Of a stretch of 64,000 nt of DNA, positions 1-64,000 are shown piece after piece. How positions within the stretch are numbered: position 1 is the first letter of the stretch; each line of letters begins with the position of its first letter. The stretch comes from an uncultured Methanomicrobiaceae archaeon (GTDB taxonomy: Archaea; Halobacteriota; Methanomicrobia; Methanomicrobiales; Methanoculleaceae). Location: NCBI GenBank assembly GCA_963826525.1, contig CAWGXH010000004.1, forward strand, positions 288,001-352,000, read 5' to 3'. The position numbers and the translations under genes were made by a program. Below the pieces are notes generated by a model. It was not told the origin of the DNA, searched no databases, and saw only the letters and a program-made list of their open reading frames with translations.

Positions 1-566
1 GCCTCCGGTTCCGCCATGCCGTTCTGATGACCGCCGGGGCGCTGATCGGGAGTTTCATCAATATCCCATTGATACCGTACCAGGGGAACATAATAGCGGT
101 CAACGTCGGCGGATGTGTCATCCCGCTCGTCATCACCTTCGAGCTCGTCGCGAAGCACCAGGTCGTCTTCTCCCGGGTGCTCGCCGCCATCATCGCGGTA
201 TCTGCCGTTACCTTCATCTTCGCCACGCCCGTCCCCGGCATCGGGATCACCATGCCGTTTTACATCGCCCCCCTGGCAGGAGCAACAGCAGGACTCCTCC
301 TCGCCCGGGGATGCGGCGGCGCACCGGCGCTCGCCTACGCCGGCGGAACGGTCGGGACGCTCATCGGGGCGGATCTCCTCAACCTCGCAAACCCCCTCGT
401 CCTGGCATCCCTCACGGTCGCCACCGGCACGGTGCTCTCCATAGGCGGGGCCGGGATATTCGACGGCATCTTCATAACGGGCATCGCCGCCGTGTTCCTC
501 GCCGCTTTTTTCGGCAGGAGAATCAGGAAATTAAAAAAGGGCGGGTGCCCGGACGAAGAGATCTGA
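1..566 (+). CDS. DUF1614-family membrane protein (5' end probably outside the window)
   Basis: Hydrophobic ORF with IAVNVGGCVIP, GTLIGADLLNL and SIGGAGIFDGIF motifs typical of DUF1614. Confidence 0.8.
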   Translation, partial: LRFRHAVLMTAGALIGSFINIPLIPYQGNIIAVNVGGCVIPLVITFELVAKHQVVFSRVLAAIIAVSAVTFIFATPVPGIGITMPFYIAPLAGATAGLLLARGCGGAPALAYAGGTVGTLIGADLLNLANPLVLASLTVATGTVLSIGGAGIFDGIFITGIAAVFLAAFFGRRIRKLKKGGCPDEEI

Positions 567-576
567 ACCGCGGCAT

Positions 577-2393
577 TCACCGGTGGTCGAAGAACTTCCG
601 GATCCAGAGCTCGGCGCAGACGATCCGCCAGAGCTCGGTCGAGTAGACCGCCCGTCCGTCGAGGAACTCCCGGTAGTTTGCAGAGACCGCGTCCGCATCC
701 CAGTATGGCCGCTCGTTAAACGACGGCGATGCGAAGATCGCCAGTATCTCGTCCTTCAGATCTTCCTTCATCCAGACCTCTTCCGGCGTGACGAAACCCA
801 TCTTATCCATCCTGCAGCGTATCGCATCGGGGACGAGCCCGCGTATCGCCGAGCGGAGCACGTACTTCGTCACGCCGCCGCGGATCTTCTGGTCGAGCGG
901 CAGGGATGCCAGGTACTCCACCAGCCGGTAATCGAGGAACGGAACCCGTGACTCGATCGAAAACGCCATGGAGTTCCGATCCTCCCAGTGGAGGAGGAGC
1001 GGGAGGTTCGTTCTGAAGAGCTCCCGTTTGAGCACCTCGTCGAGCGACCCCTGGTAGCGCAGGACCTCCGGCACCGCCCCCCGGATCAGGCTCCGCCGGT
1101 CCGACCGCACCAGCGTCTGCCGGAGTGCCCACGAAAAGAACCCCCGGTGATGCCGCATGCTTCCCGCCGCTTCGCGGAGAGCCTGCCGGAGATACCCGTC
1201 CCGAAGGAGACCCCGGATGTAGGAGGTCTGGTAGGCAATATACCCGCCGAGCCTGCTCGTCGGCGCCCTGGCCGTCGAGCACCACCTTCACCTCCTCCCG
1301 GGCAAGCCGCATAACGCAGGTACTGGGCATAGATTGAGAGCGACGCAAAGGGTTCGTCCTGCATGTACAGCAGGTGGTCGATATCGTCCCAGAGGTGGGC
1401 GGGGTCGGGGCTCGTCCGGTGACCGGTAGCCCCCGTCGCCCCCACGGCCACGTCGATGAACCTGCTCTCCGAGAAACGCGGATCGTCGAAGCAGACCGAG
1501 AAGGTCTTCTGCATCTCGCCGATGCTTGCGGGACTCTCGGCACGGAGGAACTCGTTGATCAGCACCACCAGGGTCGAGGAGTCGATGCCGCCCGAGAGGC
1601 AGGTGCCGACCGGGACGTCGCTCCTGAGGCGGAGGCGCACCGCATCGGTCAGCAGCAGCCGGAGGTTCTCCGCCGCCGCCTCGTCGGAGATCCCGGAAGA
1701 CGGCTCAGGGTTCATGGCGACGTCCCAGTAGCAGAACGGCTCCGGAGCCCCGTCCGGGCGGACGACGAGCGCGTGCGCGGGCGGCAACTGCAGAATCCCG
1801 GAGAAGAGCGTCTCGGCAGTGTGATCGGCAACCCCCCAGGCGAGGAACGTCATCAGCGCCGGGACGTTCGGCTCCCGCCCGGCGCCAGGGTGGGCGAGCA
1901 GCGCCTTTATCTCGGAGGCGAAGAGGAACGAGCCGTCCAGGGCGGTGTAGTAGAAGGGTTTGACGCCCAGGCGGTCCCGGGCGCAGAAGAGCTCCTCCCG
2001 TCCCGCATCCCAGAGGGCGAACGCCCACATCCCGTTGAACCGCTGCAGGCAGTCTCTGCCCCACTCCTCGTAGGCGTGGAGGATCACCTCGGTATCGGAC
2101 GAAGAGGAGAACCGGTGCCCGAGCCGGCGGAGCTCGTCCCGGAGCTCCGGGTAGTTGTAGATCTCGCCATTGAAGACCAGCCGGAGAGAGCCGTCCTCGT
2201 TCTGCATCGGCTGGGCGCCGTCGTCCGAGAGATCGATGATGGCGAGACGGCGATGGGCAAGCCCGATCCGCCCGTCCAGGTACAGGCCGTCCCCATCCGG
2301 CCCGCGATGCGCGAGGCGGGCCGACATGCTCCGGACGAGGTCAGGGTCGGCCTGCCCCGACGACAGCGCGAACTCTCCGGCAATCCCACACAT
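577..2393 (-). CDS. asnB: Asparagine synthase (glutamine-hydrolysing) family; two frameshifts near 1320 and 1255
   Basis: N-terminal MCGIAG, HRGPD, HRRLAIID, FNGEIYNY, LSGGIDSS, LDGQGADEQ, and C-terminal EDRNSMAFSIESRVPFLD spread over three frames. Confidence 0.9.
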
Positions 2394-2529
2394 TGGATAT
2401 CAGTTAACGGTCAACGCTCATGAACGCTCTGGTCACACCGGCAGAGGGCGGGTGCTCCCCTGCAGGCGGTCGCGGAAGAGAAAAGAGGAAAAACAGGGTG
2501 CTCCCGAACCTCCGCAGGGACCGGGGCGG

Positions 2530-2976
2530 TCAGTCAGAGCAGGTCTTCTTCAGCCCGACCCCGTTGAGGTCGCAGGGAGGGCATCCTTCCCCCTGCCCGT
2601 TGACCACCCGGTACGCATCCGCGAGCACCGCAGAGTTCGAGAGGAGGCCGGCGATCAGAATGACCTCGAGGATCTCCGCCCGGGTCGCGCCCTTCGAGAG
2701 AGCCGCCTGCATATGGTACTCCACGCAGTGGCTGCATTTGAGGGCGGCGCCGGCGGCGAGGCTGATCAGCTCGATCATCTTCGGCTCGAGCTGGCTCGTC
2801 TCCGTGATCGCACTTTTATAGAGCAGGTGCGAGATGAGTATCTCCGGCCGTTCGCTCATCCGCTCAAAGATCAGCGGGACTCTCCCATATTCGTCCTCGA
2901 TATCGTGGAGCCATTCCCGGGCGATGGCCTCAGTGCCCCGCTCGCCAATGGTATTGAGAATCTTTTCGAAATCCAT
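2530..2976 (-). CDS. Carboxymuconolactone decarboxylase/AhpD-family protein with CxxC
   Basis: ELISLAAGAALKCSHCVEYHMQAALSKGATRAEILE; ATG at 2976 lies 5 bp after the mmp7 stop. Confidence 0.85.
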   Translation of the reverse strand: MDFEKILNTIGERGTEAIAREWLHDIEDEYGRVPLIFERMSERPEILISHLLYKSAITETSQLEPKMIELISLAAGAALKCSHCVEYHMQAALSKGATRAEILEVILIAGLLSNSAVLADAYRVVNGQGEGCPPCDLNGVGLKKTCSD

Positions 2977-2981
2977 CGCTG

Positions 2982-3924
2982 CTACACCATGATCCGGGTT
3001 TCTGAGACAGGTTTGATCCGTATCAATATGTAATTGCGCATTCGTGACGGGAGAACCTCGGCGACGTCCCCGACGGTCACGCCGTCGGCGATCTCGAGCG
3101 CACGGATATCGTCTGCGTAGGACTCGTACGGCAGTTTCACCCGGAGGCCCGAGAGTTGGGCGGTCACCGGCGTCGGATGGGTCAGGAAGGTCACCTCGTG
3201 GATCTTCTCCTCGAGGATCTCCATCAGCCGCGGCGGGAAGATCGAGAGCGGGTCCTTCGCGAGCTCGTCCCGCTTCGCATCGAGCGCCCGCGAGACCTCC
3301 TCGACCAGCTCGTCGAGTTTCCGGAGTTCCTCCGGCCGCTTGAACCGGTGCATAATCCGGCCGATATCGCCGACGTACCCCTCGACGGGCGGATCGGCGA
3401 TCCCCATCAGCGTCTCCCGGTCGGGAGCCCCGGTGAGGACGATCGGCACGTGGATACCCCGCCGGAGCACCGGAAACTTCTGCCGGATGCACTCCTCGAA
3501 GGTCCCGAGAACGTATACGGCGAGGTCGTGCTCGTTGATGACGTCACGCTCCTCGGCGTTCAGGTTGGCGATCCGCTTGCCGAACCCCCGTGCAAGCCCG
3601 ACCATGTTGGTCTTGGCACCGGCCCGGCGGAGATACTCGGCGATATCGCACGAGGTATGCGGGAGGTGATGGATCTCGAGACTCGGGCTGACGACGGCGA
3701 TCTCGGTGCCGACGAGCGGCGCCTCGGTGACCTCGCCTGCCAGGGGCTTTGCGATCCGGCGGATCAGGCTCGACGTCGTCCCGGGGCACGAAAGACTGGA
3801 GCACCACCTCCTGCGCCATCAGATGTTTCTGCACGATATACCCGCCGATATCGTCGATCAGGTCCACGATCTCGTCGTGCCGGTAGACGCCGCCCTTGTA
3901 GGTGATCGGGACGAGGGTCGTCAC
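2982..3924 (-). CDS. mmp7: Methanogenesis marker protein 7 (frameshift near 3770)
   Basis: YKGGVYRHDEIVDLIDDIGG N-terminus; MVGLARGFGKRIA; position in the marker operon. Confidence 0.85.
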
Positions 3925-4507
3925 AGGCTCTCCCCCATCAGGGCGAACTTCTCGGCGACGAGGGTCTCCACGACATCGTCGGGCAGCGTATCCTCGCTCG
4001 CCACATAGTAAAACTTCGTGCTCTTCACGTACTGGCGCCGCACCTTGAACCCCTCCGGAGCAATATACTGCAGGGCGTAGATGACGTCCTGGTAGATAGA
4101 GTGTCACTCGGGTCCGCCACCACCAGATCCTCGATCTTCTCTTCCTGGAACCCTTCTGCAGGAAGAATGATGGTGAACCGGTCGGGCTGTTCGACGTGCT
4201 CCTTGCCGAACTTCACCCAGAGGAGGGTGAGCAGCGGGGCGAGGTAGGTCTCGTCGCTGATATCGAGGACGGCTTTCCCTTCCTGAACGTTGATGTTCGC
4301 GAAGTCGTGTAGCCGCACCTGCCGCGGCAGGTGGCGGATCATTCCGACGGCGACGAAGATCGGAACCTTCGGATCGACGAAGATGTGCAGTTTTTCGATC
4401 ACCTTGATGAGATCGAGGTCCTGCAGTACGTCGGCGGCGATCCGCTTGTAGGCCTCTCCCCCTCTCCTATCGCTGCATTCGACTTCAAAGTAGTTCAGCG
4501 GCGGCAT
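3921..4507 (-). CDS. mmp17: Methanogenesis marker protein 17 (frameshift near 4100)
   Basis: DETYLAPLLTLLW...EQPDRF motif; APEGFKVR in the shifted frame; located between mmp15 and mmp7. Confidence 0.8.
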
Positions 4508-5746
4508 CTAATCCCCTTTGATGTATCCGGACGCGAGCAGCGCAGAGCCGACCGCACCGATGTACTGGGAGTTCGGCGGGACGACGATATCGATCTGCAA
4601 AAGCTCGCCCATGGCATGAACCAGCCCCTCGATCAGCGACGTCCCGCCGACCATGATCACCGGCTCCTTGATGTCGACCTCCTGGAGCTGCTGCTCGAAG
4701 ACCTGCTCGGCGACGCTGTGGCACGCGGCGGCGGCGACGTCCTCCGGCGAACTGCCTGCCGCAAGGGCGTTGACGAGGCTCTGCGTCCCAAAGACGATGC
4801 AGTAGCTGTTCATCGCTACATTCTTCGAAAATCCCTTCATGGCGAGGGGGCCGAGTTCAGTGATCTCGATGCCGAGGCGCTTCGCCGTCAGCTCGAGGAA
4901 CCGCCCGCTGGCACCGGCACAGATGCCGCCCATCGTGAACGTTCCCGGGATGCCGTCGATGACACTGATCGCCTTGTTGTCCATACCCCCGATATCGATC
5001 ACCGTCGCGGTTCCCCGCTGGTGATCGGCAAGGTAGACCGCTCCCTTCGAGTTGACGGTGAGCTCCTCCTGGATCAGGTCGGCACCGAGATGTTTCCCGA
5101 CGAGGAACCGTCCGTATCCGGTGGTCCCAATAGCCTCCACGTCCTCGCGAGAGAGCCCGGCCTCCGCAAGCGCGAGCTCGACCACCTCGTCAGCGCTCTT
5201 GAGCACCTCGGTCGTCGGGCGCCATCCCGTCCCGACGATCCGGTTGTCCCGCATGACGACGGCCTTTGTCGTGCTCGAACCGCTGTCCACCCCGAGGGTA
5301 ATCCCGGTCTGCTCTTCGCGGGCAAGAAGCGCCCGTCGCCTCGCGATGGTGGTCAGCGCCTCCATCCGGGTAAGCAGCGTGCCGGCAGTCGTCCGTTCGG
5401 TGAACGAGTAGCTGACGACGGGGAGCGTCGACTTTTCATGAATATAGCGCCGGAGCTCGTTCCTGACGATCGCGGCCTCCGCACACCGGAAACAGGTCGC
5501 AATAAAGACCGCATCCGCCTCGACCTTTCCCTCGACGAGCGCCTTTGCCCGGGCGATGGCGAGTTTCAGGTCGGCGCTCCGGACGTCGAGCCCGAACTCC
5601 TTTACCGCCAATCTGACATCGGCCAGCGCGATGTCGGGGAAGAAGATCTCCGCATCGACCGCCTCCGCCGCATCAGCGATCTCTTTCTGCACCCCGCTGT
5701 ACTCGGGGCCGCAGGAGAGCTGGGCAATCCTCACCCGCGACGTCAT
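4508..5746 (-). CDS. mmp15: Methanogenesis marker protein 15 (2-hydroxyacyl-CoA dehydratase activase-like)
   Basis: [52 protein letters not shown]. Confidence 0.92.
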
Positions 5747-6195
5747 TTCTCTTCCTCCTTCGGGAGGCCTGCCAGGAAATCCCTGATAGCGGCGACGAAG
5801 CGCACCCCTTCCTCATCGGTCCCCGGGTACTCCACCTCGAGGATGGGGATATCCTTCTGGCGGAGGGTGAAGAGGATCAGTTCGTCGGTCCGGGCGCATC
5901 CCATGCACCCGAACGCGAGATCGGCGTCGGTGACGATGATCGCGGCCTCCGCCTCCTCGAGGAGCGGGCCGTACACCGACATCCTGCCCCGGACACCCGA
6001 CGGCACCTCGACGGCCGCATACTTCAGCCCTTTCTTCGGGTCTTCGGGAGTGATCTGGAGGGGCGGGGATTCGACGCCGGCGGTCTGGATACGCTCCCGG
6101 ATAGAGAGCGCGGCGCCGAGTGGCCGGTGGCCGAACCGTGCCACCAGGTCGGAGAGGATCAGACTCGTTGCAGGATAAATAAACACCTTGGCCAT
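5743..6195 (-). CDS. mmp5: Methanogenesis marker protein 5
   Basis: [17 protein letters not shown] and FGCMGCART. Confidence 0.92.
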
Positions 6196-6199
6196 ATCT

Positions 6200-6663
6200 T
6201 CAGGACTCCTCTGCTTCTTCGATCAACTCTTTGAGTTTTTTGATAGTCAATAACGATCGCATCTCCTGTCGCGCGGGCTCTTCTGCAGGCTCTCGAACTC
6301 CTTCCTTCCCGAGCACCTCGAGGCCGTGGGAGACATACCGGAGCAGGGGAAACTCGGCCTCGTGGCCGAGATAGCCGGGCCTCGCTCCGCCGAGGTTCGC
6401 CCGGCAGCGACGCGGGTCGCCGGGGGGAACCCCCGGTCCTTGACGAAGATATGCGCGGGATCGAACGTGCGGATCGTCCGGATGAGCCGGTCGACGTCTT
6501 CCGGCTTCCCCGTGACCTGCAGGCCGAAACAGGTCTCTTTGATCATGACGCCTTCCGAGACCTCGTACGCCCGGAGCGCGAGAGCGGAGGGCGTCATCGT
6601 CGGGGACTCGACGAAGACGTACTTGGTGACGGTGCCCACGAGACGGGGCGTATAGTCGGCCAT
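6200..6663 (-). CDS. mmp6: Methanogenesis marker protein 6 (frameshift near 6420)
   Basis: IKETCFG; KDRGFPP continues as GDPRRCRANLGGARPG in the next frame. Confidence 0.88.
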
Positions 6664-8181
6664 TCATCTCACCTCCCTGATATAGACCATCGAGCCGTCT
6701 TTGAGGCCTGCAAGTTTCTCGACCTCCGTGACGGTCCCGATGATGTTGGTGCCGGAGAACGGCTCGGACGTCGGCCCGAACTCGGTGTTCGGCGTCGTGC
6801 GCACCCCGACCATTCCGGAGCCTTTCCGCGAGTCGTTCGTCATCGCAAGGGTATTCTCGGGAACAACCCCTTCCGGGACATTCTCCGGGATGATGCCGAC
6901 ACCCCGTGCGATCGAGGGCTTGAAGAGGTAGACGTCCTCGAATTTGAAGTAGAACGGGATCTTCCCGACGGAGTGGTGTTTCAGCCCCGAGACCTCCCTG
7001 AAGATGGCGCACGTCAGGGGAGCATGCTCGTCATCGAGCCGGACGCCGATCACCTGACCGAAAGGCTTTGTCGCAACCTGCACCTCTCTTTTCGCCAGCA
7101 CCTCGAGCGTCGTCGTCGGCCGCTGGTCGACCACGACGCGGTCGCCATCCGCTTCGTCTGCGGTGATCCGGATGCCCCGTTCCTCCGCAGCGGCACGCGC
7201 CTCGAGAAGCGTCCTGCCGATGAGATCGAGCTTCTGCGGAGTAACCCGGATACAGAGCAGGTCGCCCTCCGCAGCAACCCTCGCAAGCTCGAGGCCGTGC
7301 GTGACCCGGGCAACCACGGTATGTGCGGGGCTCGCCGGAGCGTCATTTGTATAGATGTAGACCGCTCCTTCCGACTTCCCGGCCGTCCGCACGGTGACGC
7401 TGCCTGCCCGGCGTGCGGAGGTCTGCTCCGCAGGCACTTTCGTCCTTGCCAGCCGTTCGTCGCGGATATGCGTGCTGCCGGACCGCCCTACGGAGAAATG
7501 GCCGTCCCGCAGCGCAAGGAGGAGATGCTCGACGCTCTTCGCCGTATCGGTATCGATACCGTCGGTCGTAAACCCTTCCGCCTCCGCCTCCACGCGGCTG
7601 ACGACATGCATACCGTCTTCGAGGACGACGCTGCCGTCGGTCGTCGTTATCGCCCGGGATCGGTCAACCTGGCTCTGAATGCGGTCGATGCTGAGAATCC
7701 GGTCGCCTTCCTTCCAGGCATCGAGGACGCTCTTGCCGCTGACGACCCGCCCGACGATACCTCCGTCCGCCGGAGCGCCGTGGTCGGCCGTATGGCGCAT
7801 CCTCGAGAATATCAGATAGGATCTCGCCGGGTCGTACCCGCCGCACCCGAGGATGACGTCGCCCCGTTCATAGCGGTACGGACGGCGTGCCGGGGAGATT
7901 GTCGATACGAACGGCCCGAACGCCGCCGCGTACCGGTCGGCCCAGCGGAGATCGAGTGCCTGCCCGGCATCACCCTCCGGCAGGCGGTACGCGCTCCCGC
8001 TCCCCTCCACGATTACCTCGCCGGCCGTCGAGACGATGCGGAGCTGTGCGGTCTCCGCGGCATCCTCACGGGCGGGACGGATAACGGCGATGGTGCACCG
8101 CGAGTCCCGATCCGGGAGGAGATCGGAGAGAAGAGTGCCTTCCGGAACGACCCGCCGGTCTCCATCGAGATGGACCTCCAT
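6664..8181 (-). CDS. mmp3: Methanogenesis marker protein 3 (cyclophilin-like fold)
   Basis: 505 aa; C-terminal AMTNDSRKGSGMVGVR...FGPTSEPFSGTNIIG. Confidence 0.9.
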   Translation of the reverse strand: MEVHLDGDRRVVPEGTLLSDLLPDRDSRCTIAVIRPAREDAAETAQLRIVSTAGEVIVEGSGSAYRLPEGDAGQALDLRWADRYAAAFGPFVSTISPARRPYRYERGDVILGCGGYDPARSYLIFSRMRHTADHGAPADGGIVGRVVSGKSVLDAWKEGDRILSIDRIQSQVDRSRAITTTDGSVVLEDGMHVVSRVEAEAEGFTTDGIDTDTAKSVEHLLLALRDGHFSVGRSGSTHIRDERLARTKVPAEQTSARRAGSVTVRTAGKSEGAVYIYTNDAPASPAHTVVARVTHGLELARVAAEGDLLCIRVTPQKLDLIGRTLLEARAAAEERGIRITADEADGDRVVVDQRPTTTLEVLAKREVQVATKPFGQVIGVRLDDEHAPLTCAIFREVSGLKHHSVGKIPFYFKFEDVYLFKPSIARGVGIIPENVPEGVVPENTLAMTNDSRKGSGMVGVRTTPNTEFGPTSEPFSGTNIIGTVTEVEKLAGLKDGSMVYIREVR

Positions 8182-8193
8182 CGGTCTCCTGCC

Positions 8194-9804
8194 TCACGGG
8201 GCTGCGCTGCCCATCACTTTCCGCTCGTCTTCCGTCAGCTCGCCGAGGACCTCGGCCGTCGGCCCCATCTTGATGATCTTGCCGCCCCGCATCAGGGCGA
8301 CCCGGTCGCAGATATCTTTCACAAAGTCCATATCGTGAGATACCACGATAAATGTCTCGTCCATCTCTTCACGGGCATGCAGGATCGACTGTTTCACGTC
8401 GATCTTCGTGATCGGATCCATCGTCCCGGTCGGCTCGTCGAGGATGATCACCCTGGGCTCGCGGATCAGCACCTGCGCCAGCGCCACCCGGTGCTTCTCC
8501 CCCTCGGAGAGCTGGGCGGGATAGCGGCCGAGGATCGTTCTGCTCTTCTCCTCGGGGAACCCGGCCATGCCGAGGGTGATGATGGCTTTTCGGAGCGCGA
8601 GCTCTTTCGGGAACTCAAGCCCGATAGCGTCGGTGAGATTATCAAGGACCGTCCGGTGCGGATAGAGATCGTACTCCTGGTGGAGAAGGCCGATATACGC
8701 CTTGGCACGCCCTCTTTTCTGGATCCCCGGCGTGGTCATATCCACCCAGTCGTCGCCGATCCTGATATTCAGCTCGCCGCTCGTGGGTTCGAGGATCCCG
8801 GAGATCATGCGGGAGAGGGTTGTCTTCCCCGCACCGCTCTTCCCGATGACGCCGAAGATCTCTTTCTCGGCGACCTCGAAGGAGACACCGTTCACCGCTT
8901 TTACGACCCCCCGGTCGACGGAGAGGTAGCGCTTGACGACGTCGCGGGCGACCATGACCTTCTCGCCGACCTCTGCAACCTGGTGCTCGGCGACATCGCT
9001 GTAGTTCTGCATGAAGCGCTGGATAACCTCTTTCGGCGTTCCGATCCTGGCAATCTCACCGTTTTCGAGAAGAATCGCGCGGTCGGCGACGTCTTCGATA
9101 ACCTTCGAGAAGTGAGAGGTGACGATCATCCCCATCTCGCTCGCCTGTGCGCTCTCGATCAGCATTCGGTGCACGAAGACCGCCGTCTCGGGATCGAGCG
9201 TTCCCGTAGGTTCATCCGCGAAGAGAAGAACCGGCTCTTTTGCGAGCTGGCGGGCGAGCACCACCCGCTGCTTCTCGCCGCCGGAGAGATCGCGGGCGAT
9301 ATGCATCATCCGGTGGGAGAGACGGACTTCGTCGATGAGATCGGCAGCTCTGCCGATCGCTTTCTCCGCCGGGTAGCCGATGTCGTCGAGGGCGTGCAGC
9401 ACATTCTCGATGACCCGGTCGTCCCCATAGAGGGCGAAGGTCCGCTGGAACATGATCGCCGTCCGGCGCATTATCCGCCGTTTCATGCCGGAGTTCTCTT
9501 CCGCCCAGAGATCGACGTCGAGAGCCTTCATCTCCCCGCCGCATTTTGGGCAGGGTTTGCTGGCATCGCTCAGGGTGCCGATGTATTCGCACTCCGTGCA
9601 GGCGGTAATATGGTAAATAATCTGACCGCTCGTCGGGGGTTGATCGACACCACGCATCAGGTGCATAAGAACGGTTTTACCGGACCCGCTCCTGCCGATA
9701 ATCCCTACAATCTCCCCCTCTGCAATCTCAAAACTTATATCTTTCAGTGCAGTATTCCCATTGAAATCCATGCAGAGGTTTTTTACTGTGATTAATGGGT
9801 TCAT
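8194..9804 (-). CDS. atwA: Methyl-coenzyme M reductase system component A2 (dual ABC ATPase)
   Basis: Two Walker A motifs (GRSGSGKT, GKSGAGKT), CxxC...CPxCG insert, HRMMHIARDLSGGEKQR. Confidence 0.95.
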   Translation of the reverse strand: MNPLITVKNLCMDFNGNTALKDISFEIAEGEIVGIIGRSGSGKTVLMHLMRGVDQPPTSGQIIYHITACTECEYIGTLSDASKPCPKCGGEMKALDVDLWAEENSGMKRRIMRRTAIMFQRTFALYGDDRVIENVLHALDDIGYPAEKAIGRAADLIDEVRLSHRMMHIARDLSGGEKQRVVLARQLAKEPVLLFADEPTGTLDPETAVFVHRMLIESAQASEMGMIVTSHFSKVIEDVADRAILLENGEIARIGTPKEVIQRFMQNYSDVAEHQVAEVGEKVMVARDVVKRYLSVDRGVVKAVNGVSFEVAEKEIFGVIGKSGAGKTTLSRMISGILEPTSGELNIRIGDDWVDMTTPGIQKRGRAKAYIGLLHQEYDLYPHRTVLDNLTDAIGLEFPKELALRKAIITLGMAGFPEEKSRTILGRYPAQLSEGEKHRVALAQVLIREPRVIILDEPTGTMDPITKIDVKQSILHAREEMDETFIVVSHDMDFVKDICDRVALMRGGKIIKMGPTAEVLGELTEDERKVMGSAAP

Positions 9805-9852
9805 CGCAAGCTCCTCGTTACAACTACTGTGGCGGTCGTATCATATTATGGT

Positions 9853-10692
9853 TTATATTGTACCACTATCGGGAAACGAACCATCGTCGAGCAACCCTCT
9901 GACGATACCGGGAACCTCCGTCACATTCCCGATGACGTAGTCTACGTTGAGATAGAGCACCTCCGGCTTCGTATCCGACTGCTGCTCCGAAAGGACGGCG
10001 ACATCCGCCGCCTTGAAGGCGTGCAGATCGTTGATGGCATCACCGACCATGACGACCACATCGTAGCGTTTCCGAAGGTCCTCGACGATCTGCGCCTTTA
10101 TCGACGGGGTCGCAACGCCGTAGACGCGCTCGCGGGGAATGCCGAGGTAGTCTCCCATCTTCTCAAGTTTTGCAACGCGGTCGCCGGAGGCGATGTACGC
10201 CGGAACGCCCATCCGGTGCAGATCGCTGATCGTCTCCTTCGCCCCGTCGAAGGGTTTTCCTCCCGTGGTGACGGCAAACTCGATACCGCCCAGATCCAGA
10301 TTCACGATCACCCCGGAGTTCAGCGTCACGATAGACTCCTGTTTGCAGCTGCTCCAGACCTGACGGATGCACTCCTGCAGATCACCGACACAGGCATACC
10401 GGTCGGTGTAGAGAATGTTGCCGACCTCCTCGGCAGGGATGACGCGGCAGGCGCAGGCAACCCCGAATCCGATACCCCGCTCGATGAGAAACGACGAGAG
10501 GGGCATCTCTGCGGGTGCCTCGATGACGTCGCGGGAGTGGAGATGGAGCACCACCAGCACCCGCCCCTCGGACGCAAACGTGAGCGTGGTCGTCTCCACG
10601 TCGACGAGCATCCCGCCGTTCCGGACATCGCGTGCCACCCGGAAGGTCTTCAGCAACGTTCCTGCACTATCAAAGACAACGGCAACCGACAT
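9853..10692 (-). CDS. HAD-superfamily hydrolase (soluble P-type ATPase-like)
   Basis: VVFDSAGTL, IASGDR, MVGDAIND motifs. Confidence 0.8.
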   Translation of the reverse strand: MSVAVVFDSAGTLLKTFRVARDVRNGGMLVDVETTTLTFASEGRVLVVLHLHSRDVIEAPAEMPLSSFLIERGIGFGVACACRVIPAEEVGNILYTDRYACVGDLQECIRQVWSSCKQESIVTLNSGVIVNLDLGGIEFAVTTGGKPFDGAKETISDLHRMGVPAYIASGDRVAKLEKMGDYLGIPRERVYGVATPSIKAQIVEDLRKRYDVVVMVGDAINDLHAFKAADVAVLSEQQSDTKPEVLYLNVDYVIGNVTEVPGIVRGLLDDGSFPDSGTI

Positions 10693-10751
10693 CGCTAACC
10701 CCAACGCCAATAGTTCTATCTAATATATTATCGCCTCTTCATTGAAGAGAT

Positions 10752-11714
10752 ATGCTGCTCACAGAGACGGCCGAGGAGATCCGAACCATGAAGATCCGGG
10801 GTGCCGGGCGCATCGCCCGGGCTGCTGCCGAGGCACTCCGCGAGTACGCCGGGACGGTCGAGGCATCCGACCTCGCCGCATTCAGGTCGGCAATGCAGAG
10901 CGCTGCGGAGGTGCTCGTCACCACCCGTCCGACGGCAGTCTCGCTGCCGAACGCGGTGCACGCCGTGATGGGCGCTCTCGCCGGGGCGGAGTCGCTGCCG
11001 GAGGCCAGGTCCGCACTCCGGCAGCAGGCGAATACGTTCATCAGGTCGTCGAAAAACGCCGTAGGGGAGATCGCGGCAATCGGTGCACGCCACATCTCCG
11101 ACGGGGACGTCATCATGACCCACTGCAACTCGGAGGCAGCGCTTGCCTGCATCCTCGAGGCGCACCGGCAGGGAAAGGAGATCGAGGTCTACGCCACCGA
11201 GGTCAGGCCGCGAAACCAGGGGCTCGTCACGATCCGGACGCTGAACGACGCGGGGATACGGACGAACTACATCCTCGACTCCGCCGTCCGCTACTTCATG
11301 AACGATATAGACCTCGTCATCGTCGGTGCGGACGCCATCACGGTCAACGGTGCGGTGGTGAACAAGATCGGGACGGCGCAGATCGCGCTTGCGGCCCATG
11401 AGGCGCGGACGAATCTCATCGTTGCGGCCGAGACGTATAAGTTCGCTCCCCGCACCATCCTCGGCGAGCTGATCGAGATCGAGGAGCGCTCCGGGAGCGA
11501 GGTGCTCCCGGACGACCTGGCGAAAGCGCTTCCGCACGTCCGGGTCAGAAACCCGGCGTTCGACGTCACGCCCGCGGAGTACGTCGATCTCATCGTGACC
11601 GAGAAAGGCGCGATACCGCCCGAGCTCGCCTACAGCATCATCAAAGAGTATCTCGGGTGGAGCATCGGGGAGTTTCACAAAGGGCTTGTGATGGGCGCTG
11701 AAGATCAGGAGTGA
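10752..11714 (+). CDS. Ribose-1,5-bisphosphate isomerase (eIF-2B alpha-like)
   Basis: IRGAGRIA, RPTAVSL, THCNS (catalytic Cys), GADAI, NKIGT, NPAFDVTP. Confidence 0.88.
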   Translation: MLLTETAEEIRTMKIRGAGRIARAAAEALREYAGTVEASDLAAFRSAMQSAAEVLVTTRPTAVSLPNAVHAVMGALAGAESLPEARSALRQQANTFIRSSKNAVGEIAAIGARHISDGDVIMTHCNSEAALACILEAHRQGKEIEVYATEVRPRNQGLVTIRTLNDAGIRTNYILDSAVRYFMNDIDLVIVGADAITVNGAVVNKIGTAQIALAAHEARTNLIVAAETYKFAPRTILGELIEIEERSGSEVLPDDLAKALPHVRVRNPAFDVTPAEYVDLIVTEKGAIPPELAYSIIKEYLGWSIGEFHKGLVMGAEDQE

Positions 11715-11831
11715 TCAGCCGAAGCAGCAGGCGGCGGATCGCGGCGAACCCGGGTGTGCCCTCCGGCAGGGGAGAGACGGCCATCCTCATTATTATCTGA
11801 ACGAACATCATACGCGTCTGCGAGGATACCG

Positions 11832-12656
11832 ATGGAGATCACCTTTACCAAACTACAGGGGAACGGAAACGATTTTATTCTGATCGACGAGCACGACCGG
11901 GAGATCATACCGGATGCGATGAAGGCGCAGTTTGCAGCACTCTACTGCGACCGCAGGTTCGGCGTCGGCGCTGACGGCGTTCTCTTCCTGCAGCCGTCGG
12001 AGGAGGCGGATGTACAGATGCGCCTCCTCCAGCCGGACGGGAGCGAGGCCGAGATGTGCGGGAACGGTATCCGGTGTCTCGTGAAATACGCCTACGATCT
12101 CGGGTACGTGCAGGAGTCCTGCACGGTCGAGACGGCGGCGGGACTGATGCCGGTCACCATGGGCTACGATGAAGAGGGGACGGAGTTCTATGCGGCGATC
12201 ACGATGACGAAACCGGAGTTTGACAGGGCTGGTATCCCTGCGACCGGCGAAGGCGAGTATACCGAGACGATCGCCGGGCATATCGTCCACGCCGTCAATA
12301 CGGGAGTTCCGCACGCGGTTATCTTCGTCCGGGAGATCGGAGCGGTGGATATCGGCAGACTCGGGCCTATGGTCAGAAACCATCCGACCTTCCCGAAGGG
12401 AGCGAACGTCAACTTCGTCGAGGTCGGCGAGGACGACACGCTCCGCATCAGGACCTTCGAGCGCGGCGTCGAGGCGGAGACCTACAGCTGCGGGACAGGA
12501 GCGACGGCATCGGCGGCGGTCGCCCACCGGAAAGGACTCGTCGGGAAGACCGTCGCGGTCGAGACGATGGGCGGGCCGCTCGTCATCCGGCTCGGCGAGG
12601 AGACGACGATGGAAGGCCCTGCCGAGACCGTCTTTACAGGATCTATATCCTGCTAA
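11832..12656 (+). CDS. dapF: Diaminopimelate epimerase
   Basis: GNGNDF, GVGADG, EAEMCGNG, NTGVPH, FERGVEAETYSCGTG. Confidence 0.95.
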   Translation: MEITFTKLQGNGNDFILIDEHDREIIPDAMKAQFAALYCDRRFGVGADGVLFLQPSEEADVQMRLLQPDGSEAEMCGNGIRCLVKYAYDLGYVQESCTVETAAGLMPVTMGYDEEGTEFYAAITMTKPEFDRAGIPATGEGEYTETIAGHIVHAVNTGVPHAVIFVREIGAVDIGRLGPMVRNHPTFPKGANVNFVEVGEDDTLRIRTFERGVEAETYSCGTGATASAAVAHRKGLVGKTVAVETMGGPLVIRLGEETTMEGPAETVFTGSISC

Positions 12657-13324
12657 TACCGTTTTTCGTCAGCTCGAACTTAAAAGAGAGCCCTTCGGGA
12701 CGCGACCGGTGCTTCCGGAGAACCGCACGGCGGGTGCCGTCCAGCCGCTCGAAACTCACGATCGCCTTGGAGATATGCTCAAGGGCGGTTCCCCCGAGTC
12801 CCGAGATCTTTTTTCGGTCGATATCGACGTAGATCTGGTTGGTGATCAGAACGGGAATATCGTATTTTTTGGCGAGCCCGAGGAGCTTGACCATATAGTG
12901 GGAGAGCCGTCGCATCGTCTCCTTCCCGGTCTCGAGCTCGGTGCGGTAGAGTGCGGTCGCGGAGTCCATGATCAGAAGGTCGACGGGGTGCTCCCGGTTC
13001 GCACGGAAAAGCTCCTCGCTCTCGGCGATCATCAGCCCCTGCTGTTCGAAGTCCACCGGCTCGAAGAGGTAGAGGTGCTGCGCAAGCTCCTCAGCCCCGT
13101 CTTCACCGGCCACCTGGCTGAACCGCTCCACCGAGAACCCTTCGGTATCGATGTAGATCACCGATCTGCCCGCACGTAAACACTCCGCCGCAGCCATGAG
13201 ACAGAGGGTGCTCTTCCCGCTGGCGGGCTCGCCGTAGAACTGGGTGATCACCCGCCGTTCAAGCCCGCCGCCGAGCAGCAGATCGAGATCCGGACTTCCG
13301 GGTACTGAGTCTGTCGCGCTTCAT
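12643..13324 (-). CDS. radB: DNA repair and recombination protein RadB (frameshift near 13300)
   Basis: LDLLLGGGLE, GEPASGKS, YIDTEG, DSATALYR, LRKHRSRPEG basic patch. Confidence 0.92.
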
Positions 13325-14514
13325 TCGTCAAGTACTCCTCGTTCCCTGAAGATCTCCCGTGCCGCATCCTCGACGATCCCGGTCACATCCCGGAGCGGGA
13401 CGTCGAGTTCCCGGGCACAGAGGCGTGCCTGCTCGAACTCCGCCTTGAAGGACGAGACTTTTCCCGCAGACCACCCGCATTTGACGTCGATGGTATACGC
13501 CCTGCCCCGTATCGTGACCGTCACCGGCTGAACCGTCCGCTCGATGGTGAGCCGGTGGACAGCGGGCAGACACCGGATACCGAGCGTGCCGAGCTCCCGG
13601 ACCATGACGCCGGCCAGGTGATCGGTCGTCTCCCGGCGGCAGATCACCCGGATCAGGTAGCCGTTACGCCCTTTCTTCATCACCAGCGGGAGAGCGCTCG
13701 CGTCCCGTGCCCCTTCGTCCATCAGGCGGGAGAGCGTGTAGGCAAGGACCTCTCCCGTCACGTCGTCGACGTTGGTCTCGAGGATATCCACCCGGTCGTG
13801 GGGCGCAGGAGAGGCGTTCTCGAGGAGAAGTGTCCGAAGGACGTTCGGCGTTCCTGCGGGATTCCTCGTTCCCGCTCCGTATCCGACCGCCGTGATGGAG
13901 GCAGGCCCAATCTCTGCGGGGGAGAGGGTCGCAAACTCGGCGAGCAGCGCCGCTCCCGTGGGGGTGCAGAGTTCCCGCTCCTCCATCCCGATCGTCGTCT
14001 CGAGAGCCGATTCGCGGAGGACGGCTACCGTGGCCGGGGCGGGGATCGGGAAGGTTCCATGCGAGCCGACGGCAAACCCGCGGCCGAGCGCTATCGGAAG
14101 GACGGCCACGCCGTCGACCCCGAGTGACCAGAGTGCGGTGCATGCTCCGACAATATCGGCGATCGCGTCGTCGGCACCGACTTCGTGGAAGTGAGCCCCG
14201 TGGCCGTGAACACTCGCCTCGGCCCGGTGCAGGCGGAGAAAGACCCGCCGTGCCATCTCGCGGGCAGGTCCGGGTGCGACACTCTCGTCGAGGCGGGCGA
14301 GCACCTCCTCGAGCGTGCGGTGGTGAACCGGTGCATGCGTCTCGACCCGGACCGCCCCGATGCCGGCACGGTCTACCCGCCCGAATGTCGGTTCGGCCAC
14401 GACAGACTCCATCGCGGTTCTAACCAGAGTCTCATCCGCCCCCAGATCGAGCAGGGAGCCGATAATCATGTCGCCTGCCGCACCATGAAACGGATCTACG
14501 AGGAGGATCTTCAT
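13321..14514 (-). CDS. larC: Nickel insertion protein LarC (TIGR00299)
   Basis: [37 protein letters not shown]. Confidence 0.92.
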
Positions 14515-14527
14515 GCGTCGACAGTAC

Positions 14528-14535
14528 TTATAAAT
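14528..14535. promoter_or_regulatory. TATA box in the 45-bp divergent larC/cdc48 gap
   Basis: TTATAAAT about 25-30 bp upstream of the cdc48 ATG. Confidence 0.5.
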
Positions 14536-14559
14536 CCGAGAATATATGAATTAGAGGTA

Positions 14560-17004
14560 ATGCCCGAAATATACTTGAAAGTCGATAGTGCTTATCCGGA
14601 GGATCAGGGCGCGGGGAAGGCGCGGCTCGACCCTGATACCATGCTCCAGCTGAGGCTGAGCCCGGGTGACCTCATCGCCATCGAAGGGAAACGGCGGACC
14701 GTGGCGAAGGTCTGGCGTGCCATGGTGAACGACTGGCATCAGGGTAAAGTCCGCATCGATAACTTCACACGGCTCAATACCGGCGCCAGCATCGGCGATC
14801 GGGTCAGTATCAAGACGCTCGACGAGGAGGTCGAAGCAAAACGGGTGGTCCTCGCCCCGCCCGAAGACCTCCCGAAACAGCTGCCTATCAACTATAGCAG
14901 CGTCGTCAACAAACTGATAGACTTCCCGATCGTCAAGAACGACTCCGTACCGATTCAGGCCGGCCTCCCCTTTATGCAGCCCCAGCTCGTGGCGTTCAAG
15001 GCCGTCGTCGTCGAACCGGAGAATGCGGTGATCATCACCAAGAATACCAAGATAGAGTTCTCCGAGAAACCCGCAGCCGGATTCGAAGGGGCGAGGAAGA
15101 TCAGCTACGAGGATATCGGCGGCCTCAAGGACGAACTGCAGCGTGTCCGTGAGACGATCGAACTCCCCATGCGCCATCCCGAGATCTTTTCAAAGCTCGG
15201 CATAGAACCACCGAAAGGCGTCCTCCTTTACGGGCCTCCGGGGACCGGGAAGACCCTCATCGCGAAGGCCGTTGCGAGCGAGAGCGGCGCTCACTTCATC
15301 TCGATCGCAGGGCCAGAAGTGATCTCCAAGTACTACGGTGAGAGTGAGCAGCGGCTCCGGGAGGTCTTCGAGGACGCCCGCCAGCATGCTCCCGCCATCA
15401 TCTTCATCGACGAACTCGATTCCATCGCCCCACGGCGGGAAGAGGTGACCGGCGAGGTCGAGCGGCGTGTGGTCGCCCAGCTGCTCACGATGATGGACGG
15501 CCTCGAGGAGCGGGGACAGGTCGTGGTGATCGGAGCGACGAACCGCCTCGACGCCATCGACCCCGCTCTCAGGAGGCCCGGCAGGTTCGACCGTGAGATC
15601 GAGATCGGCGTGCCGCCGGAGGACGACCGGATCCAGGTTCTCCACATCCACACCCGCGGGATGCCGCTTGCACACGACGTGAATATCGACAGCATCGCCA
15701 AGCAGACCCACGGATTCGTCGGCGCCGATCTCGCGGCTCTCGCCAGGGAATCGGCCATAAAAGCGCTCAGGCGGTACCTCCCCGAGATCGACCTCGATGC
15801 GGAGGAGATCCCTCCCGAGGTGCTCGAGAAGATGGAGGTGCTCCCAAGCGACTTCCGGGACGCACTCCGGGATGTCGGCCCGAGCGCCATGCGTGAAGTG
15901 CTCCTCGAGGTGCCCCACACATCGTGGAGCGATGTCGGCGGGCTCGAAGAAGCGAAACTGGATATTCGCGAGGCCGTCGAGTACCCGCTTACGGAGCGGG
16001 AACGGTTCGAGGAGCTCGGTATCGAGCCACCGAAAGGCGTGCTTCTCTACGGGCCACCGGGAACCGGGAAGACCCTCATCGCAAAGGCCGTCGCCACCGA
16101 GAGCGGGGCGAACTTCGTCCCGGTCAGAGGCCCCCAGCTCCTCTCCAAGTGGGTCGGCGAGAGCGAGCGGGCAGTCCGCGAGATATTCAAGAAAGCCCGG
16201 CAGGTCGCCCCGTCGATCATCTTCTTCGACGAGATGGACGCACTGACACCGGCACGCGGCGGAGGCGGCGAATCGCACGTCATCGAGAGCGTCTTAAACC
16301 AGATTCTCACCGAGATCGACGGGCTCGAAGAGCTCCGCGGCGTCGTCGTCATGGGAGCGACGAACCGTCCGGATATGATCGATCCGGCACTCCTGCGGCC
16401 GGGCAGGTTCGACCGATTGGTCTACATCGGCGAACCGGGGCCTGCCGACCGGAACCGGATCCTCCGTATCCACACGCGCTACGTGCCTATCCAGGGCTCG
16501 ACGCTCGAGGAGATCGTCGATATGACCGACGGGTTCACCGAAAGCCAGATCGAGGACCTTATCGGGATGCTCGGCACCGGCAGACAGATCACCGTCGGCG
16601 ATCTTGCGCCCCATCTCGCCGGGCGTGCGGAAGCGGCGGTGGCAGGAGCAGATCCGGGGAACGGCGACGAGAGGCTGAAGCGGTCGGCACGGCGGAAGAA
16701 GATCGTCAGCCTGTTCGTCGAGCAGAAACTCGACCTCGTCGATCCCGTCCGCGATACGCTCATCACGGAGCTGGCCTCGAATACCAACGGGTTCGTCGGC
16801 TCCGACCTCGAAGCACTCGCCCGGGAGGCCGCCATGGCAGCTCTCCGCGAAGGGTCCCGCTTCGTCGAACCGAGGCACTTCACCGAGGCAACGGGGAAGG
16901 TTCACGCCACGATGAACGAGCGGCTGCGCCAGTATTACCAGAAGATCCAGCAGCACTTCAAGGGCGGGCTCCCAAAAGAGGTGCAGCCCCTCGAGTACCA
17001 GTAA
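14560..17004 (+). CDS. cdc48: CDC48/VAT family AAA ATPase with an insertion in the D2 helical region
   Basis: N domain, two GPPGTGKT Walker A motifs, ALRRPGRFD and [10 protein letters not shown]-terminal EYQ. Confidence 0.95.
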
Positions 17005-17020
17005 TCCATTCCCACCCCGC

Positions 17021-17030
17021 CTTTTTTTTC
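17021..17030 (+). terminator. Oligo-T archaeal terminator after cdc48
   Basis: T8 run 17 bp after the stop codon. Confidence 0.45.
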
Positions 17031-17121
17031 GATAATATATTTACCCGCTGATGGACAACTCTATACATTACGGATCAGTGATGCCGGACTGTCCTCGCAT
17101 CCCGACCGGAGGGGATACGCT

Positions 17122-18657
17122 ATGCCGAACTGTACCACATTTCTCGACGTCAACGCCTGCAACCGTTCAAAGACCGCTCTGATCGTCCCGTCCCGCGGAG
17201 AGGAGTACACGACGGTCCGGCTGCTCGATCAGGTGAACCGGATCGGAAACGGCCTCCGTGAGAGCGGCGTCGAGGCGGGAGATCGGGTCTGCATCTACCT
17301 CGACAGTTCGCCGGAGTATCTCATCAGTTACTTCGCCCTCTGGCGGATCGGCTGCGTCGCGGTGCCGACGAACCGCGTCTACCGGGAGTCCGAACTCCTC
17401 TACGCCGTCAGGGACGCCGGGGCTTCGGCGATCATCACCGATACGCCCGGCAGCGTCACGGCCGGGAAGATCCGAAAGGATGCCCCTCTGCTCCGGGAGG
17501 TGATCGCCGTCGGCGGCGGGGAGGGAGCGACGGCCTGGGCAGACCTTCAGGGATCGTCGCCCGTCCTCCGGCCGGCGCACTGCCGCTTCGACGACCTCTG
17601 CCAGATCCAGTATACGTCCGGGACGACCGGCAGGCCGAAAGGGGCGATGCTCACCCACGGCAACTGGATCGCGGCGATGGATGCCGAGCGGGAGGTGCTC
17701 GGCCTGACCGGGGACGATGTCTACCTCGGGATCTATCCAATGGGGCATGTCGGCATCAGCTGGGGGATCTCCGCCCTCCGGGCAGGGGGCACCTACGTCG
17801 TCATGGAGCGGTTCGACCTTGAACGCTACCTCGACCTTGCAGAACGCTACCGTGCCACTGTCATCGCCGGGATGCCGCCGGTTATCCACTCGCTGCTCCG
17901 GACGCCGCCCGGGACCGAGAGCAGACTTGCATCGGCACGGCTGATGATCAGCGGGGGAGGGCCGCTCGTGCCCACCGTCTGGAAGCCGTTCCACGAGCGG
18001 TTCGGCATCCCGATAGTCAACGCCTACGGTCTCTCGGAGACGATCGTCGTCGGGACGGGAACCGCCATCCGCCCCGAGCACTACACGACGGTAGATGAGT
18101 TCCGGAGTGTCGGGACGCCGGTCGGGTTCTCGGAGGTGCGGATCGTCGACGAAAGCAGTCCCGAGAAGGAACTTTCGCCGCATGAAATCGGCGAGATCGC
18201 CCTTCGCGGTCCGTCGGTTGCAGCGGGGTACTGGCAGATGCCCGAGGAGACGGCATCGGTCTTCCGCCCGGAAGGCTGGTTCCTCACCGGAGATATCGGC
18301 TACCTCGACGAGAGCGGGATGCTCTTCATCACCGACCGGAAGAAGGATATGATCGTCATGTCGGGATGGAAGATCTACCCGACGGAGGTGGAGAACGTCC
18401 TCCTCCAGCACCCGGGAATCCGGGACGCAGCGGTCTTCGGGTGCAGCGACGAACACCGGGGCGAGGTTCCGGTCGCGGCGGTCGTCCCGGCTGAGGGCGG
18501 CCTCACGCCCGAGGCGATCGTGGCATACGCAGAAGAGCGGCTTGCCGGGTATAAAGTGCCCAGGAGAATCCTCATGGTCGAGGAACTCCCCCGGGTGAAC
18601 GGCTGGAAGCTGATGCGAAAGGTTCTTCGGGAGCAGTTCTGCCCCGGCGCCATGTGA
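17122..18657 (+). CDS. AMP-dependent acyl-CoA synthetase (class I adenylate-forming)
   Basis: YTSGTTGRPKG, YGLSET, TGDIG, DRKKDMI. Confidence 0.9.
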   Translation: MPNCTTFLDVNACNRSKTALIVPSRGEEYTTVRLLDQVNRIGNGLRESGVEAGDRVCIYLDSSPEYLISYFALWRIGCVAVPTNRVYRESELLYAVRDAGASAIITDTPGSVTAGKIRKDAPLLREVIAVGGGEGATAWADLQGSSPVLRPAHCRFDDLCQIQYTSGTTGRPKGAMLTHGNWIAAMDAEREVLGLTGDDVYLGIYPMGHVGISWGISALRAGGTYVVMERFDLERYLDLAERYRATVIAGMPPVIHSLLRTPPGTESRLASARLMISGGGPLVPTVWKPFHERFGIPIVNAYGLSETIVVGTGTAIRPEHYTTVDEFRSVGTPVGFSEVRIVDESSPEKELSPHEIGEIALRGPSVAAGYWQMPEETASVFRPEGWFLTGDIGYLDESGMLFITDRKKDMIVMSGWKIYPTEVENVLLQHPGIRDAAVFGCSDEHRGEVPVAAVVPAEGGLTPEAIVAYAEERLAGYKVPRRILMVEELPRVNGWKLMRKVLREQFCPGAM

Positions 18658-18794
18658 CGGCGGAGAGCAGAAGCAGACTTTTCACAAACTTCGATCTTCG
18701 ATATCATCGGGCGAGAGGTTTCGCCCGGTATGCACATAGATATATATATCCTGACGGATATGATTCATAGTTTTTTTTCTGGGGGCATATATAC

Positions 18795-19380
18795 ATGACA
18801 GACACACAAAAACAGCCGACCGGCATTGCCGGCCTTGATCTCACCATCGAAGGAGGGTTTCCGGTCGGGACACGGATAATCGTCTATGGAACGGCGCTGA
18901 GCGGCCTTGAGCTGCTGGCGCAGCAGTTCTGGAAGGCCGGTGACGAGGAGTGCCGATACCTGATGCTCGATGCTGAGCCGACGGGAGGGATGCTCGATGC
19001 ACGGGAACTCTCGCTCAAGGAGCTCGCCGCAGCGATGCGGGGCAAGCGTATCGTCGTGGACTCGCTCTCGACGCTCATCCACAACTACGGTATCGATGCT
19101 GCTGCCGACTTTCTCACGAGCACCACCGAAGACCGCCTCCGGGAGGGATCGAACGTCCTCTTCCTTCTCTATCGGGGGAATCCATTCGCCGGTGGAAGAG
19201 ACCTTTCTCATGCGTGCGGCAGATGTGGTCATCGTCCTGCGGCAGGAACTGCACGGCAACGAGTTCGAACGGACCCTCTCCGTTGAGAAGATAAAAGGGA
19301 TGGCCGTGCCCCAACGGGCGGTGCCGTACCATATCACCGCGAAAGGGCTCGAACTCTCGACGACCACCAGGGTGATCTAA
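18795..19380 (+). CDS. Single-domain KaiC/RAD55-family protein with degenerate P-loop (frameshift near 19175)
   Basis: PTGIAGLDLTIEGGFPVG, IVVDSLS, ADVVIVL...RTLSVEKIKG...YHITAKGLE. Confidence 0.8.
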
Positions 19381-19383
19381 GCG

Positions 19384-20271
19384 TTACTCGGCCCGCAGAC
19401 TCGCCGGCCGCCGCGACCATATTTTTAAGCTTTTGAAAGGCGGCCTCGCGGGTCTGCATCCGGAGGCCGCAGTCGGGATCGACGAGCATTGTTTTTGCTC
19501 CGAAGAGATCGATCCCCCGCTCGATCCGCTCCCGGATCGTCGCCACGCTCTCGATGGCGGGACTGCTCGAGTCTACGCACCCGTAGCCGACCAGCCTTCC
19601 CCGGAGATCCTTCCCTGAGAGAACCTCGAGATTCCCGGGGTTTATCGCGAACTCAAAGTCGAAGACCGAGACGTTCGTCTTCAGGATATCGTCGATGACC
19701 GTCCCGACCCCCCCGCAGACGTGGAGGCAGGTCGGGATGCGGAGCGACGAGACGATAGCGTTCACCGCCTGGCGCCCGACGGCGAGATCCGCCGCACCCG
19801 TCGAGAGGATGGGCTCGTCGATCTGGAGAAGCGTCACGCCGGCAGCCTCGAGATTCCTCGCCTCGACGGCGAGCGCCTGGGCGAGGTCGAGCGCCAGTTC
19901 CTCGCGGTTCCGGTAAATCGGCGTATCGATCTTGAGGGCGTGGGCGAGGGTGGACGGACCGGTCAGGATTCCTTTGACCTTCGGATGCTTCGAGAGGGCG
20001 TACTTCGTATCCGCGACCGTGAGCGGTTTTGCCGGGGGGAGTACCCTGCCGACGACCGCCTGCCCTTTGATCCCGGGAAGCCGGGAGGTGAACGCCTGCA
20101 CCATATCCCCCCGGACCTGCCCGTCGGAGATGATGTCGATCCCGGCCGCGATCTGGTCGGCGACCGCGGTCTCGACGGCGTGCTTCAGCGGATCGAGGGA
20201 GAGGAAACCCTTCTTCCCGGAGACCGGATAGCTGCCGACCACCGTCGTCGGCAGCAGTTTGCTGATGAGGG

Positions 20272-20275
<4 letters not shown>
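19384..20275 (-). CDS. Core (C-terminal-only) methionine synthase, methylcobalamin:homocysteine methyltransferase type; probable frameshift near the stop
   Basis: TTVVGSYP, ISDGQVR, TGPSTLA, QIDEP, HVCG and PDCGLR zinc ligands. Confidence 0.88.
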
Positions 20276-21561
<1,286 letters not shown>

Positions 21562-21697
21562 ATCAAAACCTGAATACTATCTGTTCTGGTAGATATTTTG
21601 CTTTCCGTTCGGGCGGGGTGATGCGGGAGAGGGAACGTGCCGGAGAAAACCGGCTTCGGCGCCGGCATTTGGAAAAAGGAGAAGGATATCGCCAGAA

Positions 21698-22241
21698 TCA
21701 GACGAAGACTGCCGCAGAGATGACCGTCGTCCACTTGCCGTTCATGTCCCCTTCGGCTGCCTGACAGTTATGGGTCGTGTAGATGATCTTGCCGCTGGCT
21801 TTATAGATCTGTTCCCGCTCCTGCCATGCTTGGTCGGGATCGAACTCTATGCCGAGCGTCGTCGCGAGCATGGTCGCCGCAAGGTCCTCCGCATACTCGC
21901 CGCTTATCTCGGACGTCTCTCCATAGGCGTGGTGTTCCGACAGGTAACCATATTCGTTGCTCTCTTTCGGCATGGCATGCCCTATGGCGGCTGAGATCAG
22001 CCGGTTCGGTTCGTTCGTTTCATTCCGCGCCATCACGACGTAGACGATGGAACCCGGATGCAGCTCCAGGAGCCCCTCCTCCCGGTCAATCAGACTTGCA
22101 GTTCGGGGGGAAGATACTGGAGACATATACCAGATTGTACTTCTCGATGCCCGCCTGCCGGAGCGCGAGTTCAAATGAAGCCAGCTTATCCTTATGAACG
22201 CCTACACCTCTCGTGAAGAAACACTTGGTCGGAACAAACAT
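21698..22241 (-). CDS. pdaD: Pyruvoyl-dependent arginine decarboxylase (frameshift near 22095-22130)
   Basis: [14 protein letters not shown]...[25 protein letters not shown] (SS cleavage site) joined to YGYLSEHH...[10 protein letters not shown]. Confidence 0.9.
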
Positions 22242-22877
22242 TATCAATCTTCTTATCTTTAGAATTTTTTAATATTTTTGGTAATCCCAAACAGGATTTT
22301 AAAAAAGAGCGCAGAGATTAACCGAATCGTGGTTCTGGCCGCCTTTAGACACCGGCAGGGGATGACCGCCACGGGATAGCCACGAAACCCGGAGGTAAAA
22401 AGGAGGAGGAATGCCCGGAAAACTCCCAGTTTCGAGGCGGTAATCAAAAAAGGGGAGGTTTTCTGGCGGCTATCCCGACACTTTCGGATTCCGGGAGGAA
22501 AGCCGGTCGGAGCCCGGATCCTTCGGCAGGCGCACAACCCGTGCCGACCGGTGGCGGCACGACCCCCCCGGAACCGGGCGCACGGCACCCGGCAGGGATG
22601 TACATCTCCGGGATATCGCTCCGGCCTTGCGAAACCGGCCGCAGATCTTCCGATCGGCCGCCGTCGAAGATCGGGGGAACGCTTATATTCTTTGACTTCA
22701 GAGACCATGCGACCGACAGCGACCGTGGGCTCGTCACCACCGATGTAGATTCAGAGAGGCAGCTTCCACTGCCGATCGTTCCGGTACCGACAGGGTCTGC
22801 CGATACATGCCGCCCGGGTGCGGCGTCTCGACCGGCTCTTCGCTTTGGTCTGACCGATAAGAGAAGGAGAGGCAGAG

Positions 22878-23120
22878 ATGAGTTCATCTATCGAACCGGC
22901 AGCAGAAGTGGACTGCATCGGGCTCTACTGCCCGATGCCGATTGCCATGGCGAAAGAACAGATCGAGATGATCGGTATCGGTGAGATCTTAAAGGTGGAA
23001 GCGGACGATCCCGCAGCAGAGGAGGACATCAAGCGCTGGGCACACCGTGTCGGGCACGAGATGGTGGACTTCCAGAAAGAAGGCGGGATCATGACATTCT
23101 ACATTCGTCGGATGAAGTAA
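22878..23120 (+). CDS. TusA/SirA sulfur carrier 1 (canonical CPxP)
   Basis: VDCIGLYCPMP, ADDPAAEEDIKRWA. Confidence 0.9.
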   Translation: MSSSIEPAAEVDCIGLYCPMPIAMAKEQIEMIGIGEILKVEADDPAAEEDIKRWAHRVGHEMVDFQKEGGIMTFYIRRMK

Positions 23121-23134
23121 GGGGGCATTATACC

Positions 23135-23413
23135 GTGTATGCTGATTTAAACATAGACTGCATCGGCGCCTGCGAGGCACCGATGCTCCTGGTGAAAGAG
23201 GGGTTCGGAAGAATCGAGAAGGGGCAGGTGCTGCAGATCGAGACCGATAAACCCGGCCTTGTGCAGGATATCACCAGCTGGGCCGATAGTCAGGGGTTCT
23301 CCATCGAAGAGCAGGAGAAGCGTGCGGGCGTGACCACGCTGTACATCAGAAAGACTGCGGAATGGTCGGAAGAGCAGGAGAAGACCGTCCAGACAGCCGA
23401 GCAGCGGCGCTAG
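23135..23413 (+). CDS. TusA/SirA-like protein 2 (CEAP variant)
   Basis: IDCIGACEAP, GQVLQIETDKP...DITSWA. Confidence 0.8.
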   Translation: MYADLNIDCIGACEAPMLLVKEGFGRIEKGQVLQIETDKPGLVQDITSWADSQGFSIEEQEKRAGVTTLYIRKTAEWSEEQEKTVQTAEQRR

Positions 23414-23471
23414 CGAAGGAGGGGGAGTGCTCATTCAGCATTCCCATCCTTCCCGGAGGGGGTGATGATCT

Positions 23472-23705
23472 GTGCATGCCGACAGGTACGTTGACGGCAA
23501 GGGCTCTTTCTGCCAGGCACCGATATTCATGCTGAAAGAAGGGATGGACCCACTCGAACGGGGAGCCATCCTGAAAGTCGATCTCGATGCGGACGCAACG
23601 GAAGAGGACGTGAAGGTCTGGGCAAAGCGGATGGGGCACGAGATTGTGGAGACCGAGAAAGCCGCCGGCGTGACGACAATTTATATACGAAAGGCGGGAA
23701 CGTGA
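23472..23705 (+). CDS. TusA/SirA-like protein 3 (CQAP variant)
   Basis: VDGKGSFCQAP, EEDVKVWAKRMGHE. Confidence 0.8.
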   Translation: MHADRYVDGKGSFCQAPIFMLKEGMDPLERGAILKVDLDADATEEDVKVWAKRMGHEIVETEKAAGVTTIYIRKAGT

Positions 23706-23709
23706 GAAC

Positions 23710-24070
23710 ATGGCCAGACTTCTATACGTCCAGACCAGCGGAACCGATACTCCGGAACGGCTCTACGGTCCCCTTGTCCTCGGGATGACCGCCCGTGCAA
23801 TGGATATGGATGCGGACATCTTCTTCATGATCAAGGGGGTGACCGTCGTCAAGCGAGGAGAGGCGGAGAAGATCCGGATCGGCACCTTCCCGAGCCTTGC
23901 CGAGATGCTGAACCAGGCGATAAGCTTCGGGCGTCACGATCTACATCTGCGAACAGAGCACGCAGCTGCTCGGGCTTGAGCGGGGGGATTTCATACCGGA
24001 AGGGAAGATCGTCGGTGCCGCGACCTTAAACGACCTTGCGCTCGATGCAGACGCCGTCCTAACCTTTTAG
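23710..24070 (+). CDS. DsrE/F-like protein (frameshift near 23925)
   Basis: IFFMIKGVTVV, then GVTIYICEQS...KIVGAATLNDLALDADAVLTF* in the shifted frame. Confidence 0.82.
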
Positions 24071-24079
24071 AGCGGGCTT

Positions 24080-25232
24080 ATGGAGAGAATCTACCTCGAC
24101 CATGCAGCGGCGATGCCGGTCGATCCGCGAGTCCTCGATGCCGCTCTGCCGTACCTGACCGAGAAGGTCGGGAACCCGTCGAGTCTCTACCACGAAGGGC
24201 TTACGGCAAAGTCTGCCATCGAGGAGGCACGCGGCAGAGTCGCCGACCTGATCAATGCAGAGGATACCCAGTCGATCATCTTCACGAGCGGCGCCACCGA
24301 GTCGAACAACATCGCGGTCCGCGGCACTGCTCTCCGGAACATCCGCACCGGAAAGAAGGTTGCGGCGAGCACGATAGAGCACATCTCCGTCATAAACCCT
24401 GCAAAAGATCTCCAGAAGAGCGGTTTTGAGTTCGCCCGGATACCGGTCGACACGTTGGGAGTCGTCGATCTCGAAGCTTTGAGCGGGATCGTGACGCCCG
24501 AGACGACGGTGACCTCGATCATGTACGCGAACAACGAGATCGGCACCGTCGAACCTATTCCGGAGATCGCCGGGATCGTGCACGACCGGGGCGTATACCT
24601 CCATGTCGATGCGGCGGATGCCGCCGGGCGGATCCCCATCGACGTGCAGCGGGACGGCATCGATCTCCTCACGCTCTCGGCAAATCGAGCTCGGCGGGCC
24701 TGAGGGAACCGGCGCCCTGTACATACGCCCGGGCGTCCGGGAGCAGCCGGTGGTCCTCGGCGGGGGACAGGAGCGGGGGCTCCGGTCGGGCACCGAGAAC
24801 CTCTTCGGCATCGTCGGGATGGGGGAGGCCGCACGGATCGCCGGAGCCGATATGCAGGGGGAGAGCAGGCGGCTTGCCGGGATACGGGATCGGCTTATCG
24901 AGGGGATACTGACCATCGACGAGGCCTACCTGACCGGCCACCCTACCGAGCGGCTCCCGCACCACGCCAGTTTCCGCTTCTCCCGGATAGAGGGGGAGAG
25001 CATTCAGCTCGCCATGGACATGTACGGTATCGCGGTCGCCACCGGCTCGGCCTGCACCTCCCGGACGCTTGAAGCCTCCCACGTGCTTCTCGCGATAGGC
25101 CTTCGGCACGAGGAGGCGCACGGCTCCATGATCGCGACCCTGGGCCGTTCGAACACCAGTGAGCAGGTATCGAGAATCGTGGACGCGGCAGGAGAAACAG
25201 TTAAACGACTGCGCGCTATTACACCGTTATGA
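24080..25232 (+). CDS. iscS: IscS/NifS-family cysteine desulfurase homologue, apparently lacking the PLP lysine (frameshift near 24685)
   Basis: YLDHAA, GNPSS, FTSGATESNN, EHISV, ANNEIG, RSGTEN, ATGSACTS. Confidence 0.88.
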
Positions 25233-25248
25233 CCGGGGTGACTCGCAG

Positions 25249-25635
25249 ATGGCAGAACAGATAGGATACAGCCAGAAGGTGATGGAGCACTTCATGAACC
25301 CGCACAACGTCGGGGTCATCGAGAATGCGGACGGCTACGGCAAGGTGGGCAATCCTGTCTGCGGCGATATCATGGAGATCTTCATCAAGGTGAAGGACGA
25401 CCGGATCGAGGATATCAAGTTCCGCACGTTCGGCTGCGGGTCGGCCATCGCCACGAGCAGTATGGTCACCGACATGGCCAGGGGCAAGACCCTCGACGAG
25501 GCGATGGCCATCACCCGAAGCGACGTGGCCACCGAGCTCGAGGGTCTGCCGCCGCGGAAGATGCACTGTTCGAACCTCGCGGCGGATGCACTTCACGAGG
25601 CGATTAAGGACTACCGGAGCCGGCAGGGAGCGTAG
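25249..25635 (+). CDS. iscU: Fe-S cluster scaffold IscU/NifU
   Basis: GNPVCGD, FGCGSAIA, KMHCSNLA. Confidence 0.95.
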   Translation: MAEQIGYSQKVMEHFMNPHNVGVIENADGYGKVGNPVCGDIMEIFIKVKDDRIEDIKFRTFGCGSAIATSSMVTDMARGKTLDEAMAITRSDVATELEGLPPRKMHCSNLAADALHEAIKDYRSRQGA

Positions 25636-25647
25636 AGCAGTTCGTGC

Positions 25648-26548
25648 TCACCGGCCGAAGATCCGGAGAATATTCTTCGCGAGATCGACGCTCTTGCCCC
25701 GGTTGACCATCAGGGTATCGAGGCGGAGCGTGCCGTCGATCTCCACCGGGTCGCGGATGTCCTGCACGAAGAGATCGAGGAAGTCTTCGTAGAGCCGGAT
25801 TGTTCCGGCCGAGGTCGGTTCACACCCGAACGCCCGCATCAGCGCCGCAGCAGGGCCGCTGACCGGCGCATCCCCGATGAACGGGCTGATCGCAACCACA
25901 CGCTGCTTTTTGAGCGCTTCACGAACACCTGCACACTCGAGGATGGGAGATATACTGGTCACGGGATTTGAAGGCCCGATGATCACGCCGTCGCTCTCCT
26001 CGATCGCAGAGAGCACTTCGGGCGTCGCCACCGGGGGTTCCCGGAACCGCCGAACGACGCCGGAGATCGGCACGGTGCCCCGGTGCTTCACCCAGTACTC
26101 CTGGAAGTGGATGCAGCTATCGTCGGTCTCGACGTACGTCGTCACTTCCGAATCGGTCATCGGAAGGACCGTCGCCTGCACGCCGAGATGCTCTGCGAGC
26201 GCCTTTGTCGAGGCGGTCAGGGTCATGCCCGAACGGGAGCTGCTCCCCCCGTGCCGCATGCACCGCCCGGTCGAGGTCCCCGACCGCGATGAACTCGTCG
26301 ACGCCGAGCTGCTGCAGGTACTCGTGGGTGATAAAGGTGTCACCGCGGATACCCCACCATTTCGTCGTGTCGAGGGTCTCCGCAAAGAGGTAGAGTACGG
26401 TATCGATATCGGGAGAGAGATGGTTTCCCGTGAGCCACATATCCTCGGCCGTGTTGACGACCACGCTGATCTCGCGTTCATCCAGAATTTCCTGAATGCC
26501 GCGAAGCAGTTTCGGCGTTCCCGTTCCGCCCGAGAGGAACGTAATCAT
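25648..26548 (-). CDS. cofD: 2-phospho-L-lactate transferase (frameshift near 26245)
   Basis: [42 protein letters not shown]. Confidence 0.9.
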
Positions 26549-26638
26549 GTAATCATAGGGGTAAATAGGCCTTCCCTAATGAACGTTGTCAAATACGCCG
26601 AGGTAACCGCCCGCATTATCGTCGATCTCCCGGTGCCT

Positions 26639-27548
26639 TCACCGTTTTGCGCGCCTGATGACCGCCATGAGGTCCCAGGCAAGCGACTCGGCGTTCCGAT
26701 CACGCCACACACGGGTCTCGAGGCGAAGCGATCCCTCGACGACCTCGGGGTCGCGGATATCCTGCACGAAGACGTCCGCGACGTCCCGGTAGAGAGACCA
26801 TGCACCCGCCGAGGTCGGTTCTTCCCCGGCAGCCCGCATCAGTGCCGCTTCCGTCGGCAGGGGAGGGACATCTCCCCGGAACGGGGAGACCGCAATGACG
26901 AACCGGTCCTGGAGCGCTTCCCGGATACCGGCGCAGTCGAGGATGGGCAGGATGCTCCGGACAGGATTGTCGGGACCGATGATCACGGCATCGCTCTCGT
27001 CCATCGCGGCGAGAACCTCGGGCGTTGCCGCCGGCTCCTCTTCGCCGGCACGGACGATCCGCCGGATTGCAAGATTCTCGAGGTCCGATCGGCAGTACCT
27101 CGAGGATCTGCATGGCTCCGGCATCCGCCTCCACGAGAGTGGTGATCTCGGTATCGGTCATCGGAAGAATCCGTGCCGCGAGACCAAGAGCAGTGCTCTG
27201 GAGCCGTGTCGCCTCCGTAGGCGTCATACCCGACCGGAGCATCTCTCCCCGGGCGATCTGGACGGCGCGAACTTTATCCCCTATCGCGAGCCACTCCTCC
27301 CCTGCCACCCGCTTAAGGAACCGATGTGTCGAGAAGGTGTCTCCTTTGATCCCCTGCCAGGTAGCGGTATTTAAGATCCCGGCAAAGAGGAAGAGGAGCG
27401 TCTCGATATCAGGGGCGTGGTGGTTGCCGCTGATCCAGAGATCGTCGGCGGTGTTGGCGACGACCGTGATCTCGTGGTCGTAGAGGATCTGCCGGGTGCC
27501 CCGTATCAGCCTCGGCGTTCCCGTTCCGCCCGAGAGGAAGGTGATCAT
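26639..27548 (-). CDS. CofD paralogue, divergent (frameshift near 27095)
   Basis: Same [12 protein letters not shown] start, but motifs changed to APDIET, GPDNP and LPTEA. Confidence 0.82.
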
Positions 27549-27702
27549 GACACGGGTATATTTCTCAGTGCTAGATGAAGAAGGTTGATCGGGGCAGCGG
27601 CGGAGCGGATCGGCATGAGGGGGAGCAGCGACCGATGTACAACGAGCAACATAACGCGCCGGGCGGGAGAAACTGATTAATGTGCAGTCAGCACACGCTC
27701 AC

Positions 27703-28939
27703 ATGAAAGCGATGAAGATCATCAAGGATCCGGTGCACGGCTACGTGGAGGTGGACACGCTCGCACTTCGCCTGCTCGACGCCGGAGAGGTGCAGCGCCT
27801 CCGCCACATATCACAGCTCGGATTCGCGAATCTCGTCTATCCGGGAGCGAACCACACCCGTTTCGAGCACTCGCTCGGGACGATGCACCTCGCTGCCCTG
27901 CTCTCCCGGCAGGCTCGACCTCACCCCGAACGAACGGCAGCTCGTCACCGTCGCCGCTCTTCTCCATGATATCGGCCATGGCCCGTTCTCGCACGTCATC
28001 GAACCTATCATGGAGACCTGCGCGGGAAGAAGCCATCACGAGGTTTCCAATCTGCTGAAGACCGGCCTGATAGCCGAGACCCTCGGGGACGAAGGGATCA
28101 GCCCCGCTGAGGTCTGCAGTGTCATCAGCGGCCGGCATCGCCTTGCGGGGATCATCCACGGGAGCCTCGATGTCGACCGGATGGACTACCTGATGCGGGA
28201 CGCACACTATACGGGCGTTCCCTATGGGACGGTGGACGCGCACCGCCTGATCCGGAGCATCATTCTCACCGACTCGGGGGTGGGGCTCGAAGAGAACGGC
28301 ATCAACGCGGCGGAATCGCTCCTGATAGCCCGGACGCTGATGCGTCCCGCGGTCTACTTCCACCACGTCAGCCGGATCGCAACGAGCATGTTCGTCCTGG
28401 CTGTCATGGAACACCTGGAGCAGGTTCCCGGAACCGATCCGGGTGTGATGGTGCGGATGGACGACGCCGCCTGCATGGAGATGCTGAAGGCGTCGCAGAG
28501 CCCGGTTGCCCGCGACCTCGCTGCCAGGGTCTACAACCGCAATCTCTACAAACGGGCGCTCTACGTCGGGGAAGACCGGGTGAACCTGGCCGCCGTCCTG
28601 ACCGATCTGAGCCATGCCAAAGAGCGGGCGATCGCCCGGGAGATCGCCGGGGCCGCCGGCATCGAGGAGTGGGAGGTGATCGTCGACATTCCTCCGCTCC
28701 CGGGCGAGATGTCGATGGAGGTCAGGGTCAGGAGCAGCCATACCCTGGTGGAGCTCGAAGAGGTCTCCCCGCTGATCAACACCTTGAACGACACGAGAAG
28801 GCAGCAGTGGCGCCTCGGGGTCTACGCACCGCCGCAGCACCGGTCGGCCGTCGAACAGGCGGCCGTCGAGGTGCTCCGGGTCAAGCGGCCGACCAAACAG
28901 GATAAACTCATGATTGCATACCAGAAAGAGGGTTTATGA
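27703..28939 (+). CDS. HD-domain phosphohydrolase (SAMHD1/YwfO-like; frameshift near 27915)
   Basis: [52 protein letters not shown]. Confidence 0.88.
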
Positions 28940-29491
28940 CGAAGGAATATGTCATCGGGGTTACGGGGGCAAGCGGCGTCATCTACGCCCGCCGCATCCT
29001 CGAGGTGCTCTGCGAGAAGGCGACGGTTCATATCGTCATCTCGGACGTCGCCCGCCGGATAGCGGAGATCGAGCGGGTCGACCTTAGCCGGGTTCGACGC
29101 AATCTATGCCGAGAACAGCGATCTTGCCGCGGATATCGCCAGCGGGTCGTTCCGGTACGACGGGATGGCAATCGTGCCCTGCAGCATGAAGACGCTTGCA
29201 GCGGTCAGCAACGGATTTGCCGATAACCTCATCACCCGTGCGGCGGACGTCTGCCTGAAGGAGAACCGGCGGTGCATCCTTCTTCTCCGGGAGATGCCGC
29301 TCTCCCGGATACACTTGAAGAACATGCTTGCGGCCGACGAAGCGGGTGCAACGGTCATGGTGGCAAGCCCGCCGTTCTACCAGAACCCGGAGACGATAGA
29401 CGACCTCGTCGATATGGTCGCCGCACGAGTGCTGGACCACCTGGGTGTCGAGCACCGGCTCGGCGTGCGATGGAGCGGATACGATGCGTGA
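28936..29491 (+). CDS. ubiX: Flavin prenyltransferase UbiX (frameshift near 29090)
   Basis: GVTGASG, IASGS, PCSMKTLA, RAADVCLKE, REMP. Confidence 0.92.
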
Positions 29492-30725
29492 ATTCATTGA
29501 GATGATGCGAAGGAAAGGGTGTGTCGAGGATATCCGCGAGCCGTGTTCGTCGGTCTTCGACGCCCCGAGACTATCAAAAGAGAACGATGCCATACTCTTC
29601 TTCCACGACGTGGACGGGCACCGGGCGGTCATGAACCTGATGGCCGACCGCTCCGCGCTGGCAGCGGCGCTCGGCGTCGAGGAACGAAGCCTCGTCCCGC
29701 ACCTGGCGAAGGCGACCTACTCCGGAAGAGTGGTCAACGCAGGACCGCTTACCGGAGGCGAACCCGCGGACCTCTCCCGCCTTCCGATCATGAAGCACTT
29801 CCCCGGGGATGCCGGCCGCTACATCACCGCGGGGATCGTCTTCTCCCGCGAAGGGGCGGTCGAGAACGGTTCGATCCACCGGATGCTGGTGATCGACAAT
29901 AAGAGGGTCGCCGCCCGCCTCGTCGAGGGGCGCCACACCCACACGATGCTCAAAGCCGCCCTTGCCCGCGGGGAGCGCCTCCCCGTGGCGGTCACCATCG
30001 GCACCCATCCCCTGGTGACGTTCGCAGGCTGCACCCGGGTCCCGGAAGGAAAGGAACTCGCCTACGCCGCAGAGCTCCTGGGCGGGGAACTCACCGTATG
30101 GGAGTGCAAAAACGGCGTTCTGGTTCCGGATGCCGAGATCGTGCTCGAAGGGTATATTGGGGCGGAACGTGCCGCCGAAGGGCCTTTCGTCGACATCACC
30201 GGAACCTACGACCCGGTCAGGCAGCAGCCGGTGATCGAGTTCACCGATATGTACCTCAAAGCCGATCCGGTCTATCACGGCATCCTCCCCGCCGGGAACG
30301 AGCACAAACTCCTGATGGGAGCGCCGTACGAACCGAAGATCTACCGGGCGGTCGGCGAGGTGACGACGGTGCGGGACGTGCTGCTCACGAAGGGCGGGGC
30401 GGGCTATCTCCACGCCGTCGTCCAGATCCGGAAGAATACCCAGGGAGACGCGAAGAACGCCATCATGGCAGCCTTCGCCGCCCATACCTCGCTCAAGCAC
30501 GTCGTCGTGGTCGACGAGGATATCGACATCCACGACCCGGTCGACGTCGAGTTCGCCATCGCCACCCGCGTCCGGGGGGATACCGATCTGATGGTGATCA
30601 CGGGAGTGCGTGGTTCGTCCCTCGATCCGATGCGGCTTGGCGACGGGACGAATGTCAAGATCGGTCTTGACGCCACGATGGTAATGGGGAAAGAGGACGA
30701 GTTTGTGCGGGCAGGATGGGAGTGA
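29484..30725 (+). CDS. UbiD-family decarboxylase, probable trans-anhydromevalonate 5-phosphate decarboxylase
   Basis: DAGRYIT, GSIHRM, EGPFVDITG, VVDEDID, SSLDP; adjacent to ubiX and acnX. Confidence 0.85.
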   Translation: MREFIEMMRRKGCVEDIREPCSSVFDAPRLSKENDAILFFHDVDGHRAVMNLMADRSALAAALGVEERSLVPHLAKATYSGRVVNAGPLTGGEPADLSRLPIMKHFPGDAGRYITAGIVFSREGAVENGSIHRMLVIDNKRVAARLVEGRHTHTMLKAALARGERLPVAVTIGTHPLVTFAGCTRVPEGKELAYAAELLGGELTVWECKNGVLVPDAEIVLEGYIGAERAAEGPFVDITGTYDPVRQQPVIEFTDMYLKADPVYHGILPAGNEHKLLMGAPYEPKIYRAVGEVTTVRDVLLTKGGAGYLHAVVQIRKNTQGDAKNAIMAAFAAHTSLKHVVVVDEDIDIHDPVDVEFAIATRVRGDTDLMVITGVRGSSLDPMRLGDGTNVKIGLDATMVMGKEDEFVRAGWE

Positions 30726-30729
30726 CGCG

Positions 30730-31893
30730 ATGTATCTCGATACAGAGGATGAAAAGATCTTAAGCGGGGAGTTTGGGGAGACCCGGCAGAAGATGATGGA
30801 GATCCTGGTCGCTCTCGGCCGGGTGTATAATGCGGAGAAGCTGGTCTCGATCGCGAGCGCCCAGGTGAGCGGCGCATCGTACAAGACGATCGGAAAGTGG
30901 GGCCTCGAGTGGCTCTCGAGCCTGGACGCCCGGGTAGCGGTGCCGACAGTCTTGAACCCAATCGGGATGCCCCGGGAGGAGTGGCGCGACCTCGCCGGGA
31001 TCACGCCCGAGTTTGCCCACCAGCAGGAGGCGGTGCTTGCCGCGTATCACCGTCTCGGGATCAGGATGGAGTGCACCTGCACGCCCTACTACCTGCAGCG
31101 GACCGAATACGGCGAGCACCTCGCGTGGTCGGAGTCGAGCGCCGTTGCATATGCAAACTCGGTCATCGGTGCCCGCACGAACCGAGAGGGGGGGCCGAGC
31201 GCTCTTGCGGCGGCGATCATCGGGAAGACGCCCTTCTACGGGCTGCATCTCGTTGCAAACCGCCAGCCAGGCGTCGTCGTCGAGGTGGAGGCGGGCGACT
31301 CGCCGCGGGCCGACCACTACGGCGCAATCGGCTACCTCGCCGGAAAGGAGGTCGGGAACCGGATTCCGTTCATCACCGGCATCAGGCCGGGCCGCGACCA
31401 GCTCAAGGCGCTCGGGGCGGCGATGGCGGCAACCGGAGCGGTCGCCCTCTATCATGTCGAGAAGATCACCCCCGAGACGAGGGTCTTTCCCTTCGAGACA
31501 GAGGGGCTTGAGCGGATAACCGTCGGGCTGGAGGATATCGAGAACCTCTTTGCAACGATGGACGTCGATGCGGTCGCGATCGGGTGTCCGCACTGCTCGC
31601 CGGGCGAACTCCAGGAGATAGCCGGGCTCCTCGCCGGCAAACGGACGACAAAGCCCCTGCTCGTCTTCGTCGCCCGCACGGTCGCCCGGGAGAATCAGGG
31701 CCTCGTCACCGCCATCGAGCGGAGCGGTGCGAAGGTCGTCCCCGACACCTGCATGGTCGTCTCGCCGGCGATGGATCACTATAAGGCGATCATGGTCGAT
31801 TCAGGGAAGGCCTTCGCGTATGTCCCCGGGATGTGCGGGGCGCTCGCCAGGCTCGGGACGCGAAAAGAGTGCATCGAGGTCGCGACCTCGTAA
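30730..31893 (+). CDS. Aconitase X large subunit, probable phosphomevalonate dehydratase large subunit
   Basis: SGASYKTIG, CTCTPY, WSESSAV, ARTNREGG, IGCPH, DTCMVVSP, DSGKA. Confidence 0.88.
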   Translation: MYLDTEDEKILSGEFGETRQKMMEILVALGRVYNAEKLVSIASAQVSGASYKTIGKWGLEWLSSLDARVAVPTVLNPIGMPREEWRDLAGITPEFAHQQEAVLAAYHRLGIRMECTCTPYYLQRTEYGEHLAWSESSAVAYANSVIGARTNREGGPSALAAAIIGKTPFYGLHLVANRQPGVVVEVEAGDSPRADHYGAIGYLAGKEVGNRIPFITGIRPGRDQLKALGAAMAATGAVALYHVEKITPETRVFPFETEGLERITVGLEDIENLFATMDVDAVAIGCPHCSPGELQEIAGLLAGKRTTKPLLVFVARTVARENQGLVTAIERSGAKVVPDTCMVVSPAMDHYKAIMVDSGKAFAYVPGMCGALARLGTRKECIEVATS

Positions 31894-31996
31894 GATCGGG
31901 CATTCTTCCGCCATATCTTTTTTCAGCCGGTCACCGTTCTTCGTCCGGTAACCTTCATCACCCCGGACGCCGTATCGGACGCCGGGAGAAAGAAGT

Positions 31997-32257
31997 ATGC
32001 CACGAACGGACGTCACCGCCATGCAACGGAACCGGGATATCGAAGGGCTGATCCGGACACTCGGGGATCCGAACGAGAGCGTCCGGGAGGCCGCAGCGAC
32101 GGCGCTCGGGGCAGTCGGCGATGCGCGGGCGATCGAACCGCTGACGCGGGCGAAGTTCTTCGACGAACGTCCGGAGGTCAGGCGGGCCGCGTCGGCAGCG
32201 CACGTCTGGCTCTCCGAGCGGCTCCGAGCGGAGCGGATGCTGAAAGGCGGGCGGTAA
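31997..32257 (+). CDS. Small HEAT-repeat (PBS lyase-like) protein
   Basis: RDIEGLIRTLGDPNESVREAAATALG. Confidence 0.78.
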   Translation: MPRTDVTAMQRNRDIEGLIRTLGDPNESVREAAATALGAVGDARAIEPLTRAKFFDERPEVRRAASAAHVWLSERLRAERMLKGGR

Positions 32258-32295
32258 CGCCTGCCGGACGTGGGGCACCCTTACGGTGAGGACGG

Positions 32296-33000
32296 TCACC
32301 CCGGGAAGAGCACGGGGATGAGCGACGGCGACCCCCCCGCGGCATCTCCGGACGGCGTGAAGGTGCTCTCAGGAATCCCGGTGTTGACGGCGATGTTGGC
32401 GTACTCGACCGAGAGGACGACGTTTCCGGCATCGTCGTAGAATTCCACCTTATCGACCATCCAGGTCGAGGCATCGATCCACGCCCGCATCCGGGTAAAC
32501 CCGGTATCCATATACCGGAGCAGATCGCCCGGCGACGCCTCGACGACGTGCGCCCTGCTACCGTTCACGCCTTCGACCCCGAGATAGAGTATTGCGTTCT
32601 CCGCCACGATCCGGGGGACGACCTGCTGGTAGTCCTCCCGGGCGAAGCGATCACAGAGCATCCTCTGTGCAACGATCCGCTCCGCCGCGCCGGTGCCCGG
32701 TCGGATGCGCCAGAACATGCTCCCGTTGAAGATCTCGATCAGATCCGGCTTTCCGTCGGCCCCGATATGGTCGAGTCGATAGCGGCACGGTGTCTTTACT
32801 TGCACGAAGGTCTTCCCGGGCGACGCATCGCTGCCCGTGGTCACCTGCAGTGTTGCCGAGTAATCATGGAGATCTTCCCGGTGCTGCAGCACCTGCTCCC
32901 GGATCTCGTCGACCGTCGGTTCCTGACCCCATAGCCCCACCGCTCCGGCGATCAGGCCTGCCAGGACGACGAGCAGCAGCAGCAGCATGGTGAGTCTCAT
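32296..33000 (-). CDS. Secreted LolA-fold (DUF2092-like) protein
   Basis: Signal peptide; WIDASTWMVDKVEFYD...YANIAVNTGIPESTF. Confidence 0.72.
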   Translation of the reverse strand: MRLTMLLLLLVVLAGLIAGAVGLWGQEPTVDEIREQVLQHREDLHDYSATLQVTTGSDASPGKTFVQVKTPCRYRLDHIGADGKPDLIEIFNGSMFWRIRPGTGAAERIVAQRMLCDRFAREDYQQVVPRIVAENAILYLGVEGVNGSRAHVVEASPGDLLRYMDTGFTRMRAWIDASTWMVDKVEFYDDAGNVVLSVEYANIAVNTGIPESTFTPSGDAAGGSPSLIPVLFPG

Positions 33001-33093
33001 CCGGCATCCCTGCACGAGACGGTCTCAGGAAGTAAGAAAACATAAATACTGTTGCTGAGTGACAGATGCCGTACCCATGAGGGGGGATGATCG

Positions 33094-33378
33094 ATGACAA
33101 GTCTTAATGACATAGACAAGATGCGTGACAACCGGGATGTAGACGGGCTGATCCGGGCACTCGACGATGAGGACGAGTTTGTCAGGACGCAGGCCGTCCT
33201 CTCGCTCGGGGCGATCGCCGACCCGAAAGCAAAAGACCCCGTCGCCCGGCTCCGAACGGACGACCCCAGTGCATCAGTCCGTGAGGCGGCCGAAACCGCC
33301 TACAAATGGCTGGTCGGCAGGCTCGAGGAGGTGGAGACGACGAAGGGAACGCTCAAGAGCCCGTCGCCGCCCCGGTAG
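33094..33378 (+). CDS. Small HEAT-repeat protein, paralogue of 31997-32257
   Basis: RDVDGLIRALDDEDEFVRTQAVLSLG. Confidence 0.78.
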   Translation: MTSLNDIDKMRDNRDVDGLIRALDDEDEFVRTQAVLSLGAIADPKAKDPVARLRTDDPSASVREAAETAYKWLVGRLEEVETTKGTLKSPSPPR

Positions 33379-33385
33379 CCGCGGA

Positions 33386-34666
33386 TCAAAAGACCACGTA
33401 CTGGAGCCAGAGGATTCCGGTGCCGATCCCCACCGTGATCACGAGGATCACCATTCCAATTTTGAGGAACTCCACGAACGATATGAGAATGCCTTCGCGG
33501 GAAGCGATCCCGAGCACCACGACGTTTGCAGACGCCCCGATAGCCGATCCGTTCCCGCCGAGGCAGGCGCCGAGGGAGAGCGCCCACCAGAGGGGGTAGG
33601 TGTCCATCGAGCCGCCGAGGTCCTGGATGAGCGGAATCAGGGTGGCGGTGAGCGGGATGTTGTCGACGACCGCAGAAGCGATGGCGGCAAACCAGGCGAT
33701 GATGAGGATGGCCTCACCCTCCGAATGAACCGTGTTCACCACCATGTTTGCAAGGGCTGCAATCGTTCCGGTCTCGACAAGCCCGCCGACGACGACGAAG
33801 AGGCCGCCGAAGAAGAAGAGCGCCGGCCACTCGATCTTCTCGAAGATCGCCTCGGGAGACTCACGGCTCCAGAAGAGAATGAACGATGCTCCTATCAGTG
33901 CGACGAGCGCCGGTTCGAGACCGAGCGCTCCGTGGATGAAGAACATCCCGACGACGAGCAGTATCGTCACTATGGATTTTTTGAAGAGCACGATATCCCG
34001 GATCGCCTCCCGCTCGTCGAGGGATTCGAGCGTATGGGCGATGGCCTGCTGCTGCTCCGGATCGACCCGGAGCGTTCTGCCGTAGACGAGGATGAGCACC
34101 CCGAGAACGACGAGGAGATCGATCGCCATGATCGGCCCCATATTTATCAGGAAATCGTTGAAAGAGAGTCCCGCGGCGGAGCCGATCATGATATTCGGCG
34201 GATCGCCGATGAGCGTCGCTGCTCCGCCGATGTTCGAGGAGAAGATCTCGGCAATGAGAAACGGGAGAGGTTTGACATTCATCGCGTCGGCAATGTAGAG
34301 CAGCATGGGGGTGAGGAGGAGCACGGTCGTGACGTTATCGAGGAACGCACTGACGATTGCGGTCACGACCGAGAAGAGGAGAAGGACGCGAAGCGGGCTT
34401 CCTCCGGCGCGTTTCGCCGTGATAATCGCGATATACTCAAAGAGGCCGCTGTTCCTCGCGGTGTTCACGATGATCATCATCCCGATCAGGAGGAAGATGG
34501 TGCCGAGGTCGATGTACACCGGGATCATATCCCAGGGGACGATCTGGAGGAGGACGATGATCGAAGCGCCGAGCATCGCCGCAACCGCCCGGTGAATCCG
34601 CTCGTCGATGATGAGGGCATAGGTGAAGAGGAATACGGCGATCGCAATCAGTTCGAGCCCGTCCAT
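33386..34666 (-). CDS. ArsB/NhaD-family ion transporter
   Basis: Multi-TM; SAFLDNVTT, NIGGAATLIGDPPN, DNIP, GGNGSAIGASAN. Confidence 0.9.
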   Translation of the reverse strand: MDGLELIAIAVFLFTYALIIDERIHRAVAAMLGASIIVLLQIVPWDMIPVYIDLGTIFLLIGMMIIVNTARNSGLFEYIAIITAKRAGGSPLRVLLLFSVVTAIVSAFLDNVTTVLLLTPMLLYIADAMNVKPLPFLIAEIFSSNIGGAATLIGDPPNIMIGSAAGLSFNDFLINMGPIMAIDLLVVLGVLILVYGRTLRVDPEQQQAIAHTLESLDEREAIRDIVLFKKSIVTILLVVGMFFIHGALGLEPALVALIGASFILFWSRESPEAIFEKIEWPALFFFGGLFVVVGGLVETGTIAALANMVVNTVHSEGEAILIIAWFAAIASAVVDNIPLTATLIPLIQDLGGSMDTYPLWWALSLGACLGGNGSAIGASANVVVLGIASREGILISFVEFLKIGMVILVITVGIGTGILWLQYVVF

Positions 34667-35035
34667 ACCTACACCCCGCCGGATTGAGGTCTCAAAGCCC
34701 GGTATCCGAAGAGCAGAGCAGAAACTGCTGTATTCGCTGTGTGAGAGGGAAGAATCATGGTATTCGCCGGATACGTGTAGTCAGAATGAAGTGTTTGCCT
34801 ATTCTCTCGATAACGATATCGGTTTTTGCTGCAAACGAGACACCAGGAACCGGGATTCTCCTCTCCAGATACACCCTTCGCGGCGTGAGACGGTCGTGCG
34901 AAGAGGCAGCCCGCTCGGGGTAGCGAAGCGATTGGATCCCGCGTGCCGATACTTTTATCCCGCCCGCGGGGAAGGGGGGAGCGCCCTGAAAAAAGGCCCG
35001 AATAGAGCCTTTGCGAGGGGATGGAGTCTGTACCT

Positions 35036-35581
35036 ATGAGCACGATTGCAGTTCTCATTACGGATATGTTCGAGGATGTCGAGTATACGAAGCCTGCCCG
35101 GGCATTTACGGAGGCAGGCCACGACCTCGTCCACGTCGGCCTGAAAGCGGGTGAGACGGTCAGGGGGAAGCGCAACAAAGAATCCGTCACGATCGACCGG
35201 GCGGTCGCGGACGTCTCGGTGGACGATTTCGATGCTCTCTTCATCCCGGGCGGGTATTCGCCGGATAAGCTCCGCGCCCACGCTGAGCCGGTAGCGTTCG
35301 CAAAACGGTTCATGGAGAGCGGCAAGCCTATCTTTGCGATCTGTCACGCACCGCAGCTCCTCATCACGGCACAGGTGCTCGAAGGGCGCCGTATCACCGG
35401 GTGGCGATCGATCGTCCAGGACATCAAAAATGCGGGAGCGGAGTTCGTCGACGAGGAGGTCGTTGTGGACAAAAACCTGATCTCGAGCAGGAGCCCGGAC
35501 GATATCCCGGCGTTCGTCGATGCCGCGCTCAAAAAACTCCAGGAGACCGAGGGAAGAGTGGCAACGGCAGAGGCGCGGTGA
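35036..35581 (+). CDS. PfpI/DJ-1-family protein
   Basis: FEDVEY, IPGGYSPDKLR, AICHAP. Confidence 0.9.
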   Translation: MSTIAVLITDMFEDVEYTKPARAFTEAGHDLVHVGLKAGETVRGKRNKESVTIDRAVADVSVDDFDALFIPGGYSPDKLRAHAEPVAFAKRFMESGKPIFAICHAPQLLITAQVLEGRRITGWRSIVQDIKNAGAEFVDEEVVVDKNLISSRSPDDIPAFVDAALKKLQETEGRVATAEAR

Positions 35582-35787
35582 GGTGGGCATTCATACACCG
35601 GAAGAATCAGACTGAGCTCCTTTTTTCGTCGGGGACTCCGGGTCATCGCATCCCCGTCCGGACGCATAGCGGAGAGGTCACGGGCAGGGTCACCGGGAAA
35701 GATATCCTTCCGCACGCATGACCTTCCGGATACCGCTTCGGTCACACAAATGCTATAAATGAACCACGGCATAGATCTGCATCAGCA

Positions 35788-37056
35788 ATGAATAACGGGA
35801 GGTTCGGGTGGCGATCATCCGCATGGCAGAAGCTCATCGTCATCGCCCTAGTAACCGGACTCTCCCTCGTCCTTGAACTGGTGATCCACTACCAGTTCGG
35901 GATCGATATCGTCTACACCCATTTCTTCTATCCGCTGCTGATCCTTGCTGCGTTCTGGTATCAGCGAAAAGCCGTATACCTCGGTGTGTTCCTTGCCGCA
36001 GCACACATTATCGTCGAGTATGTCCAGAGCGCGGCGCTCGATCCGGCAGTGCTGGTGCGTGCCCTGATGTTCATCGTCGTCGCCTACATCCTCGGCTACC
36101 TTTTCGAACTCCTGGAGCGGAGGTACGCCGATTACCGCTCCTACCTCACCGGGTACGCCGACCGGAACGTCGATACGGGCCGCCACCTCGAGGCCGGGGA
36201 GGAGGAAGCCGGGACGGCGGTACATCCCCGCGATCTGCAGCGGCTGATAGGCAACCTGCAGAGCAAAAATCCCGACGTCAGATACAAGGCCGCAGAGGCT
36301 CTCGGAGCACTCAAAAACCCCCGCGCCGTAGAACCGCTTACCGCCCTCCTCGGCGACGAGGAGAGCGGCGTGCGATGGAAGGCTGCAGAGGCTCTCGGAC
36401 AGATGGGGCAGGCGGCGGTCGAGCCGCTCACGAGGAGTCTCTCCGATCCGAACGTCGATGTCCGGTGGATGGCCGCAACGGCCCTCGGGGATATCGGCGA
36501 TCCCCGGGCCATCGATCCGCTCCTCGAAGCGCTCGAGGACGAGGATACCTACGTCCGGAGCCGGGCGGCGCTGGCACTCGGGAAGATTGGTGAACCAGCC
36601 CGGGATACTCTTATCGCGGCCCTCCGGTCGGAGACGGAGAACGTGCGCTGGGGTGCTGCGCTGGCGCTCGGCAGCGTCGGGGGAGAGAGCGTCATCGAAG
36701 CGCTCATCCGGGCACTCGACGACACGAGCCCGCATGTCCGCAACCGGGCGATCGGTGCGCTCGACGAGATCGGTGACCCGGTGATACCCCACCTTATCCG
36801 AGGGTTTGCAACCTGCACGCAGGTCGGCTGCCGGAGCATTGCCGAAGCATTCGGGGGCATCGGCCGGGCGGCGATCGAACCGCTCACCCGTGCACTCCGG
36901 GACGAGAGGTGGGAGGTGCGTGCCGGTGCTGCCGAATCTCTCGGGGAGATAGGCGATCCGGCTGCGGTGGACGCTCTCATCGAAGCTCTCGGCGACGGAC
37001 GCCCCGAAGTGGCGGCGGCAGCACGGAATGCCCTGAAGCAGATGAAGAAGGTATAA
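35788..37056 (+). CDS. Membrane-anchored HEAT-repeat protein
   Basis: About four N-terminal TM helices, then repeated VRxxAAxALG units. Confidence 0.85.
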   Translation: MNNGRFGWRSSAWQKLIVIALVTGLSLVLELVIHYQFGIDIVYTHFFYPLLILAAFWYQRKAVYLGVFLAAAHIIVEYVQSAALDPAVLVRALMFIVVAYILGYLFELLERRYADYRSYLTGYADRNVDTGRHLEAGEEEAGTAVHPRDLQRLIGNLQSKNPDVRYKAAEALGALKNPRAVEPLTALLGDEESGVRWKAAEALGQMGQAAVEPLTRSLSDPNVDVRWMAATALGDIGDPRAIDPLLEALEDEDTYVRSRAALALGKIGEPARDTLIAALRSETENVRWGAALALGSVGGESVIEALIRALDDTSPHVRNRAIGALDEIGDPVIPHLIRGFATCTQVGCRSIAEAFGGIGRAAIEPLTRALRDERWEVRAGAAESLGEIGDPAAVDALIEALGDGRPEVAAAARNALKQMKKV

Positions 37057-37082
37057 TAGCCGGGAATGCGGAAGTGAACGGC

Positions 37083-37604
37083 ATGAGTGATGAAAAGATG
37101 CTGGAGCGTGCGATCGGCGCCCTGAAAACCGGAGATATGCAGACCCGCCGGGCAGCGACCGATGCACTCGGCTCCATGGGAGAGGCGGCGACGATGCCGC
37201 TTATCCGGGCTATGCAGGAGGGTGACAACGACGTGCGGTGGTACGCCGCCCGGGCGCTCGTCAGGATCGGCCGGCCGGCGGTCGAACCGCTCCTCCGTGC
37301 GATGCAGGAGGAGGCAAACCCGGAGTTCCGCCGGTACGCAATGGCCGCCCTCGCCGAGATGAAGGACGAGGCGGTCGAACCCCTCATCCGGGAACTTGTG
37401 GACGGGAGCGTGGAACTCCGGCCGTATATTGCCATGGCGCTCTGCACCATCGGCGAACCGGCAGTCGAACCGCTCACCGGGGTGATAAACCACCCCGACC
37501 CGAAGATCCAGACCTGTGCCGCACTGGTCCTCTGGAAGATGGGGGAGCCCGGCGCAAAGCCGTTGACCGATGCACTGAAAGAAGACCGTTCGCGGACTTC
37601 CTGA
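37083..37604 (+). CDS. HEAT-repeat protein
   Basis: Repeated xAVEPLxxxL and xRxxAAxAL units. Confidence 0.82.
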
Positions 37605-37686
37605 CCAGATCCCCACTTCGCGTTCGCTCATTTTTCCCGGGGTCAGATTCCGAAACGATAAATCGGTGAATGTCCATCAGAATGGT

Positions 37687-40600
37687 ATGGAGTTCTCACC
37701 GGCCCTCGGGGTGTACTTCGACCGGCTCGACTCCGGCCTGCAATCCGCAATGGCGGTTGCACGAGCCGCACGCTCCCGCGGCCTCGATCCCGCCACCGAA
37801 CCCGAGATCCCTGTTGCAAACGACCTTGCCGATCGCGTGGAGGCGCTTCTCGGCTATACGGGTGTCGCTGCACGCCTCCGGGAGCTTGAGCAGCAGATGT
37901 CGCGTGAAGAGGCCGCCCTCAAGATAGGTGACGATTTCGTAAAGCGTACTTTTGGTGAGACGACGACCGAGGAGATCCTCGACCACGCCATCAGGGCGTC
38001 GATGGCGCTCCTGACGGAGGGGGTCGTGGCCGCCCCCACCGAGGGTATCGGGAAGGTGGCCCTCGGCAAGAACGACGACGGAACGGAGTATCTCAAGATC
38101 TACTATGCAGGACCCATCCGGAGTGCGGGCGGAACCGCTCAGGCACTCTCCGTCCTCGTCGGGGACTATGTCCGGCAGGCGCTCGGTATCAGCCGCTACA
38201 ATCCCCGTCCCGAAGAGGTCGAGCGGTACATCGAGGAGATCCGGCAGTACAATAACATCATGAGCCTCCAGTACCTCCCGAGCGAGAAGGAGCTCCGGAT
38301 GATCATCCAGAACTGCCCGGTCTGCATCGACGGCGAGCCGACGGAACAGCAGGAGGTGAGCGGCTACCGGAACCTCGAGCGGGTGGAGACGAATACGGTT
38401 CGGGGCGGCATGGCACTCGTCGTGGCGGAGGGGCTCGCGCTCAAAGCCCCGAAGGTTTTGAAGAACGTCCGGAAGATGAAGATGGAGGGCTGGGACTGGC
38501 TCGAGGAACTCATCGGCGGGGTGACGACGAGCAGCGACGACGACAAGGGCGCCGCCGTCAAACCGAAGGATAAGTACCTCCGCGATCTCATCGGCGGCCG
38601 GCCGGTCTTCTCCTACCCGATGAGGAAAGGCGGATTCCGCCTCCGCCTCGGCCGCTCGCGGAACACCGGGTTTGCCGCTGCAGGCCTCCACCCTGCAACC
38701 CTCCATATCCTCGGCGATTTCCTCGCCGTCGGTACGCAGATGAAGGTCGAGCGGCCGGGAAAAGCCGCAGGGATCGTGCCGGTAGACTCGATCCAGGGGC
38801 CGACCGTCAAACTGAAGAGCGGCGAAGTCCTGCGGGTCGACGATGCGGCGCAGGCCCGGTCGCTTGCGACGCAGGTGGAGGAGATCATCGATATCGGCGA
38901 GATCCTGATCAGTTACGGCGAGTTCCTCGAGAACAATCACCCGCTGATGCCGCCCTGCTACTGCGAGGAGTGGTGGCTGCAGGAAGGCGGCGTCCGCCAC
39001 CCGGAAAGCGAGATGGAGGCGATCGAGTTCGCCTTCGACGGGGCGTACCTCCACCCCGACTACACCTACCTCTGGGACGATGTCACCCCGGCCGCTATCG
39101 CCACCCTCGCCGATCGGGTTGCCGAAGACGGGACGATCGAAGACGGGGTGCTGAAACTGCCGAATACCCCGGATACAAAGGCTATCCTCGAGGAACTCCT
39201 CGTTTTTCACCGCCTTGAGGGGGATCGGATCGTCGTCGCTGAGTACCTGGTGCTGCTTGCCTGCCTTGGTCTGACGCTCCAGGGGAAGAGACGGGAGGCA
39301 TGGACGGACGCTCCCACCGACGATTCGCTCGGGCTCGTGATGCACCTCTCCGGGTTTAAGATCCGATCCCGTGCCGGCACCCGGATCGGCGGGAGGATGG
39401 GCAGGCCGGGCAAGTCCAAGGCCCGCGAGATGAAGCCGCCGCCCCACTCGCTCTTCCCCATCGGCGATGCCGGGGGCTCCCGCCGGTCGTTCCAGGAGGC
39501 GATCTCCTATAAGCACCGGTCGAATACCGACGGCGGACAGATCGAGATCGAGGTAGGGGTTCGTCGCTGCACCGCCTGCGGCACGAAGACCTACAAGAAT
39601 CTCTGCGACTGCGGCGGGCACACGGTCCCGGTCTTCCACTGTCCCCGGTGCGACCGGGAGACGAAGGAACTCCTCTGCCCTGCCTGCGGCGCGGCCGCCG
39701 TCTGCCTCCAGAAGGTGACGGTGAACGTCAAGGCGGAGTACGCGGCCGCCCTCGCCCGGCTCGGGATGCGGGAGAGCGCGGTCTCGCTTCTGAAAGGTGT
39801 CAAGGGGCTGATATCCCGCAACCGACCGGTGGAGCCGATCGAGAAGGGGATCCTCAGGGCGACGAACGAGCTCTACGTCTTCAAAGACGGTACGTCCCGC
39901 TACGACATGATCGACCTCCCGCTCACCCACTTCCGGCCGGACGAGGTCGGCGTCTCCATCGAGAAACTTCACAGCCTCGGGTATACCCACGACATATACG
40001 GCAGGGAACTCACCGAGCGCTCCCAGGTTCTCGAACTGCGCCACCAGGACATCCTCGTCTCGGAGGACTGCGCCGCGTGGCTTATCCGGGTGGCACGCTT
40101 CATCGACGAGCTTCTGGAGAAGTACTACGGTCTTGAACCGTTCTACCACATCACCGACCGGAGCGACCTTCTCGGCCACCTCGTCATGGGACTTGCCCCC
40201 CATACGAGCGCCGGCGTCCTCGTCCGGGTGATCGGGTTTTCGAAGGCCAACGTCGGCTACGGTCACCCCTTCTTCCACGCTGCGAAACGGCGGAACTGCT
40301 TTGCAGGGGATACGGAGATCGAGGTCTTCGACGGCAGGGCATGGGCGACGATGCCTATCCGGCAGTTCGTTATCGAGAACTTCGATATCAGCAATCCCGG
40401 TCTCGACCACCAGGGGACGTTCTACTCCGACCCAACCCGGACCTTCTTTACGAGGAGCATCGATCCGCAGGGCACGGTCAGGATGAAGAGAATCACGTCG
40501 GTCTCGGTGCACCGTTCCCCGGCGCACCTGATCCGCTTCGAGACAAAGCGCGGAAAGATCCTCGCGGTGACGCCCGATCATGCCATGCTCGTCTGGGACA

Positions 40601-41544
40601 CGGACTATCTCCGCAGGATCTCCGCCCAGGAGGTGAAGATCGGCGACCGCATACCGGTGTTCGAGGGGACGATGCCGATCTGCGACGAGATCGCCGGCCG
40701 GGAGATCGTCAGGGCGCTTGACGACCGCGTCTACTGCCTCACGGTCGCCGATACCCATACGCTCGTCGCAAACGGGATCTTCACCGGCCAGTGCGACGGC
40801 GACGAGGACTGCGTGATGCTCCTCCTCGACGGCCTGATCAACTTCTCGCGCTCGTACCTCCCGGAGACCCGGGGCGGGACGATGGATGCCCCGCTCGTCC
40901 TCACCACCCGTATCGATCCCGCCGAGGTCGATAAGGAGAGTCATAACGTCGATGTCTGCGACCACTACCCGCTTGAGGTGTACCTTGCCGCCCTGAACTA
41001 CACCCACCCGAAGGACCTCGACAAACTCGTCGACCGGGTGGAGCGGAGGCTCGGCACCCCCGCCCAGATCGAGGGGTTCTTCTTTACGCACCCGACGAGC
41101 GACATCTCGGCGGGGCCGCTCATCTCCACCTATACCATTCTCGGCACGATGCTCGAGAAACTCGAGGCGGAGCTGACGCTCGCCAAGATGATCCGGGCAG
41201 TGGACGCGGACGACGTCGCCGAGCGGGTCTTGAATACCCATTTCATCCGCGACCTGATGGGGAACCTCAACGCGTTCTCGAAGCAGAAACTCCGGTGCAC
41301 GAAGTGCAACTCGAAGTACCGGCGGATGCCGCTTGCCGGGAAGTGCACCAAGTGCAAGGGGAACGTCATCGCCACGGTCCACGAAGGCTCGGTGAAGAAA
41401 TACCTCGCCATCTCCCGGGAGATCTGCGAGACCTACGCGGTCTCCGAGTACACGAAACAGCGGGTGCGCGTCATCGATATGTCCATCGAGTCGACCTTCG
41501 GCACGCCGGCAGAGCAGCAGCTCGGGCTTGCGGACTTCATGTGA
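37687..41544 (+). CDS. polC: DNA polymerase D large subunit DP2, intein-containing
   Basis: [28 protein letters not shown]|...|CDGDED catalytic motif, C-terminal zinc finger. Confidence 0.97.
40297..40791 (+). mobile_element. Mini-intein (165 aa, no homing endonuclease) in DP2
   Basis: Starts CFAGDT, block B VTPDHAM, ends [21 protein letters not shown] followed by +1 Cys; splits the conserved KRRNCDGDED. Confidence 0.93.
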
Positions 41545-41636
41545 AAATATCGGGAAGAGAAACCGAGCGGCATCTTCTTCACCCCCACCCCCTCCCGACG
41601 CAATCTTCAATATATCAGAGGACTCTTGCAGGAACT

Positions 41637-41912
41637 ATGAGCCTCCTTGCAGGGCTTCTCGCCCTTATTCTGGTCATCATCATCGTAGTCCTCCTCTTCA
41701 GAATCCTGCAGAGCATCGTCGGCCTTGTGATCAACGCGATCATCGGGGTGATCCTGATATACCTCATCGATATCTTCAACATAATGAGCCTCTTCGGCCG
41801 CCCCGACATCCCGATCAACCTGATCACCGTCCTGATCAGTGCAATCGGCGGGATACTCGGCGTGGCCATCATCGTTCTGCTGAATCTCCTCGGGATATCC
41901 CTTGCGTACTGA
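41637..41912 (+). CDS. BofA-like small membrane protein
   Basis: INAIIGVILI...IPINLITVLISAIGGILG. Confidence 0.78.
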   Translation: MSLLAGLLALILVIIIVVLLFRILQSIVGLVINAIIGVILIYLIDIFNIMSLFGRPDIPINLITVLISAIGGILGVAIIVLLNLLGISLAY

Positions 41913-42021
41913 CGGCGGCGGGGAAGGGATGAAGCGGGCGGCACGCTTCCGGTTCCGGGGATGCCGGGTGCCGAACCGCTATCTTCCGCCAAGCTCATAA
42001 CCCTCCGCTGCCAATAGTATA

Positions 42022-42150
42022 GACGCACGTTCTTATGGGGAAGTGCACAACCCTCGTTGTGCATTTTCCCGGAATGAGGAATGCCAAATGCGGGCGGCTC
42101 ACGAGAACCTGAGCATTTCGGCGTAAGACGTGCAGACCCGTCAAGTCACA
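42022..42150 (+). ncRNA. Candidate structured RNA (three-way junction) directly upstream of tRNA-Leu
   Basis: Hand-folded stems 42025-42036/42123-42133, 42037-42051/42056-42070 and 42083-42091/42113-42122. Confidence 0.5.
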
Positions 42151-42165
42151 ACCGTTCCCACCGAT

Positions 42166-42248
42166 GCGAGTGTTACCGAGCGGCCAAAGGTGATCGACTC
42201 AAGATCGATTCTCGTAGGGGTTCGCAGGTTCGAATCCTGCCACTCGCA
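42166..42248 (+). tRNA. tRNA-Leu(CAA), no intron, CCA not encoded
   Basis: Acceptor stem GCGAGTG/CACTCGC-A, anticodon arm ATCGA-CTCAAGA-TCGAT, long variable arm, T arm GCAGG-TTCGAAT-CCTGC. Confidence 0.95.
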
Positions 42249-42648
42249 CTTCTTTTCTGTGAGGTCTCCGGGAAGGCAGGCGGTCTGTTCACCGCTGTTT
42301 CCTGCGTCCTCGGTCCCTAGTGCGTTCCTTTGTTCACACAGTTGATCATCATCGGACCGGTGATGATGGTTCTGGACGAAGTTCATGTCCGGCATGCACG
42401 TTCTCTTCGACCCAGCCCGGTTCGCCGTCGATATTGCCCGCATGATAAACGGGGCAGTACGTGCACCACGCCTGAACGCCGGCAGAGGATTTTTGCTCGG
42501 ATACATTTCGTTTACTTCACCATGTAACCCCTCATTTATCGAATACAGTTTAGATTCGGTCTCCTCGGTCGCCTTGCGACGCCTTCCAGGCTCTCCGGCA
42601 ATATGGTTATTCGGGTCAACTCGCGTAAGAAAGTTGAAAGCACGCCCA

Positions 42649-43276
42649 TCAACCGTGATCATGCATTGGGACGGGATGTCGTGATAAAAATGAGAGCGAG
42701 CCGGTCCGGCACCGCTTCAGTCGTGCCGGGGCAGCCATCGGCTTCTTCTGCTCCTCCACATCGGCCGCTTCGACCGCTTTCCGGAGCGCCGCCCCTCGCG
42801 CCACGAGGGCTTCCGGCGTGACCATGCCCTGGGCGATGAGGAATCCGTTTGCATCGCGGAGTGCCTGCTTGAGGTCCTTCGCCCAGAGGTGCTCGATGAG
42901 GAAGACCGCGGCGGCGGTGTCGTTCGGGATGTCGTCCGCAATCCTCTTGACGTCCTCCTCGGTCATCCCAAAGCTCCTCGGTAGCCGCCATGGTGCCGAC
43001 CTCGGCACCGGTCTGTGCTCCCTTCTCCGGGCCTCGAAGCCGATGAGCGCGCCGACGACGGAGCCGAAGCGCTCCCGTTCCTCATCGTCGAGCTGTGTCG
43101 CCTCCATGCCTCTGACGTTGCCGTCCGCGTCCTCTTACACAAACCGTAAGTCGATCAGCCTGACGACGCCCTTCTCCATTGCCGACCCGAGCGCCTGGCG
43201 GATCTGGCCATGGAAGTCGGGGTTCGAAAATCCGATGACCAGCAGGCTGCATCGGCCCATATATAACTTCAGCCAT
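42649..43276 (-). pseudogene. DUF1269/DUF6325-like protein with an in-frame TAA and several frameshifts
   Basis: GPMQ/LLVIGF...VVRLIDLRFV*EDADG...IPNDTAAAVFLIEHLWA. Confidence 0.6.
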
Positions 43277-43618
43277 TTTGTATTCCCCCTTGATGAAATG
43301 CATAGGTTGCTTGCCCGCACCCCGTGATCCGTTGCCCTCGTGCTGTGCAATACGATTGCATCGTTAGAACGCCTTTACCTGCAATCTTTACGTCTCTCTC
43401 CGGCAGCGTACAGACCGGCGGCGGGTCGAAAACCAACATGGGCCGTCAAATATAAAAAGTATCTATATAATTCATATAATCCCGAATCTCCAAATAGGCA
43501 CAGATTTCAGGCCATTCCTCCCCAGTCAGGCTGCCCGTGCCCTCCGGCACTCCTGCTCTGCTGTCGCGACGGACTCGTTGATGACCCCTTGCTCTTTTCT
43601 TCTCCCATAGCGGCCTAA

Positions 43619-43731
43619 TCAATGCGCCATCTGGTCGATCGCCGCCGTAACGGCGAGGATGAATGCATTATCGTACCCCGGTTCCACTTCCACACCGTAG
43701 GTGTTCCCGGATCGGAGCCATTTTTTGGCCA
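43619..43731 (-). pseudogene. C-terminal remnant of a LURP-one/scramblase-like gene
   Basis: Hand translation AKKWLRSGNTYGVEVEPGYDNAFILAVTAAIDQMAH*; no intact 5' part visible. Confidence 0.6.
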
Positions 43732-44088
43732 ACGATTTTATGGATCTTTCCCTTTGACCTACGGCATGGTTTCAACAGAGCCTAAATATTCGTAATCCGG
43801 GCCGAATCCACCGGGAAAAAACTACCCTCACAGAAGCCCACAGATGGCCGATTGCAAGGGGCAAGGCAGGGATTCCACCCTCCCAAAATTACCGCCCCTC
43901 ATATGGCCGCTATATTTTCGTGGTTTGCAAGTATTTCAGGAATCAGGCTGATTTAATCCTGGTTATAGCTCCACCGAGATCCGCACTCTCAAACCAGCGT
44001 TAAAACAGGAAAACGCTCTCGATTCGCCCTTCTTTCAGGGGGGGGGGCGGGATCTCCGGCCGCACCGGATACCCGGAGTACCGGTGCA

Positions 44089-44717
44089 TCACCGGGTTTC
44101 CGGGTGAGAGCGACCCATCAGGTAGCCCCCAAACCCGGTGACCCAGACCAGGATCGGATAGGCAATCCAGCGCTCAAGCCCTCCGATGCCGAGGACAGCG
44201 AACGGGCTCACATCCCCGAGGATAAAGTAGAGGGCAAGGTCCGCGAGCGCAACCGCCCCGAGTGCCACCGAGAGGTACCGGAACGGCGAGGTCTCAACCC
44301 GGTAGGCGGTAATGGCCGCAACCCCCCCGGCCCCGAACGCAAGGAGGGCGAAGAGGGCATGCACCGTACCGTAATTTCCGGGAAAGATGCCGACACCGAG
44401 GACGCCGAGACCAAAGAAGGCGAGCGGCACGGTGACGACAAGCCGTCCGAAGGCGCGGTGAATGCAGTACGCGGCGGTTATGGTCAGGAGGCCGGATACC
44501 ATCATCGCTATGTTGAAGATGGTTGCGGAGGGTTCGACGATGATGCTCCCCGGCGGCTCCGTGGCGCCGAATCGCTGATCGCATTCAGCGACGTGCTGTA
44601 TCCGGGGTAGAGAGCCTCGGCGGTGATGATCCCGAGCAGGGCCAGCACGCCGACACCGAAGAGCAGCGCTCCTGCAAGCATCCGGCAGCGCAGAGCGGCG
44701 TGCGATCAATCGGTCAT
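44089..44717 (-). CDS. DUF998-family membrane protein (frameshifted)
   Basis: AEALYPGYSTSLNAISD...GVGIFP...VHALFA...GGLERW. Confidence 0.75.
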
Positions 44718-44814
44718 GAAAATCCGACGGAACGTAACCGTCCGGTGATAGTTACTCGTTGCGTCTCCACGAGCAGAAGCCCATCGGTGCCAAGGCGGGA
44801 TATCCCGCACTGCG

Positions 44815-45415
44815 TCAGAAGACATCGACATCCTGATCCTGCTCTTCTCTCATTTTCGCTGTATATCCTTCAGGATCCCGTGCATACTCCCTGATCGTCC
44901 GGATCGCTTCTGCAGCTCGCAGGTCTCCCCGGTCTGTCAGAGACTCCTGGAGCAGGGCGAGCTCTCCCTCGTGCCGCCCGAGAACACCCGCCATGACGGG
45001 ATAGAGGTATTCCTCCTTCCTGACGGTATCGCCACCGAAACGGGGCGCGTCATGTGCCAGCTGCCCGATGACGGCCCCGTCACCCATATACGCCAGCACG
45101 TGCAGTGCATGCCGGACAATCGGGCGACTCTCGGGGGTGTCCCGAAACCGCAGGAGGACTCCCTCGACTGCCGGGCAAACGCCCCGGGATCGGTCGGCAG
45201 AACATGCTGCTTGACAGCGGCGTCGTACAGGATCTGGAGTGCCATGTAAGCAACCTTGTAATCCTGATCGAGTGCCATGACGACCGAATCCAGGAGCGTC
45301 GGCGTCGCACGACAGACCGATTTGTAGAGGAGCACCTCATGGAGGGCGGTGTAGATCGCATCGCGGTTGCCGGATGTCACGGCGTCTTTCAGGTCGGGAC
45401 TCCGGGGTTTTCCAT
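44815..45415 (-). CDS. Hypothetical helical protein (frameshifted)
   Basis: Overlapping protein-like ORFs 44937-45455 and 44815-45099 join into about 200 aa. Confidence 0.5.
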
Positions 45416-45749
45416 GGTATCGTTCCTGGCGAGTCTTCCGTGATGCGTGGTGCACGCACTCGCGGAGCGAGCGCGGGGGAGCGGGATGCTACGAGAAGGT
45501 GCGCCTCATCTCGTTTCATACCGGCGAGTGATGAAGATATCGTTCTTCCGTTCTCACGAAAAGAAGGGCGCTCGCCCCGTGACCGGATAACTCCCGGCCG
45601 AGGTCGCACCCGAACCATGAACGTGGTGCACGTGCCGCCCCGTATCCCCGGGGCACGGCAACTCAAAGGGGCAGCTCGCAGATCCACAGAGAACGGGTCA
45701 GAAGACTGATATGGCTGCAGGGGCGATACCCTCATCGGGAGGAGCAGGC

Positions 45750-46539
45750 ATGACGACAGGACTACGAACCTACGGAAGATCGCCCTACACCGTCGCCGTC
45801 GTTCACGGCGGTCCCGGGGCGCCGGGGGAGATGGCACCGGTAGCACGGGCTCTCTCTACGCATGCAGGCATCCTCGAGCCGCTCCAGACAGCGGCGACGC
45901 TCGACGGCCAGGTGCAGGAGCTCGCCGGAGTGCTGACCGGGCACGCAGACCAACCCGTCACTCTTATCGGGCACTCCTGGGGCGCGATCCTCGGGTTCAT
46001 CGTCGCCGCCCGGTACCCGGGGCTGGTAGGGAAACTCATCCTCGTCGGGAGCGCCCCTTTGAAGAACGGTATGCCGGCGGGATCATGGCGACCCGGCTAG
46101 AGCGACTCGGTGAGGAGGAGCGGAAGGAAGTCCGCTCTCTAGCGGAAGTTCTTCGCAATCCCACACACGAAGGCAACGACCGGGCCTTCGCGAGGTTCGG
46201 GGAACTGATGGCGGCGGCAGATGCCTATGATCCCCTGCCGCATGACGATGAGGTGCTCGGGTATCAGCCCGGGATCAACCATCGGGTATGGGGGGAGGCG
46301 AGGGTTCTCCGAAGCAGCGGAGAACTTCTTGCACTCGGAAGCGCGATCCGCTGCCCTGTGATCGCCATCCACGGCGACCGCGACCCCCATCCGGCAGCAG
46401 GAGTGCGCGAGCCTCTCTCCCGGGTGCTCGCCGACTTCCGGTTCGTACTGCTCCTGAGTGCGGTCATGCGCCGTGGCATGAGCGGCGGGCACGGGATCTC
46501 TTCTATACGCTCCTTGAACAGGAGATTCAGCGACGATGA
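45750..46539 (+). CDS. Alpha/beta hydrolase (two frameshifts)
   Basis: HGGPG, GHSWG nucleophile elbow, HGDRD, CGHAPW. Confidence 0.82.
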
Positions 46540-46679
46540 CAGGTTGGTTGCTGGAAAGGTCGCGAGATATTGGCAGATTCCACATCACTCTCCGGAGGAG
46601 AGACACCCGGGAGACCGTAACCGCCCGACAGGGCAGATGAAAAAGCGCGGCTGAATTTCGAAAAAATTGTTCTTCGGGG

Positions 46680-47270
46680 TTACACCGGAACGATCCGGTT
46701 GCCGTAGACCTCATTGATGATCTGGCCGAGCCCGATGTAGAGTGCAAGGCCCCCCGCAAGGAGTCCCATCAGTCCACCGAGGGTCAGAATGAAGGCGTTC
46801 CCGGAGAGATCCGCTGCGACCAGGAGGGCGACCAGCAGCACCACCGCGAGGAACGTAACCTGCAGGATACGGTGCATCTTGAAGGTGCAGATGAAAAGCC
46901 CTACGGCAAAGAGCCCCCAGACGCTGAGGAACGCGGCAGCCTCAACGGTTCCCGGCGCTTGTGCAAGGCCCAGAGCCGGGAGCATTGCAATCGCGGCAAA
47001 GGATACCCAGAAAAACCCGAAGCTCACGAACGTGACAAAGCCGAAGGTGTTGTTCTTCTTCCATTCCAGGATACCGGCGATGATCTGGGCGATGCCCCCA
47101 TAAAGAATGGCCATCGCAAGGATCGGGCTCCCGAGGGCAATGATGCCGACGTTATGCAGGCTCAGTGCCATGGTCGTCATGCCGAACGCACAAAGCCCGA
47201 GTGGTGCAGGATTTGCTGTGTCATCAACAAGGAATATGCTGTTTCTGCTCGTATCGTCTGCCTGATTCAT
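46680..47270 (-). CDS. Acetate uptake transporter (SatP/GPR1/FUN34/YaaH family)
   Basis: ANPAPLGLCAFGMTT, YGGIAQ, NNTFG, FFW. Confidence 0.92.
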   Translation of the reverse strand: MNQADDTSRNSIFLVDDTANPAPLGLCAFGMTTMALSLHNVGIIALGSPILAMAILYGGIAQIIAGILEWKKNNTFGFVTFVSFGFFWVSFAAIAMLPALGLAQAPGTVEAAAFLSVWGLFAVGLFICTFKMHRILQVTFLAVVLLVALLVAADLSGNAFILTLGGLMGLLAGGLALYIGLGQIINEVYGNRIVPV

Positions 47271-47839
47271 AGTTTCCTCTCCTGGCACGGCGGATTGAAC
47301 CTCTGCTGCACCAACAGGATCACATTTGTGGTGCCCGGTATTTATCCGTTTCACAATGAGTGCACCAATTGCCGAGAGGTGCACCGAATATCTGCACAGT
47401 TTCAGAGAGAAGTGCACCACAATGCGTCGGATGATGCCCGGCCGCAGGACCGTATCGGACAGGGAGTCCATATGATCCGCACCGCATCCGGCCCACACCC
47501 CCAAGAGAGATCCTATCTCCCGACCCACCCAACCGTGTCGAGTTCGAGGACGCACGGTTCCGTCTCACCGGAGGGACAAGGAGAGTATCGGAGCGACGAA
47601 TCCCCCGCCCGAACCCCGATCACCGGGATCGGGAAAGCCGATCCGTGCAAGGTGCGCGCTCATCGGGCCGCGGCAGGCGGCGGCACACTCTCAAGGGATC
47701 TTCCGGCGTTTCGCCACGCCCGATCACCTGCTTCTCCATGCTCCCAACTGTCACCGCCATTACCAACGTGCTGATCTGATAAGCCCGCAGGTAGATGTAT
47801 GCGTACTGCAGAATGCGTGCAGCAACCGGGTGATACCTG

Positions 47840-48217
47840 ATGAGCTGGCAAGATATTGGAATAACGGCGATCACGATTCTGTTCTCGGTCATGCTCCTGC
47901 CGCAGCTCCGCGACGTCATCTCCCGCGGCACCGTGCTGAACTTCTTCTCCGCACTCTGCACCGGCATTCTGGCCGTTCTCATGTGCCTGATATTCGCCAC
48001 CCTCGAACTCTGGCTCTCGGTAGCCGCCGAGTCGGTCGTAGCAGCCGTCTGGATGGCGCTCGCCTATTTCTCGGTGAAGAATGTGCGGGATGCGGTATAC
48101 CCCGAGAGGACGCTCTGGTTTGTGGCCGGGGATTTCTTCACCGTCTGGGCGATGGGTGTTGTTTTTCTCGCATCGAAGGGTGTGAGACGGTTATTCTCAA
48201 GGAACCATCCCGACTGA
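47840..48217 (+). CDS. Small membrane protein (PQ-loop-like)
   Basis: Three TM segments; MLLPQL in the first helix. Confidence 0.55.
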   Translation: MSWQDIGITAITILFSVMLLPQLRDVISRGTVLNFFSALCTGILAVLMCLIFATLELWLSVAAESVVAAVWMALAYFSVKNVRDAVYPERTLWFVAGDFFTVWAMGVVFLASKGVRRLFSRNHPD

Positions 48218-48499
48218 AGGCGGAGCGGCATGGCCGCCGTTACTCGCCCGGTGCGGGAAACCTTTGATAACCTCCGGGCGCCCAAGCAGGAACCGCATGG
48301 ATAGTGTCTCGGCGGCGATCACGCAGAGCTTCGTGCGGCTCATCGGCGGCGAATCCGTATCGTTCGAGAGCCTCTTTGCAGGAGAGCCACGGATCGATAC
48401 CTCCCTGCACGGCGAGATCAGGGGGAGAAGAGCATTTGCCCGATTTATTGACGAGCAGCGGCGCCTTCTTCGGGAGGAGAGGGTGCAGAGGAGGTCAGG

Positions 48500-49024
48500 A
48501 ACCCCCCTGCCCCCGATAGTCTGATTCCGGGTCTGGTTCATCGCCGGGCTGCACTGCTCTGTGAGGCTCATCAGCGTGGCGTTCTCGGACGTGACGTTGA
48601 ACGGCCGGATGACGATCCGGCCGTCTGCCATCTGCTCGACGTCGGGAACCGGGTATCAAAAACACCTCCATGCCCATGTCCTGTGCAGGACGGCAAAGAG
48701 CCGGTCGGTGGCGACGAACGTATGGATAGTAACCGTGACGTTCTCACTCATCCCGGGTTCGACCCCGGTGTAGCCGATGACACCGCCGGGATGGTCGAAG
48801 AGATTATTGTGGATCATGAGCCAGCCGGATCCGTTGCTCACGACCTCGTCGACAGTGACGTTGCCGACGACTCCGTCACCCGCGATTGCCTGATCCGTGA
48901 CATTGACCAACGATATGACCGTTTCGCTCATCGCAGTCTGGTTCGTCTGCTGGGTGGACGATACACCGGCCATGGATGCCGGCAGCAGAGCAGCTGCACA
49001 AACAAACCCGATGGTCTTCATCAT
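48500..49024 (-). pseudogene. Secreted DUF7282-like surface protein, disrupted
   Basis: Signal peptide; VTVDEVVSNGSGWLMIH...GVIGYTGVEPG...LFAVLH; reading frame breaks afterwards. Confidence 0.55.
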
Positions 49025-49142
49025 CTATCCCCCCTCGCCCCCGCAGAGGCGAGCCGTCTGGTGCAGGTAATGACGAATACGTGTTTGGGCACTTCCCCGG
49101 TCGGCGCATACAGGGGGAATACCCGGCCGGAAAACCGCAGGA

Positions 49143-49529
49143 CTACGACTCAAGGAGCCCCGTCGTCTGCCCGACCTCAATCAGGTGCCCGTCCGGGTCG
49201 CGCAGGTAGCACCGGATCTCGACGCCCCGATCGATCGGCGGCGTCAGGAAGTCGGCGCCCGGCCTCCGCCACTCATCATAGACCGCGTGAATATCAGCCA
49301 CCCTGATGTTTAACGCACTGGCGACAGTATTCGGATCTCGCGGCGGCGTCATCGTCACCTCCGGCTTATCGTCGGTCGGCCCTCCCCCCGTGTTGATGAT
49401 GAGCCAGCTGTTCAGAAAGCGCATAACACACGGGTCGCGTTCGCGCACCACCGTCGCCCCCAGCACGTCCCGGTAAAACGTGCGTGAACGATCGATATCC
49501 TCGACGATGAGCAGCATGGTGAGCAGCAT
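49143..49529 (-). CDS. VOC/glyoxalase-family protein
   Basis: VEDIDRSRTFYRDVLG, LRDPDGHLIE. Confidence 0.88.
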   Translation of the reverse strand: MLLTMLLIVEDIDRSRTFYRDVLGATVVRERDPCVMRFLNSWLIINTGGGPTDDKPEVTMTPPRDPNTVASALNIRVADIHAVYDEWRRPGADFLTPPIDRGVEIRCYLRDPDGHLIEVGQTTGLLES

Positions 49530-49684
49530 GCCCTTATCAGGCGTCAGGAAAATCCTCTTTCACAATAGATCCCTCCGTTTCACGAGAGGGACGCATCCCT
49601 GGTAAAGCTATGCCCGGTCGTGCAGGTGCGGTGCAGCCGGGCGCAACCGGGGAGGCTCCGGGAGTGGAAGACTGCAATAAAAGA

Positions 49685-50242
49685 TTAGGCATGGTGGCGT
49701 CCCAGGAAATAGACGCCGATACAGATGACGCCGATCGAGATTGCCATTGCCAGCATGTCGATAGACGTAGTGAACTGCATGGTGAGAATGCGCTGGAAGA
49801 AACTGACGATCAGCACCATGATGATCACCTTGATGATCTTGTTCTTCAGGTCGTCGAGACTGGAGACTTCAAGGATGCTCCCGAACGAATCATCCTTCCG
49901 TGCGATGTCTATCTCCGAGATGAAGAGCTCGTAAATGCCGAAGCTGAAGATGAGCAGGACGAGACCGATCAGGTAGAAATCCACTGCCCCGATGATTGCG
50001 ATCAGAATATCCTCGTGGGTCAGGTGGCTATCCGTTACCAGGATATACTCCACGAGTATATTGAAAACTTCCAGAGAACCGGCAATAAACAGAACAATTG
50101 CACTGAGCGCTCCGAAGATCACGCCGAGCAGAACGATAAACCGTGAATTCCAGAGAATTCGTTCAAAGACGTTCTCTATAACGCTCAGGTTCCGCTCCTG
50201 AATGAGAGGTGCCGGACTATCCGGTATCTTGACTTTCTCCAT
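49685..50242 (-). CDS. YqhA/UPF0114-family membrane protein
   Basis: AVDFYLIG...FGIYELFIS...SLDDLKNKI. Confidence 0.88.
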   Translation of the reverse strand: MEKVKIPDSPAPLIQERNLSVIENVFERILWNSRFIVLLGVIFGALSAIVLFIAGSLEVFNILVEYILVTDSHLTHEDILIAIIGAVDFYLIGLVLLIFSFGIYELFISEIDIARKDDSFGSILEVSSLDDLKNKIIKVIIMVLIVSFFQRILTMQFTTSIDMLAMAISIGVICIGVYFLGRHHA

Positions 50243-50492
50243 AATCTGTCCCTTGATGTGGGTAGTACATCTGTCGGTGATAGATTAACAACTTTTCAGA
50301 ATCATTCTGATCGCAGGATAAAAATCAGGCGAAACCCTGCCGGTGAGAACAGCCGTTCGGAACAGGGCGGGTTCCCCGCCGAAAGGGCGGCCACCCGTTC
50401 TCCCGGACGGCGGGGGCCTGCAGGCACCCTGAAAAAGTATATATTCAGGTTCGCTCTGACCTGCTGCCGGGTACAGGCAGGGAATCGACAGT

Positions 50493-51421
50493 ATGGCGCT
50501 TCACACCTTCGTGCAATTCATCCGGCTCGGGCGGTATCCCCTCCTCCTCTCGGGCTTTGTCCCTTTCCTCGGGGGAGCGCTCTTCGCACTGCTCAGGGGA
50601 GCGGATTTCTCCCTCGCCCAGTTCCTTCTCGGCTACACCGCCATGGCTGCAGCCCACCTCTGCAGTCCATTACAGCAACGATTACTTCGATGCCGATGCC
50701 GACCTGTTCGGTGAACCGAGCGGCATCTCCGGCGGGAGCGGAGTTCTTGGGGAGAATCCCGCACTCAGGCCGTAACGCGAAATGGGCGGCCGTTGCACTC
50801 ATGACCGTTTCTATCCTGCTCGGGTACGTATTCCTGATTATCTACGAGTTTCCGTCGTATTTCCTCGCATTCGCCATCGGCGGAAACCTCCTCGGCTGGT
50901 TCTACACCGCACCTCCCCTGAGACTCGCATACAACGGCCTCGGGGAGATCACCACTATGATCACCTTCGGCCTTCTCATGCCGGGGGCGGGATACTTCGT
51001 GGCGATGGGAACTCTTGACCCCGCCTTCTTTGCATACAGCGTGCCGTTCTTCCTCTACGGACTCGTCTTTATCACCAGTGTCGAGATCCCGGATATGGAA
51101 GGGGATATCGCCGGGGAAAACCGACGATGATCGTCAGGAGAGGGAGAAGCGTACGGTTTTCGGATCATCGCCCTCGCGGCGGCATCGGCGACGCTGGTTA
51201 TCACTCTGTATGCGGCCACGAGTCTCTTCGCACCGGTAAACTTCTGGCCGCTTGCCGCGATTTCGTGCATACCGCTCGGCGTTGCCCTCCGGGGATATAC
51301 CGCTCGGTGCACCGAGCGATCCGGCGCCATACGCTACGCGACCGCGAACATCACAGCCTATTTCTTCTTCACGGGACTGGCTGCGCTGTACTTCCTTCTG
51401 CTGGTTGCCGACGGCATCTGA
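50493..51421 (+). CDS. MenA-like UbiA-superfamily prenyltransferase (several frameshifts)
   Basis: HYSNDYFD, SGGSGVL, YTAPPLRLAYNGLGE, EIPDMEGD..GK. Confidence 0.8.
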
Positions 51422-51525
51422 AGGGCGTTCATGTTCCGGTACGGCACGGAGCAATGCATGTATATCGGTTCTGGAAGAAGTACCACACAAGCAGATACGC
51501 TATCGTATCGAGGGAGGAAAAGAGC

Positions 51526-52008
51526 GTGGGTTTTGATTGTATCCAGTGCGGCGAGTGCTGCAGTTACCTCGGGCAGGTGCACGTCATCGCAGAAGAGTAT
51601 GGCGGGTACCGGTTCCTGATCCGGAACGTGTATACCGGGGAGAGGACGCCGGTCAGCATCGATGCCGATAAAATACATCTCTACCCGGAGAGGAGCATCT
51701 TTGAGAGATGCCCGGAGGCCTGCCCGTTCCTCCGGGAAGATCCCGAAAACCGGAGAGTCTGCTGCATCGTCCACGCCACCCGTCCCGAGATCTGCAGGGA
51801 CTTTTCGTGCTGGCGTCTGCTGATCGTCGACGGCACCGGGACGCGGGCGGGGAGGGTTATGGGTTCGCGGCACCTCGCCGCCGACGATCCCGTCCTGCGG
51901 GATATCTGGGATCGGGAAGTCAGGACGATACGTGAACCCGATGATGCCGCCTGGGAAGCGGAGATGATCCGGAGCATGAAGCGGGCGGGATACTCGGTGC
52001 GGCAGTAG
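51526..52008 (+). CDS. YkgJ-family cysteine-cluster protein
   Basis: CIQCGECC...CPFL...CCIVHATRPEICRDF. Confidence 0.85.
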   Translation: MGFDCIQCGECCSYLGQVHVIAEEYGGYRFLIRNVYTGERTPVSIDADKIHLYPERSIFERCPEACPFLREDPENRRVCCIVHATRPEICRDFSCWRLLIVDGTGTRAGRVMGSRHLAADDPVLRDIWDREVRTIREPDDAAWEAEMIRSMKRAGYSVRQ

Positions 52009-52039
52009 AGAGAAGGGGTTTCCTCCCGTCTCCCCCCGG

Positions 52040-52498
52040 CTACAGCCGCACCTCGAACGTCCGGGTGAACGGGACGTCGAATGTGGTGATGCCGAAATCG
52101 AACGTGCCCGAACCATTCACCCGGAAGGTGACCGCGCCATCCTGCACGAGCCGGAGAAAAGCCGCCACGAGCCCGAGATTGTCGACGGTCACCGGGATGG
52201 CGATGGTCGTATCGCCATCGGGCCGTATCGTAAAGCCCCCTCGCTCTCCGTGCGCGAGGAACTGCTGCCGACCGTCCTCCAGGAAGTAGATATCGAACGA
52301 GATATTCTCCAGGGTGGCGCCCACCGGATTCGGATTGGTGATGGTGAGCCGGAGCACGAGATCGATACTCGAAAGCGAGACATTTTCGACGGCAATCCCG
52401 TCAACGGCAATGGTCGGCCGTTGATACAGGGGTGCCGTGCAGCCTGCCGCAGCAAGGGCGGCAATACAGATGAGAAGAAGAAACCCTGCACGCCTCAT
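52040..52498 (-). CDS. LEA type 2 / WHy-domain lipoprotein
   Basis: LAAAGC lipobox; ITNPNP motif. Confidence 0.82.
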   Translation of the reverse strand: MRRAGFLLLICIAALAAAGCTAPLYQRPTIAVDGIAVENVSLSSIDLVLRLTITNPNPVGATLENISFDIYFLEDGRQQFLAHGERGGFTIRPDGDTTIAIPVTVDNLGLVAAFLRLVQDGAVTFRVNGSGTFDFGITTFDVPFTRTFEVRL

Positions 52499-52697
52499 GG
52501 TGCAGGGTAGGGAGATGCAGAACACGAAATAGGTATCGGAGTTACGAACGTGTGCTGCGCGAACCCGGAGCGAAAGATCTCCGAAAAACTTCGGGGTGCA
52601 ATGCCCGCCCCACCGCCCAGGGTTAAGTGGAAACAGTAAACAACAGGAAATAATAAAATGCAAACATTGGTGACGGAGCACTGCCACACTACACAGT

Positions 52698-53393
52698 ATG
52701 GCTGATGCATTCGTGGTGTACCCGATTGCAATCGAAGATACACTCACGGCAATCAGGGAAGGTCTCATGCACCGGTACACCGCATGGTATCTGCCCGGAT
52801 GTCGCCGAACGGAGAGAAGAACGCGAAGGCTGAGACGCATAAAAGCGTGGATCAGAGAGGTAGATCACCTGCAGTTGCAGGTCAAGAACGTAAACCAGAG
52901 AATGATCCCTGCTATCGAGGCGGATCTTGGGTATACCTTCAAAGATACGAGCCCCCTCATACGAATCCTCATGGACACCACAACCAGTCGCCTTTTTCTC
53001 GGTATCCTCAATACCCTGCCGGAAGCAGACCTGCCGGTACCTGCACGGGATATCTTCATGCTCGCAAAGATGCCGGGTGATGCAAGTGCTCTCGCCCTCA
53101 TCGGCGACGTCACGCTGCGGCTCCGGGTGATGCCGGCAGCGAGGAGCGGCGCTGCATCCTCCCCCGGAGATTCCGGTGCCCGGCCCGATGCGTCCATGCT
53201 GTTTGAAAGCCATATCACACTCTGCGACCGCTGGGAGCTTCTTGAAAATACCATCGCCCTTCGGCACCGCTCCCCTTTGACCGGAGAGAAGCGTGCACAG
53301 GAGAAGGTGACCCTCGTCCGGGCAGTCTTCGGTGCCCTCTACCTTGAAGGTGGGTGTGATGCCCTTGCGGCAGCAGCGCCGCTGCTCCAGTGA
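52698..53393 (+). CDS. RNase III-like domain protein, degenerate active site
   Basis: IEADLGYTFKD..L, ALALIGDVTL and AVFGALYLEGG resemble the RNase III fold motifs. Confidence 0.62.
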   Translation: MADAFVVYPIAIEDTLTAIREGLMHRYTAWYLPGCRRTERRTRRLRRIKAWIREVDHLQLQVKNVNQRMIPAIEADLGYTFKDTSPLIRILMDTTTSRLFLGILNTLPEADLPVPARDIFMLAKMPGDASALALIGDVTLRLRVMPAARSGAASSPGDSGARPDASMLFESHITLCDRWELLENTIALRHRSPLTGEKRAQEKVTLVRAVFGALYLEGGCDALAAAAPLLQ

Positions 53394-53488
53394 TCTCCCT
53401 GAACACACGTGACTGCTACTGCTATGAGGCCCTGGCACGAACGATAGTACGGATCACGACGGGAAAGCGATCCTGTGAGGCGAGCGGC

Positions 53489-54736
53489 ATGAAAGGAGAT
53501 ACCACTATTATCATCGGAGGCGGCCCTGCCGGACTCTTCTGCGCCCTGCAGGCAGCGGGAGACGCGCGAAAGGTGATCCTGCTTGAGAAGAAACGCTCCT
53601 GCGGCAGAAAACTCCTCCTCGCCGGATCGGGACAGTGCAATCTCACCCACGACGGAGAGATCGCCGGCTTTCTCTCCCACTACGGGGAGCACGGAGCGTT
53701 CCTTCGGCCTGCGCTCCTGAACTTCACGAACCGGGATCTTATCGCTTTCTTCGAGGAGCACGGGCTCGGGATGCGAGCCGAACCCGGTGGAAAAGTCTTC
53801 CCGGCATCACGGAGATCCTCGGATATCCTCGCCGTCCTCCTCAGGGACTGCGAGCGGCGGGGAGTCGAGATCCGCTGCAGCGAACCTGTGCTCTGTGTCA
53901 CACGAGGGGATGAGGGTTTTGCCGTTCAGTCCGGTGCGAACACGCTGCTTGCGGATACCCTTGTTATCGCCACGGGCGGCGCCTCCTATCCGGTCACCGG
54001 TTCAACCGGGGACGGGTACGCCCTTGCAGGGGAGCTCGGGCATACGATCACGGAGATTGCGCCTGCCCTCGCAGCGGTATATATCCGCGATTATCCGTTC
54101 ACCGACCTTGCAGGCATCTCGTTCACCGATCTTTCGATAGCGCTCTTCAGAGGCGGGAAAAAGATCCGCCAGCATACCGGCGACCTCCTGCTGACGCACA
54201 CGGGCCTATCAGGCCCCGGCATCCTCGATATCTCGCGGTATATCGCTCCAGGTGACCAGATCAGGGTCGCGTTTCTCCCGGGGATGAACCCGGATATGAT
54301 CAGGAGTACCGTGACCGCGACTATTGCAGCGAACGGTAGCCGCCTCGTGAAGACCGCCCTTACCGAGCTTCCTCTGCCCGAACGGTTCGCAAAGAGGCTG
54401 GTCGAACTCGCCGGGATCTCTCCTGATCTGAACGGTGCCAATCTCTCGAAGAAGGCGCGAAGCACACTCATCGCATCGCTCGCAGAGTATCCGTTCACTG
54501 TGCAGAGCCTCGCCGGCTTCGATGAGGCCATGGTTACACGGGGTGGGATCTCCCTCGCCGAGATCAATCAAAAAACCATGGAGTCGAGACTGGTGCCCCA
54601 CCTCTACTGCATCGGCGAAGTCCTTGACATCGACGGCGATACGGGCGGGTATAATCTGCAGGCGGCCTTCTCTACCGCAGCTCTCTGCCGCGCAGCATAT
54701 GGCCGGGAAGGGAACCCGCCGACCGTGAAGTCGTGA
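53489..54736 (+). CDS. HI0933/YhiN/BaiN-family flavoprotein
   Basis: IIGGGPAG, GRKLLLAGSGQCNLT, ATGGASYP, VTRGG, DGDTGGYNLQ. Confidence 0.9.
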   Translation: MKGDTTIIIGGGPAGLFCALQAAGDARKVILLEKKRSCGRKLLLAGSGQCNLTHDGEIAGFLSHYGEHGAFLRPALLNFTNRDLIAFFEEHGLGMRAEPGGKVFPASRRSSDILAVLLRDCERRGVEIRCSEPVLCVTRGDEGFAVQSGANTLLADTLVIATGGASYPVTGSTGDGYALAGELGHTITEIAPALAAVYIRDYPFTDLAGISFTDLSIALFRGGKKIRQHTGDLLLTHTGLSGPGILDISRYIAPGDQIRVAFLPGMNPDMIRSTVTATIAANGSRLVKTALTELPLPERFAKRLVELAGISPDLNGANLSKKARSTLIASLAEYPFTVQSLAGFDEAMVTRGGISLAEINQKTMESRLVPHLYCIGEVLDIDGDTGGYNLQAAFSTAALCRAAYGREGNPPTVKS

Positions 54737-55105
54737 GTGGAGAGCGCCCACCGACAGCCCCGCATGCCGCCGAAAAGGACACGCCGCTACGAAAAGAGCG
54801 CGTTCCGAAAGATCTCTTCTGCAGGAAGACCGGTGGCGCCGATATCTCCGTTGTAAGACAGCAGATTCAGGAGTTTGGGAACTGGAACATATAAACAGCC
54901 ATTTTAGTTTTTTCCACAGGACTGGTGAGAAAAACCGTCAGGAGCCACCCCACGGAGGACATAAAACCTCAGCAAGACGTAGCCGACTATAGAGAAGAAA
55001 TAGGCTACAATATAACTCAAATTCGACGATACCAAGGAATTTCTGAGAGAATCAAATAATAAGTTTCTAATACATTTATAGACATCAGAGATCTGAGCAG
55101 ATACC

Positions 55106-55649
55106 GTGATCGTGACCGTCCTTTCGGCAATCCTTCTCATCTCACTCATCACTCCGCAGGGAGTGCCCTTCTATTCGGATATCGGCCTTGAGAATGCAGA
55201 CAGTCTATCCCGATGCCACCATTCCGGCAGCCATTGCTGCCGCAGAAACCCCGGGGGTTCCCCCCGAGGAGTTCCTACGGGAAGTCGAGATAGAAACCAA
55301 CCGCTACATCGACGGGAAGCCGCGGTTCTTCCCGGTCGGGATCAATACAACCCTGCAGAACCGGATCGGCGACTGCACGGACCTCGCCCTGCTCCGCGTG
55401 GAGGTGCTCAGGGAAAACGGCGTCAGCGCCCGGCCGGTCCATGGCATCATGATCTGGGATACGAAGCGATTCAAGAGTGACGCTCTTCACCTCGAGTTCC
55501 GCGGGACCGCCGTCGGCATTCACGACTGGGTTGAACTCGACAGTGGCCGGACACTCGGCGCATACGAGGGAAGGGATGAGATCCGCTGTGTGAAGATCGG
55601 CAACGGCGTCTGCCTTCAGCCCATATTCCACCTCACGGGATATCTCTGA
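55106..55649 (+). CDS. Secreted transglutaminase-like protein (frameshift near the 5' end)
   Basis: Signal-like N-terminus; GDCTDLALL and HDWVE motifs. Confidence 0.68.
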
Positions 55650-55661
55650 CGGCCGCAACAG

Positions 55662-56136
55662 TCATCTCTGCAGAATCGTCCCCGCAAACTCCTCGAGCTT
55701 CCGACCGTAGGTTCCGGCATCCACCTCATCTTTGAGGGTAACGGCGGAGGAGACAAAGCGCATTCCCTTCTTCGTAAGCCAGTCCCTGACGGCACGAACG
55801 GCACTCTCCGCGCCCGAACCCTTCATCTCCACGAGCACCGATAACGGTTTTCCGGCGCAGTTCGAGAGCTCCGAGAGGTATTCATTGACATAGGGCGGAA
55901 CTTTTTGTGCCCAGACGGGCATTGCGATAATGAGATGATCGACATCAGAGAGAGCAGCATCGAGCGGCCCTATCGCCGCCTTCATTCCGAGCGTGGCTCG
56001 CATTGCTTTCCCGAACATGCCCGACTCGGCGACGGGCTCTATCCCTGCAGTTCTTCTGCATGAAGCACTCTGCCAGCGCCGTCGCTACCGTCTCTGTATG
56101 CCCCTGCCAGGGGTAGTATACGATCCGTACCTTCAC
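55662..56136 (-). CDS. Flavodoxin-family protein (frameshifted)
   Basis: IVYYPWQGHTETVA, IAMPVWA. Confidence 0.72.
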
Positions 56137-56243
56137 GACAGTCTCCTCACCGGCGGCAGTATGGCGCCCGGTACTGATAAAGCGCTCCCGATCGGGGGAA
56201 ACGATACAGAGCGTAAACAGGAGAGAGGCAGCGGGAGCCCGCC

Positions 56244-56927
56244 CTACAGGCACGCACGGAGCGGACAGGCGGAGCGGTCTGCACCTCTCCGATAGTAGCG
56301 TTTTGCGTGTTCGACGAGGAGGGCGTGGTACTCCTGGTAAACAGGGAGATCGGGTGCGAGATTCTCTTCAACAAGATCACGGATACGATCGTAATCGGCC
56401 TTCTCTTCGATCAGCCCGAGTGTACCGAAGATCCGCCGGGTATAGGCATCGACCACGAATATCGGGACGTGAAAGGCATAGAGCAGCATCGAGTCCGCCG
56501 TCTCCCGCCCAACCCCGTGAACCGCGAGGAGCTCTTCCCGGGCAGGAGTGGTGCTGCCAAGCGAGAGGAAAAACTCGGCAAACTCCCGTAACTTTCGTGC
56601 TTTCTGATTATAGTATCCCGCCGGTCTGACGGTTGCTTTCAGGGTCGCATCGTCAAGCTCGCTGAGCCGCAGCGGGTCGAGGGCGCCGATGCTGTGGAGG
56701 GAGGAAAGCGCCCGCTCCACGTTCATCCAGTTGGTATTCTGCGTCAGGATTGCCCCGGCACAGACCTCGAAGATCTGCGACCGGGTCTCTGGCAGGTCGT
56801 AACGGAGCGGGTGGTAGCCCCGCCGGCTTCCGGTCTTTGCGGGCTCTCTGCCCCCCTCATAGTCAAGGAGCGGCCACCATCCCTGCGGCCCGTAGCGTCC
56901 GTAGAGTCTCATGATAGATCCGCTCAA
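56244..56927 (-). CDS. HhH-GPD (endonuclease III-related) protein
   Basis: GAILTQNTNW, RPAGYYNQKA, GVGRETADS, FVVDAY. Confidence 0.88.
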   Translation of the reverse strand: MSGSIMRLYGRYGPQGWWPLLDYEGGREPAKTGSRRGYHPLRYDLPETRSQIFEVCAGAILTQNTNWMNVERALSSLHSIGALDPLRLSELDDATLKATVRPAGYYNQKARKLREFAEFFLSLGSTTPAREELLAVHGVGRETADSMLLYAFHVPIFVVDAYTRRIFGTLGLIEEKADYDRIRDLVEENLAPDLPVYQEYHALLVEHAKRYYRRGADRSACPLRACL

Positions 56928-57187
56928 CGCAATGCATGGGTATTGTCACGTACACTCTTCTCCTGCGGTCGAAAAACCTGTCGTTCCGGACGGGTGCCGA
57001 CACGGGTGCCCGTGCCCGGAGCGAACGATCGGGAGCGCCGGGAAAAGGGCTGAAGGAGAGCGTGCAAACTGAGTTGCCTGCTCGCACACCGAACGGATAT
57101 ATATCCCTTGAAGATACATCTGTACGTTTGACGAGCCTGAACGCTTGCACAAAATCTGCGGATCTATACTATCAGGGAGTGGATATC

Positions 57188-57514
57188 CTGACCGAGAACG
57201 AGAGGAAGAAACCCGCTGCCGGGGCAGGGGGAGAAGGGGAAGAGATCATTCGCGTACGGCTCCCGAACAAGCGAAACGGGGAGACGTTCGGAAACGCAGA
57301 GCTGATGCTCGGTGCGAACCACATCAAGGTGCGCTGCTTCGACGGCGTCACGCGAACGGGAAGGATCAAGGGCAAGATCAAAAAGAAAGTCTGGATTCGG
57401 GAAGGAGACGTCCTCATCGTCGTGCCCTGGAGTTTCCAGGACGAAAAGTGCGACATCATCTACCGGTACACCAAACCACAGATCGAGTGGCTCCGTAGAA
57501 ACAGGTATCTCTAA
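57188..57514 (+). CDS. eif1A: Translation initiation factor aIF-1A (start uncertain: CTG 57188 or GTG 57179)
   Basis: RVRLP, MLGANHIKVRCFDG, KKKVWIREGD, DIIYRYT. Confidence 0.93.
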   Translation: MTENERKKPAAGAGGEGEEIIRVRLPNKRNGETFGNAELMLGANHIKVRCFDGVTRTGRIKGKIKKKVWIREGDVLIVVPWSFQDEKCDIIYRYTKPQIEWLRRNRYL

Positions 57515-57613
57515 CGATACACGACCGTTTTTATCATTTCAATTCTTTTTCGGAAGAAACACGGCGACACTGCCCGGGTAGTGCGGCAGGCGCAAGCGAA
57601 AAAAGAGTATCGA

Positions 57614-58378
57614 TTATATATTGTGTATCCGGACGGTATACGACTTAATAATCAGCCGCTCAACATTCTCCAGCGTATACGTGTTCGAGCCAGGTGTGGT
57701 CTCGGTCATTCCCAGGGTTCCCGTCAGGTAATTCTTCCACCCGACAGACAGGTCGTTGTCGGAATCGGGAGTATACCCGATGGTGACGGTCATGCCGGGA
57801 GCCGAGTGGGTCCGTTCCACAGGAGCGGGCACCGGGTCTACAAGGCTCATCTGCACCGTGCTCATCCCGCTTGTCGAGATCGCCTCAGCTGCATCAAACT
57901 CGATCATAAAGATGACCAGCGTCTTCGTCTGCTCGTCGTAGAACCATCGCGGTTCGGCGAGGATAGTCGACCCCTGCTGCCCTTCCTGACGCGTCAGGAC
58001 CGCACCGTTCTCAAGGGTAATCACCTCAGAACCCCGGTCAGAATGGTAGCGAAGTTCCCCGAGGAATATCTCTCCGGTAGAGTAGCCATCCGAGGTGCTG
58101 ATATCGAAGGACGGCGGCGACGGACTCGCATCCGCCACCGAGAGCGTCCCGCCGCTCACCTGCAGCGTCGTCTCCTCGTACGGGACGGTCTTATAGCAGA
58201 GGCTCTTGACATCGTTCTGAAGAACGATCATCCCCCGTTCCATGTTCCGGATATCCGTGTTGGTCTGCTCTTTGAGGAGCACGGGGTATCCGTAGAGCGT
58301 CACCAGGGCGATGCTGCTGACCATCACCCCGAGGATCAGGACAAAACCGATCGCTTCGGAGACCGCTCGATCATTCAT
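57614..58378 (-). CDS. Pilin-like protein (DUF7289-like)
   Basis: Class III-like signal DRA|VSEAIGFVLIL. Confidence 0.75.
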   Translation of the reverse strand: MNDRAVSEAIGFVLILGVMVSSIALVTLYGYPVLLKEQTNTDIRNMERGMIVLQNDVKSLCYKTVPYEETTLQVSGGTLSVADASPSPPSFDISTSDGYSTGEIFLGELRYHSDRGSEVITLENGAVLTRQEGQQGSTILAEPRWFYDEQTKTLVIFMIEFDAAEAISTSGMSTVQMSLVDPVPAPVERTHSAPGMTVTIGYTPDSDNDLSVGWKNYLTGTLGMTETTPGSNTYTLENVERLIIKSYTVRIHNI

Positions 58379-58399
58379 TCCCTTCACAGCACATTCCTC

Positions 58400-58834
58400 C
58401 TAAAACCCTTTCCAGTCATATTCAATGATGTTCCACCCGGCACCGGTCGTATTTCCGGTCACTCTCATCGTCGCCCCGATACCGGCGACCGAGATGCGAC
58501 TCCGGATATCGCCGTTGCTCACCTGGATCTGCTGATCAGCTCCCGTCAGAGCCGCTTCCACCAGGTAATCCCTCCCGGCAACATCGTCAGGGATATCGAA
58601 GCGGGTGGAGATGCTTCCGTTAGTGGGGGCGATAACATACATATCCACAATACGGGTGCTGATGCCGTTGCCGATATCCACGAATGCATGGTACTGCAGA
58701 TTATCGGCCGGCCCTTCCATGAAGACAGCATTGACCGTGAACATGACCACCACCATCAGGACGAGGAGCACGCCCGAGAAGGTCAGGTACTCCATCAGGT
58801 TCGTCACGCCGTCGTCAGAAGTATGCAGTTTCAT
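58400..58834 (-). CDS. Pilin-like protein (DUF7266-like)
   Basis: DDG|VTNLMEYLTFSGVLL hydrophobic N-terminus. Confidence 0.7.
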   Translation of the reverse strand: MKLHTSDDGVTNLMEYLTFSGVLLVLMVVVMFTVNAVFMEGPADNLQYHAFVDIGNGISTRIVDMYVIAPTNGSISTRFDIPDDVAGRDYLVEAALTGADQQIQVSNGDIRSRISVAGIGATMRVTGNTTGAGWNIIEYDWKGF

Positions 58835-59199
58835 CGGTACTCGGTCACCCCGTTGTTGTAGTGTAACTCTATCCGGTAGTGCACCCCGGGGATCGGTTCG
58901 GGGGGAGCCGTCAGGGAGAAATCGACGACGGCATTTTTCCGGGCGAGGGCAAGCGCGATGATATCATTCCTGACATCGGTTTGTGTTCCCGAGGGGAGCG
59001 ATCCCCACACCCCGGCCAGGTCGTCCATCTCGCTGCGCAGGTCGCGGATATCGCTCTTCGGAAACTCAAGGACGCTCTCGGCCGTCGTCTGCCCGACGAG
59101 TGCGGACTGGTTGATGATCAGCGCCAGGAAAAACATCCCGACGGCAACGAGCAACCCCATGAGCACGATCCACTGTCCGTCTTCGTTCAGCCTCGCCAC
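58831..59199 (-). CDS. Pilin-like protein
   Basis: NEDG|QWIVLMGLLVAV. Confidence 0.7.
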   Translation of the reverse strand: MARLNEDGQWIVLMGLLVAVGMFFLALIINQSALVGQTTAESVLEFPKSDIRDLRSEMDDLAGVWGSLPSGTQTDVRNDIIALALARKNAVVDFSLTAPPEPIPGVHYRIELHYNNGVTEYR

Positions 59200-59702
59200 A
59201 CGAGCACCTCCACAAGAACCACAGGATAGGGATCCCTCATTGTGCCCGGTACACCCGCCGCGGTTGGGCGTGCATTCAACTGCACCCACCGGCTTACACG
59301 AACGGCAGACTCTCTCCCGGTTGAAACATCAGACGCCCCGAAGGGGTAGCTCTTGATCTCGTCGGTGGATTGGTCGCAGTAGAAGATGGCTGCACTCATG
59401 TGCAGGTTGTCGTCGGAACCCCCTGCCCGAAGTGTAATGTTATTGAGGAACATCGTCCGAAACCCGGCTCCGTCATTCAAACGGACAGACGAATGCAATG
59501 GACTTTCAGCCCCGTCGGCATCCGGCGTATCCATCATCGCAAGCGCGTCGCTCGCGAGCTGTTCAAGCTGCATATCGGTGATGTGGGTATCGCCCGGCGT
59601 GTAGACGCTCGTCGTGTTCAGGACGAAGTACGCCGTTATGATCATAACGAGCCCCGCCGCGACGGCCTCCATCGTATAGAGTTGTCCAGAATCGTTTACC
59701 AT
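59187..59702 (-). CDS. Pilin-like protein (DUF7288-like)
   Basis: NDSG|QLYTMEAVAAG; ends VEVLVWRG. Confidence 0.72.
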   Translation of the reverse strand: MVNDSGQLYTMEAVAAGLVMIITAYFVLNTTSVYTPGDTHITDMQLEQLASDALAMMDTPDADGAESPLHSSVRLNDGAGFRTMFLNNITLRAGGSDDNLHMSAAIFYCDQSTDEIKSYPFGASDVSTGRESAVRVSRWVQLNARPTAAGVPGTMRDPYPVVLVEVLVWRG

Positions 59703-60711
59703 ACCGCCACCTCCAGGGCGCCCTGAGCGAGCGCAGGTTGGGTCATGTTGTGATAGTCATAGAGGTGTATGCCGCTGAGCCGTGTCTGCGGGGGCGTGTC
59801 GTCGAACGTATAGGTGATGCCAAGGATGCTGTTCTGGTCCAGGGGAAGCGTAGCCAGCCATGCAGGCTCCAGTCGCAGATAGATGGTATCGGCAGCGGCG
59901 ACCGGCGAGTCCGCGGGGTGAGGTTGGCCGAAGTTCCGCCGATGAAGAACTGATACTTCGCGGAGTCTTCAGCCGTGTATTCGGGCAGGTTGAGCGTCAC
60001 GCCGTTCTTTGAGAGGCGCACCTTCTGGAGCGTGGCGTTGAGACTACCCACTGTGAGAGAGGCGGCGAAATTGGTGATCCTGACGATAACCGGCTCCGCT
60101 CTCGGATCGATCCGGTACGCAGGCCCAATCGTCGGGTCGAGCAGTTCGGCGTAGTCCAGCTGCACCGTGAAGGTCTGTGTCGCTGAAGCTGCCGTATGAA
60201 CGGAGCTGTCGACCGTCAGGGTAGCCGGCTCCTTGATCATGACGACACGGCGGATATAGCCGTACCCCTGCGGCCGCTCGGCCCCGACAAACTGCACCGA
60301 GCCGCCCGACCTCATCAGCGAGATATTGAAGGAGTAGGGGTAGTCACCGAAGATGGCCCGGTCGTGGTAGTCGTCCGGGTAGGAGAAAAGGCCGCCATCG
60401 AAGAAAGCATCTACTTTCTCGGATGAGAGGACATTCGGCGTCTCGCGGGATACCGCAAGCCCGATCCGGTCTATCTGATCCGTATCCGCCGCACCGTACT
60501 GCTCCCACGCCGGGTAGAGCGGCCAGCCCGGATCTTCGGCAAGAATGACACCCGTACGGTATGCGACGGCATCATAGTCGATGCCGCTGCTCTGCAGGCC
60601 GACCAGAAGACCGGGAACAAGGCTGACCACGATGATCAGCGCAAGCATGAAGATGGTAAACCCGGCCAGGAAGTCGAGCGACATCGAGCCGTCATCACCG
60701 GTTACGCCGAT
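59696..60711 (-). CDS. Pilin-like protein (DUF7287-like; frameshift near 59915, start uncertain)
   Basis: DDG|SMSLDFLAGFTIF; the shifted frame ends LEVAVW* overlapping the next ATG. Confidence 0.7.
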
Positions 60712-61257
60712 GGTATCACTTCCCCGGTCGCAGCCAGGAACTCCAGCGTCTCAAACTCGGCACCGGAGCGGATTGTCAGCACGTACTCTGCTCCCGTGAG
60801 CGTAAGGTCGCCGACACCGGTTCCGTGCCGCCTGAGTGCATCCTCGATCACCGCCCGGTTCCGGCCATACAGCTCTCCGGGCATCACGACATCATCGAAG
60901 GCAATCTCATCTGCCGGTAGCGGTGCAGATAAGGAGAGTTCCTGCATCCCCTCCCGGCCATAGACGAGCCAGATCGGTATATCCCCCTGACTTACCCCGA
61001 GCACCCAGCTGCGCGCCCGGCCGTCCGATCCGAGATCGATACCCTCAACCCGGTGTACGGCAGTGGCTAAACCGTTGAGCGAGTGATCGGCCTGCCAGGT
61101 ATCGAGCGTCGCAAGTGCCTCATCGAGCCCCACCTTCGGCTCCGGGTGTCCCGGGGTGATCTCAGTAATCCCCCCCTCGACACCCGACGGCGGTGCTACC
61201 GCCGTCTGAAGGTCGGTACACCCTGCGGTACAGCAGACTAATAACGATAATTGCCAT
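60702..61257 (-). CDS. Hypothetical lipoprotein (frameshift near the N-terminus)
   Basis: Hydrophobic MAIIVISLL then AGC lipobox in the shifted frame, continuing into ORF 60702-61133. Confidence 0.55.
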
Positions 61258-61925
61258 GAGAACTGAGATGGCTCCTGGAACGTTCATCTACAGTCAGTTC
61301 ATTGTACAGAAGTAATATAAATAACCAGATCATTGGAGGTTCGCGGATTGAGGCTCGTTGGGGAAAAGAAAGATTATTTACCGATATTTGAGAGCAAATC
61401 GCTAGATCGGTGGTTTTCCCGGTAAACACGAAAGATTCAACACCCCTTCCGGTGTCTACCAACGGGAGCACACCCTGAGCTGAGAGCGGAAGGTCGTAAA
61501 TCATCATAAGCGGTGAGTTGCATCAGGCTCATCCGGATTAATGAGCACTACCCACTCACAAGAAGATCGCCTTGAGGCTTTCCGGCAGGAGGGAATAGAC
61601 CTTTTCCGGGGCTCTTTTCCGCTGCTCGATTACCGGCCCTGCTTTTTTATCCAAATCGAGGTTCCATTCCCGGACACATTTTTCAGCAGGCTCAAGGGCG
61701 CGGGGACCCCGGTTGCCGCCCGGTTTCACGGTCACGTCCCCCCCCGGATCGGCTGTAGCGGTAGGCGGGAGAGTCAGTCTTCCCGGGAAGAAACGGCAGC
61801 GGCACGTCGTGCCATGAGATCTGCCACCAGTCACGGAGAGGTGCGCCCGGAACGACACTCCGGGAACTCCGAGAGATCTCACCCGGGGTGATCTCGCGGC
61901 AGAAAAAAGTAAAGATGGGGAGATG

Positions 61926-63185
61926 TCAGTCAAGAGTGTGAATGACAAGCCCGCTTAAGAGCTTTGGCTCAAACCAGGTCGATTTCGGCGGCATCACCCC
62001 GTCCCTGTCGGCAATGGCAAGGACGGTCTCGATCTTCACCGGCTGCATGGCGACAGCGAAGGCGAACTTACCGGAGTCTACCATCTTTTCAAGCCCGGAG
62101 AGCGGCTTTGCCCCGCCCATATAGTGGAGACGGGAGTCGCCACGCGGATCGCTGATGCCGAGGATAGCATCCATCACGTCGCGCTGCAGGACGCTCACGT
62201 CGAGCGATCCTATCAGGTCCTCGGGAGATGCGACCGGGCGTGCAGACTCGTACCACATCCCGCCCAGGTACATATGCATGACATGCATCGGCACGGCCGC
62301 TGCAGTCTTCGGCGGAATCTGGTAGCCGGAGCCGTCGACCGCACCGTAGGGGGTGATCTTCCACGAGTAGGAGATCTTTTTGAGGAACCCGTCGGGAGTG
62401 TTCCCGCCAAGATCGGTGACGAGGCGGCTGTACCCGTGGATATCGACGCGGTTGTGGGCAAAGAGCACGACCATAAACCGCCCCGCCTCCTCCGTGAACC
62501 GTCCCTCGGCACGCCGCCGTTCCGCCACGTTCACCGCGGATTTTGCACGGTGATGACCATCGGCGATGTAGAGCTCCGAAACGCCGGAGAAGAGTTTTTC
62601 AAGCCGGGCGAGGGAGGCCTCGTCACTGATCCGGTAGATCTGGTGCAGCACACCCTGGTCGGTCGTCATGCTCCCGTCCGGTTCGATATTCGGGATAAGC
62701 GATGCAACGTAGGGGAATATGTCGGCGGTGTCGCGGTATAACAGAAATACAAGACCCGTATTGGCATTGACCGCGTCGATATGCCGGGTGCGGTCTTCCT
62801 CCTTGTCGTACCGCGTCAGTTCGTGCCGCCGGATGCTCCGGTTCTCGTAGTCCCCGGTCGAGACACAGCAGACGAGGCCGATGAACTCCTCGCCCTCCTG
62901 TACGGCCCGATAGACGTACAGCCCCGGCTCCGGGTCACGCACGAAGAGCCCGTCCGCAGTCATCCGGCCGAATATCTCGGCCGCCCGCTGATAGACGCGA
63001 TCGTCGTTCGCTGGAAGATCGGGCAATTCGGCATCGGGTCTGCTTACCCGCAGAAAACTCAGTGGGTTCTTCTCAATACACACCCGTGCCTCTTCTGCCG
63101 TCACAACGTCGTAGGGTACCGACGGGATGCGGGCTGAAAATTCCTGTTCCGGGTGAACTCCTGCAAATCGATAGATCCTTACCAT
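61926..63185 (-). CDS. DUF1015-family (ParB/Srx-like) protein
   Basis: PYDVV, HELT, YIADGHHR, MPPKSTWFEPKL. Confidence 0.9.
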   Translation of the reverse strand: MVRIYRFAGVHPEQEFSARIPSVPYDVVTAEEARVCIEKNPLSFLRVSRPDAELPDLPANDDRVYQRAAEIFGRMTADGLFVRDPEPGLYVYRAVQEGEEFIGLVCCVSTGDYENRSIRRHELTRYDKEEDRTRHIDAVNANTGLVFLLYRDTADIFPYVASLIPNIEPDGSMTTDQGVLHQIYRISDEASLARLEKLFSGVSELYIADGHHRAKSAVNVAERRRAEGRFTEEAGRFMVVLFAHNRVDIHGYSRLVTDLGGNTPDGFLKKISYSWKITPYGAVDGSGYQIPPKTAAAVPMHVMHMYLGGMWYESARPVASPEDLIGSLDVSVLQRDVMDAILGISDPRGDSRLHYMGGAKPLSGLEKMVDSGKFAFAVAMQPVKIETVLAIADRDGVMPPKSTWFEPKLLSGLVIHTLD

Positions 63186-63283
63186 GAAGACCGCCACTCG
63201 TTCTGTGCCTAGTATTTTGTTCTCTGACACTATATTAGATCAGGCATCGAGAGCAGAAAAGGGGGAGAAGAACGCACTTATCC

Positions 63284-63748
63284 ATGCTGCCACATGAACT
63301 CGTCATTCGCAGGGCACAACCTGCCGATATCCCCGAGATAGCAACGATTGAGCGGGAAGCCTTTCCGGATCCATGGGATGAGCGGACACTGCACGAAGCG
63401 CTTGCCATCTATCCGGGGCAGTTTTTCGCCGCGCGGAGGAATGGCCAGGTGCTCGGGTTCATAGCCGGGGGTCTTGAGGATTCCGGCGAGGAACTCTACG
63501 GACATATCATGAATCTTGCCGTCGCTCCTGCCTGCAGAGGCCAGGGCATAGGTGGCCTGCTCGTCAGGAGGCTTGAGCAGCAGTTTGCACTCGAAGGCGC
63601 GGCCGGTGTGCAGCTCGAGGTCAGGGTTTCCAACGCCGGCGCGCAGCATTTTTATCGGCGGCAGGGGTACCAGGAGGTCTTTTCAGTCGCCGGATACTAC
63701 GGAAACGGCGAAGATGCCCTCATCATGATGAAGTGGTTCCGGTTCTAA
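63284..63748 (+). CDS. rimI: RimI/Ard1-type GNAT acetyltransferase
   Basis: HIMNLAV..RGQGIG, LEVRVSN, YYGNGEDA. Confidence 0.88.
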   Translation: MLPHELVIRRAQPADIPEIATIEREAFPDPWDERTLHEALAIYPGQFFAARRNGQVLGFIAGGLEDSGEELYGHIMNLAVAPACRGQGIGGLLVRRLEQQFALEGAAGVQLEVRVSNAGAQHFYRRQGYQEVFSVAGYYGNGEDALIMMKWFRF

Positions 63749-63758
63749 AAGAGGGGAG

Positions 63759-64000
63759 TTAGCCCCGGCCGAGCTCCTGGTGAGCGCGGGCGAGGTGCTG
63801 GGCTGCAAGTGCGCCGAGCAGGGAGAGCTCGCCCGCAAGGATACCTGCCGCCACGATCTCGGCAAAAGCCCGTGCGTGGGTACCTGCCGGATTGCCCCCA
63901 CCATGGACACCCAGGAGCTGTAGGCACTCGCGCTGGGTCGCCAGACCCGTCCCGCCGCCGACGGTGCCGACCGGGAGGGAGGGAAGGGTCACCGCGACGT
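63759..64000 (-). CDS. hmgA: HMG-CoA reductase (class I), 3' end only
   Basis: TLPSLPVGTVGGGTGL...LAGELSLLGAL..HLARAHQELGR. Confidence 0.92.
   Translation of the reverse strand, partial: VAVTLPSLPVGTVGGGTGLATQRECLQLLGVHGGGNPAGTHARAFAEIVAAGILAGELSLLGALAAQHLARAHQELGRG

Follow-up and report, generated by a model that had tools for sequence, protein, structure and literature searches.

How can an Fe-S cluster scaffold be supplied with sulfur when the IscS encoded beside it is predicted to make no persulfide? The question was raised by a six-gene operon in a stretch of 64,000 nucleotides, here called the window, from the genome (G000) of an uncultured Methanomicrobiaceae archaeon. The operon encodes three TusA proteins, a DsrE protein, an IscS homologue and IscU. 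The original prediction, made from the letters and open reading frames, was a cysteine-independent relay in which TusA and DsrE load sulfide-derived persulfide onto an inactive IscS that delivers it to IscU. Sulfur delivery to Fe-S scaffolds in anaerobic archaea is an acknowledged gap: the IscS-IscU pair of Archaeoglobus fulgidus has been crystallised, and its IscS is inactive.

Operon layout and gene integrity

Pfam and NCBIfam profile matches confirmed the six predicted genes, with coordinates in agreement. All lay on the + strand, and the intergenic gaps were 14, 58, 4, 9 and 16 bp in order, as in the predicted range of 4–58 bp. The features of the operon were as follows.

22678..22690, + strand: TATA-box-like motif AACGCTTATATTC, about 190 nt upstream of the first ATG, unique in the window
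22878..23120, + strand: TusA-1, 80 aa, GLYCPMPIAM, PF01206 E 1e-22
23135..23413, + strand: TusA-2, 92 aa, GTG start, CEAP, PF01206 E 6e-12
23472..23705, + strand: TusA-3, 77 aa, GTG start, CQAP, PF01206 E 2e-15
23710..24070, + strand: DsrE3-like sulfur carrier, PF02635 on both halves, single Cys in YICEQS, two frames
24080..25232, + strand: Lys-less IscS (IscS*), PF00266 (Aminotran_5) on both halves, GSACTS, two frames
25249..25635, + strand: IscU scaffold, 128 aa, PF01592 (NifU_N) E 1e-49, TIGR03419 212 bits

The predicted motifs YICEQS in DsrE and GSACTS in IscS were both present. The DsrE halves matched PF02635 profile positions 2–67 and 71–116, and DsrE was 119 aa long in relatives. The IscS* halves covered Aminotran_5 profile positions 1–199 and 204–370 (E 1e-50 and 6e-18); the top NCBIfam model was NifS, and each half scored under the full-length cut-off. 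The window IscU exceeded the TIGR03419 cut-off of 187.9 bits, and none of its ligand residues (three Cys, the Asp and the His) was missing from the translation. TusA-2 bore an acidic tail at the C-terminus.

When the upstream regions of four genomes were aligned, the core of the TATA-box-like motif lay within the sole block of invariant columns. The motif is the probable archaeal promoter of the operon, a function suggested by its sequence. An Rfam scan of 21500–26500, with E values as high as 1 allowed, gave no match, and no known riboswitch or leader was found by Rfam in the 630-bp spacer upstream of the operon. A promoter and terminator scan with a bacterial model, unsuited to archaea, gave nothing above shuffles.

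As assembled, DsrE and IscS were each split over two frames. Comparison with a genome of the same genus (G001, about 90% nucleotide identity) showed that a single extra base caused each split, at 23922 in DsrE and at 24687 in IscS, the latter exactly on the lysine site. A read-derived contig of 243 nt (X1, covering 24589–24832) was without base 24687 and otherwise identical to the window, and contigs of relatives in runs X2 and X4 were without both extra bases. Eight uncompensated single +1 insertions (19179, 22096, 23922, 24687, 26235, 27098, 27913 and 29086) and a further net +2 at 19384 were found. These nine +1-type insertions struck unrelated long ORFs from 19179 to 29086, including those of an arginine decarboxylase and CofD; no such insertion was found in 14353–19178 or 29087–32257. 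The IscS orthologues in relatives were all intact (13/13, 382–384 aa). Because the X1 contig lacks the second base and the X2 and X4 contigs lack both, the insertions cluster in unrelated genes and the orthologues are intact, the additional base in DsrE (23922) and that in IscS (24687) are assembly errors.

It is hardly credible that DsrE and IscS are genuinely disrupted genes of a decaying operon. Both are indeed split by frame changes in the assembled window, the cassette is dispensable, being absent from 27/40 relatives, and G010 has lost IscS*. Against this, the genes had no other lesions, the N-terminal half of IscS* (query residues 1–202) had 94% identity to its 383-aa orthologue in G001, the nine insertions fell within 10 kb, and the window genome itself reached a marker-gene completeness of only 87.6%, with contamination at 5.3%. 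A pseudogene cluster was ruled out by the X1 contig and the spread of the insertions across unrelated genes.

The Lys-less IscS and its clade

With the extra base removed, the IscS site read Asn-Gln, the same as in G001 (LSGNQLGGPEG). Among 40 relatives, the His-Lys site read Asn-Gln, Asn-Pro or Asn-Asp in 13/13 orthologues, and the loop Cys was kept. Since the repaired site reads Asn-Gln and no orthologue has His-Lys, the lysine loss is genuine and not the product of a frameshift, in line with the predicted absence of the Schiff-base lysine. A frameshift artefact was ruled out by the intact orthologues and the X1 contig, and so was the possibility that a polished sequence would bring His-Lys back.

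The loss extended to other catalytic positions. Among 64 unique full-length IscS* proteins from cassettes, Asn replaced His in 64/64, Lys was found in 0/64 and the loop Cys was kept in 64/64. In the named loci, Gln was replaced by Ala or Asp in all 23 Lys-less cases, and Arg by Val, Ile, Gln or Glu in all 22 with the site in view; Gln, Lys and Arg were all kept in the 57 Lys-bearing loci. The Lys-less set kept the stacking His and the Ser, and its Asp was kept or replaced by Asn. The affected sites are those that we take to be K206 (Schiff-base lysine), Gln183 and Arg354 in E. coli IscS numbering. The window IscS* has the class-V fold and the mobile-loop persulfide Cys, and lacks the Schiff-base Lys, the Gln and the Arg. 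The combination of Asn-Asp/Gln for His-Lys, Ala/Asp for Gln and Val/Ile/Gln/Glu for Arg is a signature that could let annotation pipelines stop naming Lys-less IscS genes cysteine desulfurases.

In a FastTree tree of 126 unique proteins, including the G001 orthologue and a protein of genome G194 near-identical to 4EB5, the 68 unique Lys-less proteins formed a single clade with SH-like support of 0.998, and 0/58 Lys-bearing proteins fell inside it. The top PDB match of the G001 IscS* was A. fulgidus IscS2 (4EB5/4HVK; E 2e-125, 51% identity in alignment A3). The G194 IscS* differed from crystallised A. fulgidus IscS2 by one residue in a 382-residue alignment. Its gene directly followed a DsrE gene, and a paralogous IscS* copy in the same genome sat in a full TusA-DsrE-IscS*-IscU set. 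The link to A. fulgidus IscS made in the original prediction is exact: tree, PDB match and G194 alignment place the window gene in the same clade.

According to a review, A. fulgidus IscS has Asp199 in place of Lys; the protein binds PMP, is without desulfurase activity and contributes one of its own Cys residues as a ligand of the IscU-bound cluster, and assembly in the absence of desulfurase function is called an open question there (PMC8918507). The A. fulgidus IscS2-IscU pair (4EB5, 4EB7, 4HVK; D199K variant 4R5F) and the window pair share Asn at the His site, no Lys, the loop Cys and IscU directly downstream. They differ in that A. fulgidus IscS2 has Asn-Asp, whereas the window has Asn-Gln and three TusA genes. 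In the portions of the literature at hand, the A. fulgidus pair is treated as a two-protein system of unknown sulfur source and TusA/DsrE are unmentioned: TusA is absent from the available text of PMC8918507, and TusA and DsrE are both absent from that of PMC7585200. The latter paper states that Methanosarcina acetivorans IscS1 also lacks the lysine (PMC7585200); three genomes of family f14, inspected for the context of that protein, held Lys-bearing IscS only.

Association of TusA and DsrE with the Lys-less IscS

Eighty named IscS loci were surveyed, 23 Lys-less and 57 Lys-bearing. TusA was found at 22/23 Lys-less loci and both TusA and DsrE at 21/23, in each case in the orientation of IscS and no more than 1.5 kb away; at the 21 loci with both genes, the pair lay directly upstream. 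At Lys-bearing loci, TusA was found in 0/57 and DsrE in 0/57. The reverse survey was centred on DsrE: a search of 400 genomes of the phylum gave 57 strong matches, and 50 of these were inspected. An IscS gene lay directly downstream in 45/50 loci; the His-Lys site was in view in 43 of these 45, and Lys was present in 0/43. The Lys-less IscS and the TusA/DsrE pair associate in both search directions, and the linkage is tight and old. The synteny survey proposed with the original prediction therefore came out strongly in its favour. Since all Lys-less proteins form one clade, the linkage reflects one origin long kept and not many independent gains; related genomes do not count as independent cases.

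Exceptions were few. One Lys-less locus had TusA only (L032) and one had neither gene in view (L035); DsrE stood alone in L120 and L121, TusA-DsrE without IscS or IscU in L136, and L133 was without a TusA match. Two genomes kept TusA-DsrE-IscU after IscS* had decayed to a 99-aa remnant (G010) or with no detectable IscS (G011). Because TusA-DsrE-IscU outlasts the loss of IscS* there, TusA and DsrE are tied to IscU itself. The cassette was patchy, present in 13/40 relatives, and the bacterial labels of some cassette contigs may be wrong through possible mis-binning.

The predicted triplication of TusA held for the window locus but not for the cassette in general. A single TusA was found at 55/67 cassette loci, and extra copies at 12/67 only, all in family f1 or Methanoculleus, a local expansion in one family. 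TusA-1 (CPMP) is the orthologue of the single TusA of most cassettes, and TusA-2 and TusA-3 are family-specific extras. One 215-aa DsrE+TusA protein (P0001) was seen; its ends resemble a mis-called or frameshifted ORF, and it was not counted. A search for fused forms found no DsrE-IscS fusion, which is weak evidence.

The carrier cysteines were conserved throughout. All three TusA proteins scored above the Pfam cut-off, TusA-2 and TusA-3 with Cys-x-x-Pro motifs. The Cys and Pro of the motif were invariant in 85/85 unique cassette TusA proteins, of which 65 were of the CPxP type, and Cys80 of DsrE was invariant in 74/74. The nearest structure to DsrE by sequence was 3MC3 (E 6e-14, 31% identity), with YICEQS aligned to YVCVQS. 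The DsrE model (pLDDT 97.5) matched 3MC3 at TM 0.89 and then other DsrE-family structures; the TusBCD structure 2D1P was among the fold matches. The NCBIfam DsrE2 model gave 20 bits on the window DsrE against a cut-off of 210. In PMC11094781, 3MC3 is named DsrE3A, archaeal DsrE3A is called an established thiosulfonate carrier, and DsrE3B, DsrE3C and TusA proteins are described as shown to pass sulfur to partners. The IscU ligand residues were conserved in 48–49 of 49 cassette IscU proteins.

The linkage names two candidate donors, TusA and the DsrE3-like protein, which accompany the dead IscS throughout the sampled part of its clade. Many anaerobic archaea share this gene set, which points to a possible sulfur supply without the usual enzyme chemistry. 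The open question thereby becomes one of simple transfer and reconstitution assays with already tractable proteins. No published description of the linkage was found in the literature searched, which excluded the A. fulgidus primary papers and a 2019 TusA review.

Proposed relay and alternative sulfur routes

The operon may well encode an accessory Fe-S assembly module in which the PLP chemistry of IscS is replaced by a protein persulfide relay, a reading held with about even confidence. TusA (three paralogues here) and the DsrE3-like carrier would take sulfane sulfur onto single conserved cysteines and hand it to the mobile-loop Cys of the dead IscS* docked on IscU, where the sulfur would be reduced and built into a [2Fe-2S] cluster. 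We infer the protein contacts, which way the sulfur flows and where the sulfane sulfur comes from; candidates for its source are polysulfide or oxidised sulfide, damaged clusters or, in the window organism, the canonical IscS encoded elsewhere.

Outside the operon, the genome of the window organism has a Lys-bearing IscS of the canonical kind (LSAHKFYGPKG, loop Cys), which is accompanied by an IscU. Beyond this IscS, two further class-V proteins have Lys, and a SufS-like protein is encoded. The predicted independence from cysteine was therefore not borne out for this organism. Because the canonical IscS-IscU and the SufS-like gene coexist with the operon, cysteine may still be the ultimate sulfur source here. 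The module, present in only 13/40 relatives, is not essential. The sulfide-derived nature of the persulfide is likewise unexplained, as the window operon holds no oxidant or sulfide-activating enzyme. A conditional role under stress or sulfur limitation is more likely than a housekeeping one, because the module is patchy among relatives and sits among oxygen-defence and iron genes in other lineages; stress-defence neighbourhoods were found at 9/26 surveyed cassette loci. Apart from the three TusA proteins and the DsrE of the operon, no TusA or DsrE protein was found in the genome. These carriers could deliver sulfur elsewhere, for instance to tRNA or the molybdenum cofactor.

Electron supply may be part of the module. 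A thioredoxin-reductase-like (TrxR-like) gene lay directly upstream of TusA in 5 loci, G245 encoded IscU as a fusion with a complete TrxR-like domain, and at 7 loci the C-terminus of IscU bore an NAD(P)-binding-like piece; at the 57 Lys-bearing loci only 2 matches were found, weak or distant. This suggests that electron supply, in the form of TrxR-like domains, was repeatedly recruited to the cassette. Such recruitment is not specific to persulfide, because reductive cluster coupling also needs electrons.

Two other routes for the sulfur were weighed. IscS*-IscU might build clusters from free sulfide, with IscS* lending only a Cys ligand and TusA/DsrE doing a separate job; this is what PMC8918507 and PMC7585200 give as the proposal for A. 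fulgidus, with sulfide as source. The separate job could be to buffer or remove reactive sulfane sulfur near the scaffold, which would suit the stress-defence neighbours, or to supply other thiolation pathways, which would need these sole copies of TusA and DsrE. For DsrE4-type proteins, detoxification of reactive sulfur species is the proposed role (PMC11094781). We consider this route rather unlikely: it gives no account of why TusA/DsrE occur with the Lys-less clade and never with the 57 Lys-bearing IscS-IscU pairs, or why TusA-DsrE-IscU survives without IscS* in two genomes, and direct sulfide use leaves the recurrent reductase modules less of a role. Alternatively, a canonical IscS or SufS-like enzyme might load TusA from cysteine, TusA/DsrE then serving IscS*-IscU, so that the module would depend on cysteine. 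The window genome holds the enzymes for this, both systems also occur in G245 and G247, a Lys-bearing IscS divergently adjoins the cassette in L122, and E. coli IscS is known both to pass sulfur to TusA and to form a complex with it that has been crystallised (PMC2854127, PMC13066941). However, three genomes of genus g71 (G194, G172 and G156, each about 99% complete) carry the cassette, and their IscS-like PF00266 matches were IscS* only, the others being aminotransferase, SepCysS and MfnA-like proteins. With no canonical desulfurase found in them by PF00266, TusA/DsrE cannot be loaded by one there, and this route, improbable for the window as well, is not a general mechanism.

A persulfide relay onto IscS* could also serve a wider purpose. 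In strict anaerobes the cassette might salvage sulfane sulfur and repair Fe-S clusters as part of the oxygen-stress response, although we regard this as a tentative and somewhat unlikely proposal. Oxygen would oxidise free or cluster sulfide to S0, which the DsrE3-like carrier and TusA would capture as persulfide and pass to the loop Cys of the dead IscS, now only a docking adaptor on IscU. A TrxR-like flavoprotein, which in some lineages is part of an IscU fusion or has its gene next to TusA, would give the electrons that restore cluster sulfide. If true, this would be a fifth route for feeding Fe-S scaffolds, in addition to cysteine desulfurases and free sulfide, and would explain the inactive A. 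fulgidus IscS.

The proposed relay was compared with known sulfur systems. The E. coli IscS-TusA-TusBCD-TusE-MnmA relay uses the same three families (IscS, TusA and a DsrE-fold carrier), with persulfide on single cysteines. There, IscS is the active donor and tRNA the acceptor, whereas the window IscS is predicted to make no persulfide, in which case sulfur has to move towards IscS, or past it to IscU. The window DsrE is also nearest to homotrimeric DsrE3A and not to the TusBCD heterohexamer. In the DsrE3A/DsrE3B/DsrE3C-TusA relays of sulfur oxidisers (Metallosphaera cuprina and the sHdr systems), a DsrE3-like gene adjoins TusA, as in the window. Those relays deliver thiosulfonate or sulfane sulfur to sHdr, an enzyme of dissimilatory sulfur oxidation (PMC11094781). 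In the window the partner of DsrE/TusA is an Fe-S scaffold, in strict anaerobes with no sulfur-oxidising pathway in view.

The archaeal minimal ISC system (MIS) is an IscS-type and IscU-type pair without chaperones or carriers, and this gene pair is shared with the window. It is defined, in PMC13066941, as an active cysteine desulfurase and a scaffold (MisS-MisU) with no further components; the window cassette falls outside this definition, with a dead MisS and two fixed carrier families. The SufS-SufE and SufS-SufU systems place a dedicated persulfide carrier between source and scaffold, as proposed for the window, but their carriers are unrelated to TusA/DsrE and SufS is an active desulfurase. 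SUF is a stress system, and the stress-linked company that the cassette keeps in some lineages is a further likeness to it.

The six-gene operon and its reading frames

The operon consists of six genes arranged head to tail on the + strand at 22878–25635, with intergenic gaps of 14, 58, 4, 9, and 16 bp. The naming of the genes by Pfam and NCBIfam and their coordinates agreed with the original prediction of six same-strand genes separated by 4–58 bp. The features were as follows:

within 22878–25635, + strand: three TusA (PF01206, E = 1e-22, 6e-12, and 2e-15; Pfam)
within 22878–25635, + strand: DsrE-family protein in two frames (Pfam profile positions 2–67 and 71–116, abutting)
within 22878–25635, + strand: class-V aminotransferase of the IscS/NifS type in two frames (Aminotran_5 profile positions 1–199 and 204–370, abutting)
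within 22878–25635, + strand: IscU (TIGR03419, 212 bits, over its cut-off; NCBIfam)

Genome-wide, the three TusA and the one DsrE of this operon were the only ones found in G000, the genome to which the window belongs. AspRS and arginine decarboxylase are encoded upstream and CofD downstream, with no oxygen- or iron-handling genes among these window neighbours. The spacer upstream of the operon (22248–22877) is unusually long at 630 bp. A TATA-like motif at 22678–22690 is conserved, and a leader of about 165–190 nt is well conserved with respect to G001, a reference genome of the same genus. A search of the spacer against Rfam gave no match; a regulatory leader upstream of the operon is possible. 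Downstream, two tandem CofD (2-phospho-L-lactate transferase) paralogues at 25648–26548 and 26639–27548 on the minus strand share about 66% DNA identity, and each is split by one extra base. At L016, a Methanoculleus locus, one CofD was seen in the portion in view.

The reading frames were compared with those of G001 over 3.6 kb, at a nucleotide identity of about 90%. The break in the DsrE gene came from a single additional base at 23922 of the window and that in the IscS gene from one at 24687, and the remaining coding indels of this alignment compensated within a few bases. A 243 nt contig from the public run X1 (24589–24832) omits base 24687 and is otherwise identical to the window. Contigs of relatives from the runs X2 and X4 (about 90% identity) have neither extra base; the X1 contig does not reach 23922, and absence of the base there was seen only in relatives at about 90% identity.

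Over 19 kb collinear with G001, eight uncompensated single +1 insertions and one net +2 fell inside long G001 open reading frames (19179, 19384, 22096, 23922, 24687, 26235, 27098, 27913, and 29086; the net +2 is that at 19384). Unrelated genes were affected, including arginine decarboxylase (22096), the two CofD (26235 and 27098), an HD-domain gene (27913), and others, and no such insertions were found against G001 in the flanks 14353–19178 and 29087–32257. A cluster of about 10 kb (19179–29086) that hits unrelated genes indicates poor assembly consensus rather than gene decay, and such a patch is consistent with the 87.6% completeness of G000. The frameshifts at 23922 and 24687 are assembly errors. 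That the DsrE and IscS genes are genuinely broken in this strain is very improbable in view of the X1 contig and the spread of the insertions, and "broken gene" calls within 19179–29086 should be distrusted.

The lost lysine and the linked gene set

Thirteen orthologues of the window IscS were present among 40 relatives, with 59–94% identity over the N-terminal half, and all were intact open frames of 386–388 codons. The His-Lys site was Asn-Gln in eight (including G001, LSGNQLGGPEG), Asn-Asp in four, and Asn-Pro in one, and the mobile-loop Cys was retained in 13/13. The window site is Asn-Gln once the extra base is set aside. The Schiff-base Lys, noticed as missing in the original prediction, is genuinely absent, as it is from all 13 intact orthologues. 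A frameshift artefact was ruled out by these orthologues and by the X1 contig without base 24687. His-Lys paralogues exist at L015 in one relative and at L146 in G000, each followed by its own IscU.

All IscS proteins were aligned to one profile and eight positions were read, labelled by E. coli IscS numbering. The Lys-less proteins were also changed from Gln to Asp or Ala and from Arg to Val, Ile, Gln, or Glu; Gln and Arg were kept in all 57 Lys-bearing proteins among the best 80 of 589 loci. The stacking His, Ser, and loop Cys were kept in the Lys-less proteins, with the loop Cys, Cys325 of the G001 protein, in 64/64 unique full-length proteins from the TusA-DsrE-IscS-IscU gene set (the cassette). 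The catalytic site has been abandoned as a whole, and the cofactor pocket is partly kept.

The linkage was investigated from the IscS side by using the Lys-less alignment to scan a single genome from each species. Among the best 80 of 589 confirmed loci, 23 were Lys-less, and TusA was found in 22/23 and TusA with DsrE in 21/23 (within 1.5 kb upstream, same strand). The exceptions were L032, with TusA only, and L035, with IscU upstream and just 708 bp in view. No TusA or DsrE was found near the other 57 loci, all Lys-bearing, and IscU was present at 51 of them. The archaeal labels of the Lys-less loci were Methanoculleus, Methanomicrobiaceae, Methanocellales, Thermoplasmatota, Bathyarchaeia, Thorarchaeota, and one Thaumarchaeota bin; the others were three Deltaproteobacteria bins, one WOR-3 bin, and unclassified bacteria. 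The labels of bins may be erroneous.

Starting from DsrE, a sample of 400 genomes from the phylum yielded 57 strong matches outside G000, of which 50 were inspected; counting G000, a DsrE match was present in 72/401 genomes. IscS directly followed DsrE in 45/50 inspected loci, and Lys was present in 0/43 with the His-Lys site in view. The other five comprised L120 and L121 (DsrE alone, neighbours uninformative), L136 (TusA-DsrE alone), and L104 and L105 from G010 and G011, genomes of two species in the neighbouring genus, in which TusA-DsrE-IscU was kept and the Lys-less IscS lost. A 99-aa IscS remnant lies between DsrE and IscU in G010, and IscS was undetected in G011. The tie of Lys-less IscS to TusA and DsrE, for which the original prediction looked to synteny, was thus recovered from both sides. 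The cassette is patchy in the group (13/40 relatives) and is dispensable there. At L122 in genome G284, a Lys-bearing IscS lies divergently, immediately upstream of the cassette.

A maximum likelihood tree of 126 unique IscS proteins from the surveyed loci (FastTree, LG+gamma) united the 68 Lys-less proteins in one clade (SH-like support 0.998), and 0/58 Lys-bearing proteins fell inside it. The linkage therefore reflects one old event and long retention rather than repeated gains, and the locus counts are not independent trials. Gene order and carrier Cys are still held in members with as little as 46–54% identity to the G001 protein, and this long retention is itself the evidence for linkage. 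Among unique full-length cassette proteins, the single Cys of DsrE was present in 74/74, the TusA Cys and the Pro at +3 in 85/85, and the three Cys, Asp, and His of IscU in 48–49 of 49.

Carrier proteins, A. fulgidus IscS2, and the proposed relay

The nearest match of DsrE was 3MC3 (E = 6e-14), with the Cys of YICEQS aligned to that of YVCVQS. Its predicted model (71 sequences, mean pLDDT 97.5) matched 3MC3 at TM 0.89, followed by 3PNX, YchN, 2QS7, DsrEFH, and TusBCD. In PMC11094781, 3MC3 is named a DsrE3A, thiosulfonate carriage by archaeal DsrE3A is treated as established, and both TusA and proteins of the DsrE3 type are described as handing sulfur to partners. TusA-1, with the canonical Cys-Pro-x-Pro, is the counterpart of the sole TusA in 55/67 cassette loci. 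TusA-2 and TusA-3 (Cys-x-x-Pro) were confined to 12/67 loci, all of the window's family or labelled Methanoculleus. The predicted three TusA are therefore present in the window, but a single TusA is the rule in the cassette.

The closest solved structure to the G001 Lys-less IscS was A. fulgidus IscS2 (4EB5, 4EB7, and 4HVK; E = 2e-125). A protein of genome G194 showed one difference from the IscS2 chain in the printed 382-residue alignment, and the gene of this crystallised type (L133) lies between DsrE, directly before it, and IscU. No TusA was found at L133 and its DsrE frame has no in-frame start ahead of the conserved N-terminus, so this copy may be degraded. A paralogue at L129 has the full cassette, giving G194 two copies. 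Close to the latter copy is a second DsrE-family gene (PF13686, L129:2–385), and a SepCysS paralogue lies about 2.4 kb past IscU.

According to PMC8918507, Asp199 replaces Lys in the A. fulgidus protein, PMP is bound, in agreement with a partly kept cofactor pocket, and there is no desulfurase activity. IscS there contributes a Cys that ligates the [2Fe-2S] cluster of IscU; the sulfur was suggested to come from sulfide, and the paper terms the mechanism an open question. M. acetivorans IscS1 likewise lacks the Lys (PMC7585200), a 2026 review describes archaeal MIS as desulfurase and scaffold with no additional components (PMC13066941), and IscS and TusA are known to make contact in E. coli (PMC2854127). 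An E. coli strain without ISC and SUF, sustained by a mevalonate bypass, served for work on SMS (PMC12192291). TusA is absent from PMC8918507, and both TusA and DsrE from PMC7585200. A full-text literature search, with subscription papers outside it, found no published description of a fixed four-gene unit limited to the Lys-less clade; the one paper in which TusA, DsrE, cysteine desulfurase, IscU, and archaea all occur deals with keratin degradation. The dead IscS and both carrier families are already known; the fixed unit and its restriction to this clade are apparently new, as we could not find them in print.

Beside the observed gene linkage, residue pattern, and clade, we infer the protein contacts, direction of flow, and sulfur source as follows. 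TusA and the DsrE3-like carrier would bring sulfane sulfur to the loop Cys of the Lys-less IscS, which, docked on IscU, would relay it; in a sub-variant, the carriers would deliver to IscU directly. This persulfide relay, with the sub-variant included, has about an even chance of being correct. The loci of G010 and G011 make direct delivery plausible. It is rather unlikely that Lys-less IscS and IscU use free sulfide, the source suggested for A. fulgidus, and that TusA and DsrE have another job nearby.

A canonical desulfurase could also feed the relay in the window organism, which is less probable still. G000, like genomes G245 and G247, encodes canonical IscS alongside the Lys-less kind. In G000 the canonical IscS is paired with IscU, and there are also a further class-V protein with His-Lys, in an 834-codon frame, and a SufS-like gene. 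Cysteine independence, as originally predicted, is therefore not borne out for this organism and stays unproven there. However, no canonical desulfurase was found in three genomes of the G194 genus (completeness about 99% each) when they were searched with PF00266 and the matches named by NCBIfam; the only matches were the copies of Lys-less IscS, one aminotransferase, two SepCysS, and one MfnA-like decarboxylase. TusA and DsrE thus cannot be loaded in that way in these three genomes. The 834-codon open frame in G000 (L147, G000:C4:1263500–1270000, ORF 1283–3784) has an IscS-like domain with His-Lys and no ACS/ACT-type loop motif, and could represent either a fusion protein or a read-through.

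Neighbouring genes of the cassette in other genomes

For 26 cassette loci, 112 reading frames in the flanks were searched with Pfam. Same-strand oxygen- and iron-handling genes surrounded the cassette in 9/26 (L020, L022, L024, L026, L027, L031, L136, L144, and L145), including ferritin, one to three rubrerythrins, 1-Cys peroxiredoxin, desulfoferrodoxin, flavodiiron protein, hemerythrin, DJ-1, and hybrid-cluster protein. No such genes were found in the searched flanks of the other 17.

A TrxR-like gene of 304 aa with CATC lies directly upstream of TusA at five loci (L021, L024, L136, L144, and L145). In G245, IscU is fused to a full TrxR-like domain without Cys-x-x-Cys (461 aa; L160:96–1478, the same as L127). 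Methanocellales also have a TrxR-like protein. At seven further loci, IscU has a C-terminal 115-aa piece matching the NAD(P)-binding part of the TrxR-like protein:

L033:4643–5437: IscU with NAD(P)-binding-like tail
L038:4622–5446: IscU with NAD(P)-binding-like tail
L032, L040, L139, L141, and L143: IscU with NAD(P)-binding-like tail

The association may reflect repeated recruitment of an electron supply, but it is suggestive only, because a persulfide route and reductive cluster coupling both need electrons. At the 57 Lys-bearing loci, just two TrxR-like matches were seen, distant or weak.
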